Of a stretch of 64,000 nt of DNA, positions 1 through 64,000 are shown in pieces. The DNA lies in assembly GCA_020630195.1 (NCBI GenBank), contig JAHDBV010000008.1, positions 877-64,876 on the forward strand, written 5' to 3'. Position numbers and translations under genes: made by a program. This DNA is from Acidimicrobiales bacterium. GTDB taxonomy: Bacteria > Actinomycetota > Acidimicrobiia > Acidimicrobiales > SZUA-35. The notes beneath the pieces are model-generated. The model saw nothing but the letters and a program-made list of their open reading frames with translations. It searched no databases and was not told where the DNA came from. The stretch's first letter is position 1. Every line of letters starts with the position of its first letter.

Positions 1-977
1 CTCGTGAGATCGGGGAAGGTCGCCGGCGACACCGCCGCCTCGCCCTCGGGCAGTTCGCGTACCTCGGCGATCTTGCCGATCACCTTGTGCCCGGGCAGGT
101 GCCCACCCGTGCCGGTCTTCGCGCCCTGACCGAACTTGAAGTGGAAGGCCTGCACGTCGCGGACCTTGTCGAGGCTCCACCCGAACCGTCCCGATGCGAG
201 TTCGTAGAAGTACCGGGAGTTCTCGGCCTGCTCCTCGGGCAACATGCCGCCTTCGCCCGAGCAGATGCCGGTGCCGGCCATCTCGGCGCCCTTCGAGAGG
301 GAGATCTTCGCTTCCTCGGACAGGGCGCCGTAGGACATGTCCGACACGAAGATCGGGATGTCGAGCTCGAGGGGCTTCGCGGCGTTGGGGCCGATCACGA
401 CCTTCGAGGCGACCTCGGCCTCGTCGAGCAGGGGACGGCGGGCGAGTTGGGCGGTGACGAACTGGATGTCGTCCCACGACGGCACCTGATCGCGGGCGAC
501 GCCCATCGCCGTCGTCGGGCCGTGGTGGCCGAGTTTCGAGAGACCGTCGCCGGCCAGCTTGCGGATCAGGGCGACGTGGGGTTCGTCGGGCGTGCCGTGT
601 ACGTCCTGATAGGCGCCCTGGTAGGCGTCCCGGTTGTAGGGCTGCGGGTTCTCCGCCTCCCAGGCCAGCAGCTCGTCGAGGTCGATCAGCAGGTCGTCAC
701 CCTCGAGCCACGCGGTGAACTTCGGAAGCTGCTCGGCGTTGTTGTAGGCCGAGATGCCGGTGTCGAACCGGTAGTCCCAGCCGTGCACCCCGCAGATGAG
801 GTCCTGCCCGGCGACGTGGCCGTCGGCGAGGGGAGCGCCCCGGTGCAGGCACCGCCCGTAGAGCACCGACGGTGTGTCGTCGGCGCGGACGATGACGAGG
901 TCGACGTTCGACACGAGCACCCCGACGGGCTCACGGTCGGGGACGTCGGTCCAGGTGGCGATCTTGTGTGGCTGCAT
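1..977 (-). CDS. Rieske [2Fe-2S] domain fused to a glutamate-synthase-like FMN domain (GltB central-domain family); 3' end lies beyond the window start
   Basis: Absent from the ORF track because there is no stop inside the window. My own minus-strand translation from the ATG at 977 (GGGGA RBS-like a few nt upstream) reads MQPHKIATWTDVP...GRCLHRGAPL...LICGVHGWDYRF (Rieske CxH...CxxH). It continues ...IPIFVSDMSYGALSEEAKISLSKGAEMAGTGICSGEGGM...FHFKFGQGAKTGTGGHLPGHKV (glutamate synthase FMN-domain signatures). Third codon positions are G/C rich. Confidence 0.8.
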   Translation of the reverse strand, partial: MQPHKIATWTDVPDREPVGVLVSNVDLVIVRADDTPSVLYGRCLHRGAPLADGHVAGQDLICGVHGWDYRFDTGISAYNNAEQLPKFTAWLEGDDLLIDLDELLAWEAENPQPYNRDAYQGAYQDVHGTPDEPHVALIRKLAGDGLSKLGHHGPTTAMGVARDQVPSWDDIQFVTAQLARRPLLDEAEVASKVVIGPNAAKPLELDIPIFVSDMSYGALSEEAKISLSKGAEMAGTGICSGEGGMLPEEQAENSRYFYELASGRFGWSLDKVRDVQAFHFKFGQGAKTGTGGHLPGHKVIGKIAEVRELPEGEAAVSPATFPDLT

Positions 978-1017
978 GTGGTCCCCTTGGTTCGCAGCGG
1001 TGAACGTCGTGTCGGGC

Positions 1018-2103
1018 TCAGAACTTCCCGGAGTTCGACGTGTCGGACGCATCGGGCAACGGTTCGACGTTGTCCCAGTGCTCGACGATCATGCCGTCGG
1101 CGAGCCGGAAGATGTCGAAGGCCGCGTAGCCGATCCCGTTCCACACCTGGTGGGCGAGGGTGACGACCATGTCGCCCTGCCCGACGATGCGGTGGATCTT
1201 CTCGTAGTAGAGCGTCTCGCCCGCCTCGCGGCTGCGTCGGTCCATCTCGATCAGCGCCTCGACACCGTCGGGGGCGTCGGGGTTGTGGTTGATGTAGGTC
1301 TCCGACGAGATGAAGTCGGTGAAGGGGGCGGTCGGCTCGGCGCAGAAGGCCTCGGTCATGAAGCGGCGGACGTGGTCCTTGTTCTGCTCGGTGAGGTGCA
1401 GATCGGTGATCTCGGTCGTGCCGTCGATCTGGGTGTGGCCGGCCGGGTTCGTGCCGCCGAGTGCGGCGATCACGTCCCAGTGTTCGATGATCTTGCCGTT
1501 GCCGTCGGTGTCGAACAGGTCGGTGGTGACCCAGCGGGCCTCGCCGTTGTTGAGGTCCTGGGCGGCCTGGACGAAGACGAACCGTCCGTCGACGAGCGAG
1601 CGGACGATCTCGATGTCGCGTACGGCGTTCTTCTCGATGAAGGGCTCGAAGAACTCGACGAACCCCTCGACCCCGTCGCGGACGCCGGTCGAGTGCTGGG
1701 TGTAGCGGTCGCCGGTGTAGGTCTCCACCGCCCGGCGGGCGTCGCCGTCACGGATGCCCTCCATGTACAGGCGGGTGGCGTTGGCGAGACCGGGCGAGGC
1801 GGCCGAGGCGATCTCGACCTCACGGCGCATCTCCATGGTCTCGGCATCCATGAGCGCGAGGAAGTCCTGTGTGGCCTCGGCGGTCATGAACGAGCCCATG
1901 GAGGCGTCCGCGTCGTGGGCCGAGTCCCACCGCAGCGAGATCGTCCACGTGCCGTCCTCGGCGATCGTCGTGACACGGGAGCCGGCGTTGTAGCCGGGCT
2001 GGAGGGGGAGGTAGTCGGCTTCGACCCGGGCGTTGGCGGCGGCGAAGGCCTCGGCTGAGGTTCCCTCCGCCAGTCGGAGCGTGATGGTTTCGATGACGGC
2101 CAT
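1018..2103 (-). CDS. ABM-like N-terminal domain plus two SnoaL/NTF2-like domains (polyketide-cyclase-like fold protein)
   Basis: 361-aa ORF with balanced composition. Repeated ...EHWD... SnoaL-like modules (IIEHWDVIAALGG and MIVEHWDNVEP). Lies upstream of, and on the same strand as, the Rieske-GltS-like gene (40-nt gap). Confidence 0.75.
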   Translation of the reverse strand: MAVIETITLRLAEGTSAEAFAAANARVEADYLPLQPGYNAGSRVTTIAEDGTWTISLRWDSAHDADASMGSFMTAEATQDFLALMDAETMEMRREVEIASAASPGLANATRLYMEGIRDGDARRAVETYTGDRYTQHSTGVRDGVEGFVEFFEPFIEKNAVRDIEIVRSLVDGRFVFVQAAQDLNNGEARWVTTDLFDTDGNGKIIEHWDVIAALGGTNPAGHTQIDGTTEITDLHLTEQNKDHVRRFMTEAFCAEPTAPFTDFISSETYINHNPDAPDGVEALIEMDRRSREAGETLYYEKIHRIVGQGDMVVTLAHQVWNGIGYAAFDIFRLADGMIVEHWDNVEPLPDASDTSNSGKF

Positions 2104-2312
2104 GGGCCGAACCTACGAGCGGTGCTCCGTGCCGGGAAGGTCACGGCCCGACGGTGTGTGGTCGAAACCGGACAGGTCGTCGTCGGACGTCCCGGAGGTG
2201 GATTCCGGTCACGCCGGGCGCGCCCGATCGGCGGCGGCGAGACTGCCGAGGGAACGAACCCGGCATGTGGCCGGTTCGTGCCGATGCAGCGTCGAGCCCG
2301 GAGAGATCGCCC

Positions 2313-4262
2313 ATGACCAGCCCCGCCCCCGCCGACCACGAGTGGCACCACATCCTCGGACCGGACGACCTGCCGGAGGGTCGGGTGACCACGGTGCACG
2401 TCGAGCATCACACCTACGCCGTCACCCACCACGAGGGCCGCTACGGGGTGCTCGACAACCGCTGCCCGCACCAGGGCGGCCCGCTCGGCGAGGGCTCGAT
2501 CGAGAACGGGCATCTGCGGTGCCCGTGGCACGGCTACGACTACGACCCGACCACCGGCGAGCCCCCGCCGCCGTTCGATGACGCGCCCGCCTGCTTCGCC
2601 ACCGAGGTCCGGGACGACGGTGTCTGGGTCGCGCTGCCGACGCCGTCCGCCCCGCCTCGCACGGCCAGCGACGTCGTGGTCGAGACGATGGTCGACTTCG
2701 GTGTCGACACCGTCTTCGGCATGGTCGGGCACTCGAACCTGGGTATGGCCGACGCGATGCGCCACGCCGAGGACCGGGGAGACCTCCGGTTCTTCGGGAT
2801 CCGCCACGAAGGCGCCGCCGCGTTCGCCGCCTCGGCGTACGGGAAGTTGACCGGTCGGCCGGGGGCCTGTTTCGGCATCGCCGGACCGGGCTCCACCAAC
2901 CTGCTGACGGGCCTCTACGACGCGAAGGTCGACGGCGCACCGGTGCTCGCGATCAGCGGCCAGGTCCCGTCGCCTTCACGAGGCCGCGGTGCCTTCCAGG
3001 ACCTCGATCTGTCCGCGGCGTTCAACGACGTGGCGGCGTTCTCCGAGACCCTCTACCCCGCATCGGATCACGCCGAGTTGACGAGCCTGGCCTGCAAGAC
3101 GGCGATCGTCGAGCGGACCGTGGCGCATCTCGTGCTGCCCGACGACGTGCAGACGATCCCGTCGGACGCCGCGGCCGGCACGGCCGTCGGACGCGTCGTC
3201 GAGCGGGCCATGCCGCCGGTCGCCGATGCCCTCCGGGACGCCGCGGCACGTCTGGCCGCCGCCGAGCGGCCCACCTTCATCGTGGGTGCGGGGGCCCGGG
3301 ACGACATGGCCGAGATCATCGAACTCGCCGAACACGTCGGTGCACCGATCGCCACCACGTTCAAGGCCAAGGGGCAGATCAGCGACAACCACCCGCTCGG
3401 CTGTGGCGTGCTCGGCCGCAGCGGCACGCCGGTGGCCAGTTGGTTCATGAACGAGAGCGACCTGCTCGTGGTGTTCGGGGCCTCGTTCTCGAACCACACC
3501 GGTATCAGCTCCTACAAGCCCATCATCCAGATCGACGACGATCCGATGGCGCTCGGCCGATTCCACCCCGTCGAGATCCCCGTGCTCGGCAACGCCGCAC
3601 TCACCGCGGCGGCGCTGCGGGGAGCGGTCCCGGCCGACGGAGGCGTCGATCGGCGGCCCGAGGTGGCCGAACGCTGGGCGATCTGGCGTGAGGAGAAGGC
3701 ACGCCGTCGGGTCGACGACAAGGGGCACGGACTCTCGGCGGCGGCGATCTTCGAGTCGCTCGGCGGGGAGATCGCCGACGACGCCGTGATCTGTGTCGAC
3801 GTCGGCAACAACACCTACAGCTTCGGCCGGTACTTCGAGGTCGCCGACCAGACGGTGCTGATGTCGGGCTACCTCGGATCGATCGGGTTCGGGTTCCCGG
3901 CGGCGATGGGCGCCTGGGCCGCGCTCGGGACCGAACGCCAGATCGTGTCCGTCAGCGGCGACGGCGGCTTCGGGCAGTACGCCATGGAGCTGAGCACCGT
4001 CGCCAAGTACGGCATGAACCTCACCCACGTCGTGCTCGACAACCACGAACTCGGCAAGATCAGCAAGGAACAACGAGACGCCGACTTCGACGTCTGGCAG
4101 ACGAGCCTCCACAACCCCGACTTCGCGTCGATGGCGGAGCTGTTCGGTGTCGACGCGCACCGGGTCACCACCGCGGATGAGCTCGCTCCCGCCCTGCGGG
4201 CCGCCTTCGACCACGTCGGCCCGTCACTCGTCGCCATCCAGCAGGATGTGACCCTCCTCTGA
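2313..4262 (+). CDS. Rieske [2Fe-2S] domain fused to a thiamine-diphosphate enzyme of the pyruvate oxidase / acetolactate synthase family
   Basis: In frame with ORF 2154..4262. The ATG at 2313 is preceded by GGAGAG. The N-terminus carries NRCPHQGGPL...LRCPWHGYDYD (Rieske). The rest shows the TPP-enzyme N, central and C modules: GIRHEGAAAFAASAYGKLTGRPGACFGIAGPGSTNLLTGLYDA... and SVSGDGGFGQYAMEL...VVLDNHELGKI (GDG-x-N TPP-binding motif). Confidence 0.85.
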   Translation: MTSPAPADHEWHHILGPDDLPEGRVTTVHVEHHTYAVTHHEGRYGVLDNRCPHQGGPLGEGSIENGHLRCPWHGYDYDPTTGEPPPPFDDAPACFATEVRDDGVWVALPTPSAPPRTASDVVVETMVDFGVDTVFGMVGHSNLGMADAMRHAEDRGDLRFFGIRHEGAAAFAASAYGKLTGRPGACFGIAGPGSTNLLTGLYDAKVDGAPVLAISGQVPSPSRGRGAFQDLDLSAAFNDVAAFSETLYPASDHAELTSLACKTAIVERTVAHLVLPDDVQTIPSDAAAGTAVGRVVERAMPPVADALRDAAARLAAAERPTFIVGAGARDDMAEIIELAEHVGAPIATTFKAKGQISDNHPLGCGVLGRSGTPVASWFMNESDLLVVFGASFSNHTGISSYKPIIQIDDDPMALGRFHPVEIPVLGNAALTAAALRGAVPADGGVDRRPEVAERWAIWREEKARRRVDDKGHGLSAAAIFESLGGEIADDAVICVDVGNNTYSFGRYFEVADQTVLMSGYLGSIGFGFPAAMGAWAALGTERQIVSVSGDGGFGQYAMELSTVAKYGMNLTHVVLDNHELGKISKEQRDADFDVWQTSLHNPDFASMAELFGVDAHRVTTADELAPALRAAFDHVGPSLVAIQQDVTLL

Positions 4263-4302
4263 CCGACCCGGTCCGACCGTCATCGCCCCACCGGAGCCCA
4301 CC

Positions 4303-5025
4303 ATGCCCCTCGTGCCCGACATACCCGCCGCCCTCGTTCCCACGCGGCTCGCGCTGCATCGCCTCGCCACCTACGTCGTGGCGCCAGCCCGTCACGTCGT
4401 CACCGGACGATTCGGTCTCCGGGCCGTCGAGGGTGGCTACGGCACCCCGCCGTTCGAGGGCCGCCGGATCTGGGTGCAGGGCACGACGATCTTCGACGAG
4501 CGGGACGGTGAGGTGCGCAGCGCCCCCGTCACGTCGTTGCAGGCCGCCGCCGACTTCCTCGGCACCGCCATCGACCCGACCACGGCCGCCGAAGGTGACT
4601 CCCCGGCGCTCGGCGACGTCGACGCCGACCTCGGCATCGACCCGGCGTCGTCGGACTATCTCGGGTGGTGGTTCGCCAACGCCTTCGAGGCACTCACGAC
4701 CGTGCGAGGCGACGACGCCTCGGTCGATGCCAGCGAACCCCAGCTCTGGCCGGGGCACTTCGACCCGGCGATCGAGATCGGTGACGAGGACCATCGGGGG
4801 AGCTACGGCGCCTCGCCGGGCGACGACGCGATCGACGAGCCCTATCTCTACCTGTCGTTGTGGTGGCCCGACCGGCTGGGCCTGGACACGGCCGACCCGT
4901 CGTGGAACGCACCGAGCTTCACGGGTCGGGTGCTGCGGGTGTCGGACTTCCCCGCCGACGTCGATCCGGTCACCACGGCCACCACGTTCTGGCGTGACGC
5001 GAGGGACGCCGCCGCGCTCGGGTGA
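4303..5025 (+). CDS. hypothetical protein (no family recognised)
   Basis: 240-aa ORF with normal composition and G/C third positions. It fills the gap between neighbouring genes on the same strand. I saw no recognisable motif. Confidence 0.6.
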   Translation: MPLVPDIPAALVPTRLALHRLATYVVAPARHVVTGRFGLRAVEGGYGTPPFEGRRIWVQGTTIFDERDGEVRSAPVTSLQAAADFLGTAIDPTTAAEGDSPALGDVDADLGIDPASSDYLGWWFANAFEALTTVRGDDASVDASEPQLWPGHFDPAIEIGDEDHRGSYGASPGDDAIDEPYLYLSLWWPDRLGLDTADPSWNAPSFTGRVLRVSDFPADVDPVTTATTFWRDARDAAALG

Positions 5026-5037
5026 GTCGCCGTCGGG

Positions 5038-6066
5038 TCAGGCGGCGTAGGCGGTGACGATCGGCGCGAGCTCGGTCGGGTTCGCCCCGTGCAGGATCAC
5101 GCCGTCGGCCCCGAGATCGAGCTGGCGTCGAACGGCCGCCGCACACTGCTCGGCGGTTCCCCGCGCCGCGGGGGCCAACCACTCGTCGGGGAGCAACGTG
5201 GCGATGTGTTCGAGCTGGGTGGTGTCGGCCTTCGCATCGATCGCGCCCGGGAACGTCGCCACCATCGGATCGGCCCGGAACCGCTCGAGGACCGCCGGAT
5301 CCCATCGGTTGGTCCGAACCATCAGATCGCCGTAGGCCTGCAGGTAGGTCGCGAGGCGGCCCACGGTCTTCTTCAGCCGGAGCGGCTCGGGCAGGTGATC
5401 GCCGATGGTCGCATAACACGACCACACCCGGACCGACGCCGGGTCCCGTCCGGCCCGCTCCGCGGCGTCCTTCACCGTGGCCACACAGCGGGTGAGGGTC
5501 TCGTCGGTGAAGAACGTGTGGAGGATGACGTCGTCGAACGCCCGGCCGGCCAACGCGAGGCTGTTCGGTCCGAACGCGGTCAACCCGAGCGGGATGTCCT
5601 CGTCGAAACCGGGATCCAGACGGAGCACCGGCCACGATCCGGCCGGGCCGTCGTGGCCGACCACGGTCTCCCCACGCCACAGGCGGCGCATGAGCCCCGC
5701 GAAGTCCTCCATCTGGGCGGTGGTGATCCGGCCCATGCCGAACGCGTCCTGCATCCGATCGATGCCGCGGCCGAGACCGAGCGTGAACCGGCCGCCCGTG
5801 AGGAAGTGCATCGTGGTCGCATACGACGCCGTCACGATCGGGTGCCGGGTGTTGTGGTTCGTCGCACCCGTGATGATCCGGAGATCGGTCGAGACGGCGG
5901 CGACGGCACCGCTCAACGTCGCCGCCTCCTTCACGTTGAACCGTTCCGAGATGAAACAGGCACCGAGCCCGAGGGCCTCGGCGTCACGCACCTCGTCGAG
6001 CAGCTCCCGTGGACTCCCCGGCGCACCGGCGAGGGTGTAGAAGCCGAGCTCGTCGTGGCGTGCCAT
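5038..6066 (-). CDS. luciferase-like (LLM class) flavin- or F420-dependent oxidoreductase
   Basis: 342-aa ORF. Sequence resembles the bacterial-luciferase TIM-barrel family: GACFISERFN...GGRFTLGLGRG...LGADGVILHG. Confidence 0.85.
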   Translation of the reverse strand: MARHDELGFYTLAGAPGSPRELLDEVRDAEALGLGACFISERFNVKEAATLSGAVAAVSTDLRIITGATNHNTRHPIVTASYATTMHFLTGGRFTLGLGRGIDRMQDAFGMGRITTAQMEDFAGLMRRLWRGETVVGHDGPAGSWPVLRLDPGFDEDIPLGLTAFGPNSLALAGRAFDDVILHTFFTDETLTRCVATVKDAAERAGRDPASVRVWSCYATIGDHLPEPLRLKKTVGRLATYLQAYGDLMVRTNRWDPAVLERFRADPMVATFPGAIDAKADTTQLEHIATLLPDEWLAPAARGTAEQCAAAVRRQLDLGADGVILHGANPTELAPIVTAYAA

Positions 6067-6126
6067 GACCGAACCCTACGAGACCCGTCGGCGCGGTCTC
6101 GAACCGCCACCGATGGCCTCTCGGCG

Positions 6127-6567
6127 TCACCGGGCGGGTGCCGGCCGCCCGGCGAGTGCACGGATGCGGCTGCGATTGCGCCATAGGTGCACGAACATGA
6201 GCACGATCGCGAGCAGGCCGGTGGCGGTGTGCACGGTCACCCAGATCGCCGCGCTCGACCATTCGAGCCAGATCGGGAAGCCGGTGACGGTGCACACGGC
6301 GGTGAGCGCCCCCAGCACGGCGTTGAGGACGCCGAGCGAGAACTCCCGGTCGTCACGGCCCCGGGAGACGACCCGCCGGATCCAGCTCGCGTTCGACGCG
6401 AGGTGCACGGCGATCACCGGGACGAGCGCGATGCCGATCCAGCTGTGCAGCGTGTAGTCCGGTCCCTCCCGGGTGAGGAACTCGACGATGAAGCCGACGA
6501 ACAGGCCGACATCGACGACGATGCGGATGATCCGGCGGCGTGCGAGTGACTCGAGGCGATCGATCAT
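6127..6567 (-). CDS. small integral membrane protein (about 4 TM helices, conserved His; DUF4405-like)
   Basis: Within ORF 6127..6648. The internal Met (MIDRLESLARRRII...) is followed by four hydrophobic segments. The upstream 27 codons are Arg/Pro rich and look non-coding. Confidence 0.55.
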   Translation of the reverse strand: MIDRLESLARRRIIRIVVDVGLFVGFIVEFLTREGPDYTLHSWIGIALVPVIAVHLASNASWIRRVVSRGRDDREFSLGVLNAVLGALTAVCTVTGFPIWLEWSSAAIWVTVHTATGLLAIVLMFVHLWRNRSRIRALAGRPAPAR

Positions 6568-6739
6568 GGTGGTGACTCCCGTGGGCGACGGTGGTGCCGC
6601 CCGCCGTTGCATCCCACCACGCCGGCGTCGAGGCCACATCGGTGCCACATCAAGATCCGATCAAGTCGCGACATGGCGCCGGCTTGACCCGTGAACGGGA
6701 CTGGCGGACGCTGGTCGCCCACGACGACGGGAGCTCCGC

Positions 6740-7426
6740 ATGCCGCTTCGCCCCCGGGGTGTGAACCACCTCGCCCTCTCCACCACCGACATGAAGGCCC
6801 AGCTCTCGTTCTGGTGCGACGCCCTCGGGTTGCCGCTGAAGGCGCTCTACTGGATGCACGGCGTCGAGGGCGCCCTGCACGGCTTCGTTGAACTCGCCGA
6901 GGACAGCCACGTCGCCTTCGTCCAGCACCCGGACAACACCGACGCCGTCGAGTTCGGGGTGAGCCACGCCGACGGGCCCGGTGGTGGTGTGCGGGGCGGC
7001 ACCATGCAGCACGTCGCCTTCCACGTCGACACGCTCGACGAGGTGCTGACCCTGCGGGACCGGCTCCGCAGCCGTGGTGTGCAGGTGCTCGGACCGATCG
7101 ACCACGGCTTCGTGCAGTCGATCTACTTCGAGGGGCCCGAGGGCCTCAACCTGGAGGTCGCCGCGGGCGCCGGGATCGACGCCGATGCGTGGATCGATCC
7201 GGAGGTCACCGCCCTCTGCGGGATCGACGACACCGAGCTCGCCGCGCTGAAGGAGCCGGCGCCGTTCGAACGACCGGCCGATCCGGTGGCCCAACCGGCC
7301 GAACCCCACCCGACCAATGAGCGGGCCCGCCAGCATCCCGAGCACCACGCCCTGGTGATGGGGCTCGCGGACGAATTCGTCTGGGATCGCCTCAGCGAGA
7401 CCGAACCGCCGGTGGCCCCGGCCTAG
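6740..7426 (+). CDS. VOC (glyoxalase / bleomycin resistance / extradiol dioxygenase) family protein
   Basis: 228-aa ORF with GGGAG RBS-like sequence upstream of the ATG. Shows a VNHLALSTTDM...HVAFHV paired beta-alpha-beta-beta-beta module pattern. Confidence 0.8.
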   Translation: MPLRPRGVNHLALSTTDMKAQLSFWCDALGLPLKALYWMHGVEGALHGFVELAEDSHVAFVQHPDNTDAVEFGVSHADGPGGGVRGGTMQHVAFHVDTLDEVLTLRDRLRSRGVQVLGPIDHGFVQSIYFEGPEGLNLEVAAGAGIDADAWIDPEVTALCGIDDTELAALKEPAPFERPADPVAQPAEPHPTNERARQHPEHHALVMGLADEFVWDRLSETEPPVAPA

Positions 7427-7427
7427 C

Positions 7428-8591
7428 GTGACATCCATGGATCTGGAGGCGCTCGTCGGCGCGGGCTTCGACCTCGACGCGAGCCGATCCCACGCCGCCC
7501 ACGGTCGGTTCTACACCGACCCGGCCGTGCACGAGTTCGAACAGGAGCGGGTCTTCGCCCGGGAGTGGTGCTACGTCGCCCACCGGAGCCAGCTCCCGAA
7601 CCGGGGCGACCATCTGGTGGTCGAACTCGCCGGGCGATCCGTCGTCGTCGTGGCCGACGGTGACGGTCATCGGGCCTTCCACAACGTGTGTCAGCACCGG
7701 GGGCACCAGCTCGTCGCCGAGTCGGGTCACACCCCGAACGTGCTCGTGTGCCCCTACCACGCCTGGAGCTACGCCCTCGACGGCCGTCTGCGCGGCGCGC
7801 CCCACGCCCGTGACGTGCCCGACTTCGATCGGTCGTGTGTCTCATTGACCCCGGTCGGGCTCGACGAGATCGGCGGCTTCCTCTTCGTCAATCTCGACCC
7901 CGATGCCCGTCCGCTGCGAGACGTGGCACCGGGCTTCGAACCCCGCCTGCGCTCGATGGTGGGGGAGAGCGAACACCTCCGCCTCGCGTCGGAGTCCCGC
8001 TTCGGCATCGAGGCCAACTGGAAGGTCGTGACGGAGAACTTCCTCGAGGCGTACCACGTCGAGTTCTCCGGCCCGGCCCACCAGGCACTCGGCAACATCA
8101 TCGACCCGTCGACCTATCGGTTCGAGATCGACGGCCGGGTCATCGAATACACCGCGGGTGGCGGTGCGCCGGAGGTGCTGCCCTACGAGGTGCACGGCAC
8201 CGACGACTTCACGTCGACCGCCGGCGTGCCGTTCCACCAGATCTTCCTCTACCCGAACATGACGTTCTCGGTGTTCCCCGGGACGAACATGGTGTTCGTG
8301 TTCGACATGTCACCGAGCGGCCCCGAGACCACGGCCGAACGCATCCAGTACTTCACCCTCGACGGCCATCTGCAGCGCCCGTCGGACCAGGCCGAGGCCT
8401 TCATCAGCCGGGAGCTCAACCACGAGGACATCGCCCTCGTCGAAGGGGTCCAGCGCGGGCTGCGCTCACCCGGGTATCGGCCGGGCCGGTACATGGTCGA
8501 CGCCGCCGGTGAGGCCGGCTGGGGCGAGCAGTTCGTGCACCACTTCGTGCTCACCCACCTCCGGGCGCTCGGGGTGGTGCCCGAGGCCTGA
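7428..8591 (+). CDS. Rieske non-heme iron oxygenase, alpha (catalytic) subunit
   Basis: Carries CQHRGHQL...CPYHAWSY (Rieske) and ...NFLEAYHVEFSGPAH... (mononuclear iron region). The start is GTG at 7428 or ATG at 7437, one nt after the VOC gene stop. Confidence 0.85.
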   Translation: MTSMDLEALVGAGFDLDASRSHAAHGRFYTDPAVHEFEQERVFAREWCYVAHRSQLPNRGDHLVVELAGRSVVVVADGDGHRAFHNVCQHRGHQLVAESGHTPNVLVCPYHAWSYALDGRLRGAPHARDVPDFDRSCVSLTPVGLDEIGGFLFVNLDPDARPLRDVAPGFEPRLRSMVGESEHLRLASESRFGIEANWKVVTENFLEAYHVEFSGPAHQALGNIIDPSTYRFEIDGRVIEYTAGGGAPEVLPYEVHGTDDFTSTAGVPFHQIFLYPNMTFSVFPGTNMVFVFDMSPSGPETTAERIQYFTLDGHLQRPSDQAEAFISRELNHEDIALVEGVQRGLRSPGYRPGRYMVDAAGEAGWGEQFVHHFVLTHLRALGVVPEA

Positions 8592-8596
8592 GGGGT

Positions 8597-9061
8597 TCAG
8601 CGTAGCGGGATGCCGTCGGTGTCGCCGTCGGCCCGGGCGCCGTGGATGCGTCGCTCCGCCTCGGTGATCTCGACGTCGTTGATGCTGGCTTCCCGGCGGC
8701 GCATGAGGCCGTGCTCGTCGAACTCCCAGTTCTCGTTGCCGTAGGAACGCCACCAGCGGCCCTCGAGGTCACGGCTCTCGTACTGGAACCGCACGGCGAT
8801 CCGGTCGTCGGTGAACGCCCACAGGTCCTTGCGGAGTGCGTAGTCGGTCTCGCGAGCCCACTTGGCGGCCAGGAAGTCCCGGATCTCGTCGCGGCCACGC
8901 AGGAACGTGTCACGGTTCCGCCACTCGGAGTCGACGGTGTAGGCCATCGCCACCCGCTCCGGATCGCGGGTGTTCCAGGCAGCTTCGGCCGCCAACACCT
9001 TCATGGTCGCCGTCTCACGGGTGAACGGTGGCACGGGTGGCTTGGTCTCGGGGGTCGTCAT
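8597..9061 (-). CDS. DUF1348 / NTF2-like family protein
   Basis: The internal Met of ORF 8597..9124 gives [18 protein letters not shown]...[37 protein letters not shown]...[14 protein letters not shown]. This closely matches the conserved DUF1348 pattern as I remember it. Confidence 0.8.
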
Positions 9062-9162
9062 CGCGGGCGCTCCGGGGCTCGTCGGGCCCACGGAACCGAC
9101 GACGACGGGCCGGCCATTCCCCACGGGCGTCGGGCGTCCCCGGAGGACTAGGTTCGCCGTCC

Positions 9163-10014
9163 ATGACGACGGTCGAGGTGTTCCTGGACGGGCTGGATTT
9201 CGGAGAGGGACCGCGCTGGCGCGACGGGCACCTCTGGTACTCCGACTTCTACCAACACGCCGTGTATCGGGTCGACGGCGCGGGGGAACGCACCACCGTC
9301 GTCGAGCTCCCCGATGCGGGGCAGCCGTCCGGGCTGGGCTGGATGCCCGACGGCTCGCTGCTCATCGTGTCGATGCTCGACCGGACGGTGTTGCGCTTCG
9401 CCGAGGGTGTGCTCACGACCCACGCCGATCTCGGTGCGATCGCCACGTTCCACTGCAACGACATGGTGGTGGCCGCCGATGGCTCGGCCTATGTCGGCAA
9501 CTTCGGCTGGGACATCGCCACCGATCCGCGGTCGGTCACACCGGCCAAGCTGGCGCTGGTCCGTCCCGACGGCTCGACCGCCGTGGCCGCCGACGACCTG
9601 TTGTTCCCGAACGGGATGTTGATCACCCCGGACGGGTCGACCCTGATCGTGGGCGAGAGCTACGGCGCCCGCTACCGGGCCTACGACGTCGCCGACGACG
9701 GCTCGCTTTCGAACGAGCGGGAGTGGGCGTCGGTACCGAAGACCGCCCCCGACGGCTGCGACCTCGACGCCGACGGTGGCATCTGGTTCGCCGACGCTCT
9801 CGGCGGTCGGGTGGTCCGGGTGCTCGAGGGCGGCGAGATCACCGATTCGGTCGAAGTCGGCGACGGTTGCTTCGCCTGCGTGCTCGGCGGCGACGACGGG
9901 CGCACCCTGTTCGCCCTGTGCGGCCCCGGCTCCCACCCCGACGCCGTGGCCGGCAAGGGTCTCGGCTCGATCCGCACCTTCGACGTCGACGTCCCGGCGG
10001 CGTGGGCCCGATGA
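9163..10014 (+). CDS. SMP-30 / gluconolactonase / LRE-like beta-propeller hydrolase
   Basis: ATG at 9163 inside ORF 9028..10014. Sequence [18 protein letters not shown]...[13 protein letters not shown]...[14 protein letters not shown]...[15 protein letters not shown] shows the six-bladed propeller repeats of the family. Confidence 0.85.
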
Positions 10015-11603
10015 CCACCGACGGCGTCAACTTCGGCGACCTGCTCGACGAGATCGGCCCGTCGCTCGGTGACCACCCGGCGATCGTGCACGACGACGGT
10101 GTCACGAGCTGGCGCGAGTTCGACCGGCGGACCAACGCCCTGGCCCGGGCGATGCGGGACCACGGAGCCGCCCCGGGCGACCGGGTCGCGTTCTTCCTCC
10201 ACAACGGGCCGCACTACATCGAGCTGCTGGCCGCCACCTTCAAGGCCCGCCTCGCCCACGCCAACATCAACTACCGCTACGTCGCCCACGAGGTCGCCCA
10301 TCTCGTGCGTGACTCCGACGCTCGGGTCGTCGTGTTCGACGCACGCCTCGGTGAGGTCCTCGCCGCGCTCGACCCGGAGCTGCTCGCCGGACGGCTCCTC
10401 GTCCGCGTCGGTGGCGACGGGCCGGTGGTCGACGGGGCGGTCGACTACGAGGCGCTGCTCGACGGGGTCGACACGGCACCACTCGGGGAGCAGCGCTCAC
10501 CGGCCGACCCGATCTTCATCTACACCGGCGGCACCACGGGCTACCCGAAGGGTGTCGTCTGGGAGACCGGTGACATGGCCCGGGTCATCTTCGGTGCCGA
10601 ACTCGTGGACCAGCCGTTCACCGTCGACCGGGTCGCCGCGCTGACCCGCACCCCGGATCGTGTCGTGCCCTACGACGTCGGACTCGTCGCCTCACCACTG
10701 ATGCACGGGGCCGCGCTGTGGATGGCGATCACGATGATGTGCAACGGCCACACCGCCGTCGTCGCCGACAACGCCGGCGGCTTCGACGCCGACCGCCACC
10801 TCGACCTCATCGAGGCGAACGGGGTCAACGGCATGATCCTGGTCGGCGACTCGTTCGCCCGGCCGTTGATCGCCGCGGCCGAGGCCCGACCGGGATCGCT
10901 CGGCTCCCTGCGGATCATGGGCTCGACCGGTGCGATCTGGAGTACCCCGATCAAACAACGGCTCCTCGAGCTCCATCCCGGCATGGTTCTGCTCGACCTG
11001 CTGGCCTCGACCGAGGCCGCGTCGATCGGTTCGTCGGTGACGACGGCGGCCGGCGGCGTCGAGACCGCCCGGTTCGAGCTCGGGCCGAACTGTCGGGTGT
11101 TCGACGACGACGATCGGCCCGTCGAGCCCGGGAGCGACACCGTCGGCTACCTGGCCGTCGGTGGTCCCCAGCCGGTCGGCTACCACAACGACCCCGACAA
11201 GACGGCGGCCACCTTCCGCACGATCGACGGGGTCCGGTACTCGTTCCCCGGTGACATGTGCACGGTCGACGCCGACGGCGGGATCACGCTGCTCGGACGA
11301 GGCAGCAACTGCATCAACACGGCGGGCGAGAAGGTGTTCCCCGAAGAGGTGGAGGAAGCGGTGAAGACGCACCCGGCCGTGCGGGACTGCCTCGTGGTCG
11401 GGCTCGAGGACGAGACCTGGGGCCAGGCCGTGGCCGCCGTCGTCGAAGCCGACGATCTGGACACCGACGAGCTCCGGGCCTTCCTGCGCGACGGTCGCCT
11501 GGCCGGCTACAAGATCCCCAAGCGGGTGGTGGTCGTCGGGTCGCTCGCTCGCAAGGCCAACGGCAAGGCCGACTATCCGGCCGCTCGGGCGGCGCTCTCG
11601 TGA
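10011..11603 (+). CDS. acyl-CoA synthetase (AMP-binding / adenylate-forming family)
   Basis: ATG at 10011 overlaps the upstream stop (ATGA). AMP-binding motif IYTGGTTGYPKGV. The C-terminal region ends ...GYKIPKRVVVV...NGKADY. The upstream 347 codons of ORF 8970..11603 are Arg/Gly/Pro junk. Confidence 0.85.
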   Translation: MTTDGVNFGDLLDEIGPSLGDHPAIVHDDGVTSWREFDRRTNALARAMRDHGAAPGDRVAFFLHNGPHYIELLAATFKARLAHANINYRYVAHEVAHLVRDSDARVVVFDARLGEVLAALDPELLAGRLLVRVGGDGPVVDGAVDYEALLDGVDTAPLGEQRSPADPIFIYTGGTTGYPKGVVWETGDMARVIFGAELVDQPFTVDRVAALTRTPDRVVPYDVGLVASPLMHGAALWMAITMMCNGHTAVVADNAGGFDADRHLDLIEANGVNGMILVGDSFARPLIAAAEARPGSLGSLRIMGSTGAIWSTPIKQRLLELHPGMVLLDLLASTEAASIGSSVTTAAGGVETARFELGPNCRVFDDDDRPVEPGSDTVGYLAVGGPQPVGYHNDPDKTAATFRTIDGVRYSFPGDMCTVDADGGITLLGRGSNCINTAGEKVFPEEVEEAVKTHPAVRDCLVVGLEDETWGQAVAAVVEADDLDTDELRAFLRDGRLAGYKIPKRVVVVGSLARKANGKADYPAARAALS

Positions 11604-12340
11604 GCGGCCGGGCCGACGACACCGTCGCACTCATCACGGGTGGTGCCTCGGGGATCGGGTTGGCCACCGCCCATCGGTTCGCCGAACTCGGCGCAGCGGG
11701 TGTGGCCCTGCTCGACCGGGACACGACGGCGCTCGATTCGGCGGCGGTCACCCTGGCGGATCGCTTCACGGGGCTCGCCGTACAGACGATCACGCTCGAC
11801 GTCACCGACGCCGCTGCGCTGGCGGCGGCCTTCGACGACGTGGTCGAGCGCCACGGCCGGCTCGATCACGTCGTGAACAACGCCGCCCGCATGACCGGCC
11901 TGCCGGTGTTCCCCGACCTGGCACCGCCCCGGGTCGCCGAGGTGCTCCAGCTCAACGTCGAGGCCGTCGTCGTCGGGTGCATGCTCGCTCACGAGCATCT
12001 GGCCGACCGAGGTGGGTCGGTCACGTGCACGGCTTCGGGTGCGGGCAAGGTGCCGTTCCCGTCGGACCCCCTCTACGGAGCCAGCAAGGCGGCGGTGATC
12101 ATGTTCGTCCGGTCGGCCGCGGCGACCTTCGCCGAGTCGGGGATCCGCCTCAACGCCGTGTGCCCGTCGCTCGTCGACACCCCGATGCTGCACGGCAGTG
12201 TGGAAGGTCGCCCTGAGCTCGCCGCAGCCCTCGCCGTGGCGCCGACACTGTCGGCCGACGAGGTGGCCGAGGTGCTCGTCGGGCTGGCGCTCGATCCCGA
12301 CGCCGTCGGACAGACCCCGAGCGTGCTGCCCGAGACCTGA
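11600..12340 (+). CDS. short-chain dehydrogenase/reductase (SDR)
   Basis: GTG at 11600 overlaps the upstream stop (GTGA). Carries the Rossmann motif ITGGASGIGLA and the YGASKAAV catalytic YxxxK. Confidence 0.85.
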   Translation: MSGRADDTVALITGGASGIGLATAHRFAELGAAGVALLDRDTTALDSAAVTLADRFTGLAVQTITLDVTDAAALAAAFDDVVERHGRLDHVVNNAARMTGLPVFPDLAPPRVAEVLQLNVEAVVVGCMLAHEHLADRGGSVTCTASGAGKVPFPSDPLYGASKAAVIMFVRSAAATFAESGIRLNAVCPSLVDTPMLHGSVEGRPELAAALAVAPTLSADEVAEVLVGLALDPDAVGQTPSVLPET

Positions 12341-12373
12341 GCGACGCGGCCTCGTCGAATCAGGCCCGTCGGG

Positions 12374-13627
12374 TCAGGCTCGGCGGCGGTGTTCGGTGAG
12401 GAACTCGATCGCCCGGCCCCGGAGATCGGCCGGTGCCTCAGGCACGACGACCGGACCGCCGTCGCGGGTCGGCAACGCGATCGTGGCGGTCGCGAATGCC
12501 GTCTCCTCGCCGCGCTGGTTCACCGAGGCCACCCGCACGTCGACCGTCGCCAACCCGTCGGGTGACGAGGCGGCGTCGTGCGCGGCTTCGACGGTGCCGG
12601 TGAGGGTCTGGAGGTCGCCGAGGTAGTTGAACTTGCGGATCTCGTCGTGCTGGCGGAGCACCCAACCGTCGTCACCGCAGAAGTCGGTGAGAGCGTGGTG
12701 CAGCCAGAACTCGCGGGTCAGCCCCCAGTCGTAGGCCTGTGGATTGCCGACCTTCTTCGCGAGGTCGCCGTCCCAGTGCACCCGCGCTTCGGTGTCGAAC
12801 GCTCCCTGGGCGTTGCGGGAGTACATCATCGGCATCCGCGCCCGGTCCTTGGCCGCCACCCGACCGGTGGCGAGCATGCGCTGCGGGGCGAAGCCGTACC
12901 CAGCGGCATGGGTGAGGATCATGTCGGTCATCACGAGTGGCCCCTTCTGGAGGGGGCCGAACGTCTCGCCGGCGGCGACGTCCTCCCAGTAGCGGGGCTC
13001 GGCACCTCGGGGTGCCTCGGCGAGGTAGGCCTCGTCGATCGGACCGAGGTCGTCGCGGTCCCAGTGAGCGGCCTCGATCTCGGCGTACTTGCCCTTCTCC
13101 CGAGCCGTCTTGCGCTCGGCGATGATCCGCAGCAGCCGGTAGACGCCGACCACCTCGGCCCGCTGGTTGAACTTCACGTAGCGCCGGGTGATGTGCACGG
13201 TGCGCCCGCCGAACTCCGATTCCTTCACCTCGAGGGTCTCCTCACCCTCGAAGCTGTAGATCGTGTCCCCCGGGTACATCGGGCGGTGCCAGGTCCAGGT
13301 GCCGCCCGACATGAACGTCTGGCAGCCCTTGAACGCCCCCCGGGCCCGCTTGCGGACCTCGCGGGGGATGCGCTCGCCCCGCAGCGGGGCGTTCACGATC
13401 GCCGCCATGATGTTCGGCGCGATCACCTCGCCCCAGCGGCTCGTGCGAGCGTGGTCGGGATCGATGTAGAGCGGGTTGTCGTCGCCGATGCCGAGCGCGA
13501 AGTTGCGGATCGAGTCGACCGAGAGCGTCGTGTGGAACTCCTGGTGCGGGCTCGGTTCGTCGAGGCCGACGACTTCCATCTGCCGTTCGATGTCGGCGTC
13601 GGTGATCTGTCCGGTGGTGTCGCTCAC
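12374..13627 (-). CDS. MaoC-like / double hot-dog acyl dehydratase (enoyl-CoA hydratase type)
   Basis: ORF 12374..13756. GTG at 13627 has a GGGGGA RBS-like sequence upstream. Shows two hot-dog-like halves (…FALGIGDDNPLYIDP… and …HWDGDLAKKVG…). Confidence 0.75.
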   Translation of the reverse strand: MSDTTGQITDADIERQMEVVGLDEPSPHQEFHTTLSVDSIRNFALGIGDDNPLYIDPDHARTSRWGEVIAPNIMAAIVNAPLRGERIPREVRKRARGAFKGCQTFMSGGTWTWHRPMYPGDTIYSFEGEETLEVKESEFGGRTVHITRRYVKFNQRAEVVGVYRLLRIIAERKTAREKGKYAEIEAAHWDRDDLGPIDEAYLAEAPRGAEPRYWEDVAAGETFGPLQKGPLVMTDMILTHAAGYGFAPQRMLATGRVAAKDRARMPMMYSRNAQGAFDTEARVHWDGDLAKKVGNPQAYDWGLTREFWLHHALTDFCGDDGWVLRQHDEIRKFNYLGDLQTLTGTVEAAHDAASSPDGLATVDVRVASVNQRGEETAFATATIALPTRDGGPVVVPEAPADLRGRAIEFLTEHRRRA

Positions 13628-13772
13628 GTCGTCCCCCCTGCCGGCCCGGTCGGTCGGCCGGGCGGACGAGGCGACCGTAGTCCCTACGACCTCGACGGTT
13701 CCTCTGCGGCCTCTGGGAGCGCTCCGGACCTCCGGACTAGGGTCGCCACCGTTCACTCCGAAGGGGGCTCGT

Positions 13773-14843
13773 GTGGACGTCGGCTTTCACCAGATCTTCT
13801 CGTCCTACGGCTGGGACGGCATCACCGATGCCGAGGTCTACGACCAGGAGGTGCGGTTCGCCCGACTCGCCGACGAACTCGGCTTCAGCTGTCTCTGGCC
13901 GACCGAGCACCACTTCCACGACTACTCGTTCTGCCCGGACAACACCCAGTACCTCGCCTACATGGCCGGGGTGACCGAACGGATCGACCTCGGCACCGCG
14001 GCGGTGATCCTGCCGTGGAACGATCCGCTGCGGGTGGCCGAGAAGATCTCGATGCTCGACCAACTCACCGGCGGCCGGGTCCGGTTCGGGATGGGCCGGG
14101 GCCTGTCCCGCTTCGAGTTCGAGGCGTTCCGCGGCGTCGAGATGGGGGAGTCACGCGAACGGTTCGACGAGGCGTCCCTGATGGTGACGACGGCCCTCGA
14201 GACCGGCTTCATCGAGGGCGACGGTCCCTTCTACCCGCAGGTCCGCAAGGAGATCCGGCCCCGCCCGACCCGCTCGTTCGTCGGGCGGACCTATGCCGTG
14301 GCCAACTCGCCCGACTCGATCGAGGCGTGTGCGGCGTGTGGGGCGAACATCATCATGTTCGCCGAGTCGAACTGGGAGAAGCGGCTGCCCGCCCTCGAGC
14401 GGTATCGGGAGCGCTTCGAACACCACCAGGGACGTCCGGCGCCGATGCCGCTGACGGCCGACTTCGCCTACTGCCACGAGGACGCCGACACGGCGGTCGA
14501 GGTCGCCCAGGAGGCACTCGCGAACTACCTGTCGAGTCTGCTCGAACACTACGAGCTGACGGGCTCCCATCTCGACGGACTCAAGGGCTACACGGGCTAC
14601 GGCAAGCAGGCCGAGTACCTCCGGGAGCACGGGTTCGAGAAGTTCATCGACGGCTTCCTGGCGGCGAACTCCTACGGCACCCCCGGCCAGATGATCGATC
14701 GGTTCCGGGCCCGGCGGGAGATCATCGGACCGTTCGAGCTGGCGACGTGTTTCCGCTTCGGCGGGCTCGATCCCGAGGCCGTCGAGGCCAGCATCCGGCT
14801 GTTCGCCGCCGAGGTGTTGCCGGAGCTGGCGTCGTGGGACTGA
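13773..14843 (+). CDS. luciferase-like (LLM class) flavin-dependent oxidoreductase
   Basis: GTG at 13773 (GGGGG upstream) in frame with ORF 13476..14843. Sequence shows LGFSCLWPTEHHFHDY...GGRVRFGMGRG... Confidence 0.8.
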   Translation: MDVGFHQIFSSYGWDGITDAEVYDQEVRFARLADELGFSCLWPTEHHFHDYSFCPDNTQYLAYMAGVTERIDLGTAAVILPWNDPLRVAEKISMLDQLTGGRVRFGMGRGLSRFEFEAFRGVEMGESRERFDEASLMVTTALETGFIEGDGPFYPQVRKEIRPRPTRSFVGRTYAVANSPDSIEACAACGANIIMFAESNWEKRLPALERYRERFEHHQGRPAPMPLTADFAYCHEDADTAVEVAQEALANYLSSLLEHYELTGSHLDGLKGYTGYGKQAEYLREHGFEKFIDGFLAANSYGTPGQMIDRFRARREIIGPFELATCFRFGGLDPEAVEASIRLFAAEVLPELASWD

Positions 14844-14900
14844 GGGTGACCCTGAGCGGAGCGAAGCGATGGAACCGAGCACGTCGAGAGGGAGCGAACG

Positions 14901-16091
14901 ATGAGTGAGCAGGAGAACGAAGCACCGCTCGAGGGTGTGCGGGTCGTCGAGCTGGGCGTCTGGATCGCCGGGCCCGCGGCGGCCGGCATGTTGGCCGACT
15001 GGGGCGCCGAGGTCGTCAAGGTCGAGTCGACGAGTGGCGACCCGCAGCGTCACATCCTCGCCACCGTCGGACGGGAGATGCCACGCCTGCCTCCGTTCGA
15101 GGTCGACAACCGCGGCAAACGCTCCGTCGTGCTCGACCTGAAGACCGACACCGGCCTGCGGGACATGGACCGGCTCCTCGCCGAGGCCGACGTGTTCGTC
15201 ACCAACCTGCGGGTCGAGGCGCTGCGTCGTCTGGGGCTCGACCCCGATGCGGTGCGGGCGCGGTTCCCGTCGCTCGTCTACGGCCTCGTGACCGGGTACG
15301 GCACCGAGGGTCCCGAGGCGGATCGGGCGGCCTACGACGTGGCCGGCTTCTGGGCCCGGTCGGGTGTGGCCAACGCCTTCACCGCGCGGGAGGGTGAGCC
15401 CCCGTTGTGTCCGCCGTCGTTCGGCGACCACATCACCGCCACGGGGCTCGTCGGTGGGATCTGTGCGGCGCTCGTGGCCCGGGGCCGCACGGGGGAGGGG
15501 CGCCTCGTCGAGACGTCGCTGCTCCGGTCGGGCATCTGGGCCAACTCCGCCGACCTGGCGCTCCAGCTGCAGAACGGCACGGCCGGTCGGACCCTCGCCC
15601 GTCACGAAGCCCCCAATCCGATGCTCAACGGCTACCGCTGCGCGGACGGCCGATGGTTGTGGCTGATCCTGCTCGAATCGGACCGGCACTGGCCGGCGCT
15701 GCGGGCGGCCCTCGGTGACGAGGAGGTCGCAGCCGACGAACGTTTCGCCACCGCCGGCGGCCGCGCCAAGCATCGCCGGGAACTGATCGCACGGTTCGGC
15801 GAGATCTTCGCCACCCGGACCCGGGCCGAGTGGGGAACGATCCTCGACGAGCACGGGGTCTGGTGGGCGCCGCAGGCCGACCTCGCCGACGTGGCGGCCG
15901 ACCCGCAGGTGGCGGCGTCGCGAGCCATCGTCGAGCTGCCGGCATCGGACCACGTGCCGGCCGCCCCGACGGTCGCGTCACCGGTCGACTTCGACGGTCG
16001 GCCGATCACGATCCGACGTGCCTCACCCGTCACCGGCGAACACGGCGCCGAGGTCGCCGCCGAGTTCGGGCTCGAGTCGCCCGGCTCCTGA
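14901..16091 (+). CDS. family III CoA-transferase (CaiB/BaiF type)
   Basis: 396-aa ORF. Shows LEGVRVVELGVWIAGPAAAGMLADWGAEVVKVE...NRGKRS..LDLK, the typical family III N-terminus. Confidence 0.9.
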   Translation: MSEQENEAPLEGVRVVELGVWIAGPAAAGMLADWGAEVVKVESTSGDPQRHILATVGREMPRLPPFEVDNRGKRSVVLDLKTDTGLRDMDRLLAEADVFVTNLRVEALRRLGLDPDAVRARFPSLVYGLVTGYGTEGPEADRAAYDVAGFWARSGVANAFTAREGEPPLCPPSFGDHITATGLVGGICAALVARGRTGEGRLVETSLLRSGIWANSADLALQLQNGTAGRTLARHEAPNPMLNGYRCADGRWLWLILLESDRHWPALRAALGDEEVAADERFATAGGRAKHRRELIARFGEIFATRTRAEWGTILDEHGVWWAPQADLADVAADPQVAASRAIVELPASDHVPAAPTVASPVDFDGRPITIRRASPVTGEHGAEVAAEFGLESPGS

Positions 16092-16140
16092 ATGGTGGAC
16101 GTGTCGGGCAGTGCGCCTCGTCCTGGGCGATGATCCCGGG

Positions 16141-16998
16141 ATGGCGAGCGCTCTCGACGTCCTGATCACCGACGACCTCGTCGAGCGGTTCGCCGTCGAC
16201 GGAGTCGTGCCCGTCCGAGGGGTGTTCGACCCCGCCTGGATCGACGTCCTGCGGACCGGGCTCGAACGCCACCTCGCCGCACCCACCGAGCGTGCCCGCA
16301 CCTGGGACCGCGACGCCCACGGTCGCACCATGTTCTGGGACGCGATGGCCTGGCACGGGGTGCCCGAGTACGAGCAGTTCGTCCGGGACTCACCGGCCGC
16401 GGCCGTCGCGGCCCGCATGCTCGGGTCGAGTCGGATCCACTACTTCTTCGACGCCGTGTTCGTGCGTTCGGCCGGCTCGCAGTTCCAGACCCCGTGGCAT
16501 CAGGACGAGCCCTACTGGAGTGTGGAGGGGTCCCAGACCTGCACCGTGTGGATGCCGCTCGTGCCGGTGGCGGCCGAGCACGCCCTCGCCTTCGTGCCCG
16601 GCTCGCATCTCGGCACGACGGTGTTCGATCAGTACGACTTCGGGTCGCTCAATCCCGACGACAAACACGACGTCGACCGGAGTGACTTCTCCGCTATTGC
16701 CGAGGCCGACATCCCGGACATCTCGGCTGATCCCGAACGGTTCGGTGTCGTGAGTTGGGACCTGGAGCCCGGCGACGCCGTCGTGTTCAACAGCCGCATC
16801 CTGCACGGCGGTTCGGGGTGCCTGCCCGAGGGTCGTGACCTGCGGGTGTTCACCTCCAAGTGGCTCGGCGACGACGTGCGGATCCGGTTCCGCGACGTCG
16901 GGATGGATCCCGACTTCAGCGGGATCATGCGGGATCACGGCCTGGCCGACGGCGACCGTCCCGGCACGGACCTGCTGCCCGAGATCGCACTCGGCTGA
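16141..16998 (+). CDS. phytanoyl-CoA dioxygenase (PhyH) family Fe(II)/2-oxoglutarate oxygenase
   Basis: ATG at 16141 in ORF 16018..16998. WHQDEPYW (HxD), ...VVFNSRILHGG (distal His). Confidence 0.85.
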   Translation: MASALDVLITDDLVERFAVDGVVPVRGVFDPAWIDVLRTGLERHLAAPTERARTWDRDAHGRTMFWDAMAWHGVPEYEQFVRDSPAAAVAARMLGSSRIHYFFDAVFVRSAGSQFQTPWHQDEPYWSVEGSQTCTVWMPLVPVAAEHALAFVPGSHLGTTVFDQYDFGSLNPDDKHDVDRSDFSAIAEADIPDISADPERFGVVSWDLEPGDAVVFNSRILHGGSGCLPEGRDLRVFTSKWLGDDVRIRFRDVGMDPDFSGIMRDHGLADGDRPGTDLLPEIALG

Positions 16999-17019
16999 CC
17001 GAGCCGGGGACCGGGTCCG

Positions 17020-19503
17020 TCAGCTGCGGGGCCGCTCGTGGTCGGGGTCGTAGATCCCGTGGGCGTGACGGACGGCGGGGGCGTCGACTCCCCATGCGTC
17101 GATCGTGAAGCCGTCCATCCGATCGGCGAAGCGGCCCTCGACATAGCCGAGGCAGACCCGTTCGCCGGTCCGGAAGCCCATCGAGGCCGATGTCACGAAC
17201 CCGGCCAGCTCACCATCGACGCGGATCGGGGCCGACGGTGGCGGATCGCCGGCCGGTCCCGGGGCACCCGAGACGTCGACGGTCCAGGTCCCGTAGCTCC
17301 AGTCGGGCACCCGGTCGGCCAGCGCGGCGGCGGCCGCCCGACCGATGAAGTCGGGCTTGGTGAGATCGACGAACCGCTCGATGCCGACGTCGAACGGGGT
17401 GTACTCGACGCCGAACTCGCTGCCCCAGCCGTGATAGCCCTTCTCGACCCGCATGGCGTTGAGTGCGTAGGAGCCGAAGTCGCGGAGGCCGAGGTCGGCG
17501 CCGGCCTCGTGCAACGCCTCGTAGAGGGCGACGAGATCGCCGTCGTCGACGTGGAGCTCCCAGCCGAGTTCGCCGACGAAGCTCACCCGGAGTGCGGTGC
17601 ACACGACGCCGGCCACGGTGATCTCCCGAACCGACATCCAGGGCGCCGCCTCGCGTGACAGGTCGTCGTCGCTCAGCCGTTCGAGCAGGGTGCGCGACGA
17701 CGGCCCCATGACCATGAGGGTCGACGTGTGCCGGGTGCCGAGGCGGACCTCGACGTCGTCGGCGAGACCCACGTGGCGCTGCAGCCAGTCGAGATCGCGC
17801 TCGCGGGCCGCGGTGGGGCCGAGGAGCAGGAAGTGGTCGTCGGCGAGGCGGGCGATGGTCGCCTCGGTCCACACCGTGCCGTTCGGCCGGAGGAAGTAGG
17901 AGAGTCGGACCCGACCGACACCCGGCAACCGGGTGCACGTCATGCGGTCGAGGAAGGCCGCCGCATCGGGCCCCGAGACCTCGAACCGGGTGAACCCGCC
18001 GTGGTCCATCACCCCGACACCGTCCCGCACGGCTCGGCACTCCTCGGCCACGACGTCGTGCCAGTGCTCGTCCCGGTAGCTGAGGGTCTCGTGGGCGTAC
18101 TCGTCCGAGCCGAACCAGAAGGCCCGCTCCCAGCCGGCGATCTGTCCGAACCGGGCACCCTTCGCGGCGAGGGTGTCGTAGAGCGGGGTCTGCTGCACCG
18201 GGCGGGCCGTGGTCCACATGCGGTGCGGGAACGGGGCGCCGTACTGGTGCTCGTACATCTCCCGGACCCGGGCGTTCGGGTAGCTGTCCCGGCCCGATCC
18301 GGCGGTCGCCCAGGCGCCGAAGCGGCGCGGGTCCCACGGCCAGACGTCCCACTCGGTGTCGCCGCCCGTGATCATCTCGGTGAGCACCTTGCCGGCGGCC
18401 GCGGCGTGGGTGATGCCGATCTGGACACCGACGGCCTGGTACCAACCGTCGACCCCGGCCACCGGTCCGATGAGCGGGTTCATGTCGGGGGTGTAGGTGA
18501 TGGGTCCGTTGACGAACTCGGCGATGCCGACCTCGCCGAGGATCGGGACGTGGGCCATCGCCTGTTCAGCGACCTCGACGATGCCGTCGGTGTCGGCGGC
18601 GAAGAGCGACGAATCGAACACGTCGGGCCGGCCGTTCTCCCAGACCGTGCGGCCCTCGTGGCCGTAGTTGCCGAACAGGAAGCGGTCGTTCTCCTGGCGC
18701 AGGTAGAACATGATCTCCGGGTCCCGGACGAGCGGGAACGGTTCGGTCAGCTCGTCGAGCTGTGGCACCGCGCCGGTGACGAGGTACTGGTGCTCGAGCA
18801 CGGCCAGTGGGGCGTCGATCCCGGCCATGGCGGAGATGTCGGCGCCGTAGAAGCCGGCGGCGTTGATCACGATGTCGGCCTCGATCGTGCCCGGACCCGC
18901 CGAGCTGTCGACATGCACCCGCCAGCGGGCGTCGTCGCCGGGGCCGAGTCGGTCGATGCCGACCACACGGGTGTGGCGTCGCACCGTCGCGCCGAGCGCA
19001 CGTGCCCGCCGAGCGAAGCCCTGGGTCAGTCCACTGGGATCGATGTCGCCTTCGTAGGGGTCGAGCAGGCCGGCGATGACGGTGCCGTCGTCGTCCCAGA
19101 ACGGGTGCATGTCGGCCATCTCGGTGGGCGAGACGATCTTGAGGTCGAACCCGAGGCCGGTGGAGATGGCGACGAGATGATGGAAGTGGTCGAGGCGTTC
19201 GGGGGTGTGCCCGGGCCAGAACGCCTTGGTGTGGCGGTAGGTGATCGGGTCGTCGGGGTCGTCGGCCAGTTCGGAGTAGAGCCGCCACGCGTAGTTTCCG
19301 GCCCGTTGGCCCAGCCACGAGTTGGAGAAGGTCGGCACGTTGCCCGCGGCGTGCCAGGTCGACCCCGAGGTGAGTTCGTGTTTCTCGAGCAGCACCGCAT
19401 CGGTGCGGCCCGCTTCGGCGAGGTGCCAGAGAATCGAGGCGCCGACGGCACCACCGCCGATGACGACGATCTCGTGCCGGGCGTCGGTCGAGGGGGCACT
19501 CAC
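17020..19503 (-). CDS. FAD-dependent oxidase fused to a GcvT-type folate-binding aminomethyltransferase domain (dimethylglycine/sarcosine dehydrogenase family)
   Basis: 827-aa ORF. N-terminal dinucleotide motif VVIGGGAVGAS. The C-terminal half shows the GcvT-like pattern (…GYHGWGSEF…). The GTG start overlaps the MttB stop (GTGA). Confidence 0.9.
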   Translation of the reverse strand: MSAPSTDARHEIVVIGGGAVGASILWHLAEAGRTDAVLLEKHELTSGSTWHAAGNVPTFSNSWLGQRAGNYAWRLYSELADDPDDPITYRHTKAFWPGHTPERLDHFHHLVAISTGLGFDLKIVSPTEMADMHPFWDDDGTVIAGLLDPYEGDIDPSGLTQGFARRARALGATVRRHTRVVGIDRLGPGDDARWRVHVDSSAGPGTIEADIVINAAGFYGADISAMAGIDAPLAVLEHQYLVTGAVPQLDELTEPFPLVRDPEIMFYLRQENDRFLFGNYGHEGRTVWENGRPDVFDSSLFAADTDGIVEVAEQAMAHVPILGEVGIAEFVNGPITYTPDMNPLIGPVAGVDGWYQAVGVQIGITHAAAAGKVLTEMITGGDTEWDVWPWDPRRFGAWATAGSGRDSYPNARVREMYEHQYGAPFPHRMWTTARPVQQTPLYDTLAAKGARFGQIAGWERAFWFGSDEYAHETLSYRDEHWHDVVAEECRAVRDGVGVMDHGGFTRFEVSGPDAAAFLDRMTCTRLPGVGRVRLSYFLRPNGTVWTEATIARLADDHFLLLGPTAARERDLDWLQRHVGLADDVEVRLGTRHTSTLMVMGPSSRTLLERLSDDDLSREAAPWMSVREITVAGVVCTALRVSFVGELGWELHVDDGDLVALYEALHEAGADLGLRDFGSYALNAMRVEKGYHGWGSEFGVEYTPFDVGIERFVDLTKPDFIGRAAAAALADRVPDWSYGTWTVDVSGAPGPAGDPPPSAPIRVDGELAGFVTSASMGFRTGERVCLGYVEGRFADRMDGFTIDAWGVDAPAVRHAHGIYDPDHERPRS

Positions 19504-21002
19504 GTGGATGGCTCCAGATGGATCGGGAAACGGGTGCGGATGGCGGCCTCGGCATCGACGGCGAGGTGGTCGGGTCGGCCGCCGGCGAGGACGTCACGCA
19601 CGCGGGCCGCGGCGAGGTCCCAGAGTTCGGGCGAGCCGGCGGCGACCCATTCGTCGACGGAGCGACGGTCGCCGAGGCCCGGGTAGACGTACTCGGACCG
19701 CATGAGCTCGAGGGTCTGCGCCTGGCCGAGGTAGTGACCGTCGCCGGTGACGACGTCCTCGACGATGGCGAGATCGAGATAGCCGGGATCGACCTCGACG
19801 CCGCGCACGCTGCGCAGGATCGCGCCGCACATGTCGTCGTCGATGACGAGGCTCTCGGGGCTCGCCACCATGATCGAGCCGAGCATGCCGACCGAGAGCT
19901 GGACCATGTCGGCCCCGGCCTGGGCCGACAGCGCGACCGTGTAGCCCTTCTCGTAGCCGGCCTGGCTGTCGGCGGTCTTGGCGTCGGTGATGCCCGCCGA
20001 CACGGCGTGGGGCAGGTCGAGATCGCGCAGCAGCTGGGCGGCGGCGGCGCTCGTGACCGCCGCTTCGCCACTGCCGCCGGTCATCGCCCCGCTGCGCAGA
20101 TCGGAGATGAACGGCATGAACGCGTGGATGCAGGGATGGCCAGGCCGGATGGCATCGGCGAGCACGACCCCGGCGAGGATCTCGGCGAGACCCTGGGCCA
20201 ACGATCCGGCGAGCGACGGCGGGCTGGTCGCACCGGCCTGGCCGGCCGAACAGGTCTGGATCACCATGCCGCGCTCGATCGCCCGCTCCATGATCTCGCA
20301 CCCCTCCGGCGAGAAGCGCAGTGGCGGCACCACGTGGACGACGACGGCCATCGAGAACGGTTGGCGGGCGAAGGCTCCCTCCGAGCCGAGGGCGACGTCG
20401 AAGAGGTCGACGACGGGGTCGACGGTGTCGACCGAGGTGAAGCTCACCCCGGTCGGCTTGGAGGTGGCGGCGGTGATGGCGAAGGCCGTGTTGAGGTCGA
20501 GTTCGAGCGGGTCGACGACGTCGCGGGCGACGAGTGTACGGAGCCCGTAGTGGATGTTCGGGCTCGTATCGAGCACCCGCATCATCGACCAGAGGTCACC
20601 GAGCTCGGAGTCCCGGAAGCCGCCGGTCTCGGCGTCGAGCACACGGACCGCTGCGCCGCCCGTGCCGACGTGCACATGGCCACCGCCGACGGTGAGCCCG
20701 CGATCGGCGGTGAATCCGGGCAGGTCGACGCGGGACGGGGCTCGTTCGAGCGCGGCCTCGACGACGGCACGGGGGAACAGGAGTCGACCGTCGTGGCGTT
20801 CGGTGGCGCCGGCGGCGAGCAGGCGGTCCCGGGCGGCCGGGGGAGCGTCGGCCATGCCGATCGTCGCGAGGATGTCGAAGGCGTGGTCGAGGACGGCGTC
20901 TCGGTGCGGATCCGACAGCGGGCGATACGCACCGCCCCTGGGCGGGGCCGTGATCGGCGGCGGCCCGGCCGGTTCGCGACGCCGGCGTCCCGCGCGGCTC
21001 AA
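19500..21002 (-). CDS. MttB-superfamily methyltransferase, non-pyrrolysine member (quaternary-amine/trimethylamine methyltransferase family)
   Basis: 500-aa uninterrupted ORF, apparently with a TTG start. It has the basic N-terminus (SRAGRRRRE...) and overall pattern of the MttB family (…FDILATIGM…VGTGGAAV…SAGQAGATSP…AGADMV…). There is no in-frame TAG. Confidence 0.85.
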   Translation of the reverse strand: MSRAGRRRREPAGPPPITAPPRGGAYRPLSDPHRDAVLDHAFDILATIGMADAPPAARDRLLAAGATERHDGRLLFPRAVVEAALERAPSRVDLPGFTADRGLTVGGGHVHVGTGGAAVRVLDAETGGFRDSELGDLWSMMRVLDTSPNIHYGLRTLVARDVVDPLELDLNTAFAITAATSKPTGVSFTSVDTVDPVVDLFDVALGSEGAFARQPFSMAVVVHVVPPLRFSPEGCEIMERAIERGMVIQTCSAGQAGATSPPSLAGSLAQGLAEILAGVVLADAIRPGHPCIHAFMPFISDLRSGAMTGGSGEAAVTSAAAAQLLRDLDLPHAVSAGITDAKTADSQAGYEKGYTVALSAQAGADMVQLSVGMLGSIMVASPESLVIDDDMCGAILRSVRGVEVDPGYLDLAIVEDVVTGDGHYLGQAQTLELMRSEYVYPGLGDRRSVDEWVAAGSPELWDLAAARVRDVLAGGRPDHLAVDAEAAIRTRFPIHLEPST

Positions 21003-21143
21003 CGCTCGGTCCTCTGTCGGATGGGCGGCTGCCGGTCGGAGCCGGGGTGGGAGCTGACCAAGACGGATGATCCTGCCACGGTCACCCGAGCGACGGCGGG
21101 TTTCGGTACGCCGGTCATCACACTGCGGAAGCCCGGCGCCGAC

Positions 21144-22079
21144 TCAGGCGAGGTACGGCGTCGCCGGGTTGATCAGGCCCGGTCGCAGCTCGTATGCCTC
21201 GGTCGGGCCCCACGTGCCGGCGTCGGGGTGGCTGCCCCGGACCTCGTCGATCTCGAGGACGAGCGTCCGGGTCGAGTACTCGTCGGCGGCCGGTGACGCC
21301 TCGACGCGGCCCCGGCCGGTCAGATGCAGGGTGCGACCCGTCGTGGGGTCGAACGTCATGACGCCGAGCCGGTCGTCGAGCAGCAGGTTGCCGAGCGTCT
21401 GGAACATGCCGTTGCCGGTGTAGTCGGGCATCGAGATGGTCCGGTCGTCGACGACCGTGACGAACCCTGGCGGGCCGCCCCGGTGGGTCGGATCGACCCC
21501 GTGGCGTTCGTGGAAGCTCGCGAGGAACACCATGTCGGTCGCGGCGAGCTGATCGCAGTCGTCGGCCGAGAGCCGCTCGTCGCGACGCCCCGGCCGGCCA
21601 GCGGCGCTCGACGGTCGTTCCGGGTCGTGGTCGCGCTTCGCGATGTACTTGTTGCAGAGGCCGAAGTTGCGGTGCATGCGGTAGGTGATGCCGCCGCGGG
21701 CGTCGACCTCGGCCATGCCGAGCGACTTCGCCCTCCGCCGACGCGACGGCTCGAAGTAGAGGACGCCGAGGTGGCCGGTGGCGGCGATCGCCGGGATCAG
21801 CGGGTCTCCGTCGACCCGTGCCGTCGAGATGCCCACCGTCGTCGGGTCGAGCACGGTGAACAGCTCGCCGGCCCGCCCGAAGAACGGGGAGGCCCACGCT
21901 CTGCCGTCGGCGTCGATGGAGGCGCCGACGGAGAAGGTGCGTCCCGACACGAAGCGGACCTCGTTGTCGCTCAGCTCGGGCCGGAACGCCTCGTCGACCA
22001 TGCGATCGAAGGCGACCGTGTCGACCCCGGACTCGGCCTGGATCCGGGCTTCACCCTCGTGGAAGTTCCGCAGCGTCAT
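21144..22079 (-). CDS. pyridoxamine 5'-phosphate oxidase-like FMN-binding split-barrel protein
   Basis: 311-aa ORF. Shows FHEGEARIQAESGV...MVFLASFHERHGVDPTHRGGPPGFV...YTGNGMFQTLGNL, the PNPOx-like pattern. Confidence 0.7.
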   Translation of the reverse strand: MTLRNFHEGEARIQAESGVDTVAFDRMVDEAFRPELSDNEVRFVSGRTFSVGASIDADGRAWASPFFGRAGELFTVLDPTTVGISTARVDGDPLIPAIAATGHLGVLYFEPSRRRRAKSLGMAEVDARGGITYRMHRNFGLCNKYIAKRDHDPERPSSAAGRPGRRDERLSADDCDQLAATDMVFLASFHERHGVDPTHRGGPPGFVTVVDDRTISMPDYTGNGMFQTLGNLLLDDRLGVMTFDPTTGRTLHLTGRGRVEASPAADEYSTRTLVLEIDEVRGSHPDAGTWGPTEAYELRPGLINPATPYLA

Positions 22080-22111
22080 GGTCCGACGCTACGTCGGCGT
22101 GGTCGGTGCCG

Positions 22112-23032
22112 TCAGTCGTCGCCCAGCACGACGGCGGCGATCGCGACGTCCTGGGCGGCGATGCCGGTGAGATCGGCGACGGTGCGTTGCCCCGCGGTGG
22201 TCCGACCCCGCGCGGTGCCCGCCAACACGGCGCCGAGTTCGACCACCGCCGCGGTCGGCGGCAGCATCGAGCACTCGCCGTGATCACGACACTGGACCAC
22301 GCTGTCGGCCACGACGAGCTCGGCGGCGGCCAGCAGATCGGGGGAGAGTTCGTGTTTGCCCGGGGCGTCGGCTCCGACCGCCGTGATGTGGGTGCCCGGG
22401 CGGATCATGGCGGCGTCGAGCAGCGGCTCGGTGGCGGCGGTGACGGTGGCGATCACGTCGGCCTCGGCGCAGGCCGAGTCGAGATCGGGGGCGACCGAGG
22501 CATCGTTGCGGGCCGCCACCTCGGCGGCCCGGGAGGCCGAGCGACCCCACACCCGCACCTCGTCGAGGTGGGGGAGGAGGGCACGGTGCCAGCGGATCTG
22601 CTGGTCGGCCTGGATGCCGGTGCCGACCACGAGCAGGCGGGTGGCGTCGGGCCGGGCGAGTGTCCGGGAGGCGACGGCGCCACCGATGCCGGTGCGCACG
22701 TCGGTCAGGGTCATCTCGTCGTGCAGCACCGCCCGCACCTCACCCGTGCGGGCCGACAGCACGATCGAGGCGCCGTTGTTCACGGGCGGACCGGTCGGGT
22801 CGTCGCGATTGCCCGGGAATCCGGTGGCGATCTTCACGACGAACACGTCGTCTCCCCGTCGGTGCCCGATCTTCACGTGGCAGTCACCGCCCACAGCGTC
22901 GAAGACGAGATGCCCCACCGGCGGGAGCTGGACCTCGCCGCGGCTCGCCGCCACGTAGGCGGCCTCGACGGCGGCGGCCGCCCGGTCCGGGTCGAGTCGT
23001 CGGGCCAGCTCGTCCCGGTCGAGCACGATCAC
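22112..23032 (-). CDS. ornithine cyclodeaminase / mu-crystallin family protein
   Basis: 306-aa ORF. Shows ...LTDVRTGIGGAVASRTLA...LLVVGTGIQA (Rossmann)...ITAVGADAPGKHEL. The GTG start overlaps the upstream stop (GTGA). Confidence 0.85.
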   Translation of the reverse strand: MIVLDRDELARRLDPDRAAAAVEAAYVAASRGEVQLPPVGHLVFDAVGGDCHVKIGHRRGDDVFVVKIATGFPGNRDDPTGPPVNNGASIVLSARTGEVRAVLHDEMTLTDVRTGIGGAVASRTLARPDATRLLVVGTGIQADQQIRWHRALLPHLDEVRVWGRSASRAAEVAARNDASVAPDLDSACAEADVIATVTAATEPLLDAAMIRPGTHITAVGADAPGKHELSPDLLAAAELVVADSVVQCRDHGECSMLPPTAAVVELGAVLAGTARGRTTAGQRTVADLTGIAAQDVAIAAVVLGDD

Positions 23033-24171
23033 GAGATCGTTCCCGCGTGGGCCTCGAGGTGGGCGGTCATCGCAGCGAGTCCCTCATCGAGGCCCCGGCG
23101 GCCGTAGCCGAGCCGGAACCGGTCGGTGATCGTCGGGCCGACGTCGGAGCGGTAGATCGACGACGGCAACAGCAGGACCCCGGCCTCCTCGACCAGGCGG
23201 CGACAGAACTCCTCGACACCGTCGGCGCCGAGATACCGGGGGAACCCCATGCAGGAGCCGTCGGGGCGGACCCACTCGAACCGGTCGGCGAAGCGAGCGA
23301 AGAAGGCGTCCCACTTCGGCAGGTTCTCGTCGATGATCCGGTTGTTGCGGGTGATGATCTCGTCCTTGTGCTCGAGGGCGATGATCGCCAGGCGTTCACT
23401 CGGGCCCGAGTTGCAGATCGAGGTGTAGTGCTTGAGCTTCTCCATCCGCGCCAGCAGCTCCCGGTCCTTCGAGGCGATCCAGCCGATGCGCAGCCCCGGC
23501 AGGCCCATCGACTTCGACGTGACACCGAGCGAGAGCCCACGTTCGTAGACATCCGCGACGAACGGCAGATGCTCGGTCCCGGTCGGGCCGAGTCCATGGA
23601 AGATCTCGTCGTGCAGCAGGTGGATGCCGTGGTGGCGGCAGAGCTCGACGAGGGCGTCGTAGCGATCCCTCGGCAGGATCGTGCCGGTCGGGTTGTGGGG
23701 GAAGTTGATCGTGAGGAGCCGGGTCGACGGGCGGATCTCGGCCGCGACGCGATCGATGTCGAGCGACCAGCCGTCGTCGGGGTCGAGTGGCACACCACTC
23801 ACCGAGCCGAGTGCGCCGGGCAACGACTCGTGGCTCTGGTAGTTGGGGGTGACGACGATCGCATGGGCGTCGGGGTCCATGAGCACGGCGTTGGTGGCGA
23901 AGATGCCCTCACTCGCCCCGGCGAAGCACAGGACCTCACCCGGCTCGATGTCGTCGTAGGTGGCGGCGATCGCCTCCCGCAGGTCGGGTGCGCCCCAGGT
24001 CTCGGTGTAGCCGAGCCACATGTGCTCGAAGGCGTGGCGCTGCTCGTCGGTGGCGAGGGCGAGCAGGTCGGCGAGCGACATCGCCTCGGCGTCGGAGGCG
24101 GTGAGGTGGTGCTCGGCGGCGAACTCCCACCGCGCGAAGTGGGTCTCGAGACGGAACTCGGGGAGCTGCAT
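23029..24171 (-). CDS. PLP-dependent aminotransferase, class I/II fold
   Basis: 380-aa ORF. Shows ...NFPHNPTG... and ...SKSMGLPGLRIGW (PLP lysine region). Confidence 0.85.
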   Translation of the reverse strand: MQLPEFRLETHFARWEFAAEHHLTASDAEAMSLADLLALATDEQRHAFEHMWLGYTETWGAPDLREAIAATYDDIEPGEVLCFAGASEGIFATNAVLMDPDAHAIVVTPNYQSHESLPGALGSVSGVPLDPDDGWSLDIDRVAAEIRPSTRLLTINFPHNPTGTILPRDRYDALVELCRHHGIHLLHDEIFHGLGPTGTEHLPFVADVYERGLSLGVTSKSMGLPGLRIGWIASKDRELLARMEKLKHYTSICNSGPSERLAIIALEHKDEIITRNNRIIDENLPKWDAFFARFADRFEWVRPDGSCMGFPRYLGADGVEEFCRRLVEEAGVLLLPSSIYRSDVGPTITDRFRLGYGRRGLDEGLAAMTAHLEAHAGTIS

Positions 24172-24269
24172 GGCGGCGCAGCCTAGGAGGGCACTGGTGG
24201 CCGCTTCACGAGACCTTCACGGTCATCTCGGTACACGTGACACCGATGGAGATCCGAGGAGCACACCCC

Positions 24270-26765
24270 ATGTCCCATGATGACTGCGATCCCCGATGCC
24301 GTCGACGCCGCACGGTGGTGTTCGCCGTGGCGCTCGCCGTGGCGATGGTCGCCGGAGCCTGTGGCCGGTCGGACGCCGCGGCCGGCCCGGCCTCAGGCAC
24401 CCCGACGACGGTCGCGTCGGCGGTGGTCGATGGTGGGTCGACCGAGTTCGTCGACGACGGCCCACTCCACGGACGGCTCCTCGGGCTGGGCGACTCGATC
24501 TTCGACTGGCTCCACGAGGACGGGCAGGAGGTCCCGCAGGTCGCCGCGGCGGCGCTCGGCCTCGACGTCGTCAACGAGGCCGTCGCCGGCGCCCTCGTCG
24601 CCAATCCCGAACCGGAGCTGGCGGCCGAGGGCCTCGACATCCGGGCCCAATACGACCGACTCGGCGACACGGCGTTCGACTGGGTCGTGATGAACGGCGG
24701 CTTCAACGACCTGAGCAACGAGTGCGGGTGCGGGGCGTGCGCCGAGGTGCTCGATCGCCTGATCACCGACGACACCCGGTCGGGCGAGATGGTCGACCTG
24801 ATCGAACGGATCGTCGCCGACGGACCGCAGGTGCTGTTCGTCGGCTACGTCGACTTCCCGGACGAGTCCGGCCTGACCGACTGTGAGGAACGACTCGCCG
24901 TCTACAACGAGCGCCTCGGGCGGCTCACCGAACGTGTCGACGGTGCCTGGTTCGTCGACGGCGCCGAGGTCGTACGAGGCGAGATGTTCGATGCCTTCGA
25001 CCCCGATCTGCTCCATCCGAGCGTCGAGGGTGCCCGTCTCCTCGGGGATCGGGTTGCCGCGAGGATCGCAACGGTCGACCCCCGGTTGGACGCGGATGTC
25101 GCCGAGGAGCGCGAGGACCCGGCCGACGTGTCGACCGAAACGACCCCGCCCGGTGTGGACACCGAGTGGATCGCCACCGGTGGACTGCACTACCCGCTCG
25201 AGTGGATCGAGGACGAGAGTTTCGGCGCCGGATTCTCGATGTACGTCGCGGCCTGGCCGTTCCAGCAGACCCACGCCGGACCGGGCTACCAGACCGGCCT
25301 CCCGTCGACCTGGCTCAGTGCCGGCAGCTCCGATGGCGCCGGGGTCTACTCGACGATCGAGGGTGGCCTCGGCTGGTGGACCGGCACCCGGTTCCCGATC
25401 GAAGCACCGAAGTTCACGATGGGCGGCGTCTCGGCGGACTTCTACGAGTGGGCCAACGGACCGGGCGCCGGTGGCGGCACCGGTGTCGACGTCGACTCCC
25501 AGGAGTGGCGATGGGATGAGCCCGAGGGCAAGTACGGCATTGCCCAGCTCTCGAACCGGGTCCTCTTCCCGCCGGACGCGCTGAACCTCGACGCCGACGC
25601 CGACGGCGGCCTGTTCGGCTACGGCTACCACCCGCTCCCGATCGTCGACGCCCGCACCGTCGACGGGCCGGAGGGGACGATCGAGGTCGGCGACCAGAGC
25701 TGGACCGCCTTTCTGAGCACGGCCGACTTCCAGGGCCCGCTCGCGTTCTTCCTGCCGGAGTTCTTCACCAAACCCCTCGTCCACGACACCGAGTACGCCG
25801 GTCGATTCGGGACGAGCCCGTTCTTCGACTCGAACCCCTCCTCGCCGAACCACCCCGTCGACGTCGAGACCCACGATGTACCCGCGGCCCAGGTGGCGGC
25901 GTCCGACGGCACGGTCTACGCCAAGATCCCGGCGACCCAGTTCCCCGACAACGGAACCGGCGACGACTCGATCATCCTGGACTCGATCACCTCCTACGGC
26001 TCCGATGCACTGGGCGCCGCGGTCGCCGAGTGGTTCGAGGGCGGGCCGGCTCCCTCGGGCGCCTTCGCACCCGACGCCGCCGTGGTCAAGGACTTCGAGC
26101 AGCTCGAGACGCGGGACCACTTCGGCTGGACCATCATCCCCGTCGGGCTCGAAGACGGCTCACCGGAGCACCTCATCGACTTCGCCGCCTTCACCGACGT
26201 CGATCTCACCGACCCGACCACGTTCCGCTACCGCTTCGACCTCGACTGGGTCGACCGGGTCGACGGGCAGTTCGTGATCCCGCAGTACTACCGACTCGTC
26301 GACGACGACACGGCACCCTTCGGACGGATCTGGACGCCGGTGCGCGAAGCCGACGTGCCGCCCGAGACCGGGCTCCTCGACTTCGTGTTCGACGCGGCGG
26401 GCGTCCGAGGCGACACCCGGCCCTTCGAGACGCCGACCGACCCCGACAGCCCGTGGATGTCACCCGGCCCGAGCAGCGAGACCTTCCGGTCCGAACTCGG
26501 CGACGGGAGCGTCGTCACCTATGCCTGGTACCGCTTCGTCGACCAGCCGGCGATCGTGCACGCCGGCTTCACCGACGCCGAGCGGGCTGCCATGCAGGAG
26601 CGGGTGGAGGCGATCCACCGCGAGTGGGGTCCGGATCGGACCTACCTCGCCCCGCCCTCGACCGGCGAGCTCGCGTCGCTCGACCCGGGTGTGCTCGTCG
26701 AGCCGCCCCCGGGGCTGGAGATCGGGTACGTGCCGATCGTGACGCGCCAGGAGCTCGCCGGCTGA
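24270..26765 (+). CDS. secreted lipoprotein: N-terminal SGNH/GDSL hydrolase domain plus a roughly 550-aa C-terminal region of unrecognised family
   Basis: The ATG at 24270 is preceded by GAGGAG; GTG at 24237 is an alternative. Signal peptide RRRRTVVFAVALAVAMVAGAC has a lipobox-like Cys. SGNH blocks are present: GLGDSIFDW, NGGFNDL, DLLHPS. The remainder has no motif I recognise. Confidence 0.75.
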   Translation: MSHDDCDPRCRRRRTVVFAVALAVAMVAGACGRSDAAAGPASGTPTTVASAVVDGGSTEFVDDGPLHGRLLGLGDSIFDWLHEDGQEVPQVAAAALGLDVVNEAVAGALVANPEPELAAEGLDIRAQYDRLGDTAFDWVVMNGGFNDLSNECGCGACAEVLDRLITDDTRSGEMVDLIERIVADGPQVLFVGYVDFPDESGLTDCEERLAVYNERLGRLTERVDGAWFVDGAEVVRGEMFDAFDPDLLHPSVEGARLLGDRVAARIATVDPRLDADVAEEREDPADVSTETTPPGVDTEWIATGGLHYPLEWIEDESFGAGFSMYVAAWPFQQTHAGPGYQTGLPSTWLSAGSSDGAGVYSTIEGGLGWWTGTRFPIEAPKFTMGGVSADFYEWANGPGAGGGTGVDVDSQEWRWDEPEGKYGIAQLSNRVLFPPDALNLDADADGGLFGYGYHPLPIVDARTVDGPEGTIEVGDQSWTAFLSTADFQGPLAFFLPEFFTKPLVHDTEYAGRFGTSPFFDSNPSSPNHPVDVETHDVPAAQVAASDGTVYAKIPATQFPDNGTGDDSIILDSITSYGSDALGAAVAEWFEGGPAPSGAFAPDAAVVKDFEQLETRDHFGWTIIPVGLEDGSPEHLIDFAAFTDVDLTDPTTFRYRFDLDWVDRVDGQFVIPQYYRLVDDDTAPFGRIWTPVREADVPPETGLLDFVFDAAGVRGDTRPFETPTDPDSPWMSPGPSSETFRSELGDGSVVTYAWYRFVDQPAIVHAGFTDAERAAMQERVEAIHREWGPDRTYLAPPSTGELASLDPGVLVEPPPGLEIGYVPIVTRQELAG

Positions 26766-26815
26766 GGCTCACTCGCCTGGCGAGCCCGAGCGCCGCTGGA
26801 CCGTTGCGGCGTCGG

Positions 26816-28081
26816 TCAGCCCGTGGGTGCGCTCTCGTTCCGTACGCCGCTCGCCCCGATACCGAGCGGTGCACTCCTGCCGCCGGCGCGCGCCCTGCCG
26901 ACCACCTCGCGAAGCGTGAACGGCGCGGCGAGGTCGGCCGGGCTGGAGTCGGGTCCCAGCTCGCCGACTCTCACGTAGTCGCCCCGATCCGAGGCGAGCC
27001 GGAACTCGACCAGCGCACCCGCGGGCTCACCCGGTCGTCCCGTCGCGCCGAACCCGTGACCCTCGTTGGTCTGGCCGTAGGTGACGGCCTGGAAGCCCAT
27101 GCGATGCAGCAGCTTGTCGCTCGCTCGTTCGAGGACGTCGGGCCGCACGGAGAGCATCCAGTTCTCCTGCTGACGAAGGGCGTCGATCTGCATGCCGTTC
27201 AACATGACGATCCGTGGGGTGTCGGTGTGGTTGATGCCCGTGCTGTGCAGGATCCGGCCGTCGATCATCACGATCGTTCCGGCCTCGGCGTCGAGATTGA
27301 TGGCCGGGGGCAGCACACCGACCGGCTCGCCCGAGCGCATCGCGTCGGTGAGCACCCGATGACTGCCCGGGATCAGCAGTGTCCCGCCGTTGGTCTCGTC
27401 GATGTCGGTGAGCGGCGTGAGCAGATTGAGGGTGAGCGGGTGCGGGGAGTCGGGGGCGATGCCCTGGTCCTGGTGGAGCGCTTGTGGGACCCCGCCCTCG
27501 AGCGAGATCGCGGCGATCAGCGAGGCGCAGATCCAGCCCTTGCCCAGTGCCTCGTCGACGAGCTGCTCGATGAGCGGGCCGCCTTGCACGAGGTCGGGAT
27601 CCTGCTCGATCAGTTGCTCGAAGCACCGACCCTTGTTCACGCAGCAGTTGATGTTCTGGCCGCTCTGGGTCTTCTGGGCGATGCCGGCCAACCGCTCTCC
27701 CTCCGCCTGGGCGAGCACGCGGTCGCGGAGCATCTCGACCCGGTCGGGAGCGATGGCGCCGTCGATCTTGCAGTAGCCCCAACGCACGAAGTCGCGTCGC
27801 AGTCGATCGATGTCGCGTGTCGCGATCGGCAGATCGACGTCGGCCCAGTCCGGATGCTTCGCTCCGGTCGTGGTGTCGTAGTACGACCCGGGACGGAACT
27901 CCCACTGGCCCCATTCACTGCTTCGCTTCGGCGGCACGAAGTAGATGTCGGGATTGTTGGCGAGGACCGAGGCCATCGGTTCCTTCGTCGTCACCTCGTC
28001 GTGGTACATCCGTGCCTCGGGAGCGGAACGAGCCGCCACGTCGGCGGGATCGAACTCGGTCGGGATCGACACTGCTCGCAT
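26816..28081 (-). CDS. phytanoyl-CoA dioxygenase (PhyH) family oxygenase
   Basis: ORF 26816..28243, with the ATG at 28081 chosen as start. ALHQDQG...(HxD), NGGTLLIPGSH, IDGRILHSTG (distal His). Confidence 0.8.
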   Translation of the reverse strand: MRAVSIPTEFDPADVAARSAPEARMYHDEVTTKEPMASVLANNPDIYFVPPKRSSEWGQWEFRPGSYYDTTTGAKHPDWADVDLPIATRDIDRLRRDFVRWGYCKIDGAIAPDRVEMLRDRVLAQAEGERLAGIAQKTQSGQNINCCVNKGRCFEQLIEQDPDLVQGGPLIEQLVDEALGKGWICASLIAAISLEGGVPQALHQDQGIAPDSPHPLTLNLLTPLTDIDETNGGTLLIPGSHRVLTDAMRSGEPVGVLPPAINLDAEAGTIVMIDGRILHSTGINHTDTPRIVMLNGMQIDALRQQENWMLSVRPDVLERASDKLLHRMGFQAVTYGQTNEGHGFGATGRPGEPAGALVEFRLASDRGDYVRVGELGPDSSPADLAAPFTLREVVGRARAGGRSAPLGIGASGVRNESAPTG

Positions 28082-28241
28082 CTCGGCACCAGCCTTCGTC
28101 ACTCGGAGATGCTGCCGAACGTAGGTCGGCACCGGCGGCGGCGCCACCGGCGGCCGTCGGTGACCGGCGAGGCGGACGGCCACGACACGGCCGGGGGACG
28201 CCGCTGAACGCTCGTCCAGGCCGGTGCTAGGTTGCGCGGCC

Positions 28242-29501
28242 ATGACGCAGCTCGACTGGCACCAGGACGCCCCCGGTCTCGACGATCTCGTGATGCTCGA
28301 CCGGGACCCGGCCGACGACGAGATCGATCAGGTCGCCGTTCGGGGCTACCGACTCGGTCGAGTGCGGTCGGAGATGGAGCGCTACGGCGTCGACGCCTGC
28401 CTCCTGTTCGACTCGGTGAACATGCGCTACGCCACCGGCACCCGGAACATGCAGGTCTTCTCGTCCCGCAACCCGGCCCGCTACCTGTTCGTGCCCCTCG
28501 ACGGGCCCGTCGTGCTGTTCGAGTTCACCGGATGCGAGCACCTGTCGGCCGATCTCGAGACGATCGACGAGATCCGCCCGGCCACCACGGCGAGCTTCGT
28601 CGCCGCCGGCGATGCCATCGCCGGGAGAGAGCGACTGTGGGCACGGGAGATCGCGGAACTGATCCGGACCCACTGCGGGCCGACGGCGACCGTCGGCATC
28701 GAACGGGTGAATGCCGGGGCGGCGATGGCCCTCGCCGGGGAGGGCTTCACGATCGTCGACGCCCAGCAGCCCGTCGAGCGGGCCCGGGCCATCAAGTCGG
28801 ACGAGGAACTGAAGTGTGTGCGCTCGTCGCTGCGAGCCACCGAGATCGCCGTCGGCCGACTCCGCGACGCCATCCGGCCGGGCCTCACCGAACAGCAGCT
28901 CTGGAGCGTGCTCCATCAGGCCGTCATCGCCCAGGGTGGTGACTACGTCGAGACCCGACTGCTCAACTCGGGGGAGCGGACCAACCCCTGGTTCCAGGAG
29001 ACGAGCGGCCGGGTGATCCAGCCGAACGAGCTCATCGCCCTCGACACCGACGTCGTCGGCTGCCACGGCTACTACTCCGACTTCTCCCGGACCTTTCACG
29101 CCGGGCCCGACGAGCCGACCTCGGCGCAGCGCGAGCTCTACCGGCTCGCCCACGAGCAGGTGCACCACAACATGGCGATCATCCGGCCGGGGGTGAGCTT
29201 CAAGGAGTACTCCGACCGGGCGTGGGACATCCCGGCCCGATTCGAGGCCCACCGCTACTACCTGTCGGCCCACGGCACCGGGATGACGGGTGAATACCCG
29301 TACCTCTACCACCACCGGGACTACGAACACGCCGGTTACGACGGGGTGTTCGAGCCGAACATGACGATCTGCGTCGAGAGCTTCATCGGCGCCGACGACG
29401 GCGGTGAGGGGGTGAAGCTCGAGCAGCACTGCCTCGTGACCGAGACCGGGCTCGAGGTGCTCTCGACGTTCCCGTTCGAGGACGCACTGCTCGCTCCCTG
29501 A
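28242..29501 (+). CDS. M24-family metallohydrolase (creatinase / Xaa-Pro dipeptidase / ectoine-hydrolase type)
   Basis: ATG at 28242 in ORF 28224..29501. Has a creatinase-like N-terminal domain and a pita-bread domain with LDTDVVGCHGYYSDFSRTF...HGTGM...ICVESF metal-ligand pattern. Confidence 0.85.
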   Translation: MTQLDWHQDAPGLDDLVMLDRDPADDEIDQVAVRGYRLGRVRSEMERYGVDACLLFDSVNMRYATGTRNMQVFSSRNPARYLFVPLDGPVVLFEFTGCEHLSADLETIDEIRPATTASFVAAGDAIAGRERLWAREIAELIRTHCGPTATVGIERVNAGAAMALAGEGFTIVDAQQPVERARAIKSDEELKCVRSSLRATEIAVGRLRDAIRPGLTEQQLWSVLHQAVIAQGGDYVETRLLNSGERTNPWFQETSGRVIQPNELIALDTDVVGCHGYYSDFSRTFHAGPDEPTSAQRELYRLAHEQVHHNMAIIRPGVSFKEYSDRAWDIPARFEAHRYYLSAHGTGMTGEYPYLYHHRDYEHAGYDGVFEPNMTICVESFIGADDGGEGVKLEQHCLVTETGLEVLSTFPFEDALLAP

Positions 29502-29577
29502 GTCGGATCGGCGGCGGGTGTTGCCAGCGACTGAACGATCGTCCAAGCTTCCGCCCGTGGAGACCACACGCACCCGG

Positions 29578-30597
29578 ATGCAGCGACCACGCGGCTACGA
29601 CCCCGAGCCCTTCGACGTGCCGCCGATCTTCCAGTCGCCGCCGAAGCCGGTGTCGATGCTGCGATGGATCGTCACCAAGTTCATGTGGCCGCAGTCGTTG
29701 CTGTGGATCGGCCTCGCCGCGGCGACCTATCACCTCGTCACGCCCGGCCTCGACCGATTCGCCTCGCTCGGGGTCGACGACGTCGCGATCCTGTGGGCTC
29801 GCAACATCGTCCTCATGCTGCTGACGATCGGCGGCCAGCACTGGTGGCTGCACATCCGCAAGGCGCAGGGCACGCAGTTCAAGTACGAGGGTCGCTGGCT
29901 GGCGAAGGGTCGCAAGAGCTTCACGTTCGACGACCAGACCCGCGACAACATGTTCTGGACGCTCGTGAGCGGTGGCCTCGTGGCGGCGGCCTACGAGGCG
30001 ATCATGTTCCGGCTCTACGCCGGCGGCGCCATCCCGCAGCTCGATGCGCTGTGGGCCATCGGTGCGATGACCTTCGCCGTGTTCTGGATCGAGGGGGTGC
30101 ACTTCTACCTCAACCACCGGCTGTTGCACCTCGACCCGCTCTACGGGTGGTTCCACTCCCTGCACCACCGCAACGTCAACACCGGACCGTGGTCGGGGAT
30201 CTCGATGCACCCGGGCGAGCACCTGCTCTATTTCTCGCTGCCGTTCGTGTTCCTGTTGCTGCCCGGCTCGCCGTTCATCATCACGTTCTGCAGCGTCTAC
30301 CTGATGATCTCGCCCTCACCGTCGCACTCCGGCTTCGACCGGTTCGTGGTCACCGAAGGCACGAACGTGCACGGCGGCGACTACTTCCACAATCTCCATC
30401 ACCGCTACTTCGAGGTGAACTACGGGATGTTGCTCGTGCCGCTCGACAAGTGGTTCGGCACCCTCCACGACGGCAGCCTCGAAGCCCACGAACGGATGAA
30501 GGACCGACGCAGGAGCCGAGCCGAAGGCGAGCCGTGTGATCGGGCGAACTCGGCTGACAGCGCCATGCCCGGGACCACCGACAGGAGCACTCCGTGA
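29578..30597 (+). CDS. membrane fatty-acid hydroxylase / sterol desaturase superfamily di-iron oxygenase
   Basis: Shows hydrophobic segments and three histidine boxes: HFYLNHRLLH, HSLHHRN and HNLHHRYF. The start is ATG at 29578 or GTG at 29518. Confidence 0.8.
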   Translation: MQRPRGYDPEPFDVPPIFQSPPKPVSMLRWIVTKFMWPQSLLWIGLAAATYHLVTPGLDRFASLGVDDVAILWARNIVLMLLTIGGQHWWLHIRKAQGTQFKYEGRWLAKGRKSFTFDDQTRDNMFWTLVSGGLVAAAYEAIMFRLYAGGAIPQLDALWAIGAMTFAVFWIEGVHFYLNHRLLHLDPLYGWFHSLHHRNVNTGPWSGISMHPGEHLLYFSLPFVFLLLPGSPFIITFCSVYLMISPSPSHSGFDRFVVTEGTNVHGGDYFHNLHHRYFEVNYGMLLVPLDKWFGTLHDGSLEAHERMKDRRRSRAEGEPCDRANSADSAMPGTTDRSTP

Positions 30598-31430
30598 AGC
30601 GCATCTATGACTTCGGTCGAGCCCCCGCCACCCGCAACTACACCGTCCGTGACCTCCAGGATCTCAAGGGTTCGGGGACGACCCTCTCGATGAGCAACCC
30701 GGCGAACGCCGCCGAGCTCGAGGTGTGCGTCGAGGCCGGCATCGACCTGCTCGTCGTGTGGGCCGAGCAGCTCGAGGAGTGCCGCCGCATCGCTCCGAGC
30801 CAGTTCATGGGCATCGGCTCGACCTGGAAGGAGTTCGGCACCTCGGACGAGATCCTCGCCCACGCCGTCGATCTCATGGGTCGGGGCGGCGACGTGTACT
30901 ACACGCTCCGCAGCTACGAGGTCATCGAGAAGCTCGCCAACGAGGGGATCCCGGTGCAGAGCCACATCGGTCTGATCCCGACGTTCTCCCACCACGCCGG
31001 GGGCCTGCGTGCCTACGGCCGGACGGCTGCCGAAGCGATGGAGATCTGGCAGACGATCCGTCGACTCGAAGACGCGGGCTGTTTCGCCGTCGAGGTCGAG
31101 TGCATCGCCGAGGAGTTCCTCCCCGCGGTCAACGACAAGACCTCACTCGTCACGTTCTCGCTCGGCTCCGGACGGGGAGGTGACGCCGTGTTCTCGTTCG
31201 TCGCCGACGTGTGCGGCGAGGCGAGCGAGGAGGCCCGCCCGCCGAAGCACGCCCATGCGTTCGGCGACGTCGGTCGCCTCCATCGACAGATCCACACCGA
31301 GCGGGTGGCGGCCATGAGCGAGTTCCACGACGAGACCCGAGCCGGCGCATTCCCGTTCGACGCCTGCAACACCTCGATGCTCGAGGGCGAGCACGAGAAG
31401 TTCCTCGAACTGCTCGACGCCGCCACCTGA
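30594..31430 (+). CDS. divergent PanB-like (ketopantoate hydroxymethyltransferase fold, ICL/PEP-mutase superfamily) protein
   Basis: The GTG at 30594 is preceded by AGGAG and overlaps the upstream stop (GTGA). The C-terminal half aligns by eye with PanB (…PVQSHIGLIPT…GGLRAYGRT…DAGCFAVEVECI…SLGSG…). The N-terminal PanB metal-ligand motifs are not conserved. Confidence 0.8.
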   Translation: MKRIYDFGRAPATRNYTVRDLQDLKGSGTTLSMSNPANAAELEVCVEAGIDLLVVWAEQLEECRRIAPSQFMGIGSTWKEFGTSDEILAHAVDLMGRGGDVYYTLRSYEVIEKLANEGIPVQSHIGLIPTFSHHAGGLRAYGRTAAEAMEIWQTIRRLEDAGCFAVEVECIAEEFLPAVNDKTSLVTFSLGSGRGGDAVFSFVADVCGEASEEARPPKHAHAFGDVGRLHRQIHTERVAAMSEFHDETRAGAFPFDACNTSMLEGEHEKFLELLDAAT

Positions 31431-31472
31431 CGGGGTCGGAGGTGCGCCCGGAGCGAGGAGCGATGGCTCGGG

Positions 31473-32390
31473 TCAGATCACCTCGCCGGTGAAGGAATCG
31501 GTGATCAGGTACTCATAGGGGCGGCGCCGCACCTTCTCCTGCCAGGCCCGTTGGATCTGGAGGAGCTTCTTGATCTTGGGGAAGTCCTTCTGGTTCTTCT
31601 CCCACTTCTCCGCCACGACGGCGGGGTCGATGGGCTCGTCGAGCACCTCGTTGAACGTCTCGATGGCGGGCTGGACCCAGGCCTCGGCGTCGACCCGTCG
31701 GAGGAACACCGCCACCTGGGTGAGCTGATTGTGCACACCCCGATAGGTCTGGAGGATGTCGTTCGTCGCCTTGCCGAGGGCCGGGCGGAGCACGGCGGGG
31801 ACGAGCTGGGCCGAGAGGTCGGCGAGTGGGTCGATCAGCGTGCCATCGGGCTCGAAGCGGGCGGGCGAGGTGACGTCGAGCAGCCACAGCTCCCCGTCGA
31901 CCCGGGCGAAGTTCGGGATCTGGGCGTCGAGCATCACGTCGTCGCCGCCGCAGGCCTGCACGAAGTCCCGCACGGCCACGAGCAGCGGATGCCCGACGGT
32001 CGGGGTGTCGGTGGCGAGGACCGTCTCGGCGAGCTGGCCCTTCGGCACGATCGGCTGCACGACGTAGCCGACGTGCTGCCCGTCCGGGCGCCGGACCCGG
32101 CGGGTCTCGGTCGGGAGCACCCGATGGCCGCGATCGGTGACCCGTCCGATGAGTGTCTCGATGGCGGCGAGCGGCTCGTCGATGCGATGTGCCTCCGCCA
32201 TGGGGATCAGGCGTTTCGCCACGAACCGGGGTTCGTCGGTCGGCCATCCGAGGGCGATGCTCACCTCTCCGAAGCCATACGCGGTCAGCCCGTCGAGGGA
32301 GCGGTTGCGCTGTGCCTCCTGCACCCGGGCTTCGAGCGCGAGGAGCTCCTCGTCGGACACGTCGGGCGGGGTGAACGGATCGGTCGACAT
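31473..32390 (-). CDS. hypothetical protein, possibly protein-kinase-like fold
   Basis: The ATG at 32390 is preceded by GAGGAGG. Shows GFGEVSIALGW...RFVAKRL (resembles a glycine loop plus VAxK) and DAQIPNFARVDGELWLLDV (resembles a catalytic loop plus DFG-like). I recognise no family. Confidence 0.6.
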   Translation of the reverse strand: MSTDPFTPPDVSDEELLALEARVQEAQRNRSLDGLTAYGFGEVSIALGWPTDEPRFVAKRLIPMAEAHRIDEPLAAIETLIGRVTDRGHRVLPTETRRVRRPDGQHVGYVVQPIVPKGQLAETVLATDTPTVGHPLLVAVRDFVQACGGDDVMLDAQIPNFARVDGELWLLDVTSPARFEPDGTLIDPLADLSAQLVPAVLRPALGKATNDILQTYRGVHNQLTQVAVFLRRVDAEAWVQPAIETFNEVLDEPIDPAVVAEKWEKNQKDFPKIKKLLQIQRAWQEKVRRRPYEYLITDSFTGEVI

Positions 32391-32499
32391 CGCAGGGGCC
32401 TCCTCGGTCAGCGAGCATGGTCGCGAGCCCGACCGCCCAGTGGCAAAGCGGAGCGACCACACTTTCGCCGTGGCCGGTGGCGTCCCTACCGTGACGCCC

Positions 32500-33363
32500 A
32501 TGACGACACCGCTCGACGACGAGCAGATCGAGGCGTACTGGCGGGACGGCTACGCCTTCCTCCCCGACGCGGTCAGCCCGGCGCAGCTCGCCGGCCTCCG
32601 TGCCGACATCGCGGCCTGGGAGGAGGAGAGCCGGAGCCACGACGCCGCTTGGGGCGAGACCCTCGCGCAGCGTCCCCGGTTCGACATCGCGCCGGACCAC
32701 AGCGCCGAGACTCCGCGACTGCGGCGGGTGGCATCGCCGGTCGAGGTGTCCGACGTGTACCGCGACGTCATGCGGGACAACCGCGCGCTCGACGCCGTGG
32801 CCCAGCTCATCGGGCCGAACATCGAGTTCAACAACTCGAAGATCAACGCCAAGCAGCCCGGCTCGTCGACGGAGGTGAAGTACCACCAGGACTTCATGTT
32901 CCAGCCTCACACCAATGAGGACCTGATCGCCTGTCTGGTGTTCCTCGACGACGTCACGCTCGAGAACGGTCCCCTCAACGTCGTCCCCGGCACGCATCGG
33001 GCGGAGCTGTGGGATCACTGGCACGACGGGGTCTACACCGGTGCGGTGAGCCCGGAGGTCGAGGCGGCCCACGTCGGGGCGGCCGTGCCGATCCACGGCC
33101 CCGCCGGCTCGGCCTGTCTCATGCACACGCGCTTGCTCCACGGCTCGGCCCCGAACAGCTCGGACCATCCCCGTACTCTGCTGATCCTCGAGTACCGGGC
33201 AGAAGACGCCAAACCGCTCCAGGTCAACCACCTGCCGAGCGTGTTCGACGGCGAGGTCGTGCGTGGCGTGCGGACCAACCGTGTGCGGTGCTCCAGCTAT
33301 GAGATGGAGTACCCCGAAGTGCCCACCGGCGCCTCGTTCTTCTCCCAGCAGGCCAAGGCCTGA
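32500..33363 (+). CDS. phytanoyl-CoA dioxygenase (PhyH) family oxygenase
   Basis: ATG at 32500 in ORF 32137..33363. KYHQDFMF (HxD), ENGPLNVVPGTH, LLHGSAPN (distal His). Confidence 0.85.
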   Translation: MTTPLDDEQIEAYWRDGYAFLPDAVSPAQLAGLRADIAAWEEESRSHDAAWGETLAQRPRFDIAPDHSAETPRLRRVASPVEVSDVYRDVMRDNRALDAVAQLIGPNIEFNNSKINAKQPGSSTEVKYHQDFMFQPHTNEDLIACLVFLDDVTLENGPLNVVPGTHRAELWDHWHDGVYTGAVSPEVEAAHVGAAVPIHGPAGSACLMHTRLLHGSAPNSSDHPRTLLILEYRAEDAKPLQVNHLPSVFDGEVVRGVRTNRVRCSSYEMEYPEVPTGASFFSQQAKA

Positions 33364-33394
33364 CGCTGGTCCGCCCGCATGCCAAGGTGAGCGG

Positions 33395-35035
33395 ATGCTG
33401 ACCGTCTACCCGGCCCGCCGCATCCACACCATGAACCCGTCGTTGCCCGAGGCGACGGCGGTGGTGGTGCGTGACGGCACCATCGTCGAGGTCGGCACGA
33501 TGGACACCATCCGGCCGTGGCTCGATGCGCACCCCCACGAGATCGACACGGCCTTCGCCGACAAGATCCTGTTCCCGGGGTTCATCGACCCGCACCTGCA
33601 CCCCTCGCTCGCCGCGACGTTGCTGCCGATGCACTTCATCACGGCCATGCCGTGGCGACTCCCGGATCGGGACGTGCCCGCCACCCGCGGCCACGAGGCG
33701 TTCCTCGACGAACTCCGGCGACTCGACGCCACCGAGCCCGCCGGCGAGCCCGTGTTCACCTGGGGCTACCACGAGTTGTGGCACGGCCGGATGCATCGCT
33801 CGATGCTCGACGCCATCAGCACCGACCGGCCGATCATCGTGTGGCAGCGGTCGTTCCACGAGATCTTCATGAACGTCGCGGCGATGCGCCACTTCGAGCT
33901 CGACATGACCCGACTCGAGGCGCACCCCCAGGTCGATGTCGCCGCCGGACGGTTCTACGAGAACGGCATGTACGTGGGTGCGGTGGCCATGAGCGGTCAT
34001 CTCAACGACCACGACCGCTTCCGCCACGGGCTCGCCCTCGCCAAGGCGGCGGTCCACCAGGGTGGTCACACCACCATCGGTGACCTCACCGGCTCCCAGT
34101 TCGACACCGACGTCGAATGGGCGGCGCTCGACGAGGTGCTCGGCGGAGACGACACCCCGTTCCGTGTCCAGATGATCCCGGCGGGCGCCCGGACGCTGCG
34201 CAACGAGGACGACCGGAACGACCCGGCGGGCTGGCTCCGACGAACCGCCGAGCGTCGCGGCTCGGACAAGCTCTACTTCCGGAACAACGTGAAGCTCTTC
34301 ACCGACGGTGGCTTCTACGCCCAGCTGATGCGGGTCCGTCCACCCGGGTTCATCGACGGCCACCAGGGCGAGTGGATGATCGCTCCCGAGCAGTTCGAGG
34401 AGCTGGCCCGCGGGTTCTGGAACGCCGGGGCCCAGATCCACGTGCACTGCACCGGCGACATGGGTGTCGAGCTCGCGATCGACGTGCTCGCGAAGCTCCA
34501 GTGGGAGCGGCCCCGGTTCGACCACCGCTTCACGATCGAACACCTCGGTCTGTCGAACCCCGAGCAGATCCGGCGGTTGCGGGAGCTCGGCGGCCAGGCA
34601 TCGGTGAACGTCTACTACGTACATGAACTCGGCGATGCGTACTGGACCCACTCGGTCGGCCACGAGCGGGCCTCCCAGATGGCTCGCGTCGGGACGTGCG
34701 TGCGCGAAGGCGTGACCACGGCGCTGCACTCCGACTTCACCATGGCGCCCGCCCGGCCACTCACGAGTGCATGGGTCGCGGTCAACCGACTCGGAGAACA
34801 CGGCGAGGTGCTCGGCCCCCACGAGCGCATCAGTGTGCACGAGGCGATGCGGACCATCACCTGCGACGCCGCTCGCGTGCTCGGCATGGAGGATCGGATC
34901 GGTTCGATCCGTGCGGGCAAGTCGGCCGACTTCACCGTGCTCGAGGCCGACCCCTACGAGATCGATCCGCTCGAGCTCGCGGACATCCCGATCTGGGGCA
35001 CGGTCTTCGAAGGCACACCCCACCCGCTCGCGTGA
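33395..35035 (+). CDS. metal-dependent amidohydrolase (Amidohydro_3 / YtcJ-like)
   Basis: ATG at 33395 in ORF 33263..35035. Shows GFIDPHLHP (HxH metal motif), ...HVHCTGD..., ...ALHSDF..., ...GSIRAGKSADF. Confidence 0.85.
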   Translation: MLTVYPARRIHTMNPSLPEATAVVVRDGTIVEVGTMDTIRPWLDAHPHEIDTAFADKILFPGFIDPHLHPSLAATLLPMHFITAMPWRLPDRDVPATRGHEAFLDELRRLDATEPAGEPVFTWGYHELWHGRMHRSMLDAISTDRPIIVWQRSFHEIFMNVAAMRHFELDMTRLEAHPQVDVAAGRFYENGMYVGAVAMSGHLNDHDRFRHGLALAKAAVHQGGHTTIGDLTGSQFDTDVEWAALDEVLGGDDTPFRVQMIPAGARTLRNEDDRNDPAGWLRRTAERRGSDKLYFRNNVKLFTDGGFYAQLMRVRPPGFIDGHQGEWMIAPEQFEELARGFWNAGAQIHVHCTGDMGVELAIDVLAKLQWERPRFDHRFTIEHLGLSNPEQIRRLRELGGQASVNVYYVHELGDAYWTHSVGHERASQMARVGTCVREGVTTALHSDFTMAPARPLTSAWVAVNRLGEHGEVLGPHERISVHEAMRTITCDAARVLGMEDRIGSIRAGKSADFTVLEADPYEIDPLELADIPIWGTVFEGTPHPLA

Positions 35036-36012
35036 CCCCGCCCATCCCGCTCACCCTGATCGGGGGCTACCTCGGGGCCGGCAAGACGACGCTCGTCAAC
35101 AGCCTGCTCGCCGGTGGCCACGGCCTCCGGCTCGCGGTGCTCGTGAACGACTTCGGCGAGGTCGACATCGACGGGCGACTCGTCGTCGCCCACGACGGTG
35201 AGACCTACACGCTCGCCAACGGCTGCATCTGCTGCAGCTTCGGTGACGACCTGGGCGAGACGCTGCGGGGCATCGCCCGGGCCGACGATCCGCCCGATGC
35301 GGTGATCGTCGAGGCCAGTGGTGTCGCGGACGCCCGCCGACTGGCCGCGTCGACGGGGGAGTGGTTCGGCTTCGAGCACCACGCCACCCTCGTGCTCGCC
35401 GATGCCGAGACGGTGCGGGCCCGGTCCGAGGACCCCTACGTCGCCGATCTCGTACGGAGCCAGCTCGCCGGCGCCGATCTCGTCGTGCTCAACAAGGTCG
35501 ATCTCGTGGCCGAGTCGGACGTCGACGAGCTGCTCGCCTGGTGCCGCTCCATCGGGGTCGACGGACCGATCCTGCCGACGACGAACGGCCGTGTCCCGAT
35601 CGAGGTCCTCACGTCGGTGCCGGCCGGGCGGTCGCCGGTCGATCGGGTCCACGACGACCACCACGTCCCGTTCTCGTCCGTCGTGGTGCGCCCCACCGGC
35701 CCGTGGCGTCGAACGCAGCTCGAGGCCGCGCTCGCCTCGTTGCCACCGGAGGTCGTCCGGGTGAAGGGATTCGTCGATCTCGACGACGACGGCGTCGGCC
35801 GACGGGTCGTGGTGCAGCTCGCCAGCCGCCGCACCCGGATCACCGACGCACCCGACCGGTCGGCGGCCGGGGGCGATGCGGACGACGAGCCCGTCCTCGT
35901 CGTGATCGCCGTTGGTGACCTCGATCCAGCGGCGCTCGCCGCGGCGCTTCCGGACTCGACGATCGCTCGACGCCCCGGTCGTCCCGACTCGTTCCTGTCC
36001 GCGGAGGTCTGA
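35032..36012 (+). CDS. COG0523 / CobW-family G3E P-loop GTPase (metallochaperone family)
   Basis: GTG at 35032 overlaps the amidohydrolase stop (GTGA). Carries the Walker A motif GGYLGAGKTTLVN, the GCICCS metal-binding CxCC motif, LNKVDL, and a His-containing linker (VHDDHHV). Confidence 0.85.
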   Translation: MTPPIPLTLIGGYLGAGKTTLVNSLLAGGHGLRLAVLVNDFGEVDIDGRLVVAHDGETYTLANGCICCSFGDDLGETLRGIARADDPPDAVIVEASGVADARRLAASTGEWFGFEHHATLVLADAETVRARSEDPYVADLVRSQLAGADLVVLNKVDLVAESDVDELLAWCRSIGVDGPILPTTNGRVPIEVLTSVPAGRSPVDRVHDDHHVPFSSVVVRPTGPWRRTQLEAALASLPPEVVRVKGFVDLDDDGVGRRVVVQLASRRTRITDAPDRSAAGGDADDEPVLVVIAVGDLDPAALAAALPDSTIARRPGRPDSFLSAEV

Positions 36013-36018
36013 ACCACC

Positions 36019-37227
36019 TCAGTCCGCGAGCGCGACCACGCCGTTCGCGACGAGGGAGTCGATCTCGTCGCCGCCGAACCCCGCATCGGTCAGAATCGCC
36101 CTCGTGTCGGTCCCGACGGAGGGCGCGAGACCATCGGGGCCCGGCATCGTGCCGTTGAGGCGGACGCCGACGCCGGGGAGTCGGCGCGTGCGATCGGGTG
36201 CTTCGGGGCTCGGGTCGGGCACGTGGTGCAGGAGGCCGCGTGCGATCGGGTGCCCCTCGTCGACGACTTCGGTCAACGACCGGACGCGGCCGGACGGGAT
36301 GCCTTCGGCGTTCAGGAGCGTCTCCCACTCCGCGGCGGAGCGGGTGGCGAATCGTTCCGCGATCCGAACGCGCGCCGTCGCGACCTCATCGGGGTCGGCG
36401 CCGGGTAGCCCGATCGTCGGCTCGGCGGCGAGGTCGTGCAGCTCGAGGAGTTCGGCGAGGCGGGCGAAGTGTGTGACCTTGTTGGCGGCGACCATGAGCA
36501 GGCCGTCGGAGGTCTCGAACGAGCCCGACGCAGCGGCGCCACTGAATGCGTTGTTCCCGGTGCGGGGAGGGTTCCCACCACCGTTGGCGGCCCGGACGAG
36601 CCCACTCGCGTTCAGGAAGAGGCCGAGGTCGAGCATGGCGGCGTCGACGTCGACGCCTTCACCCGTCCGGTCCCGTTCGAGGAGTGCGGCGAGGATGCCG
36701 AAGGCGAGGAGCAGCCCCGTGCCGTAGTCGAGGAACGGTGCGCCGACCTTCGTCGGCGGCGACCCCTCGAACCCCGTCGCGGGCATGATGCCGCTCATCG
36801 CCTGGACGACGTGGTCGAACGCCGGGCGTCCGGCGTAGGGGCCCTCCTCGCCATAGGCCGACAACGACGCGTAGACGATCGCCGGGCTCCGGCGACGCAC
36901 GGCCTCGATACCGAGTCCCATCGCCTCGGCCGTGCCCGGAGCGAAGCCCTGCACGAACACGTCCGCGGTCTCGGTGAGCCGGAGCACCACCTCGGCGGCG
37001 CCCGGCGCACGCATGTCGATCGCGAGTGAGCGCTTCCCGGCGTTCTGTGTGGAGAAGCCGACCGGGGTGTTCACCCTCCGGAGCCACTCGCCTCCGATCG
37101 GCTCCACCTTGACGACCTCGGCACCGAGCAGTCCACAGAGGTAGGTGGCCGTCGGTGTGGCGAGCACCTGCCCGAGGTCGATGATGCGCCGTCCGGCGAG
37201 CGGCTGGGCGACCGGGGTGTCCTGCAT
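36019..37227 (-). CDS. family III CoA-transferase (CaiB/BaiF type)
   Basis: ATG at 37227 in ORF 36019..37272. Shows LAGRRIIDLGQVLATPTATYLCGLLGAEVVKVE...NAGKRS..IDM. Confidence 0.85.
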   Translation of the reverse strand: MQDTPVAQPLAGRRIIDLGQVLATPTATYLCGLLGAEVVKVEPIGGEWLRRVNTPVGFSTQNAGKRSLAIDMRAPGAAEVVLRLTETADVFVQGFAPGTAEAMGLGIEAVRRRSPAIVYASLSAYGEEGPYAGRPAFDHVVQAMSGIMPATGFEGSPPTKVGAPFLDYGTGLLLAFGILAALLERDRTGEGVDVDAAMLDLGLFLNASGLVRAANGGGNPPRTGNNAFSGAAASGSFETSDGLLMVAANKVTHFARLAELLELHDLAAEPTIGLPGADPDEVATARVRIAERFATRSAAEWETLLNAEGIPSGRVRSLTEVVDEGHPIARGLLHHVPDPSPEAPDRTRRLPGVGVRLNGTMPGPDGLAPSVGTDTRAILTDAGFGGDEIDSLVANGVVALAD

Positions 37228-37237
37228 GGCGCGGAAC

Positions 37238-38119
37238 CTAGTCGTCGGCGTCGCCGGGAACCCGAACGTCACCGCCCGCCACCGCTCGGAGCAGCTCGAC
37301 GGTGTGGTCGATCGGGGCGGCCGGGTCGGTGGCCCGGGCCACCCAGACCACGGCGACGGGTCGGTCGAGCGGGATGAGTCTGAGGCCGAGGTGGGAGAGA
37401 CCGGTCACGGCCCGTGATGGTTGGATCGAGACCCCGTCGCCGCGGGCGACCAGCTCGGTCAGCGCCGTCAGGGACGCCACCCGGGTGATGAGGTGCGGGC
37501 CTCCGCCCGACGGCAGCAGGAACCCGTCGAGTTCGAAGCCGGGCTGCGGTTCGGTGTCGGACGCGAGGAAGCGGTGCGGCGCGAGATCCTCCGCCGTGAC
37601 GATCGTGCGACCGGCGAGTGGGTGGTGGGCTGCGGCCACGAGCACGAGCTCGTCGTCGGCCAACGGTGTCCCGACCACGTGCGCAGCGCCGACGACGTCC
37701 ACGGTGAGATCGGCGAGGCGTGCATCGGCGGCCTCGGCGGGGCGGAGTGTGGGCAGTCGCACGATCTCGACCGGCAGCTGGTCGGGGGAGGGGAGCATCC
37801 AGGTGATCCGATCGTGGAACCCGACGCCGATGCGGACCGGAGGCTCCTCACCCGTCGCGATCAAGGCCGCGGCCGCTTCGGCATCGGCCAGTTGGCGCAG
37901 GACCGTGTCGGCGGTGGTGGCGAGGAGCTGGCCGGCGTCGGTGAGTCGGAGTGTCCGGCCGTCCGCGACCGCCAGCTCGATGCCGAGGCGTCGTTCGGCC
38001 TCACGGAGCCGACGGCTCGCCGCCGACGGGCTCAGCGAGATCGCGTCCGCGGCCGCCGCCAGGGTCGTGTGGCGGGTGATCGCCCGGAGCAGTTCGAGGT
38101 GGCCACGATCCAACGACAC
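37238..38119 (-). CDS. LysR-family transcriptional regulator
   Basis: GTG at 38119 in ORF 37238..38518. The N-terminal wHTH is LELLRAITRHTTLAAAADAISLSPSAASRRLREAERRLGIELAV, followed by a LysR substrate-binding-like C-terminus. The upstream part of the ORF is Arg/Pro-rich junk. Confidence 0.8.
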   Translation of the reverse strand: MSLDRGHLELLRAITRHTTLAAAADAISLSPSAASRRLREAERRLGIELAVADGRTLRLTDAGQLLATTADTVLRQLADAEAAAALIATGEEPPVRIGVGFHDRITWMLPSPDQLPVEIVRLPTLRPAEAADARLADLTVDVVGAAHVVGTPLADDELVLVAAAHHPLAGRTIVTAEDLAPHRFLASDTEPQPGFELDGFLLPSGGGPHLITRVASLTALTELVARGDGVSIQPSRAVTGLSHLGLRLIPLDRPVAVVWVARATDPAAPIDHTVELLRAVAGGDVRVPGDADD

Positions 38120-38205
38120 CGCTGCGAGGATAGATGCGCGTTGTGCATGAATGCGGTGTGGTAGATGCGCTGGACACATTGGATCACCTCGGGGAGGCTG
38201 AACGC
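38120..38205. promoter_or_regulatory. divergent promoter / candidate LysR operator region
   Basis: This is the least GC-rich stretch of the neighbourhood. It contains ATGC-N7-GCAT (38134-38148, fitting the LTTR T-N11-A pattern), GCATGAATGC (38145-38154), and a 9-nt direct repeat TAGATGCGC at 38131 and 38162 (31 nt apart). Confidence 0.45.
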
Positions 38206-39195
38206 ATGGGCATCGCCGTTCCGTTTCCCGACACCCAACCCGCCGGCTACGAGTGGCTCGACGACGAGCCGCCGTTCGATCCGGCGCGGCACCTGCAGCT
38301 CGAGGCGCCATCGGAGATCGTGATGCTCGCCGATCTCGGCTACGACGACGCCGAGATCGCCACGAAGGCCACCCCGGTCGCCGCGTCGAGCCCGTTCCGG
38401 GTCCTGAGCGATGAGGGGGCCGAGATCCTGCTCGCCACGGCCCGTCAGCTCCGCGGGTTCGTGAGCCCGGCCAACGATCGCATCGAGAACATGCTGCGAG
38501 GCGCCTGCTATCGGTCACGGTGGCTGCGGGATCTCTGCATCAGCCAGGAGGTCAGCGATCACCTGGAGGCCGTCTACGGCATCGAGATCGCTCCGCATCC
38601 GATGCCGTTGCACCTCGGGCACATGAACTTCGAACCGAACCGGATCGACACGGCCATCGACAAGTGGCACCACGACACCCTCCCGCTCGACTTCGTGCTG
38701 ATGGTCACCGACCCGGCCGACGTCGACGGGGGGCGATTCCAGTACTTCACCGGCACCAAGGCCGAAGCGGCCGAGCTCGCCGCCCGGGGCGAGACACCGC
38801 CGGACGACCGCGTGGTGACGCCGGAGTTCCCCGGGCCCGGCTACGCCATCGCCCTGCACGGCGACATGGTGGTGCATCGAGCGGGCCCGCTGGCGACCCT
38901 CGCCGAGCGCATCTCGCTCGTGAACGGCTACGTCGCGCTCGACACGAGCGTCGACGAGCAGAGCCGCTCGGCCGATCTGATCTCGGTCGACGATCCGAAC
39001 GCGCTGTACACCGAGTGGGCGAAGATGGCGGCGTGGCGCTCCGGTGATCGTCTCCGCCGCCTCGTCGACGACCTGCCGTTCACCGACGACAAGGACGTCG
39101 TGATCGACCGGCTGTCGGACGCGATCGCCGAGGCCCAGGCCGCGGTCGAGCAGATGCGGGCCGGTGAGGCTCGCCTCGAGCACTACGGAGGCTGA
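38206..39195 (+). CDS. hypothetical protein with Fe(II)/2-oxoglutarate-oxygenase-like motifs
   Basis: The ATG at 38206 is preceded by GGGAGG. KWHHDTLPLD (HxD) and ...ALHGDMVVHRAG...RISLVNGY (distal His / Arg) suggest a double-stranded beta-helix oxygenase. The family is not firmly recognised. Confidence 0.65.
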   Translation: MGIAVPFPDTQPAGYEWLDDEPPFDPARHLQLEAPSEIVMLADLGYDDAEIATKATPVAASSPFRVLSDEGAEILLATARQLRGFVSPANDRIENMLRGACYRSRWLRDLCISQEVSDHLEAVYGIEIAPHPMPLHLGHMNFEPNRIDTAIDKWHHDTLPLDFVLMVTDPADVDGGRFQYFTGTKAEAAELAARGETPPDDRVVTPEFPGPGYAIALHGDMVVHRAGPLATLAERISLVNGYVALDTSVDEQSRSADLISVDDPNALYTEWAKMAAWRSGDRLRRLVDDLPFTDDKDVVIDRLSDAIAEAQAAVEQMRAGEARLEHYGG

Positions 39196-39198
39196 GGC

Positions 39199-39217
39199 TC
39201 GGCATCGCGGATGCCGA
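39199..39217. terminator. hairpin between convergent genes (8-bp stem, 3-nt loop)
   Basis: TCGGCATC-GCG-GATGCCGA is a perfect inverted repeat, 4 nt after the stop at 39195 and 10 nt before the convergent stop at 39228. There is no U-tract. Confidence 0.4.
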
Positions 39218-39227
39218 ACCGTGTGTC

Positions 39228-41111
39228 TCACTCCGGGACGGTCACCACGTCGTCGTCGGCATCCCGATCCGGGGCGTAGAGGCGGGCGAGTTCGTCGGCC
39301 CGGTGGAGCTGGGCGGCCCGCTGGTTGACATAGCCCTTCTCGGTGATCTCGTTCCGTGTCGGATCGGGTGGCGAGTCGAGCAGCAGGAAGCGACGGATGG
39401 CGGTTGACGAGGCCGGGTTGGCCCGGTTGTGGGCGGCGAGGCCCTCGGCGATGGCGGCCCGCACGGCAGGGGATCGAGCGGGGTCGGCGTCACCGGCCAG
39501 GTCCGCACACGCGGCGGGGTTCGGCCACAGCAGTGCCGTCACCTCGGCCTCGTTCAGGCCGCAGATCACGGCGTCGCGCACGAGCGGTGAGGCGGCGGCG
39601 ACCACCCGGCTGCGGAGTGCGCCCGACTGCACCCAGGTGCCACTGACGAGCTTGAAGTCCTCCGCCACCCGACCGGCGAAGCAGAGGCCCCGCTGTCGGT
39701 CGTCCGGGTCCCGGAACCGGACCGCGTCGCCCATGAGGAAGAAGCCCTCCTCGTCGAACGCCGCCTCGGTGATCGCCGGGTCGCCCAGGTAGCCGGGAGT
39801 GATGCCCGGCCCCCGGGGTCGGAGCTCGTAGCGGCCGTCACCGAGTGGCAAGAGCTTCACCTCCGAGCCCGGACCGGGCAGCCCGAGGACGTCGTGGTCC
39901 TCCGTGGGCCACCAGCGGTTGAGGCCGACGGAGACCTCCGTCGACAGCAGGCTCGTCGTGAGCAGGATCGGGCCGCCGGTGTGGGCCCGGGCCAGGGCCT
40001 GGAGCCGATCGGCGACACTCGTCGGCATGGCCGCGGCGCCGAAGCCGAAGGATCGGCACGACCCGAAGAACGACGCCGCGAGCTCGTCGTCGGCCTCGAG
40101 GGCGTCGACGAGCATGCCCCACCCGATCGGCGAACCGCTCGCCACCGTCGGACGGATGGCGGCCAGGTTCTCGATCGTCGCGTCGTACTGGCCGGGCAGT
40201 GGGCGTCCCCGGTCGAGATGGATCGTGCCGCCGTCGTGGATCAGCATGTTCTGGCGCATCACTCCGGCGGCGACGTGGCTCCAGGGCATCCAGTCGAGCA
40301 CCCGCACGTCGCCGTCGTCACGTTCATCGGCGAGCGCGCACATGGCGCCGAGGAAGCCGCGGTGCATCCGGTGCGTCTGGATGACGCCCTTCGGCACCCC
40401 GGTGGAGCCCGAGGTGAAGATGTACTTCGTCACGGTGTCGGGGGTGATGGCCCCGATCGACGCATCGACATCGTCGGTGGGCTCGGTGGTGAGCAGCTCG
40501 TGGAGGGCGACAGCGCCGTCGTGGCCGCCGGCGTCGGTGATGAGCGTGGCATCGTCGAGGCGCCACGAGACCGCCGAGTCGTTCGCCACCGCCTCGAGCC
40601 CGGCACGGTGGAGCGCCGGGTCGGCCGCGTAGACGAAGGCGGGAGCGACGAGGTCGAGCACGGTCGACAGCTTCCCGAACGCCCCCGGCACCGTGGAGTA
40701 CGGAACGCTCACCGGGCAGACGGGCACCCGTGCCATCTGCGCCCCCCACGAGAGCACGAAATGGTCGAGGGACCGAGCGGACAGCACCGCGAGCGTGCGG
40801 TCGGGTCCGCCATCGTGATCGAGCAGCCACTGCGCCACCCGACGGGCCCGATCGACGGCGTCGCCATAGGTGAGGTCGTGCCACACGCCGGCCTCGTCCT
40901 GCTCGGAGAGCAGCAGTCGGTCGGGATGGCGCGCCGCCCGGTCGACCAGCATGGTCACCATGTCGTCCGGGACGTCGAGTGGCGCGATCGGGCAGGTCAG
41001 CACGAGCGTGCCGTCGTCCCGCTCGACGACGTCGACGACGGGTTCACGAGGAATGGTGCGCAACGGAGGCCTCCGGGTGGGGTGCGCCGACGATCCCACG
41101 CTCTTTGACAT
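39228..41111 (-). CDS. AMP-binding acyl-CoA synthetase (long, feruloyl-CoA-synthase-like subgroup)
   Basis: ATG at 41111 in frame with ORF 39228..42314. Carries the motif YIFTSGSTGVPKGV. The 400 upstream codons are antisense to the P450 gene and compositionally junk. Confidence 0.8.
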   Translation of the reverse strand: MSKSVGSSAHPTRRPPLRTIPREPVVDVVERDDGTLVLTCPIAPLDVPDDMVTMLVDRAARHPDRLLLSEQDEAGVWHDLTYGDAVDRARRVAQWLLDHDGGPDRTLAVLSARSLDHFVLSWGAQMARVPVCPVSVPYSTVPGAFGKLSTVLDLVAPAFVYAADPALHRAGLEAVANDSAVSWRLDDATLITDAGGHDGAVALHELLTTEPTDDVDASIGAITPDTVTKYIFTSGSTGVPKGVIQTHRMHRGFLGAMCALADERDDGDVRVLDWMPWSHVAAGVMRQNMLIHDGGTIHLDRGRPLPGQYDATIENLAAIRPTVASGSPIGWGMLVDALEADDELAASFFGSCRSFGFGAAAMPTSVADRLQALARAHTGGPILLTTSLLSTEVSVGLNRWWPTEDHDVLGLPGPGSEVKLLPLGDGRYELRPRGPGITPGYLGDPAITEAAFDEEGFFLMGDAVRFRDPDDRQRGLCFAGRVAEDFKLVSGTWVQSGALRSRVVAAASPLVRDAVICGLNEAEVTALLWPNPAACADLAGDADPARSPAVRAAIAEGLAAHNRANPASSTAIRRFLLLDSPPDPTRNEITEKGYVNQRAAQLHRADELARLYAPDRDADDDVVTVPE

Positions 41112-41165
41112 GGTTCCAAAAGCGGGGGAGTCTCGGCCCGCAGCCTTCCGCCTTCCGGAGCCGAG

Positions 41166-42377
41166 ATGAGCGACACGACGAGCCCCGTTCCCCGGGTCGA
41201 CGACTGGACGACCGACTGGGACCACCACGATCCGCGCTGGACGAACGACCCGTTCCCCATCTGGGACGAGCTCCGCGCCGGCTGCCCCGCGGCCCACACC
41301 GATCGATACAACGAGGGGGTCTGGCTGCCGACCCGGTTCGCCGACATCACGGCCGTCGCCCACGACACCGACGCGTTCTCGAGCGGGCACAGCGGTGTCA
41401 CCGCCGGCGGGACCGTGCCCCGCGGTGTCTTCCCGCCGATCCATCTGGATCCGCCCGACCATCATCCGATGCGGCGGGCGATGCTGCCGTTCTACAACCC
41501 GAAACGCATCGAGGGCTGGCGCTCGCACGTGCTCGGGATCTGCGACGACCTGATCGACGAGCTGCTCCCGCGGCTCGCCGCCGGCGAGCCCGTCGACGTG
41601 GCGGCGGAGTACGCAGCGCACATCCCCGCCGCCACCATCGCCGCCCTGCTCGGGATCCCGACATCCGACGGCGACCTCTTCCGCCGGTGGATCCACGGCC
41701 TCGAACTCGGCGACAACGACGTCGACGTCCGCAAACAGGCCGTGGCGGAGATGACCGGCTACTTCGCCGGGGTCATCGAGGCCCGCCGTGCCGAACCCGG
41801 CGACGACTTCGTGAGTGTGCTCGTGCAGGCGGAGGTCGACGGCGCGCCGATCGACGACGCCACCTTGCAGCACATCCTCGCCCTCCAGCTCGTGGCCGGC
41901 ATCGACACGACCTGGGGGGTGCTGGGAGCCTCGTTGTGGCACCTCGCCTCCCACGACGACGATCGCCGCACGCTCGTGGCGGACCCGGACAAGATCCCCA
42001 CCGCGATCGAGGAGTTCCTCCGGGCCTACGCCTCGGTGAGTCTGTGGCGCACGGTGGTGGCGCCGGCGACGATCGGCGACGTCGAGGTCTCGGTCGGCGA
42101 CACCGTGATGATGGCCTTCCCCGCGGCGTGTCGGGATCCGGAGGTCTTCGACGACCCGGCCACCGTCGACATCGAGCGCCAGCGCAACCGCCACGTCGCG
42201 TTCGGGTCGGGCATCCACCGATGCCTCGGATCCAACCTCGCCCGCCTCGAGCTGAACGTCGCCGTCGCGCGATGGCTCGAGCGGGTCCCGTCGTTCCGGC
42301 TCGTTCCGGGCCACGACGTCGTCTGGGCCGAGGGTGCGATCCGGGGGCCGCGCTCGGTCATGGTCGAGATCGTCTGA
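41166..42377 (+). CDS. cytochrome P450
   Basis: 403-aa ORF with GGAG upstream. Shows the I-helix AGIDTT, the EEFLR (ExxR) motif and the heme loop FGSGIHRCLG. Confidence 0.9.
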   Translation: MSDTTSPVPRVDDWTTDWDHHDPRWTNDPFPIWDELRAGCPAAHTDRYNEGVWLPTRFADITAVAHDTDAFSSGHSGVTAGGTVPRGVFPPIHLDPPDHHPMRRAMLPFYNPKRIEGWRSHVLGICDDLIDELLPRLAAGEPVDVAAEYAAHIPAATIAALLGIPTSDGDLFRRWIHGLELGDNDVDVRKQAVAEMTGYFAGVIEARRAEPGDDFVSVLVQAEVDGAPIDDATLQHILALQLVAGIDTTWGVLGASLWHLASHDDDRRTLVADPDKIPTAIEEFLRAYASVSLWRTVVAPATIGDVEVSVGDTVMMAFPAACRDPEVFDDPATVDIERQRNRHVAFGSGIHRCLGSNLARLELNVAVARWLERVPSFRLVPGHDVVWAEGAIRGPRSVMVEIV

Positions 42378-42400
42378 TCCGCTCCACCTAGGGTCACCTC

Positions 42401-42781
42401 ATGGCACCAGAACACCCGTCGTTCCCGCTCCAGGCCCATCTCGGCTTCGAGGTCGAAGGCGACGGCGGGCGCGGGTCGGCCCGGCTCGTGCTCGACGAGC
42501 GGCACCACAACCCGAACGGCGTGGCCCATGGCGCCGTGGCGTTCACGATGATGGACACCGCCATGGGCGCAGCCGTGATGTCGCTGCTCGACGACGGCGT
42601 GTTCTGCGCCACGATCGAGATGCAGACGCGCTTCATCCGGGCGGCCTCGGGTGGCGAACTCCGGGCCGAGGCCACGGTCGTGCACCCCGGACGCCGGGTC
42701 ATGCACCTCGAGGCGCGCACGGTCGACGCCGACGGCCGCCTCGTGGCGTCCGCGACGGCGAGCTTCGCCGTGTTGGCCTGA
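42401..42781 (+). CDS. PaaI-family hot-dog thioesterase
   Basis: 126-aa ORF. NPNGVAHGAVAFTMMDTAMG is typical of the PaaI/4HBT class. Confidence 0.8.
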   Translation: MAPEHPSFPLQAHLGFEVEGDGGRGSARLVLDERHHNPNGVAHGAVAFTMMDTAMGAAVMSLLDDGVFCATIEMQTRFIRAASGGELRAEATVVHPGRRVMHLEARTVDADGRLVASATASFAVLA

Positions 42782-42784
42782 GCG

Positions 42785-42823
42785 ATCGGGGGTGCGGGGC
42801 CGGCGAGGGGCCCCGACCGATCA
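42785..42823. terminator. GC-rich stem-loop between convergent genes
   Basis: Inner stem GGGGCC (42797-42802) pairs with GGCCCC (42810-42815). Outer stem GATCGG (42785-42790) pairs with CCGATC (42818-42823). The structure overlaps the stop of the CYP153-like gene. Confidence 0.35.
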
Positions 42824-44167
42824 CTTCTTCCGGGTGACCTTGACGGGCAGCTTCGAGTAGCCGTTCACGAAGGACGAGAACACGTACTCCGGCTCGCCGA
42901 CGACCTCGATCCGCTCGAAGCGCTCGAGGATCTCCTCCCAGACGATCTTCAGCTGGAGCTCGGCCAGGCGCGAGCCCATGCAGAAGTGCACCCCGTACCC
43001 GAAGGACAGGTGCTCCTTTGCGTTCTCCCGCTCGATGTCCAGCTGCTCGGCGTTCGGGAACTTCTCCTCGTCCCGGTTGGCCGACACGTACCACATGAGG
43101 AGCTGATCGTCCTTCTTGATCTGCTTGCCGCCGATCTCGACGTCGCGCGTCGCCGTGCGGCGCATGTACGACAGTGGCGTCTGCCAGCGGATCACCTCGG
43201 GCACGAAGTTCTCGACGAGCTCCGGATTCGCGATCAGCTTGTCGTACTGCTCGGGGTACTTGTTGAGGCCGTAGACACTGCCGGTCATCGTGTTCCGGGT
43301 GGTGTCGTTGCCGCCGACGATGAGCAGCAGCAGGTTGCCGAGATGCTCGATCGGCTGCATGTCCTTGGTCGCCTCACCGTGGGCGAGCATCGAGACGAGA
43401 TCGAAGCCGGGGTTCTCCCGCCGCTCCTTGAAGAGCTGATCGAAGTACCAGACGCACTCGAGCATCTCGTCGCGCTTCTGCTCCTGCGACTCGACCACAC
43501 CACCCGGCTCCGGGATGGCGAACACGATGTCCGACCACCGGGTCAGCTTGCGGCGGTCGTCGAGGGGGAAGTCGAACAGGGTGGCCAGCAGGAGCGTGGT
43601 GAGCTCGATCGAGACGGTGTCGACCCAGTCGAACACCTCGCCCTCGGGCAGGTCCTCGAGCACTTTCACGCTGCGCTCGCGGATCAGGCCCTCGAGTTCA
43701 CGGAGGTTCTTCGGCGCCGAGATGCCGCGCACGGTCTTGCGCTGCGCCGTCTGCTCCGGCGGGTCCATGGCGATGAACGGCGTGATCGGGATCGACGGCT
43801 GGGCCGGCATGTCCGAGGCCTTGAGGCCGAGGGTGATGCCGCTGGCGGAGGAGAAGTCCTGCCAGTTGCCGTCGACGGCGCGCACGTCCTCCCACTTCGT
43901 GATCGACCAGAACCGCCCGGCGGTCTCGATCTCGTTGAAGTGGACCGGGTCCTCGGCCCGCAGACGGGCGAAGTGGTCATGCCAGCGGTGATCCCGGAAG
44001 AGATGGGCGTTCACCGGGTTGATCTCGGAGATCTCGAGGTCGGCGGCGTCACCGACGTCCTCACCGAGCTCGGCCATCTCCATCTCCGGGGTGCGGATGG
44101 TGATCGGCAGGAGTTCGTCGTCGTTCGACGCCTCCGCGGTGGTGCTGTCGGGCATGGTGTCGGTCAT
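42821..44167 (-). CDS. cytochrome P450, CYP153-like (terminal alkane/alkyl hydroxylase type)
   Basis: 448-aa ORF with GGAG RBS. Shows I-helix LLLIVGGNDTTRN, heme loop FGYGVHFCMGSRLAELQLKIVWEEIL and a Lys-rich C-terminus, which closely resembles CYP153 as I recall it. Confidence 0.9.
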   Translation of the reverse strand: MTDTMPDSTTAEASNDDELLPITIRTPEMEMAELGEDVGDAADLEISEINPVNAHLFRDHRWHDHFARLRAEDPVHFNEIETAGRFWSITKWEDVRAVDGNWQDFSSASGITLGLKASDMPAQPSIPITPFIAMDPPEQTAQRKTVRGISAPKNLRELEGLIRERSVKVLEDLPEGEVFDWVDTVSIELTTLLLATLFDFPLDDRRKLTRWSDIVFAIPEPGGVVESQEQKRDEMLECVWYFDQLFKERRENPGFDLVSMLAHGEATKDMQPIEHLGNLLLLIVGGNDTTRNTMTGSVYGLNKYPEQYDKLIANPELVENFVPEVIRWQTPLSYMRRTATRDVEIGGKQIKKDDQLLMWYVSANRDEEKFPNAEQLDIERENAKEHLSFGYGVHFCMGSRLAELQLKIVWEEILERFERIEVVGEPEYVFSSFVNGYSKLPVKVTRKK

Positions 44168-44228
44168 CGAAGGCTCCTGAACGGTCCGGTCCCGGTGACA
44201 GGTTTACACGGTAAGGCTGTCAGATGTC

Positions 44229-44245
44229 TCTTCGGCATCCGAAGA
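44229..44245. other. 7-bp inverted repeat in the CYP153 upstream region (operator or terminator of the upstream thioesterase gene)
   Basis: TCTTCGG-CAT-CCGAAGA lies 62 nt upstream of the P450 start on the minus strand and 35 nt downstream of the thioesterase stop. Confidence 0.3.
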
Positions 44246-44279
44246 TTCCCGATGAGTCGGGGCCGACGGCGGTCGCCGA

Positions 44280-44696
44280 TCAGACCCGATTCGGGACGAG
44301 ACGGATGGTCGAGGTCGCCTTCGCGAGGACGTCGCCGGCCTCGTTCAGGAGGCGTCCTTCGGCGAAGACGGTCTGCTTGCCGGCCTTCTCGATCCACCCC
44401 TCGGCGACCACCGGGCCCGGCGGGGTCGGCTTGAAGAACGTCACCTTGATCTCGAGGGTCGCGATCCAGAACTCGGTGGTGTAGCGCCCGATGCAGGCAT
44501 GGGCCATCGCCGAGTCGATCCACCCCGTGACGAAGCCGCCCTGGGCGACCCCGCCCGAATGGCACATCTCGGGCTTGCAGACGAAGCGGAGCCGGCTCGT
44601 CCCGGCCTCCGGGTCGAGTTCGAGCACCTCACCGTCGCCGAGGGTGGTCAGCAGTTCGTTCTCGGGCGGTTCGATCGTGTCGGTGGGCTCGCTCAT
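44280..44696 (-). CDS. PaaI-family hot-dog thioesterase
   Basis: ATG at 44696 in frame with ORF 44280..45224. Shows HSGGVAQGGFVTGWIDSAMAHA, the PaaI-type pattern. Confidence 0.8.
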   Translation of the reverse strand: MSEPTDTIEPPENELLTTLGDGEVLELDPEAGTSRLRFVCKPEMCHSGGVAQGGFVTGWIDSAMAHACIGRYTTEFWIATLEIKVTFFKPTPPGPVVAEGWIEKAGKQTVFAEGRLLNEAGDVLAKATSTIRLVPNRV

Positions 44697-44740
44697 GGCA
44701 CGCAGTGTGCGCGGCGAGCGGCCGGGTGCGCCAGCGACGC

Positions 44741-45922
44741 TCAGTCGGCGTTGGCGGCGATCCAGTCGCAGAACTGGACGCACCAGCGCTCGTCGCGTCC
44801 GAGCGGGCCGGGGCGGTAGTGGGCGGAGCGGGCGCCCGCCGTCATCGAACGGCACAGCTCGACGTCCTCGGCGTTGGTGACCCGCCAGACCTCGGCGAGG
44901 TGATTGACGTCGTAGTCGACCCCCTCCACGGCGTCGGCGTGCACGAGCCAGGTCGTGGCGAGCAGGCACCGGTCGGTTCCGAGCGGGAGCACCCAGTTCG
45001 TGGCGATGTGGTCGGAGGTGAAGTGGAGCCAGGCGTTGGGGTTGAGCCAGATCGACAGCGTGCTGGCGTCGTGGTGGTGCCACGGTCCGATCGTGCGGCG
45101 GCAGGCGGGGCGACCATCGAAGGTGATCGAGGCGAAGCCCTCGGCCATCGGATACCGGGCGACCCGGACGGCATCGTGGGGGTCGAAGGCCTGCTCCCGC
45201 CATGCCAGCCCGGCGGCCTCCCATCGTGCGGCGGCCTCGGCGAGCCGTTCGGCGTAGGCGGGTGTGGTCGCGCCGTTGAAGCTCGACGGATCGAACACGT
45301 CACACAACCCCGGGTGGTTGGCCCGACAGTGCACACACTCTCGGTTGTTCACCATCACGACGAGCCAGTTCGCGTCCACCACCTCCCGCTCGTGCAGGGC
45401 GACCCGGTAGCCGCCACGGTCGAGATGGAAGGGGTCGGTGTAGGGGGCGAGCACCTGCTGGAGGTCGTCGAGGTCGGCGGTGTCGGCATCCGGATCGAGA
45501 CAGGCGAACACGAGACCGCCTCGTTCGCCGACCGAGATCGCACGCAGCCCCCCGAACCCGTCGGGTGGCCGGTCGACGAAGTCGACGGGCATGCCGGTGG
45601 CGCCCCGGAGCGCGCCGGACGACGGGTCGTAGCTCCACTGGTGGTTGGGGCACACGAGCCGTCGACCGCACGAGCCCGATACGCCGTCGAGCAGGCGGGC
45701 ACTCTGATGCACGCAGCGGTTCTCGAAGCCGCGGATCACCCCGTCGGGACCGTGGACGAGCAGCACGTTCTCGTCGAACAGGTCGAAGGCGAACATGTCG
45801 CCGGGCTCGGGGAGGTCGCCGCGGGTGGCGACGAAGAACCACCGGTTGGTGAGGACCCGACGGCTGTGGCGCTCGTCGCGCAGCATCTCGGCGGGGAGGC
45901 CGAAGCCGCTCGTGTGCTCCAT
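44741..45922 (-). CDS. Rieske non-heme iron oxygenase, alpha (catalytic) subunit
   Basis: 393-aa ORF. CVHQSARL...CPNHQWSY (Rieske), ...NNRECVHCRANHPG... (iron site region). Confidence 0.85.
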   Translation of the reverse strand: MEHTSGFGLPAEMLRDERHSRRVLTNRWFFVATRGDLPEPGDMFAFDLFDENVLLVHGPDGVIRGFENRCVHQSARLLDGVSGSCGRRLVCPNHQWSYDPSSGALRGATGMPVDFVDRPPDGFGGLRAISVGERGGLVFACLDPDADTADLDDLQQVLAPYTDPFHLDRGGYRVALHEREVVDANWLVVMVNNRECVHCRANHPGLCDVFDPSSFNGATTPAYAERLAEAAARWEAAGLAWREQAFDPHDAVRVARYPMAEGFASITFDGRPACRRTIGPWHHHDASTLSIWLNPNAWLHFTSDHIATNWVLPLGTDRCLLATTWLVHADAVEGVDYDVNHLAEVWRVTNAEDVELCRSMTAGARSAHYRPGPLGRDERWCVQFCDWIAANAD

Positions 45923-45976
45923 CGCGGTGACGCTACTGGACGCTCGTCCAGTGGACCGGGGCTTGCCGACACGTGG

Positions 45977-47047
45977 TCAGGGGATGAGCACGAACTTGCC
46001 GACGTGGGCCTTCTCCAGGAACTCCTGCTGCGCCGCGACGATGTCGACGAGCGGGAAGGTCTTGGCCACCACGGGGCGGATCTCGCCCCGCTCGATGTAG
46101 CCCACCAGGTTCGGGAAGACCGGTTCGTCCCATGCCGTCGAGCCGATGAGGCGCAGATCGCGCAGGTACATCGTGCGCATGTCGAGTTCGACGATCGGTC
46201 CACCGATCGCGCCGGACGAGACATAGCGCCCGCCTCGGCGCAGCGAGCCGAGCACGGCCGCGAAGGCGGGCCCGGCCACGTTGTCCACCGCCACGGTGAA
46301 CGTGTCGGTCGGGATCGGCTCGCCACGGGCGATCACGTCGTCGGCGCCGAGCGCCCGCACGGCTGCCGCCTTCGAGGCCGAGGCCACGGCGGTGACCCGG
46401 GCGCCGCGGCGTTTCGCCAACTGCACCGTCGCCGACCCGACACCACCGGATGCTCCCGTCACGAGCACGTGGTCGGCCCCGTCGACCCCGGCCCGGTGGA
46501 GCATGTTCTCCGAGGTCCCGTAGGCGCAGGGGATCGAACCGAGCTCGGCGTCGGTCCAGTCGCAGTCGACCGGGAACACCTCCGAGGCGGCGACCGTGAC
46601 GTACTCGGCGAACGCGCCGTCGAAGTCGGACGCCATCCACACGTGGTCGTAGGTGTCGTAGCCGAGGTGGCGGATGCTGCACCGCACGATCACCCGGCGC
46701 CCGACGATCGACGGGTCGACGTCGGTGGCCACGGCGTCGACGACACCGCAGCAGTCGGTGCCCTGGATCAGCGGCCACGGCGTCGGTGCGCTCCAGCCGC
46801 CGTCCTCACGGTGAACGTCGTCGTCGGCGGCGTCGGCGTCGGAGCTGGTGTCGTCGGTCGAGGCCGTGACGTCGTCGGAGTACCACCCGAGGCGGGTGTT
46901 GATCTCGGTGTTGTTGATGCCGGCCGCGAGCACGCGGATCCGGGCCTCGCCCGGTGCGGGCCGGGGAATCGGCACCTGCTGGATCTCGAGGCGATCGAAG
47001 CCGCCGTTGCCGGTGGTGACGACGGCGGTCATGGTCTCGGCGCTCAT
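45977..47047 (-). CDS. medium-chain (zinc-type) alcohol dehydrogenase / quinone oxidoreductase family
   Basis: ATG at 47047 in ORF 45977..47260. Shows a GroES-like N-terminus and the nucleotide motif VLVTGASGGVGS. Confidence 0.85.
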   Translation of the reverse strand: MSAETMTAVVTTGNGGFDRLEIQQVPIPRPAPGEARIRVLAAGINNTEINTRLGWYSDDVTASTDDTSSDADAADDDVHREDGGWSAPTPWPLIQGTDCCGVVDAVATDVDPSIVGRRVIVRCSIRHLGYDTYDHVWMASDFDGAFAEYVTVAASEVFPVDCDWTDAELGSIPCAYGTSENMLHRAGVDGADHVLVTGASGGVGSATVQLAKRRGARVTAVASASKAAAVRALGADDVIARGEPIPTDTFTVAVDNVAGPAFAAVLGSLRRGGRYVSSGAIGGPIVELDMRTMYLRDLRLIGSTAWDEPVFPNLVGYIERGEIRPVVAKTFPLVDIVAAQQEFLEKAHVGKFVLIP

Positions 47048-47114
47048 GGCGACCACGCTGGCGCTCGCCGACGCCGGACACAACACCTCGGTGTCGCCGG
47101 AGCCCGCCGATTCC

Positions 47115-47132
47115 GGTGACCGGTTGGTCACC
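47115..47132. promoter_or_regulatory. perfect 7-bp inverted repeat upstream of the lar operon
   Basis: GGTGACC-GGTT-GGTCACC lies 38 nt upstream of the larC2 GTG start, inside the 122-nt divergent intergenic region. Confidence 0.3.
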
Positions 47133-47169
47133 ACCCGGCCCGGGCCCGCGGTGAGTACCGTTCGGCGGC

Positions 47170-47613
47170 GTGGCCGTGCACCAGCTCGAGACCAACGTCG
47201 ACGACATGGACCCGCGCCTGTGGCCCGGGGTGCTCGACGCGTTGCTGGCGGCCGGCGCACTCGACGCCTGGCTGGTCCCGATCACGATGAAGAAGGGCCG
47301 TCCGGCCTTCACCCTCTGTGCCCTGGTCGACGACGCCCGACTCGACGCCGTCGCCGAGGCGGTGTTCGCCGAGACGACCACGATCGGTCTGCGGCATCAC
47401 GAGGTGGCCCGGCGGGTGCTTCGGCGCGAACCCGGCGCCGTCACCGTCGGGGGTGAGTCGATCTCGACCAAGACGTCGTCGCTCGACACCGGCCGCTCCC
47501 ACACGAGCGTCGAGTGGGACGACGTCCGGGCCGCCGCCGATCGGCTCGGCCTGTCGGCTCGCGACGTGCTCCGGGCGGCCGAGGCGGCCGCCACCCCGGG
47601 GGCCGGCCGATGA
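47170..47613 (+). CDS. larC2: LarC C-terminal half (LarC2) of the nickel-pincer cofactor nickel insertase
   Basis: 147-aa ORF with a GTG start. It begins VAVHQLETNVDDMDPRLWPGVLDALLAAGALDAW...MKKGRP..., which matches the C-terminal domain of DUF111/LarC. It ends with an ATGA overlap into larE. Confidence 0.8.
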   Translation: MAVHQLETNVDDMDPRLWPGVLDALLAAGALDAWLVPITMKKGRPAFTLCALVDDARLDAVAEAVFAETTTIGLRHHEVARRVLRREPGAVTVGGESISTKTSSLDTGRSHTSVEWDDVRAAADRLGLSARDVLRAAEAAATPGAGR

Positions 47614-48461
47614 GCGCCACCGCCGATCTCACCGCCCTCGAGAGCTGGTTCGCCGCGGCCGGTCCGGTCGCCGTCGCCTGCAGCGGCGGGGTCGACAGCC
47701 TGCTGCTCGCCACCGTCGCCCATCGGGTCGAACCGACCACGCGGATCGTGCACACCGTCACCGCGGCGGTCCCGGCCGACGCCACGGCGAGGGTCCGGGC
47801 TCGAGCCGGCGAGGCCGGCTGGCGTCTCGAACTCGTGCGATCCAGCGAGTTCGACGACGAGCGTTACCTCTCGAATCCGACGGACCGGTGCTACCACTGC
47901 AAGACGCACCTCTACGACGCCATCGACGGACTCGTCGCGGCCGGCGCCGTCCGGGGTGCGACCGTGGTGAGCGGCGCCAACCTCGACGATCTCGGTGAAT
48001 ACCGCCCGGGCCTCGTGGCCGCCGAGGAACACGACGTGCGCCACCCCTACGTCGAGCTGGGCATCACCAAGGCCCGCCTTCGGGCCGTCGCCCGGCTCCT
48101 CGGATCCGATGACGCCGAACTCCCGGCCTCGCCGTGCCTCGCCAGCCGCCTCTACACCGGGACCCGGGTGACCGAGGAGCGCCTCCGTGCCGTCGAGGCC
48201 GGCGAAGCGGTCATCCGGTCCGCCGGCATGCCCGTCGTGCGGTGCCGGATCCGCGGGGACGAAGCACTGGTCGAGGTCCCGAGCGACGATCGGCATCGGA
48301 TCGACGACGAACTCCTCGCCGCCGTCGCCGAGGCCATGCGGGCGGCCGAGCCCACCCTGCGGTCGATCACGCTCGACGACGCGGCCTATCGGCCGGGTCG
48401 GGCGTTCGTCGGTGCGACGACGGCGCCGATCCCCGTCACACTCGGCCGGAGTCGGGGCTGA
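47610..48461 (+). CDS. larE: LarE, ATP-dependent sulfur transferase for the nickel-pincer cofactor (PP-loop ATP pyrophosphatase family)
   Basis: ATG at 47610 in ORF 47514..48461. Shows the PP-loop ACSGGVDS and the Cys motifs RCYHCK and SPCLASR. Confidence 0.9.
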   Translation: MSATADLTALESWFAAAGPVAVACSGGVDSLLLATVAHRVEPTTRIVHTVTAAVPADATARVRARAGEAGWRLELVRSSEFDDERYLSNPTDRCYHCKTHLYDAIDGLVAAGAVRGATVVSGANLDDLGEYRPGLVAAEEHDVRHPYVELGITKARLRAVARLLGSDDAELPASPCLASRLYTGTRVTEERLRAVEAGEAVIRSAGMPVVRCRIRGDEALVEVPSDDRHRIDDELLAAVAEAMRAAEPTLRSITLDDAAYRPGRAFVGATTAPIPVTLGRSRG

Positions 48462-49111
48462 TGCACGTTCCCGACCTCGACCGGGCCGACCGGATCGGCA
48501 TGCCCGAAGCGGTGCTCTGCGAACCGAAGACGGACGAGCAGCTCCGCGTGGTGCTCACCGACCTCGTCGCCGCCGGTCGGCCGACCCTCTGCACCCGTCT
48601 CCCGGCCGAGCGGTTCGCCGGTCTTTCTGCCGATCTCACGGCCGTCATGACCCACGACCCCGCCTCGTCCACGGCCGTGCTCCACGGCGGCCTGCCGGCA
48701 CGGCCGGGGCGCGTCGCCGTCGTCGCCGCGGGCACGTCCGACCACGGCGTGGCCGCCGAAGCCGCCGCGACCCTCCGCTTCTCGGGCGTCGAGGCCGAGC
48801 TCATCGTCGACGTCGGTGTCGCCGCACTGTGGCGCCTCGAGGCCCGCCTCGAGGAGATCCGGGCCGCGGATGTCGTGATCGTGGTGGCCGGGATGGACGC
48901 CGCACTCGTGTCCGTCATGGGTGGTCTCGTCGCCTCACCCGTGATCGCCGTGCCGACCTCGGTCGGCTACGGCGTCGCCACGGACGGCACCTCCGCCCTG
49001 CACAGTTCGCTCGCGAGCTGCGCCCAGGGCGTGGCCGTGATGAACATCGACAACGGCTTCGGCGGTGCGTGCGCGGCCCTGCGCATCCTCGGTCTCGCCC
49101 ATCGTGGCTGA
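48461..49111 (+). CDS. larB: LarB, nicotinic acid adenine dinucleotide carboxylase/hydrolase (AIR-carboxylase-like)
   Basis: ATG at 48461 shares one nt with the larE stop (TGATG). Shows GMPEAVLCEPKT...VAVVAAGTSDHGVAAEAA...VVAGMDAALVSVMGGL...VIAVPTSVGYG. Confidence 0.9.
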   Translation: MHVPDLDRADRIGMPEAVLCEPKTDEQLRVVLTDLVAAGRPTLCTRLPAERFAGLSADLTAVMTHDPASSTAVLHGGLPARPGRVAVVAAGTSDHGVAAEAAATLRFSGVEAELIVDVGVAALWRLEARLEEIRAADVVIVVAGMDAALVSVMGGLVASPVIAVPTSVGYGVATDGTSALHSSLASCAQGVAVMNIDNGFGGACAALRILGLAHRG

Positions 49112-49832
49112 CCCCGACACCCCCACCATCGTCTGGCTCGACGTGTCGACCGGTGTCGCCGGCGACCTCCTGCTCGGGGCCCTCGTCGACGCCGGCGTGC
49201 CGATCGAGGTCCCCGCCGAGGCCGTCGCCCCCCTCGGTCTCGGCATCGGGTTCCGGCGGGAGTCGGTCCAGCGGGCGGGTCTCGCCGCCACCCGTGTGCA
49301 CGTCGACGCGCCCGACAGCCGCACCCACCGGCACCTGCCGGAGATCCGGTCGTTGCTCTCGGACCTCGACGAGGCCGTCGCCGGGGTCGCACTCGACGTG
49401 TTCGAACGACTCGCGGCGGCCGAGGCGTTCGTGCACGGCACCACGATCGACGAGGTCCACTTCCACGAGGTCGGTGCGCTCGACGCCATCGCCGACATCG
49501 TCGGGGCCGTCGCCGCCTGGCGGCACCTCGGTGCCCCCACCGTGGTGGCGAGCCCCATCGGCGTCGGTCGGGGCCGGGCCCGTGCCGCGCACGGCTCGCT
49601 CCCGGTTCCGGTGCCGGCCGTGCTGGCACTCACCCGCGACGTCGCGCCCATCGAGGCGGGCCCCCTGCCGTTCGAGGCGGCGACGCCGACAGGTGTGGCC
49701 CTCGTGTGCACACTCGCCGAACGGTTCGAGCCCATCCCGGCGATGACCCCGATCTCGGTGGGGGTCGGCGCCGGCCAGCGTGATCCCGACGGAGTGCCGA
49801 ACGTGGTGCGGGCGGTGCTGGGGCGGGCCTGA
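49104..49832 (+). CDS. larC1: LarC N-terminal half (LarC1) of the nickel-pincer cofactor nickel insertase
   Basis: GTG at 49104 (8-nt overlap with larB) in ORF 49065..49832. Shows IVWLDVSTGVAGDLLLGALVDAGVP...FHEVGALDAIADIVG...GAGQRDPDGVPNVVRAVLG, the N-terminal DUF111 domain. It stops exactly at the LarC1/LarC2 boundary. Confidence 0.85.
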   Translation: MADPDTPTIVWLDVSTGVAGDLLLGALVDAGVPIEVPAEAVAPLGLGIGFRRESVQRAGLAATRVHVDAPDSRTHRHLPEIRSLLSDLDEAVAGVALDVFERLAAAEAFVHGTTIDEVHFHEVGALDAIADIVGAVAAWRHLGAPTVVASPIGVGRGRARAAHGSLPVPVPAVLALTRDVAPIEAGPLPFEAATPTGVALVCTLAERFEPIPAMTPISVGVGAGQRDPDGVPNVVRAVLGRA

Positions 49833-49839
49833 GAGGCCC
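49825..49839. terminator. short hairpin between convergent larC1 and response-regulator genes
   Basis: GGGCCT-GAG-AGGCCC spans the larC1 stop codon. Only 10 nt separate the two convergent stops. Confidence 0.3.
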
Positions 49840-49842
49840 CGG

Positions 49843-50520
49843 TCAGTCGAGTCGGTGCCGGGTGGCGAGCACCGCCGCGCTCGTCCGGTCGGTGAGGCCG
49901 AGTTGGCGCAGGATCGACGACACGTGGTTCTTGACGGTGCCGGCGCTGAGGTGGAGCTCGGTGGCGATGTCCGGATTCGACGCGCCGGTGGCCAGGAGCC
50001 GCAGCACGTCGCGCTCGCGGGGTGTGAGTTCGTCGATGGCTCGCTGCACGTCCGGGTCGATCCGGTCGGCGTCACCCGGCCCGATCATCGTCACGATGCG
50101 GGTGGCGACGTCGGGGGCGAGCTGCACGAGCCCGTTGGCGGCCGCCGTCACGGCGTCGGCGAGCTCGTCGGCCGAGATGTCCTTCGTCAGGTAGCCCGAC
50201 GCACCGGCGGCCAACGCTTCGGTGATCAGGTCGCTCTCGACGAACGTCGTGAGGATGAGCACCCGGGTCCCCGGGTGCGACCGCTTGATCCGCCGGGTCG
50301 CCTCGAGGCCGTCGAGGTGGGGCATCTTGATGTCCATGAGCATCACGTCGGGTTGGTGCTCGTCGACGAGCACCAGCGCGTCGCGTCCGTCGGCACCGGT
50401 GGCGACGACCTCGATGTGCTCGGCGACCCCCGCGAGTGCCGCGAGGCCGTCGCGGATCATCCACCGGTCCTCGACGATGACGATGCGGATCGGCCCGCCG
50501 GCGGTGGTCTCGGCGTTCAT
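49843..50520 (-). CDS. two-component response regulator, NarL/FixJ (LuxR-type HTH) family
   Basis: ATG at 50520 in ORF 49843..51285. The receiver domain shows IVIVEDRWMIRDG...DVMLMDIKMP. The C-terminal LuxR HTH shows LTPRERDVLRLLATGASNPDIATELHLSAGTVKNHV. Confidence 0.9.
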   Translation of the reverse strand: MNAETTAGGPIRIVIVEDRWMIRDGLAALAGVAEHIEVVATGADGRDALVLVDEHQPDVMLMDIKMPHLDGLEATRRIKRSHPGTRVLILTTFVESDLITEALAAGASGYLTKDISADELADAVTAAANGLVQLAPDVATRIVTMIGPGDADRIDPDVQRAIDELTPRERDVLRLLATGASNPDIATELHLSAGTVKNHVSSILRQLGLTDRTSAAVLATRHRLD

Positions 50521-51641
50521 CGGGGCACCGTCGCGGTGATCAACGTGCCGTCGAGCCCGGAGTCGACCCGGAACACGCCGCCGAGGTCCTCGATCCGGCG
50601 GCGCATGTTCGCGAGGCCTCCCGAGCGTCCGGGGTCGCCGACGTCGAAGCCGACACCGTTGTCGACGACCTCGACCGTCACACGCTCGGGCCCGGCGGTG
50701 CTGCGGATCGAGGCGGCCGTGGCGCCCGAGTGGCGGACGAGGTTGGACAGCGCCTCCTGGACCAGCCGGTAGACGGCGACCCGTGTGGCGGGGGTGAGCT
50801 CGTCGTGGTCGCCGTCGAGGTGGACCTCCATGGTCGTGCCCGTCGGCAGGATGCGTTGCACGAGCTCCCGGATCGACGGCTCGATGTCGAACCGTTCGTC
50901 GCCGCGGCTCGCGTCGACGATGAGTCGGGTCTCGGCGATGGCCTGGGCCACGGCGGTCGAGGCGTGGCCGATGGAGACCTGCGCGGCCGCGGGATCGCGT
51001 TCGCGCAGCGCCTGGGCCGTGCGGAGCTGGACCGATCCGGCGAGCAGATGGTGGCCGAGGCTGTCGTGGAGTTCCTCGGCGAGCCGGCTCCGTTCGTCGA
51101 GTGCGGCGAGCCGGCGCTCGACCTCGACACCCTCGTCGAGGCGGCGGAGGGCATCGCCGAGCACACCCATGGCGACGAATCCGATGGCGAGGGTCATCAT
51201 CGCCTCGAACTCGATGGTGGTCCGGCGGGTGTCCTCGAGCAGCACGATGGCGGCGGTCACGATCAGGATGGCGGCCGACAGCCACGAGCGCCGTGGGTCG
51301 GCATCACGCCGTCGCCGATCGATGAGCGGCACCGACATGGCCAACGCGCCGTAGGTCGGGTCGGCGAACAGCAACGGACCGAGACAGACGAGAAGCAACA
51401 CGTCGCGCAACGGGGACTCGACACGACCGGCCGGGTCGAGTCGGCCGAGTGCGACGACGAGACCGGCGGCGAGCGCACAGCTGCCGAGCACGAGCGCCAA
51501 CCCGGGACCGGCACCGAGCGGGAGCACGCCGGAGGGGGGATCCCCGACCGAGACGTCGTAGACGGTGGCGCCGGCGACACCACCGAGTACGAGCAGCGCG
51601 AACCACGTCTCGGTCGCCCCGGTGTGATCGATCGCGGTCAT
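50517..51641 (-). CDS. sensor histidine kinase, HisKA_3 (NarX/DesK-like) family with a polytopic membrane N-terminus
   Basis: ATG at 51641 in ORF 50517..51704. Shows about 5 hydrophobic segments, the H-box RSRLAEELHDSLGHHL and the ATPase motifs DNGVGF...GGLANMRRR. It overlaps the regulator gene by 4 nt. Confidence 0.85.
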   Translation of the reverse strand: MTAIDHTGATETWFALLVLGGVAGATVYDVSVGDPPSGVLPLGAGPGLALVLGSCALAAGLVVALGRLDPAGRVESPLRDVLLLVCLGPLLFADPTYGALAMSVPLIDRRRRDADPRRSWLSAAILIVTAAIVLLEDTRRTTIEFEAMMTLAIGFVAMGVLGDALRRLDEGVEVERRLAALDERSRLAEELHDSLGHHLLAGSVQLRTAQALRERDPAAAQVSIGHASTAVAQAIAETRLIVDASRGDERFDIEPSIRELVQRILPTGTTMEVHLDGDHDELTPATRVAVYRLVQEALSNLVRHSGATAASIRSTAGPERVTVEVVDNGVGFDVGDPGRSGGLANMRRRIEDLGGVFRVDSGLDGTLITATVPR

Positions 51642-51806
51642 GGGTCGATGGTGGAGGACGCCGGATGGTTCCACAAGTGCGCTTCGGCCCATGCCGATCG
51701 GCACCCTCCGTCGCCCGAACCGATGCCCGCAGGCACTTCCGTGCCCCGGCCCACCTTCCTACGTTCGTCGCAGCGCCCGACGTGGGCCCGACCAGGAGAG
51801 ACCATC

Positions 51807-52622
51807 ATGCACCGACTCGTCGCCGCCCTCGCCGGGCTGACCCTCGTGGCGGCCGCCTGCGGCTCCGACGCCGCCGACGATCTCGCCGTCACCGTCGAGT
51901 CGGAGGAGGCCGCCGTCGTCGAGACCGACGACACCGGCACCGACGACACCAGCACCGATGACACCGGTACGGATGACGCCGGCACCGACGAGTCGAGCGT
52001 CGACGACAGCGGTACCGACGACACGGCGGAGGTGAGCTCGGGCGAGGTCGAGACCTTCACCATCGAGGTCTGGGCCGACAACTGGATGGCCGTCTACGTC
52101 GATGGTGAACTCGTCGGCGAGGACTCGGTTCCGATCACCACCGAGCGGTCGTTCAACTCCGAGACCTTCACCTTCGACGCCGCCACCCCGTTCACCCTCG
52201 CCATCGAGGCACGCGACTACAAGGAGACCGACTCCGGCCTCGAGTACATCGGCGCCTCGAACCAGCAGATGGGGGACGGCGGGATCATCGCCCAGGTCAA
52301 GGACGCCTCGGGCGCCGTCGTGGCGGTGACCACCGGCGACTGGTCGGCGCTCGTCGTGCACCAGGCGCCGCTGAACACCGACTGCGAGAGCTCGTCGGAC
52401 CCCGACACCGAGTGTGAGTTCCTCACCGTCGAGTCCCCGGCCGACTGGACCGCCGTCGGCTTCGACGACAGTGCCTGGGGCACCGCCACCGTGTGGACCG
52501 CTGCGGACGTCGATCCGAAGCTCGGCTACGACGACATCAGCTGGGACGCCAGCGCCGAACTGATCTGGGGCTCCGACCTCGAGGTCGACAACACCGTGCT
52601 GCTCCGCACCACCGTCGGCTGA
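51807..52622 (+). CDS. secreted lipoprotein with an acidic Thr/Asp pentapeptide-repeat linker and a C-terminal beta-rich domain of unrecognised family
   Basis: The ATG at 51807 is preceded by AGGAGAG and is in frame with ORF 50730..52622. The signal peptide MHRLVAALAGLTLVAAAC has a lipobox. It is followed by TDDTG-type repeats and a W/D-rich globular part. Confidence 0.75.
   Translation: MHRLVAALAGLTLVAAACGSDAADDLAVTVESEEAAVVETDDTGTDDTSTDDTGTDDAGTDESSVDDSGTDDTAEVSSGEVETFTIEVWADNWMAVYVDGELVGEDSVPITTERSFNSETFTFDAATPFTLAIEARDYKETDSGLEYIGASNQQMGDGGIIAQVKDASGAVVAVTTGDWSALVVHQAPLNTDCESSSDPDTECEFLTVESPADWTAVGFDDSAWGTATVWTAADVDPKLGYDDISWDASAELIWGSDLEVDNTVLLRTTVG
51924..52028 (+). repeat. coding tandem repeat, 15-nt period, about 7 copies (TDDTG pentapeptides)
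   Basis: ACCGACGACACCGGC and its variants repeat head to tail. They encode TDDTG TDDTS TDDTG TDDAG TDESS VDDSG TDDTA. Confidence 0.7.
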
Positions 52623-52626
52623 CGAT

Positions 52627-52696
52627 CTCCCCGCCACCACGGGGAGGCGGAGGATCCGAGCACCGCCGTCACCGGCGGCCGGGTCCTCCGACCCGG
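52627..52696. terminator. three consecutive GC-rich hairpins between convergent genes
   Basis: The hairpins are CTCCCCG-N6-CGGGGAG (52627-52646), CCGCCG-TCAC-CGGCGG (52663-52678) and CCGGGTC-CTCC-GACCCGG (52679-52696). All lie in the 79-nt gap between the stops at 52622 and 52702. Confidence 0.45.
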
Positions 52697-52701
52697 CCGG
52701 C

Positions 52702-54207
52702 TCAGGCGTCGGCCCAGTACGGGTCGCGCAGCAACCGCTTCTTCAGTTTCCCGTGGGCCTCGCGGGGCAGGGTGTCGGTCACCTCGAAGGTGGCCGGCAC
52801 CTTGTACTTCGCCAGGCGTTCCGTCGCGAACGCCCGCACCGACGCGACGTCCACGGTGTGGCCGTCGGGGGCTTCGATCACGGCCATGATCGACTGCCCC
52901 CACTCGGGATCGGGGATGCCGAACACGGCGACGTCGGCCACATCGGGATGCTCGATGAGCGTCGCCTCGATCTCGGCCGGATAGACGTTCGAGCCGCCGG
53001 TGATGATGAGGTCGACCCGTCGATCGGCGAGGTAGAGGAATCCGTCCGCGTCGAGCCAGCCCAGGTCGCCCACCGTGAAGCGCCCGTCGGCCAGCTGGAT
53101 CGACGCCGTCTTCTCGGGGTCGCCGTGGTACTCCGGTGGGCCGTCGGTTCGCTTGCAGTAGATCGTGCCGACCTCGCCCGGCGGAAGGTCGTTCCCGTCG
53201 TCGTCGACGATCGAGTACTCGACCCGGGCCGAGGCCCTCCCGACCGTGCCGGGGTGGGACAGCCACTCCTCGCTCGAGCACAACGCCGGGCCCGTGCCCT
53301 CCGACGAGCCGTACATCTCGTAGATCACGGGCCCGAACCATTCGATCATCGCCCGCTTCGCCCACGCCGGGCACGGGGCGGCGGTGTGGAGCACCCACCG
53401 CAGCGACGACACATCGGCGGCGGCCTTCTCCTCGTCCGAGAGCTTCAGCAGCCGGATGAACTGCGTCGGCACCATCGGCGTGGCGGTGATGCGGTGCTCC
53501 GCGATGGTGTCGAGCACGCCGACCGGATCGAACCGTTCCATGAGCACGACGGGCAGCCCTCGGGACATCGACGACATGAAGACCGCGACGCCGAGTGCGT
53601 GGTAGAGCGGCGTCGAGATCAGCGTCGGCCCCTCGGTCGGCTTCGAGACGAGATCACCCCAGCCTCCCCACACCCGGGGCCAGGCCGAGACCACCGCCGA
53701 CTGGTCGGAACGGGTGACCCCCTTCGATCGCCCGGTCGTGCCGCCGGTGAACAGCATCGGCGACCCCGAGGGCCGGTCGTCGAGCGGGGCGTCGTCGTGC
53801 CCGGCCAACCAGTCCTCGTACACATCACCGACCTCGACGATCCGTTCGACCCCGGCGAGTGCCGCCGCCTCGGCGGCCAGATCGACCAGGCCGGGGCCGA
53901 CGACGATGAGCCGCGTGCCCGAGTCGGTCAGCAACGCCGCCAGCTCGGTGGCCGTCAGGTGCCAGTTGAGCGGGACGAGGCGGGTGCCGCTGCGGGCCAT
54001 GGCCAGACCCCACTCGGCCCACTCGGTGCGGTTGTGGGACAACACCGCCCAGACGGCGCCGGCACCGAGATCGGCGTCGAGCGCACGGGCCAGACGCCGG
54101 CTGCGGGCCTCGACCTCGTCCCACGAGCGGGTGGCTTCGCCGAGGCGGACGGCCACGGCCGATCGGTCGGCGGCGTCGGCGAGGTGCAACGGTGCGGCAT
54201 CGGTCAT
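52702..54207 (-). CDS. acyl-CoA synthetase (AMP-binding family)
   Basis: 501-aa ORF. Shows LFTGGTTGRSKGV, YGSSEGTG, ...GGSNVYPAEIE...KYKVPATFE...HGKLKKR. Confidence 0.85.
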   Translation of the reverse strand: MTDAAPLHLADAADRSAVAVRLGEATRSWDEVEARSRRLARALDADLGAGAVWAVLSHNRTEWAEWGLAMARSGTRLVPLNWHLTATELAALLTDSGTRLIVVGPGLVDLAAEAAALAGVERIVEVGDVYEDWLAGHDDAPLDDRPSGSPMLFTGGTTGRSKGVTRSDQSAVVSAWPRVWGGWGDLVSKPTEGPTLISTPLYHALGVAVFMSSMSRGLPVVLMERFDPVGVLDTIAEHRITATPMVPTQFIRLLKLSDEEKAAADVSSLRWVLHTAAPCPAWAKRAMIEWFGPVIYEMYGSSEGTGPALCSSEEWLSHPGTVGRASARVEYSIVDDDGNDLPPGEVGTIYCKRTDGPPEYHGDPEKTASIQLADGRFTVGDLGWLDADGFLYLADRRVDLIITGGSNVYPAEIEATLIEHPDVADVAVFGIPDPEWGQSIMAVIEAPDGHTVDVASVRAFATERLAKYKVPATFEVTDTLPREAHGKLKKRLLRDPYWADA

Positions 54208-54330
54208 CGGGCCATCCTTCCCCTCGGTCGGGGTCGGCGTCCATCGCGTCGGAACCGTCCGGTGATTGCCCCGGCCGAGGCCCCGCCTCTACGTTCGTCG
54301 TCACCAGCACGCAGCGTCGGGGGACCAGCG

Positions 54331-56139
54331 ATGAGCCAGCACGAGACCGTGATCAAGGGCGGCACGATCGTCGACGGGACCGGTGCGGTCGCCCGGACCG
54401 GTGACGTCGGCATCGACGGCGGGGTCATCACCGCCGTCGGCGGCGACCTGACCGGCGATCGTGTGATCGACGCCGACGGTGCACTCGTCGCCCCCGGCTG
54501 GGTCGACGTGCACACCCACTACGACGGCCAGGTCACCTGGGACGACGAGCTCGACCCGTCGTTCTCGAACGGCGTCACCACGATGGTGATGGGCAACTGC
54601 GGCGTCGGGTTCGCCCCGTGTCCGCCGGGGGAACAGGAGACGCTCATCGAGCTGATGGAGGGTGTCGAGGACATCCCCGGCGTGGCGCTCCACGAAGGTG
54701 TGCCGTGGGGTGCGTGGACGACGTTCCCCGAGTACCTCGACCATCTCGACCAACGGCACTACGCCCTCGACGTCGCCGCACAGATCGCCCACGGCCCGCT
54801 CCGGTTCCACGTCATGGGGGAGCGGGGTGCGAACAACGCCGATGCCACGGCCGAGGACCTCGCCGAGATGCAGCGTCTCGTCGCCGAGGCCACGGCGGCC
54901 GGCGCCGTCGGCTTCTCGACGTCCCGCACGATCTTCCACACCTCGATCGACGGCACCGCCGTCCCCGGGACCTACGCCACACCCGAGGAGCTCACGGCGC
55001 TCGTGCAGGGCATGGCCGACGGTGGCGGCGGCGTGTTCGAGGCGATCACCTCCAGCTCGATCGGCGACCTCGAGGCGTTCGGTGGCGAGCGGTTCTCGCA
55101 GGACCACGAGATGGAGCTGTTGGCGGCCATCTCCCGCTCCACCGGACAGAAGGTGACCTTCACCACCGTCCAGAACCGCGACCGCCCCGACGACTGGCGC
55201 GAGGTCCTCGACTTCGTGACGAGTGAGGCGGCCTCGGGTGCGCAGCTGTTCCCGCAGGTGGCCAGTCGGCCGATCGGTCTGCTGTCGAGCCTCGCCGGCT
55301 ACCACGCCTTCATGCGTCGGGCCGCCTACCTCGAGATCGCCCACCTCCCGGTCGCCGAACGGGCCGCCCGCATGCGGGACCCGGAGATGAAGGCCCGCAT
55401 CCTGTCGGATGTCGACGTGCCACCGGAACACGCGGGTTCGATGGAGGCGCTCTACGAGGCCTTCCTCGCCCGGCTGCCCAACATGTTCCTCATCGAGGGC
55501 GACGTCGACTACGAACCGGGGCCGGAGCGGTCCTTCGCCGCCCGGGCCGAGGCCCGGGGCATCTCCACGCTCGAGGCGGCGTACGACTACCTGTGCGACG
55601 GCGACGGCACGAACGTCGCCTCGATGTTCGGCGCCGGCTACGTCGAACGGAACCACGACGCGCTGCACGAGATGCTCGCCCACCCCTCCACCATCACCGG
55701 GCTCGGTGATGCGGGGGCGCACGTGAAGCTGATCTGCGACGGGTCGGCGCCCACCACCCAGCTCACCCACTGGACCCGCGATCGATCCCGCGGGCCGCAG
55801 TTGCCGCTCGAGTTCATCATCGAGAAGCAGACCCGACGGAACGCCCGGCTCTACGGGTTCACCGACCGCGGCACCATCGAGGTCGGCATGCGGGCCGACG
55901 TGAACGTGATCGACCACGCCAACCTCGCCGTCCGGGCACCCGTGGCCCACGAGGACCTGCCCGCCGGCGGGATGCGCTTCCTGCAGCCCGTGTCGGGGTA
56001 CCTCGCGACCTTCGTGAACGGCGTGCAGACCCGCTCGGACGACACCGACACCGGTGCACGCCCCGGGCGTCTCGCCCGCAACCAGCACGGCCTCGCCCGC
56101 AACCAGCAGAGCCGACTCGCTCGCAACCGACACGCGTGA
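54331..56139 (+). CDS. N-acyl-D-amino-acid deacylase (D-aminoacylase) family amidohydrolase
   Basis: ATG at 54331 in frame with ORF 52753..56139. Shows IKGGTIVDGTG...GWVDVHTHYD (HxH)...MGNCGVGFAP...GLGDAGAH. The 526 upstream codons are antisense junk. Confidence 0.85.
   Translation: MSQHETVIKGGTIVDGTGAVARTGDVGIDGGVITAVGGDLTGDRVIDADGALVAPGWVDVHTHYDGQVTWDDELDPSFSNGVTTMVMGNCGVGFAPCPPGEQETLIELMEGVEDIPGVALHEGVPWGAWTTFPEYLDHLDQRHYALDVAAQIAHGPLRFHVMGERGANNADATAEDLAEMQRLVAEATAAGAVGFSTSRTIFHTSIDGTAVPGTYATPEELTALVQGMADGGGGVFEAITSSSIGDLEAFGGERFSQDHEMELLAAISRSTGQKVTFTTVQNRDRPDDWREVLDFVTSEAASGAQLFPQVASRPIGLLSSLAGYHAFMRRAAYLEIAHLPVAERAARMRDPEMKARILSDVDVPPEHAGSMEALYEAFLARLPNMFLIEGDVDYEPGPERSFAARAEARGISTLEAAYDYLCDGDGTNVASMFGAGYVERNHDALHEMLAHPSTITGLGDAGAHVKLICDGSAPTTQLTHWTRDRSRGPQLPLEFIIEKQTRRNARLYGFTDRGTIEVGMRADVNVIDHANLAVRAPVAHEDLPAGGMRFLQPVSGYLATFVNGVQTRSDDTDTGARPGRLARNQHGLARNQQSRLARNRHA
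56071..56133 (+). repeat. 21-nt tandem repeat in the last codons of the D-aminoacylase gene
   Basis: CTCGCCCGCAACCAGCA occurs at 56071 and 56092, with a degenerate third copy (CTCGCTCGCAACCGACA) at 56116. The copies encode LARNQH / LARNQQ / LARNRH just before the GTGA junction with the next gene. Confidence 0.6.
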
Positions 56140-57737
56140 CCTCCTTCGACGCCGTCATCCGCAACGGCCTCGTGGTCGACGGCACCGGCGCGCCGGCGCG
56201 GTCGGTCGACGTCGGCATCGTCGGCGACCGGATCACCGCACTCGACGACCTGTCGGACGCGCCGACCGCCGCGGTCGACATCGACGCCGCGGGGAAGGTC
56301 GTGGCCCCGGGGTTCATCGACATCCACACCCACTCCGACCTGTCGCATCTCGTCGACCCGCGGGCCGAGAGCCAGATCCGCCAGGGCGTCACCACCGAGG
56401 CGATCGGTCAGTGCGGGATCAGCCTCGCTCCCTGCACCCCCGAGCACCGCACGGCGCTGTTCCGCTCCACCGGCTCCCGCCCGACCGGACACTGGCACAC
56501 CTACGCGGAACTGCTCGACGAGATGGACGAGGCGCGGATCGCCACGAACGTCGTCGGCATGGTCGGGCACGGCGCGTTGCGGACCGCCGTGATGGGCCCC
56601 GACGCACCCCGCCCGGCCGAGCAACACGAGATCGACGAGATGTGCGGCCTGCTCGCCGACTCGCTCGAGGCCGGCGCCCACGGCTTCACGACGGGCCTCG
56701 AGTACCACCCGGGCAAGAACGCCGCGTTCGACGAGCTCGCCGCGCTGTGTCGGGTGACGGCCGACGCCGACGCGCTCTACGCCACCCACTCCCGCAACCG
56801 CGACACGCGCTACTTCGTCGGGTTCGGTGAAGCCCTCGACGTGGCCCGGGACTCGGGTGTCCGGCTCCAGATCTCCCACATCAACCCGAAGTACGGCCGC
56901 CCCGACGACGCACTCACCAACACCCTCCAGATGGTCGAGTGGACTCGGGCCGAGGGCATCGATGTCGCGATGGACATGATGCCGACCAACTGGAACCACA
57001 CGGCCGCCACCTCGATGTTCCCGGCCTGGGCGTTCTCGTTGTCGACCGAGGAGCTCCTCGACCTGGTGCGGTCACCGGCCGGTCGGGCCCGGCTGCGGCA
57101 CAATCCGCTGCCGATGTGGCGCCTCGTCGCCGAGGAGCGGTGGGATCGGGTCCGGCTGCTCGCCTGCTCGGCGAATCGGGAGCTCGTCGGTCGGACCATC
57201 GCGGAGCTCACCACCGAGCGGGGCGCCGACGACGGGTGGGAGACGCTGTTCGAGTTGTTGTCCGACGAGGGTGAACGACTGAAGGGCCTGCTGATCACGA
57301 GCAACGCCTTCGCCGAGGAGGACAATCGGCTCGCGCTCGAGCACCCGCTGTGTGCGGTCGAATCGGACACGATGGCGCTCGCCACCGACGGCCCGCTCGC
57401 CGGCCGGATGATGAGCCTCCTCGGCTACAACTGGGTGCCCCGGTTCCTGGGCCACTACGTGCGCGACGAAGCGGTGCTCACGCTGGAGGACGGGGTGCGA
57501 CGCCTCACCGGCCTGCCCGCCGAACGACTCGGCCTCGACGACCGGGGCACGCTGGCCCCGGGGAGCGCGGCGGACGTCGTCGTGTTCGACCTCGACGGGC
57601 TCACCGACATGTCGAGCTTCGAGAACCCGACCGTGTACGCACGCGGGATCGACCAGGTGCTGGTGAACGGCGCACTCGTGTTCGCCGACGGCGACCGCAC
57701 CGGTGGCCACGGCGGTCGGGTGCTCCGGGCCGGCTGA
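56136..57737 (+). CDS. N-acyl-D-amino-acid deacylase (D-aminoacylase) family amidohydrolase, second paralogue
   Basis: 533-aa ORF. GTG at 56136 overlaps the upstream stop. Shows IRNGLVVDGTG...GFIDIHTHSD (HxH)...GQCGISLAP... Confidence 0.85.
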   Translation: MTSFDAVIRNGLVVDGTGAPARSVDVGIVGDRITALDDLSDAPTAAVDIDAAGKVVAPGFIDIHTHSDLSHLVDPRAESQIRQGVTTEAIGQCGISLAPCTPEHRTALFRSTGSRPTGHWHTYAELLDEMDEARIATNVVGMVGHGALRTAVMGPDAPRPAEQHEIDEMCGLLADSLEAGAHGFTTGLEYHPGKNAAFDELAALCRVTADADALYATHSRNRDTRYFVGFGEALDVARDSGVRLQISHINPKYGRPDDALTNTLQMVEWTRAEGIDVAMDMMPTNWNHTAATSMFPAWAFSLSTEELLDLVRSPAGRARLRHNPLPMWRLVAEERWDRVRLLACSANRELVGRTIAELTTERGADDGWETLFELLSDEGERLKGLLITSNAFAEEDNRLALEHPLCAVESDTMALATDGPLAGRMMSLLGYNWVPRFLGHYVRDEAVLTLEDGVRRLTGLPAERLGLDDRGTLAPGSAADVVVFDLDGLTDMSSFENPTVYARGIDQVLVNGALVFADGDRTGGHGGRVLRAG

Positions 57738-57740
57738 ACC

Positions 57741-58691
57741 TCAGCCGAGGCCGCAGGCCTCGAACGCCTCCCGGGTCGCCGCTTTCTCGGCGTCGGTCAG
57801 TTCGAGAAACGGTGCCCGCACCCGACCACCGACCTGGCCGAGCAGCTCCTGCCAGTACTTCTGGTGGGCATGGGGCTTCTCGGGTGGGCGGGTGCCCTTC
57901 CAGGCCCGACGAACCGGCTCGAGGCTCGCGCTGATCGCCCGGGCTTCGTCGACCCGTCCGGCGAAGGCGGCCTCGGTGTAGTCGTGCATCCGGCGATCGG
58001 TGGCCGTCTGCAGCATGAAGGGCGGCGACGAACACAGATAGAGCCGCCAGCCGAGCTCGACGATGTTGTCGAGCCACTCGTCCTCTGACGCCGTGCTCAC
58101 CTGGATCCGGTCGGATGCGAGATGGTGGAGCTCGGTGTACATGGGGCGGGGCACCGAGTACTTGATCGCCACGACGTTCTCGATGTCGGCCAAGCGATTG
58201 CACAGCTCGGGCGACATCAGATAGCCGCTGTCCGGGTGGCTCCACAGCGCCACACCGATGTCGACCGCGTCGGCCACGGTGCGGTAGTAGCGCAGCAGGG
58301 TCTCGTCCTGTGCGGAGGTGAAGTGCAGCGCCGGGGCGTGCACCACGATGGAGTCGGCGCCGACGTCCTGGGCATGGCGGGCGAGGTCGAGCACCACGTC
58401 GAGGTTTTGATCCGAACACGACATGATCGTGCTGGCCCGGTCGCCCGTCGCCTCGACCGCCAGTTCGAAGGTGCGCTTGCGCTCCTCGACCGTCATCGAG
58501 AAGCACTCACCCTGCTTCCCGGAGATGAACAGGCCCCGGATGCCGAGGTCGTCGACCCAGTGCCGGACGTTCTCGGTGAAGCCCTCTTCGTCGAGACGCA
58601 GCCGGTCGTCGAAGGGCATCAGAGCGGCGGCCCAGATCCCCGTCATGTACTCGCGGGCGTGCGCCTTCGCCTTGTGGCGTGCGTGGGTCAT
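57741..58691 (-). CDS. dihydrodipicolinate synthase (DapA) / N-acetylneuraminate lyase family class I aldolase-type enzyme
   Basis: The ATG at 58691 is preceded by GGAG and lies in ORF 57741..58775. Shows the family pattern ...GLFISGKQGECFSMTVEER...VVAIKYS (Schiff-base Lys region). Confidence 0.85.
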   Translation of the reverse strand: MTHARHKAKAHAREYMTGIWAAALMPFDDRLRLDEEGFTENVRHWVDDLGIRGLFISGKQGECFSMTVEERKRTFELAVEATGDRASTIMSCSDQNLDVVLDLARHAQDVGADSIVVHAPALHFTSAQDETLLRYYRTVADAVDIGVALWSHPDSGYLMSPELCNRLADIENVVAIKYSVPRPMYTELHHLASDRIQVSTASEDEWLDNIVELGWRLYLCSSPPFMLQTATDRRMHDYTEAAFAGRVDEARAISASLEPVRRAWKGTRPPEKPHAHQKYWQELLGQVGGRVRAPFLELTDAEKAATREAFEACGLG

Positions 58692-58701
58692 CCTCGGCTC
58701 C

Positions 58702-60138
58702 TCAGACGATCTGGATGCTGTGGGACACGTTCTTGACGACCGTGTAGTGGGCGAGGCCCTCGGCACCGCCCTCACGGCCGTAGCCGCTCGACTTCACGCC
58801 GCCGAACGGGGTCTCGGGCAGCGACGCCTCGAGGGTGTTGATCGAGAGGTTCCCGGCCTCGACGCCGTCGACCATGCGGTCGACGTAGTCGGCCCGGTTC
58901 GTGAAGCCGTAGGCGGCGAGCCCGTAGGGCACCCCGTTGGCCTTCTCGATGGCCTCGTCGAGGGAGGCGACCGGGTTGACGATGGCGAGGGGCCCGAAGG
59001 GCTCGGTCTGCATGACCGCGGCCGTGTCGGGGACCTCGGCGAGCACGGTGGGTTCGAAGAAGTACCCGGGACGGTCGATGCGGTTGCCGCCGGTCACGAC
59101 GGCGGCGCCGGCCGAGCGGGCGTCGGCGACGAGGTGCTCCATGGCGGCGATGCGTCGGTCGTTGGCGAGCGGCCCCATCTCGACGCCGGGCTCGGTCCCG
59201 TCGCCGACCACCGTCTCGGCGGCCCGAGCGGTGAACACCTGGAGGAACCGCTCGTAGATCGACTCGTGCACGAAGAAGCGGGTGGGGGAGGTGCAGACCT
59301 GGCCGGCGTTGCGCATCTTGCGGATGGCCGAGCTCACCGCGGCGGCCTCGACGTCGGTGTCCTCGCAGACGATCACCGGGGCGTGGCCACCGAGCTCCAT
59401 GAGCACGGGCGTCATGTGCTCCGACGCCATGCCGGTGAGGTGGCGGCCGACGTTCGTGGAACCCGTGAACGCCACGAGGTTGATGCGGTCGTCGGGGATC
59501 AGGTGGGCCGAGATGTCGGACGGGACACCCGACACGAGGTTCAACACCCCGGGCGGCAGGCCGACGTCGACGAAGGCCTGCACGATGTGGCGGGCGCCGG
59601 CCGGGGTCTCCTCGGCCGCCTTCAGGATGATCGAGCATCCCGAGGCGAGGGCACCGGCCACCTTGCGGGCCGGTTGGCTCATGGGGAAGTTCCACGGCGA
59701 GAACGCGGCGACGGGGCCGATCGGCTGGTGGTGCACCACGTAGGACACCCCCGGGGCGGACGGGATCACCCGGCCGTAGGTGCGGACCGCTTCACCGGCG
59801 TCCCACTCGAAGAACTCACAACCCCGGATCACCTCGAGCTCCGCCTGACGGAGCGGCTTGCCGTGCTCGGCGGTGATGTCGGCGGCGATCTCGTCGCGGC
59901 GGTCCCGCAGCAGGGCGGCGGCGTCACGGATCAGGTCGGCACGATCACGCGGCGAGGTCCGACGCCAGACGGCGAACCCGTCGGTCGCCGCCGCCAGTGC
60001 GTCGTCGAGATCGTCGGCCGTGGCCACGGGTACCCGGCCGATCTCGGCCTCCGTGGCCGGGTTCACGACGGGCAGTGTCTCGGCGGTGGTGCGCCACTCG
60101 CCGGCGATGTGGAGCGCGAGGTCGGGATAGTCGTGCAT
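58702..60138 (-). CDS. NAD(P)-dependent aldehyde dehydrogenase (semialdehyde dehydrogenase type)
   Basis: ATG at 60138 in ORF 58702..60528. Shows FSPWNFP, FTGSTNVG, ELGGHAP, NAGQVCTSPTR (catalytic Cys) and EPFGP. Confidence 0.9.
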   Translation of the reverse strand: MHDYPDLALHIAGEWRTTAETLPVVNPATEAEIGRVPVATADDLDDALAAATDGFAVWRRTSPRDRADLIRDAAALLRDRRDEIAADITAEHGKPLRQAELEVIRGCEFFEWDAGEAVRTYGRVIPSAPGVSYVVHHQPIGPVAAFSPWNFPMSQPARKVAGALASGCSIILKAAEETPAGARHIVQAFVDVGLPPGVLNLVSGVPSDISAHLIPDDRINLVAFTGSTNVGRHLTGMASEHMTPVLMELGGHAPVIVCEDTDVEAAAVSSAIRKMRNAGQVCTSPTRFFVHESIYERFLQVFTARAAETVVGDGTEPGVEMGPLANDRRIAAMEHLVADARSAGAAVVTGGNRIDRPGYFFEPTVLAEVPDTAAVMQTEPFGPLAIVNPVASLDEAIEKANGVPYGLAAYGFTNRADYVDRMVDGVEAGNLSINTLEASLPETPFGGVKSSGYGREGGAEGLAHYTVVKNVSHSIQIV

Positions 60139-60983
60139 CAGAATCGTGTCCGGATCGACCACAGGTCGGGGAAGGCGGGCTGGAAGAGGGTGGTGGCGAG
60201 GTAGCTGGCGCCGTCGGAGCCGCCGGTGCCGGGCTTCGTGCCGATCGTGCGGCGCACCATCATCACGTGTCGGTAGCGCCACTCCTGGAGGCCCTCGTCG
60301 AGATCGGTGAGCGTCTCGCAGAGGTTGGCGAACGCCTCGTCGGCGTAGTGCTCGACGATCGCGTCCTGGAGGCCGGGGTGTTCCGCGATCGGCTCGCGCA
60401 CGTCTCGTTCGAGGACCTCGGCGGGCACCGCGACGCCCTGGCGGGACCAGTGGCGGACCACGGCGTCCCACAGCGTCGGGGCCTCGTGGCGGGCGGTGAT
60501 GCGGGTGGCCTGGGCGTCGTCGAACCACTCGGCCAGCACCCGGTTCTTGATGCCGAGGAGTGATTCGAGCTCCCGGAACTGGACCGACTGGAACCCCGAC
60601 GCGTTCGCGAGGAACGAGCGGAAGCTCGCGAACTCGGCCGGGGTCATCGTCTCGAGCACGTCGATCTGGCCGACGACCGTCTTCAGGATCTTCAGCACCC
60701 GCTTCAGATGGTGGCGGGCCGCCGCCACCTCGTCGCGGTCGAGCAGGGCCACGGTGTGGTCGAGCTCGTGCAGGATCTGCTTGAACCAGAGTTCGTAGAC
60801 CTGGTGGATGATGATGAACAGCGTCTCGTCGTGTTCGGGCAGGCCGGTGTCCGGGTCGACCGAGCGGTGCTTCTGGAGCGACAGCAGGGCGTCGATCTCG
60901 AGGTAGGAGCCATACGTCATGCCGTCGGCGGCGTCGCGGGGCACGGCGGCGGCCGGCGTGGGGTCGGTCGGGTCGGTCGTCAT
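60138..60983 (-). CDS. kynA: tryptophan 2,3-dioxygenase
   Basis: ATG at 60983 in ORF 60138..61382. Shows YGSYLEIDALLSLQ...HDETLFIIIHQVYELWFKQILHEL...SGFQSVQFRELE...RYRHVMMVRRTIG...GTGGS. The stop shares one nt with the ALDH start. Confidence 0.9.
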   Translation of the reverse strand: MTTDPTDPTPAAAVPRDAADGMTYGSYLEIDALLSLQKHRSVDPDTGLPEHDETLFIIIHQVYELWFKQILHELDHTVALLDRDEVAAARHHLKRVLKILKTVVGQIDVLETMTPAEFASFRSFLANASGFQSVQFRELESLLGIKNRVLAEWFDDAQATRITARHEAPTLWDAVVRHWSRQGVAVPAEVLERDVREPIAEHPGLQDAIVEHYADEAFANLCETLTDLDEGLQEWRYRHVMMVRRTIGTKPGTGGSDGASYLATTLFQPAFPDLWSIRTRF

Positions 60984-62332
60984 GAGATCGAGAGGGCCTC
61001 GGGGTCGGCGAGCGGGTCGAGGGCGGGCAGGGGCGGCAACGCCCGGACGGCGGTGTCGATGTCGAAGGTCGGATCGGCGAGCGACGTGGTGATGAGCTCG
61101 GCCTGTCGACGGGCCCGTTCGAGGGCGTCGGCGTACGGCATGGTCGAGAACATGACCATGTTGTAACGAGGGCTGAGATGGCCGGGATGACGACGTTCGA
61201 GCTCGAGCGCCAGCGCCCGCTTGGCGAGATGATCGGGGTCGATCACCCCGCTGCGCATCTCCAGGTAGTTGCCGAGGGCCATCTCGGCGATGGCGTCGGC
61301 GTCGGGCTTGCGTTCGGTCTCGTAGGCGGCGAACGCCGCGGCCGGATCGTCGGGCCGGGTGGCGAGGTGGCGGTCGAGACACCGGACCGATTCGAGGGCC
61401 GCGTTCATGCCCTGCCCGTGGAAGGGCACGATCGCGTGGGCGGCGTCGCCGACGAGCACGGCCCGGCCGTCGTGGTGCCAGCCGTCGGCCCGGAGGGTGC
61501 CGAGCCGTCCGGTCGGGTTCTCGCCGAACTCGGCGACGAGGTCGGGCACGAACGGGACGAATTCGGCGAAGTGCTCGTCGAAGAACCGGGCGACGGCGGT
61601 GGGGTCGGCGTCGAGGTGTTCGAAGGTGGTCGACGGTGCGAACAGGGTCACCGTGAAGTCGCCCTCGGGGTTGGCGAGCGCGATGAGCATGAACTCACCC
61701 CGGGGCCAGATGTGGAGCGCGTTCGGGTCGAGCTGGTGGGTGCCGTCCACTCCGGGCGGCAGCGTGAGTTCCTTGTAGTCGTGATCGAGCCAGTCGGTGG
61801 TGAACGAACACGAGCCGGCGTCGCCCATCGAGCGGCGCACCCGGGAGCCCGCACCGTCGGCGCCGACGACGATGTCGAACGGTTCGGTCCGGCCGTCGGT
61901 GAAGTGCAGGGTCGAGGTGTCGAGATCGACCCGGTCGAGCCGGACCTCGAACTGGATGTCGACCCGTCCGGTGGCCTCGGCGGCGTCGAGCAGGATCGCG
62001 TTGAGGTCGGTCCTCGACACCGAATGGATGACTTCGTGTGGCCGGCTGCCGTAGGCCTGGAGGTCGGGCGTCGGGTCACCGACGGCATGCACCATCCGGC
62101 CCCGCATGGGGATCGTGATCGCGTCGACGGCGTCGATCACCCCGGCATCGACGAGCGGCACGATGCCCCGGGTCGCGAGGGCGAGGTTGATGGACCGACC
62201 CGCGTCGATGTCGACCCGACGCAGGTCCGGGCGGCTCTCGAACACGGTGACGTCGTGGCCGCGGCGGGCGAGGAGGAGTGCGAGCAGCGCCCCGGCCTGG
62301 CCGGCGCCGATGATCGTGATCCGCGGGCTCAT
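60980..62332 (-). CDS. kmo: kynurenine 3-monooxygenase (FAD-dependent)
   Basis: 450-aa ORF. Shows ITIIGAGQAGALLA, ...GADGAGSRVR..., ...LVGDAAHAIVPFHGQGMN.... ATGA overlap with kynA. Confidence 0.9.
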   Translation of the reverse strand: MSPRITIIGAGQAGALLALLLARRGHDVTVFESRPDLRRVDIDAGRSINLALATRGIVPLVDAGVIDAVDAITIPMRGRMVHAVGDPTPDLQAYGSRPHEVIHSVSRTDLNAILLDAAEATGRVDIQFEVRLDRVDLDTSTLHFTDGRTEPFDIVVGADGAGSRVRRSMGDAGSCSFTTDWLDHDYKELTLPPGVDGTHQLDPNALHIWPRGEFMLIALANPEGDFTVTLFAPSTTFEHLDADPTAVARFFDEHFAEFVPFVPDLVAEFGENPTGRLGTLRADGWHHDGRAVLVGDAAHAIVPFHGQGMNAALESVRCLDRHLATRPDDPAAAFAAYETERKPDADAIAEMALGNYLEMRSGVIDPDHLAKRALALELERRHPGHLSPRYNMVMFSTMPYADALERARRQAELITTSLADPTFDIDTAVRALPPLPALDPLADPEALSIS

Positions 62333-63594
62333 GCGACGATCTCGTCGAGGATGTCGACGAAGCGCTCGATGTCGGCGAACGAGTTGTAGAGCGGCACCGG
62401 GGCGGCCCGGATCACATCGGGCTCGCGCCAGTCGCAGAGGACGTGGCGGGCGGCCAGCTCGTCGAAGACCCGGCGGCCGTCACCGGCGACCACCTGCAGG
62501 GCGTACTGACAGCCGCGGTCGGCCAGGGTGGGCGGGGCGAGGTTGACGACTCGTCCGTCGAGGCGTTCGGCGAGGAGTCGGTCGAAGAAGACGATCTGAC
62601 GCTCCGACTTCGCCCGCAGCGCCCGCAGGCCTCCGGCGGCGTCGATCACGTCGAGTGAGGCTCGCAGCACGGCGATCGGCAGGATCGGCGCGTTGGACAG
62701 CTGCCACGACTCCACACTCGGGATCGCGTCGAACTCGGTCGCCATCTCGAAGCGGGTGGCGGGGTCGGTGCCCCACCAGCCGTGCAGTTTCGGGAGGTCG
62801 GGGTCGGCGACGTGGCGTTCGTGCACGTAGGCACCGGCGACACCACCGGGGCCGGAGTTGAGGTATTTGTAGGAGCACCACGCGGCGAAGTCGACGTCCC
62901 AGTCGTGCAGGGCGAGGGGAACGTTGCCGATCGCGTGGGCGAGGTCGAACCCGACCGTGGCGCCGACGGCGTGGCCGGCGGCGGTGATGTCGGCCATCGG
63001 CATCACCTGGCCGGTGTAGTACTGGACCCCGGGGAGGAACACGAGGGCGAGCTCGTCGCCGAGCCGGTCGATGGCGGCGACGATGTCGTCGCGGCGGAGG
63101 GTGTCCTCACCCTCACGTGGTGCGAGGACCTCGAGGCACTCGGCAGGGTCGAGCCCGCGTTGGCGGATCTGCGACTCGGCGACGAAGTGGTCGGAGGGGA
63201 AGGCGTGGTCCTCGATCAGGATCTTCCGGCGGCGCCCGTCGGGCCGGTAGAAGCTGATGAGCAGCAGGTGCAGGTTGACGGTGAGCCCGTTCATGGCCAC
63301 CACCTCGGCCGATCGGGCACCGACGAGGCGGGCGAGCTGGTCGGTGACGAGCTCGTGGTAGTCCTTCCAGGCGAGCTCGCCGGTGAAGTGGCCTTCGACC
63401 CCGAGGGTCTGCCACCGGTCGAACTCGATGCCGACGTGGGTCCGCGCGGCGCGGGGGAGGGCGCCGAGGGAGTTCCCGACGAGATAGATGCCCTCGGGGA
63501 GCTCGAACTCGTCACGGAACCCGGCGAGCGGGTCGGCGGCATCGAGCTCGGCGGCGGTCGCCGTGGCGGGGTCGGGGAGGCCGTCGGTGCTCAC
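62329..63594 (-). CDS. kynU: kynureninase (PLP-dependent)
   Basis: 421-aa ORF with a GTG start. Shows FDLAHAIGNVPL..., WCSYKYLNSGPGG (PLP Lys). 4-nt overlaps on both sides. Confidence 0.9.
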   Translation of the reverse strand: MSTDGLPDPATATAAELDAADPLAGFRDEFELPEGIYLVGNSLGALPRAARTHVGIEFDRWQTLGVEGHFTGELAWKDYHELVTDQLARLVGARSAEVVAMNGLTVNLHLLLISFYRPDGRRRKILIEDHAFPSDHFVAESQIRQRGLDPAECLEVLAPREGEDTLRRDDIVAAIDRLGDELALVFLPGVQYYTGQVMPMADITAAGHAVGATVGFDLAHAIGNVPLALHDWDVDFAAWCSYKYLNSGPGGVAGAYVHERHVADPDLPKLHGWWGTDPATRFEMATEFDAIPSVESWQLSNAPILPIAVLRASLDVIDAAGGLRALRAKSERQIVFFDRLLAERLDGRVVNLAPPTLADRGCQYALQVVAGDGRRVFDELAARHVLCDWREPDVIRAAPVPLYNSFADIERFVDILDEIVA

Positions 63595-64000
63595 GAGAAC
63601 GTGCCCTTGCCCTTGTGGACCACACCGCAGTTCGGGCAGGTGCGGGCCTCGAGGTCGGCGTGGTAGGCGGCGAACAGCGGGGGTAGGTCCTCGTCGATCG
63701 CCTGGACCTGCACCTCGACCCGGTGGACCCGGTGGGCGCAGTTCTCACAGACCCACTCGAACCCGTCGAGTTCGCCGGGGTCCCGCTGGTACTCGACGAC
63801 GAGTCCGATCGAGTCGGGATCGGGCCGTTGGGGTGAGTGCCGGACGTGGGGCGGCAGGAGGAAGATCTCGCCTTCACGGATCGGGAGGTCGTAGGGCTCG
63901 GTGCCGTCGCCGTCCCAGATCACGAGGTTCATGTCGCCCCGGATCTGGAAGAAGAACTCCTCGCGGGGATCGTCGTGGAAGTCGTTCCGTTCGTTCCCGC
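63591..64000 (-). CDS. nbaC: 3-hydroxyanthranilate 3,4-dioxygenase; 5' end lies beyond the window end
   Basis: The ORF-track fragment 63591..63932 shows EIFLLPPHVRHSPQR plus the C-terminal CENCAH...CPNCG rubredoxin-like site. My reading upstream of the listed Met continues in frame (...NERNDFHDDPREEFFFQIRGDM...) to the window edge. The true start is therefore outside the window. Confidence 0.85.
   Translation of the reverse strand, partial: GNERNDFHDDPREEFFFQIRGDMNLVIWDGDGTEPYDLPIREGEIFLLPPHVRHSPQRPDPDSIGLVVEYQRDPGELDGFEWVCENCAHRVHRVEVQVQAIDEDLPPLFAAYHADLEARTCPNCGVVHKGKGTFS

Follow-up and report, generated by a model that had tools for sequence, protein, structure and literature searches.

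LarC is, to our knowledge, the only known biological cyclometallase. In a cryo-EM study of LarC published in 2026, the sites for CTP, the intermediate and nickel were located at least 25 Å apart and the covalent linker between the domains was judged to be critical (PMC13510736). In the Moorella thermoacetica enzyme (LarC_Mt) this linker comprises the 13 residues 236-248, and variants in which it was deleted, shortened, stiffened or replaced showed less than 10% activity (PMC13510736). In Lactiplantibacillus plantarum, larC2 is located directly after larC1 and the full-length protein is formed via programmed ribosomal frameshifting (PMC13510736). Here, we describe a lar locus of an uncultured Acidimicrobiales-like actinobacterium in which LarC is encoded by two separate genes at opposite ends of the operon. 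The locus is part of a contiguous stretch of 64,000 nucleotides, which was analyzed as a whole and is called the window in the following. The LarC system as such is already known, and the reordered two-gene LarC is a variant of the lar system.

Gene organization of the lar locus

The lar locus spans positions 47170-49832 on the plus strand of the window and consists of four overlapping genes in the order larC2-larE-larB-larC1 (Table 1). All four genes were assigned to their families by scores above the curated cut-offs of NCBIfam and Pfam. larC2 matches positions 245-374 of the 375 positions of the PF01969 profile (E=3e-39) and reaches 130 bits with the LarC2 model NF052512 (cut-off 50), and larC1 matches positions 2-234 of the same profile (E=5e-74) with 185 bits for TIGR00299 (cut-off 90). 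For larE, 235 bits were obtained with TIGR00268 (cut-off 150). larB is a full-length equivalog match to NF033503 (241 bits, cut-off 175; profile positions 2-207 of 209). These scores confirm the gene identities that had been proposed in the original prediction. Its further claims, that all four genes are chained by overlapping stop and start codons and that the two LarC halves lie apart in a permuted order with larE and larB between them, agree with the ORF junctions and the ORF map. larE overlaps the end of larC2 by 4 nt (ATGA), larB overlaps that of larE by 1 nt (TGATG) and larC1 overlaps that of larB by 8 nt (GTGGCTGA).

Table 1. Coordinates of the lar genes and the adjacent intergenic region in the window.
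Feature	Position	Strand	Details
larC2, stand-alone LarC C-terminal (CTP-binding/CMPylating) domain	47170-47613	+	147 aa, GTG start at 47170
larE, ATP-dependent sulfur insertase, CXXC-C ([4Fe-4S]) type	47610-48461	+	283 aa
larB, NaAD carboxylase/hydrolase	48461-49111	+	216 aa; NF033503 and PF00731
larC1, stand-alone LarC N-terminal (nickel-binding/nickel-inserting) domain	49104-49832	+	242 aa, GTG start
Divergent intergenic region, MDR/ADH_zinc gene to larC2	47048-47169	.	from the ORF map; MDR start at 47047

Both LarC halves are bounded by stop codons. larC1 ends with its own stop, and an in-frame TGA at 47152 on the 5' side of larC2 stops any upstream lengthening of this gene. An alternative GTG start of larC2 at 47176, which is used by public gene calls, would result in a protein of 145 aa. 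Judged by its position only, the divergent intergenic region upstream of larC2 presumably serves as the promoter region of this operon. Between 46800 and 50100, all Rfam families remained far below their gathering scores, and neither a sigma-70-like promoter nor an intrinsic terminator was detected.

Position of the split and conservation of catalytic residues

Instead of a single LarC polypeptide, the locus encodes two separate ORFs about 1.5 kb apart and in reversed order. The window LarC1 was aligned to residues 21-254 of the LarC_Mt chain (native residues 3-236, E=1.5e-43), and LarC2 to residues 269-408 of the LarC_Mt chain 12bi_D (E=9e-20 against 12bi) as well as to the crystal chain 6bwo of L. 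plantarum LarC2 (E=8e-12). In native LarC_Mt numbering, the larC1 product ends at about residue 237 and the larC2 product begins at about residue 246. The alignment to LarC_Mt places the split within the flexible interdomain linker and bears out the original prediction of a cut at the domain boundary.

The window LarC1 carries the His cluster (H72, H108, H116, H118 and H160 in Mt numbering) and the catalytic E104; in the numbering of the window protein, these residues are H77, E107, H111, H119, H121 and H163. In all 33 stand-alone LarC1 proteins, the equivalents of E104, H108, H116, H118, E119, D124, H160 and P166 remain unchanged, and 32 of them also keep the H72 position. In about 100 stand-alone LarC2 proteins, N9, D11, D12, D14, R16, K41, K42, G43, R44 and P45 are invariant or nearly so (at least 99%). 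The LarC2 motifs NxDDxDPR and MKKGRPA are common to the proteins of the window, M. thermoacetica and L. plantarum and do not vary among the stand-alone proteins. The GC3 values of larC2 and larC1 (0.90-0.91) resemble those of the neighboring genes and thus speak against both decay and a recent transfer.

It could be assumed that the split halves are accessory or redundant and drifting, and that LarC function is supplied by a normal full-length larC at another place in the genome. Our view covers 64 kb of this genome, and LarC2-like segments are duplicated in other actinobacteria, as seen in Brachybacterium (L041) with its second match to LarC2. However, tblastn revealed neither a second copy of any lar gene nor a second PF01969 match within the 64-kb window. 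The invariance of the catalytic residues across the stand-alone proteins, the coding-type GC3 and the retention of the arrangement at 53-77% identity (see below) likewise make this explanation quite unlikely.

Recurrence and origin of the split

In the survey of the lar gene order in related genomes, the permuted split was found in five lineages, the window included. The larC2-larE-larB stretch is identical in two independent Logan assemblies (L001, L002), and a relative with about 77% identity, represented by the NCBI MAG contigs L003-L006, has the complete four-gene order of the window. The order larC2-larE-larB-larC1 was found in the window, in L003-6 and in L025, L091 and L175, with LarC2 identities of 53-77% across these lineages. 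Stop/start overlaps like those of the window also occur in L003 and L175, and larC2 overlaps larE in all three. Because the sequence derives from an assembly of an uncultured organism, a gene order created by assembly or binning, or else a cluster of decaying pseudogenes, has to be considered, and two fused-type loci of long-read MAGs (L037, L038) show frame breaks which resemble sequencing errors. However, one stretch of the locus is identical in assemblies from two independent read sets, the four-gene order is shared by several unrelated assemblies, and the ORFs are intact, with precisely overlapping junctions and no internal stops. The gene order is not an assembly artefact, and this explanation as a whole is extremely improbable.

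The permuted split is therefore real as predicted, but it is not unique to the window genome and represents one of several two-gene layouts of LarC. The others are larE-larB-larC1 with larC2 elsewhere, an orphan larC2, and larC2 adjacent to larC1; the order larC1 followed by larC2 was present in none of the split loci examined, which leaves no room for a fusion by frameshifting. Orphan larC2 genes remote from lar genes occur in at least six lineages, and larE-larB-larC1 clusters without a nearby larC2 in three. In the MAG GCA_039028435.1 both halves co-occur, with larE-larB-larC1 on contig L093 and larC2 on contig L089. The best 120 matches of the first protein search were almost all short proteins, which overstated the frequency of the split, and this bias was corrected by three further searches. 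Fused LarC was found in 76 of 80 species-representative loci and in 69 of 80 metagenome loci, so that the split form is a minority and the statement that most relatives encode a fused LarC holds. Three proteins considered as fusions of LarC2 to another domain (P0321, P0368, P0359) are shortened fused LarC proteins with unassigned tails.

The nearest fused relatives are clusters of the Ilumatobacteraceae type (L007, L125, L129) with the order larE-larB-larC. The window proteins share 57-64% (LarE) and 59-64% (LarB) identity with these clusters, and LarE identity to other actinobacteria is at most 41%. The order of the window corresponds to a cyclic rotation of larE-larB-larC which is cut inside larC. 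We infer that it might have arisen by a tandem duplication of the operon and subsequent loss of the outer parts; alternatively, the larC2 segment might have been relocated. In a neighbor-joining tree of LarC2, 86 stand-alone sequences form a clade free of fused proteins, but this exact clade appeared in only 8 of 100 bootstraps. The stand-alone proteins form two neighboring groups in the LarC1 tree, not one clade, and the LarC2 part of the fused LarC P0243 is 63% identical to the window LarC2 and thus no more distant than many stand-alone proteins. Given the low LarC2 bootstrap, the divided LarC1 tree and the close fused P0243, a common origin of all splits appears plausible but is weakly supported.

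LarE type, potential cofactor users and neighboring genes

The translation of larE contains the motif SGGVDS (SGGxDS PP-loop/P-loop) and, with CYHC and SPCLASR, a CXXC...C triad. This triad is the hallmark of the [4Fe-4S] type of Thermotoga LarE and is found in most LarE homologues (PMC9283937). From its motif, the window LarE is assigned to this common type; this supports the assignment in the original prediction, based on three Cys residues, yet the type is ordinary, since most homologues have it.

With regard to the use of the cofactor, LarA (PF09861) is absent from about 58 ORFs, in which the long coding ORFs of the 64-kb window are included, and from one further ORF that was read directly, and no AKR (PF00248) was found among the about 58 scanned ORFs. 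This confirms the predicted absence of LarA from the window. The accompanying claim that the consumer of the cofactor is unknown is no longer up to date. Non-LarA users of the nickel-pincer cofactor have been recognized since 2025-26, namely the AKR-type NphT and NPAD-dependent ornithine cyclodeaminases (PMC13524815), and one OCD/mu-crystallin gene (PF02423), located at 22112-23032 and 25 kb from the lar genes, had been missed. Among solved structures, its product is closest to those of mu-crystallin enzymes and of an archaeal alanine dehydrogenase; it may or may not be an NPAD user.

The MDR/ADH_zinc gene adjoining larC2 (45977-47047, minus strand) keeps the normal GxGxxG-type motif. An ADH_zinc gene also overlaps larC1 in L092. 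In the tblastn search, the window MDR gene had matches in the close relative L003-6 alone. A conserved linkage to the lar genes is thus lacking, and the gene was rejected as a cofactor user. Kynurenine genes for TDO, KMO, kynureninase and 3-HAO are located at 60138-63932 on the minus strand; their proximity to the lar operon, as noted in the original prediction, stands as an observation only.

A probable two-polypeptide LarC

From the sequence evidence, we consider it probable (about 0.7) that LarC of this locus consists of two polypeptides which work in trans. LarB would carboxylate and hydrolyze NaAD, and the [4Fe-4S]-type LarE would add two sulfurs, yielding P2TMN. Free LarC2, a hexamer by homology, would then CMPylate P2TMN with CTP, and free LarC1 would accept the CMPylated intermediate and insert nickel via its His cluster and catalytic Glu. 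LarC1 and LarC2 might form a non-covalent complex, or the intermediate might be passed from one to the other. The original prediction had offered a two-subunit LarC and an independent LarC2 side by side. Sequence alone cannot separate these, but the two-subunit enzyme is favored by the operon coupling and the invariant catalytic residues. On the other hand, the weakness of the LarC_Mt linker mutants means that loss of the covalent tether might be expected to harm LarC, and the many orphaned larC2 genes of the group also fit an independent role of LarC2.

Such a role would be given if the halves were uncoupled, with LarC1 alone inserting nickel and LarC2 serving a separate nucleotidyl transfer. 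For example, nickel could be inserted into a dinucleotide precursor without CMP activation, leading to an NPAD-like cofactor. In favor of this, P2TAD, an analogue that bears AMP, imitates the LarC intermediate (PMC13510736), ornithine cyclodeaminases that use NPAD are known (PMC13524815) and the window contains a gene of the OCD family. The remote larC2 genes and the larE-larB-larC1 clusters without a nearby larC2 point in the same direction. However, larC2 lies inside the lar operon in five lineages and overlaps larE in three of the loci, its motifs show the same conservation as those of fused LarC, and one MAG with an orphan larC2 still has larE-larB-larC1. Moreover, LarB fully matches the model of the ordinary LarB equivalog, and the distant OCD gene is closest to structures of ordinary NAD(P)-type mu-crystallin enzymes. 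Both the uncoupling and the NPAD-like example are regarded as improbable.

A bolder version of the two-polypeptide LarC is more tentative and, in our opinion, rather doubtful. LarC2 might be a free CTP:P2TMN cytidylyltransferase from which the CMPylated intermediate is released, LarC1 might act as a nickel-inserting cyclometallase of its own, and the linker might not be mechanistically required. If this were true, each half-reaction could be examined by itself, and the frequent orphan larC2 genes would permit a second, lar-independent role.

A conserved natural LarC with separate domain proteins bears directly on the tethered-linker model. It would imply that the halves assemble untethered or that the CMPylated intermediate travels between proteins, and it represents a natural test of the need for covalent joining. 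The half-enzymes, ready-made and soluble by nature, could be used to study CMPylation separately from the formation of the nickel-carbon bond. For annotation, a stand-alone LarC1 together with a stand-alone LarC2 should count as a complete LarC, and mining pipelines anchored on full-length LarC or on the spacing of LarB, LarC and LarE may misjudge such genomes.

Comparison with known systems

Full-length LarC, as known from the cryo-EM structures of LarC_Mt (12bi-12bl), shares with the window both domains, the motifs, the His cluster, the catalytic Glu and the operon partners LarB and LarE, and the window LarC2 aligns over its whole length. The difference is that full-length LarC is one chain, whereas the window LarC consists of two polypeptides from non-adjacent genes without the 13-residue tether. 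Known LarC inserts nickel into P2TMN in a CTP-dependent manner and is built of a hexameric LarC2 core with LarC1 trimers. The break between larC1 and larC2 of L. plantarum falls on this domain boundary too, and in both cases LarC2 has a recognizable ORF of its own. In L. plantarum, larC2 is located downstream of larC1, whereas in the window it does not follow larC1 in an overlapping, shifted frame but lies about 1.5 kb upstream, separated from it by larE and larB. Due to this position, fusion by frameshifting is impossible, as had been concluded before.

In molybdenum cofactor biosynthesis, a nucleotide-activating module and a metal-inserting module are fused or separate depending on the lineage (MogA/MoeA versus Cnx1/gephyrin). 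The separate bacterial MogA/MoeA and the fused plant Cnx1 resemble split and fused LarC, but the resemblance is confined to the logic; folds and chemistry are unrelated to those of LarC. The analogy to Cnx1 was drawn by the LarC authors themselves (PMC13510736). The gene clusters of the Ilumatobacteraceae type share the gene set and the tight packing with the window; there, LarC is encoded by one gene at the 3' end, whereas in the window LarC is cut and the gene order rotated.

Structure of the lar operon

The window has a G+C content of about 70%, and among the best GTDB species-representative matches listed its nearest named relatives are Acidimicrobiales MAGs. As the original prediction had stated, four lar ORFs at 47170-49832 are chained by overlaps, each stop codon overlapping the next start at the junctions ATGA (larC2/larE), TGATG (larE/larB) and GTGGCTGA (larB/larC1); coordinates and junctions were read directly from the sequence. 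No upstream extension of larC2 is possible because of an in-frame TGA at 47152, and only 122 bp separate the gene from a divergent MDR/ADH_zinc gene (start 47047). All four products score well over the curated cut-offs of the NCBIfam models LarC2, LarE, LarB and LarC1. Pfam's single LarC model (PF01969, 375 positions) matches with positions 245-374 in the first ORF and 2-234 in the last; the LarC halves are indeed encoded separately at the operon ends. No further lar paralogues were found in the 64-kb window.

Both halves were aligned to the cryo-EM chain 12bi_D of Moorella thermoacetica LarC (LarC_Mt), in which native numbering equals the chain index minus 18, a conversion that agrees with the histidine positions given in PMC13510736. 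LarC1 spans native residues 3-236 and ends one residue beyond, and residue 6 of LarC2 corresponds to native residue 251, which places the protein start at about residue 246. Because these ends lie at the borders of the flexible linker of LarC_Mt (residues 236-248; PMC13510736), the fission falls exactly at the linker, of which almost nothing is kept; the predicted cut at the domain boundary is thereby located more precisely. Other stand-alone proteins are cut in like manner: LarC1 proteins extend a median of 3 residues past the last conserved Gly, and LarC2 proteins start 1-22 residues ahead of the first conserved position.

The split arrangement is neither an artefact nor a product of decay. 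An identical larC2-larE-larB stretch occurs in two assemblies from independent read sets, and the four-gene order with similar overlaps is also present in MAG contigs of a relative with about 77% identity (L003-L006). GC3 of larC2 and larC1 (0.90-0.91) resembles that of neighbouring genes. The equivalents of E104, H108, H116, H118, E119, D124, H160 and P166 are invariant across 33 stand-alone LarC1 proteins, and the motifs NxDDxDPR and MKKGRPA show no or almost no variation among about 100 stand-alone LarC2 proteins. Assembly artefact and absence from relatives combined with decay, both named beforehand as grounds against the prediction, are thus contradicted.

Features of the window
Feature	Coordinates	Strand	Description
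Region dense in catabolic genes	1-45000		three PhyH dioxygenases, two CoA-transferase III genes, two P450s, several Rieske oxygenases, three Amidohydro_3 genes, luciferase-like monooxygenases
Methyltransferase pair	17020-21002		MTTB-family methyltransferase adjoining DAO-GCV_T (dimethylglycine-oxidase-like) gene
PNPOx-like gene	21144-22079	-	in run with OCD gene
OCD/mu-crystallin family gene	22112-23032	-	PF02423, E=3e-52
Class I/II aminotransferase	23029-24171	-	in run with OCD gene
CobW/HypB/UreG-type GTPase	~35050-36012	+	COG0523-like, CobW_C domain; putative metallochaperone
larC2	47170-47613	+	first of four
larE	47610-48461	+	second of four
larB	48461-49111	+	third of four
larC1	49104-49832	+	fourth of four
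Tryptophan-to-quinolinate/NAD run	58702-63932	-	aldehyde dehydrogenase, tryptophan 2,3-dioxygenase, kynurenine-monooxygenase-like FAD enzyme, kynureninase, 3-hydroxyanthranilate dioxygenase (last of run, cut by window end region)

Frequency and layout of split loci

The matches of a first word-indexed protein search were nearly all short LarC2 proteins, which overstated the split frequency; three further searches corrected this. Among the best 80 loci listed from GTDB species representatives, 76 are fused, 2 are split (larC2-larE-larB-larC1) and 2 are frame-broken in long-read MAGs; the best 80 metagenome loci listed comprise 69 fused genes, 4 clear stand-alone larC2 genes, 6 loci at contig ends and 1 ambiguous case. 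These fractions are rough, since they come from the best 80 loci among the matches listed in each scan, and they bear out that most relatives have a single fused LarC. The third search, exhaustive with HMMER, returned a mixture of fused and split or stand-alone forms. In the two frame-broken loci (L037 ~5963-6001, L038 ~5939-6001) the LarC1 and LarC2 frames of an otherwise fused-type actinobacterial larC are offset by +1, which could be a sequencing error or recoding like that of L. plantarum.

Tallied by distinct lineage, the permuted order larC2-larE-larB-larC1 recurs in 5 lineages (the window, L003-L006, L025, L091 and L175), which answers the proposed survey of gene order in relatives. Three lineages (L093, L174, L176) have larE-larB-larC1 with no larC2 within 8-10 kb, 6 carry an orphan larC2 (L086/87, L088, L089/90, L095, L096, L101) and one (L092) has adjacent larC2 and larC1 with a 4-nt overlap. 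The MAG GCA_039028435.1 has larC2 and larE-larB-larC1 on different contigs. The order larC1-then-larC2 is absent from every split locus examined.

In L092 (9558-11703) an ADH_zinc (MDR) gene directly follows and overlaps larC1, and neither larE nor larB was found within 10 kb. The orphan larC2 of L086 and L087 (6973-8444), far from all other lar genes, lies about 200 bp downstream of a co-directional ZIP-family metal transporter gene (PF02535). Brachybacterium timonense (L041) carries a second LarC2-like segment (8496-8882; 47% identity to the window LarC2) about 2 kb downstream of its fused larC. Unusual architectures also occur in the public proteins P0246, P0348 and P0291: in one protein of this set (596 aa) three tandem LarC2-like repeats come after LarC1, P0348 (647 aa) has a near-complete LarB fused ahead of LarC, and in P0291 (624 aa) LarC is preceded by just a short LarB-like C-terminal segment.

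Origin of the split

Two groups emerge from LarE identity to the window: split loci, together with a few fused ones (L007 of Ilumatobacteraceae, L125, L129), reach 57-64%, and all other actinobacteria at most 41%. In these nearest fused loci the genes run larE-larB-larC; rotating that order cyclically, with a cut within larC, yields the order of the window. Either of two routes would lead there: the operon was duplicated in tandem and then lost its outer parts, or the larC2 segment moved.

In a neighbour-joining tree of 278 LarC2 domains, the window belongs to an 86-member clade made up solely of stand-alone sequences, whose sister group is nearly all fused (including L007, L125 and L103). This clade is weakly supported: it reappears unchanged in 8 of 100 bootstraps, and the fused-free clades around the window have a median size of 54. 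In the LarC1 tree, stand-alone proteins form two neighbouring groups, and the LarC2 part of the fused protein P0243 is 63% identical to the window LarC2. At the position of Mt H72, 32 of 33 split LarC1 proteins have His, versus 30 of 214 fused ones, most fused actinobacterial LarCs having Thr or Ser there; at the position of H70, split proteins usually carry Val or Leu. W116 of LarC2, the Trp of the EWDD motif, is found in 90% of split versus 18% of fused proteins. These signature residues hint at common descent, and a single origin of the split is plausible but not established.

LarE type and genomic surroundings

The window LarE contains SGGVDS and a CXXC-C triad and is predicted to be of the [4Fe-4S] catalytic type, as proposed before. 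This is an ordinary feature, since most LarE homologues have the triad (PMC9283937). No LarA or AKR was found among the ~58 ORFs scanned across the 64-kb window, and the sole gap in the scan holds an aldehyde dehydrogenase gene, in agreement with the predicted lack of LarA. The OCD family was recently reported to include users of NPAD, the adenine-dinucleotide pincer cofactor (PMC13524815). Nothing ties the OCD gene of the window to the lar genes, because it lies 25 kb away and the solved structures nearest to it are those of ordinary NAD(P) enzymes (archaeal alanine dehydrogenase). The GTPase gene is located about 11 kb upstream of the operon. The kynurenine genes mentioned in the original prediction are present at 60138-63932; nothing was found that connects them to the lar genes. 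Upstream of its lar operon, the relative L003 shares FA_hydroxylase, Pantoate_transf, PhyH, P450, 4HBT and Rieske genes with the window.

A probable two-polypeptide LarC

The simplest reading of the sequence data is that LarC acts here as a two-polypeptide enzyme, because the genes share an operon with translational coupling, the functional residues are unchanged and both halves are retained even if unlinked. LarC2 would carry out the CTP-dependent CMPylation of P2TMN and LarC1 would insert nickel via its His cluster and Glu, the two acting in trans, assembled non-covalently or handing an intermediate from one to the other. The main rival is functional uncoupling, whereby LarC1 alone suffices and LarC2 does something else; it is consistent with how often larC2 is an orphan and with the occurrence of a pincer cofactor built on an adenine dinucleotide (PMC13524815, PMC13510736), but the operonic larC2 copies speak against it.

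The main counter-argument to a LarC acting in trans is experimental: activity of the fused Moorella LarC fell below 10% when its linker was deleted, shortened, stiffened or replaced (PMC13510736). It is this clash with a naturally split LarC that makes the finding useful; it matters to specialists of nickel-pincer cofactors and has a more modest reach outside the field. LarC1 and LarC2 are already recognised as separable, given their separate NCBIfam models and the NCBI product name "nickel insertion protein". The searchable literature, outside which several key papers lie, holds no account of non-adjacent or reordered LarC halves, and the only split case described within it is the larC frameshift of L. 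plantarum.
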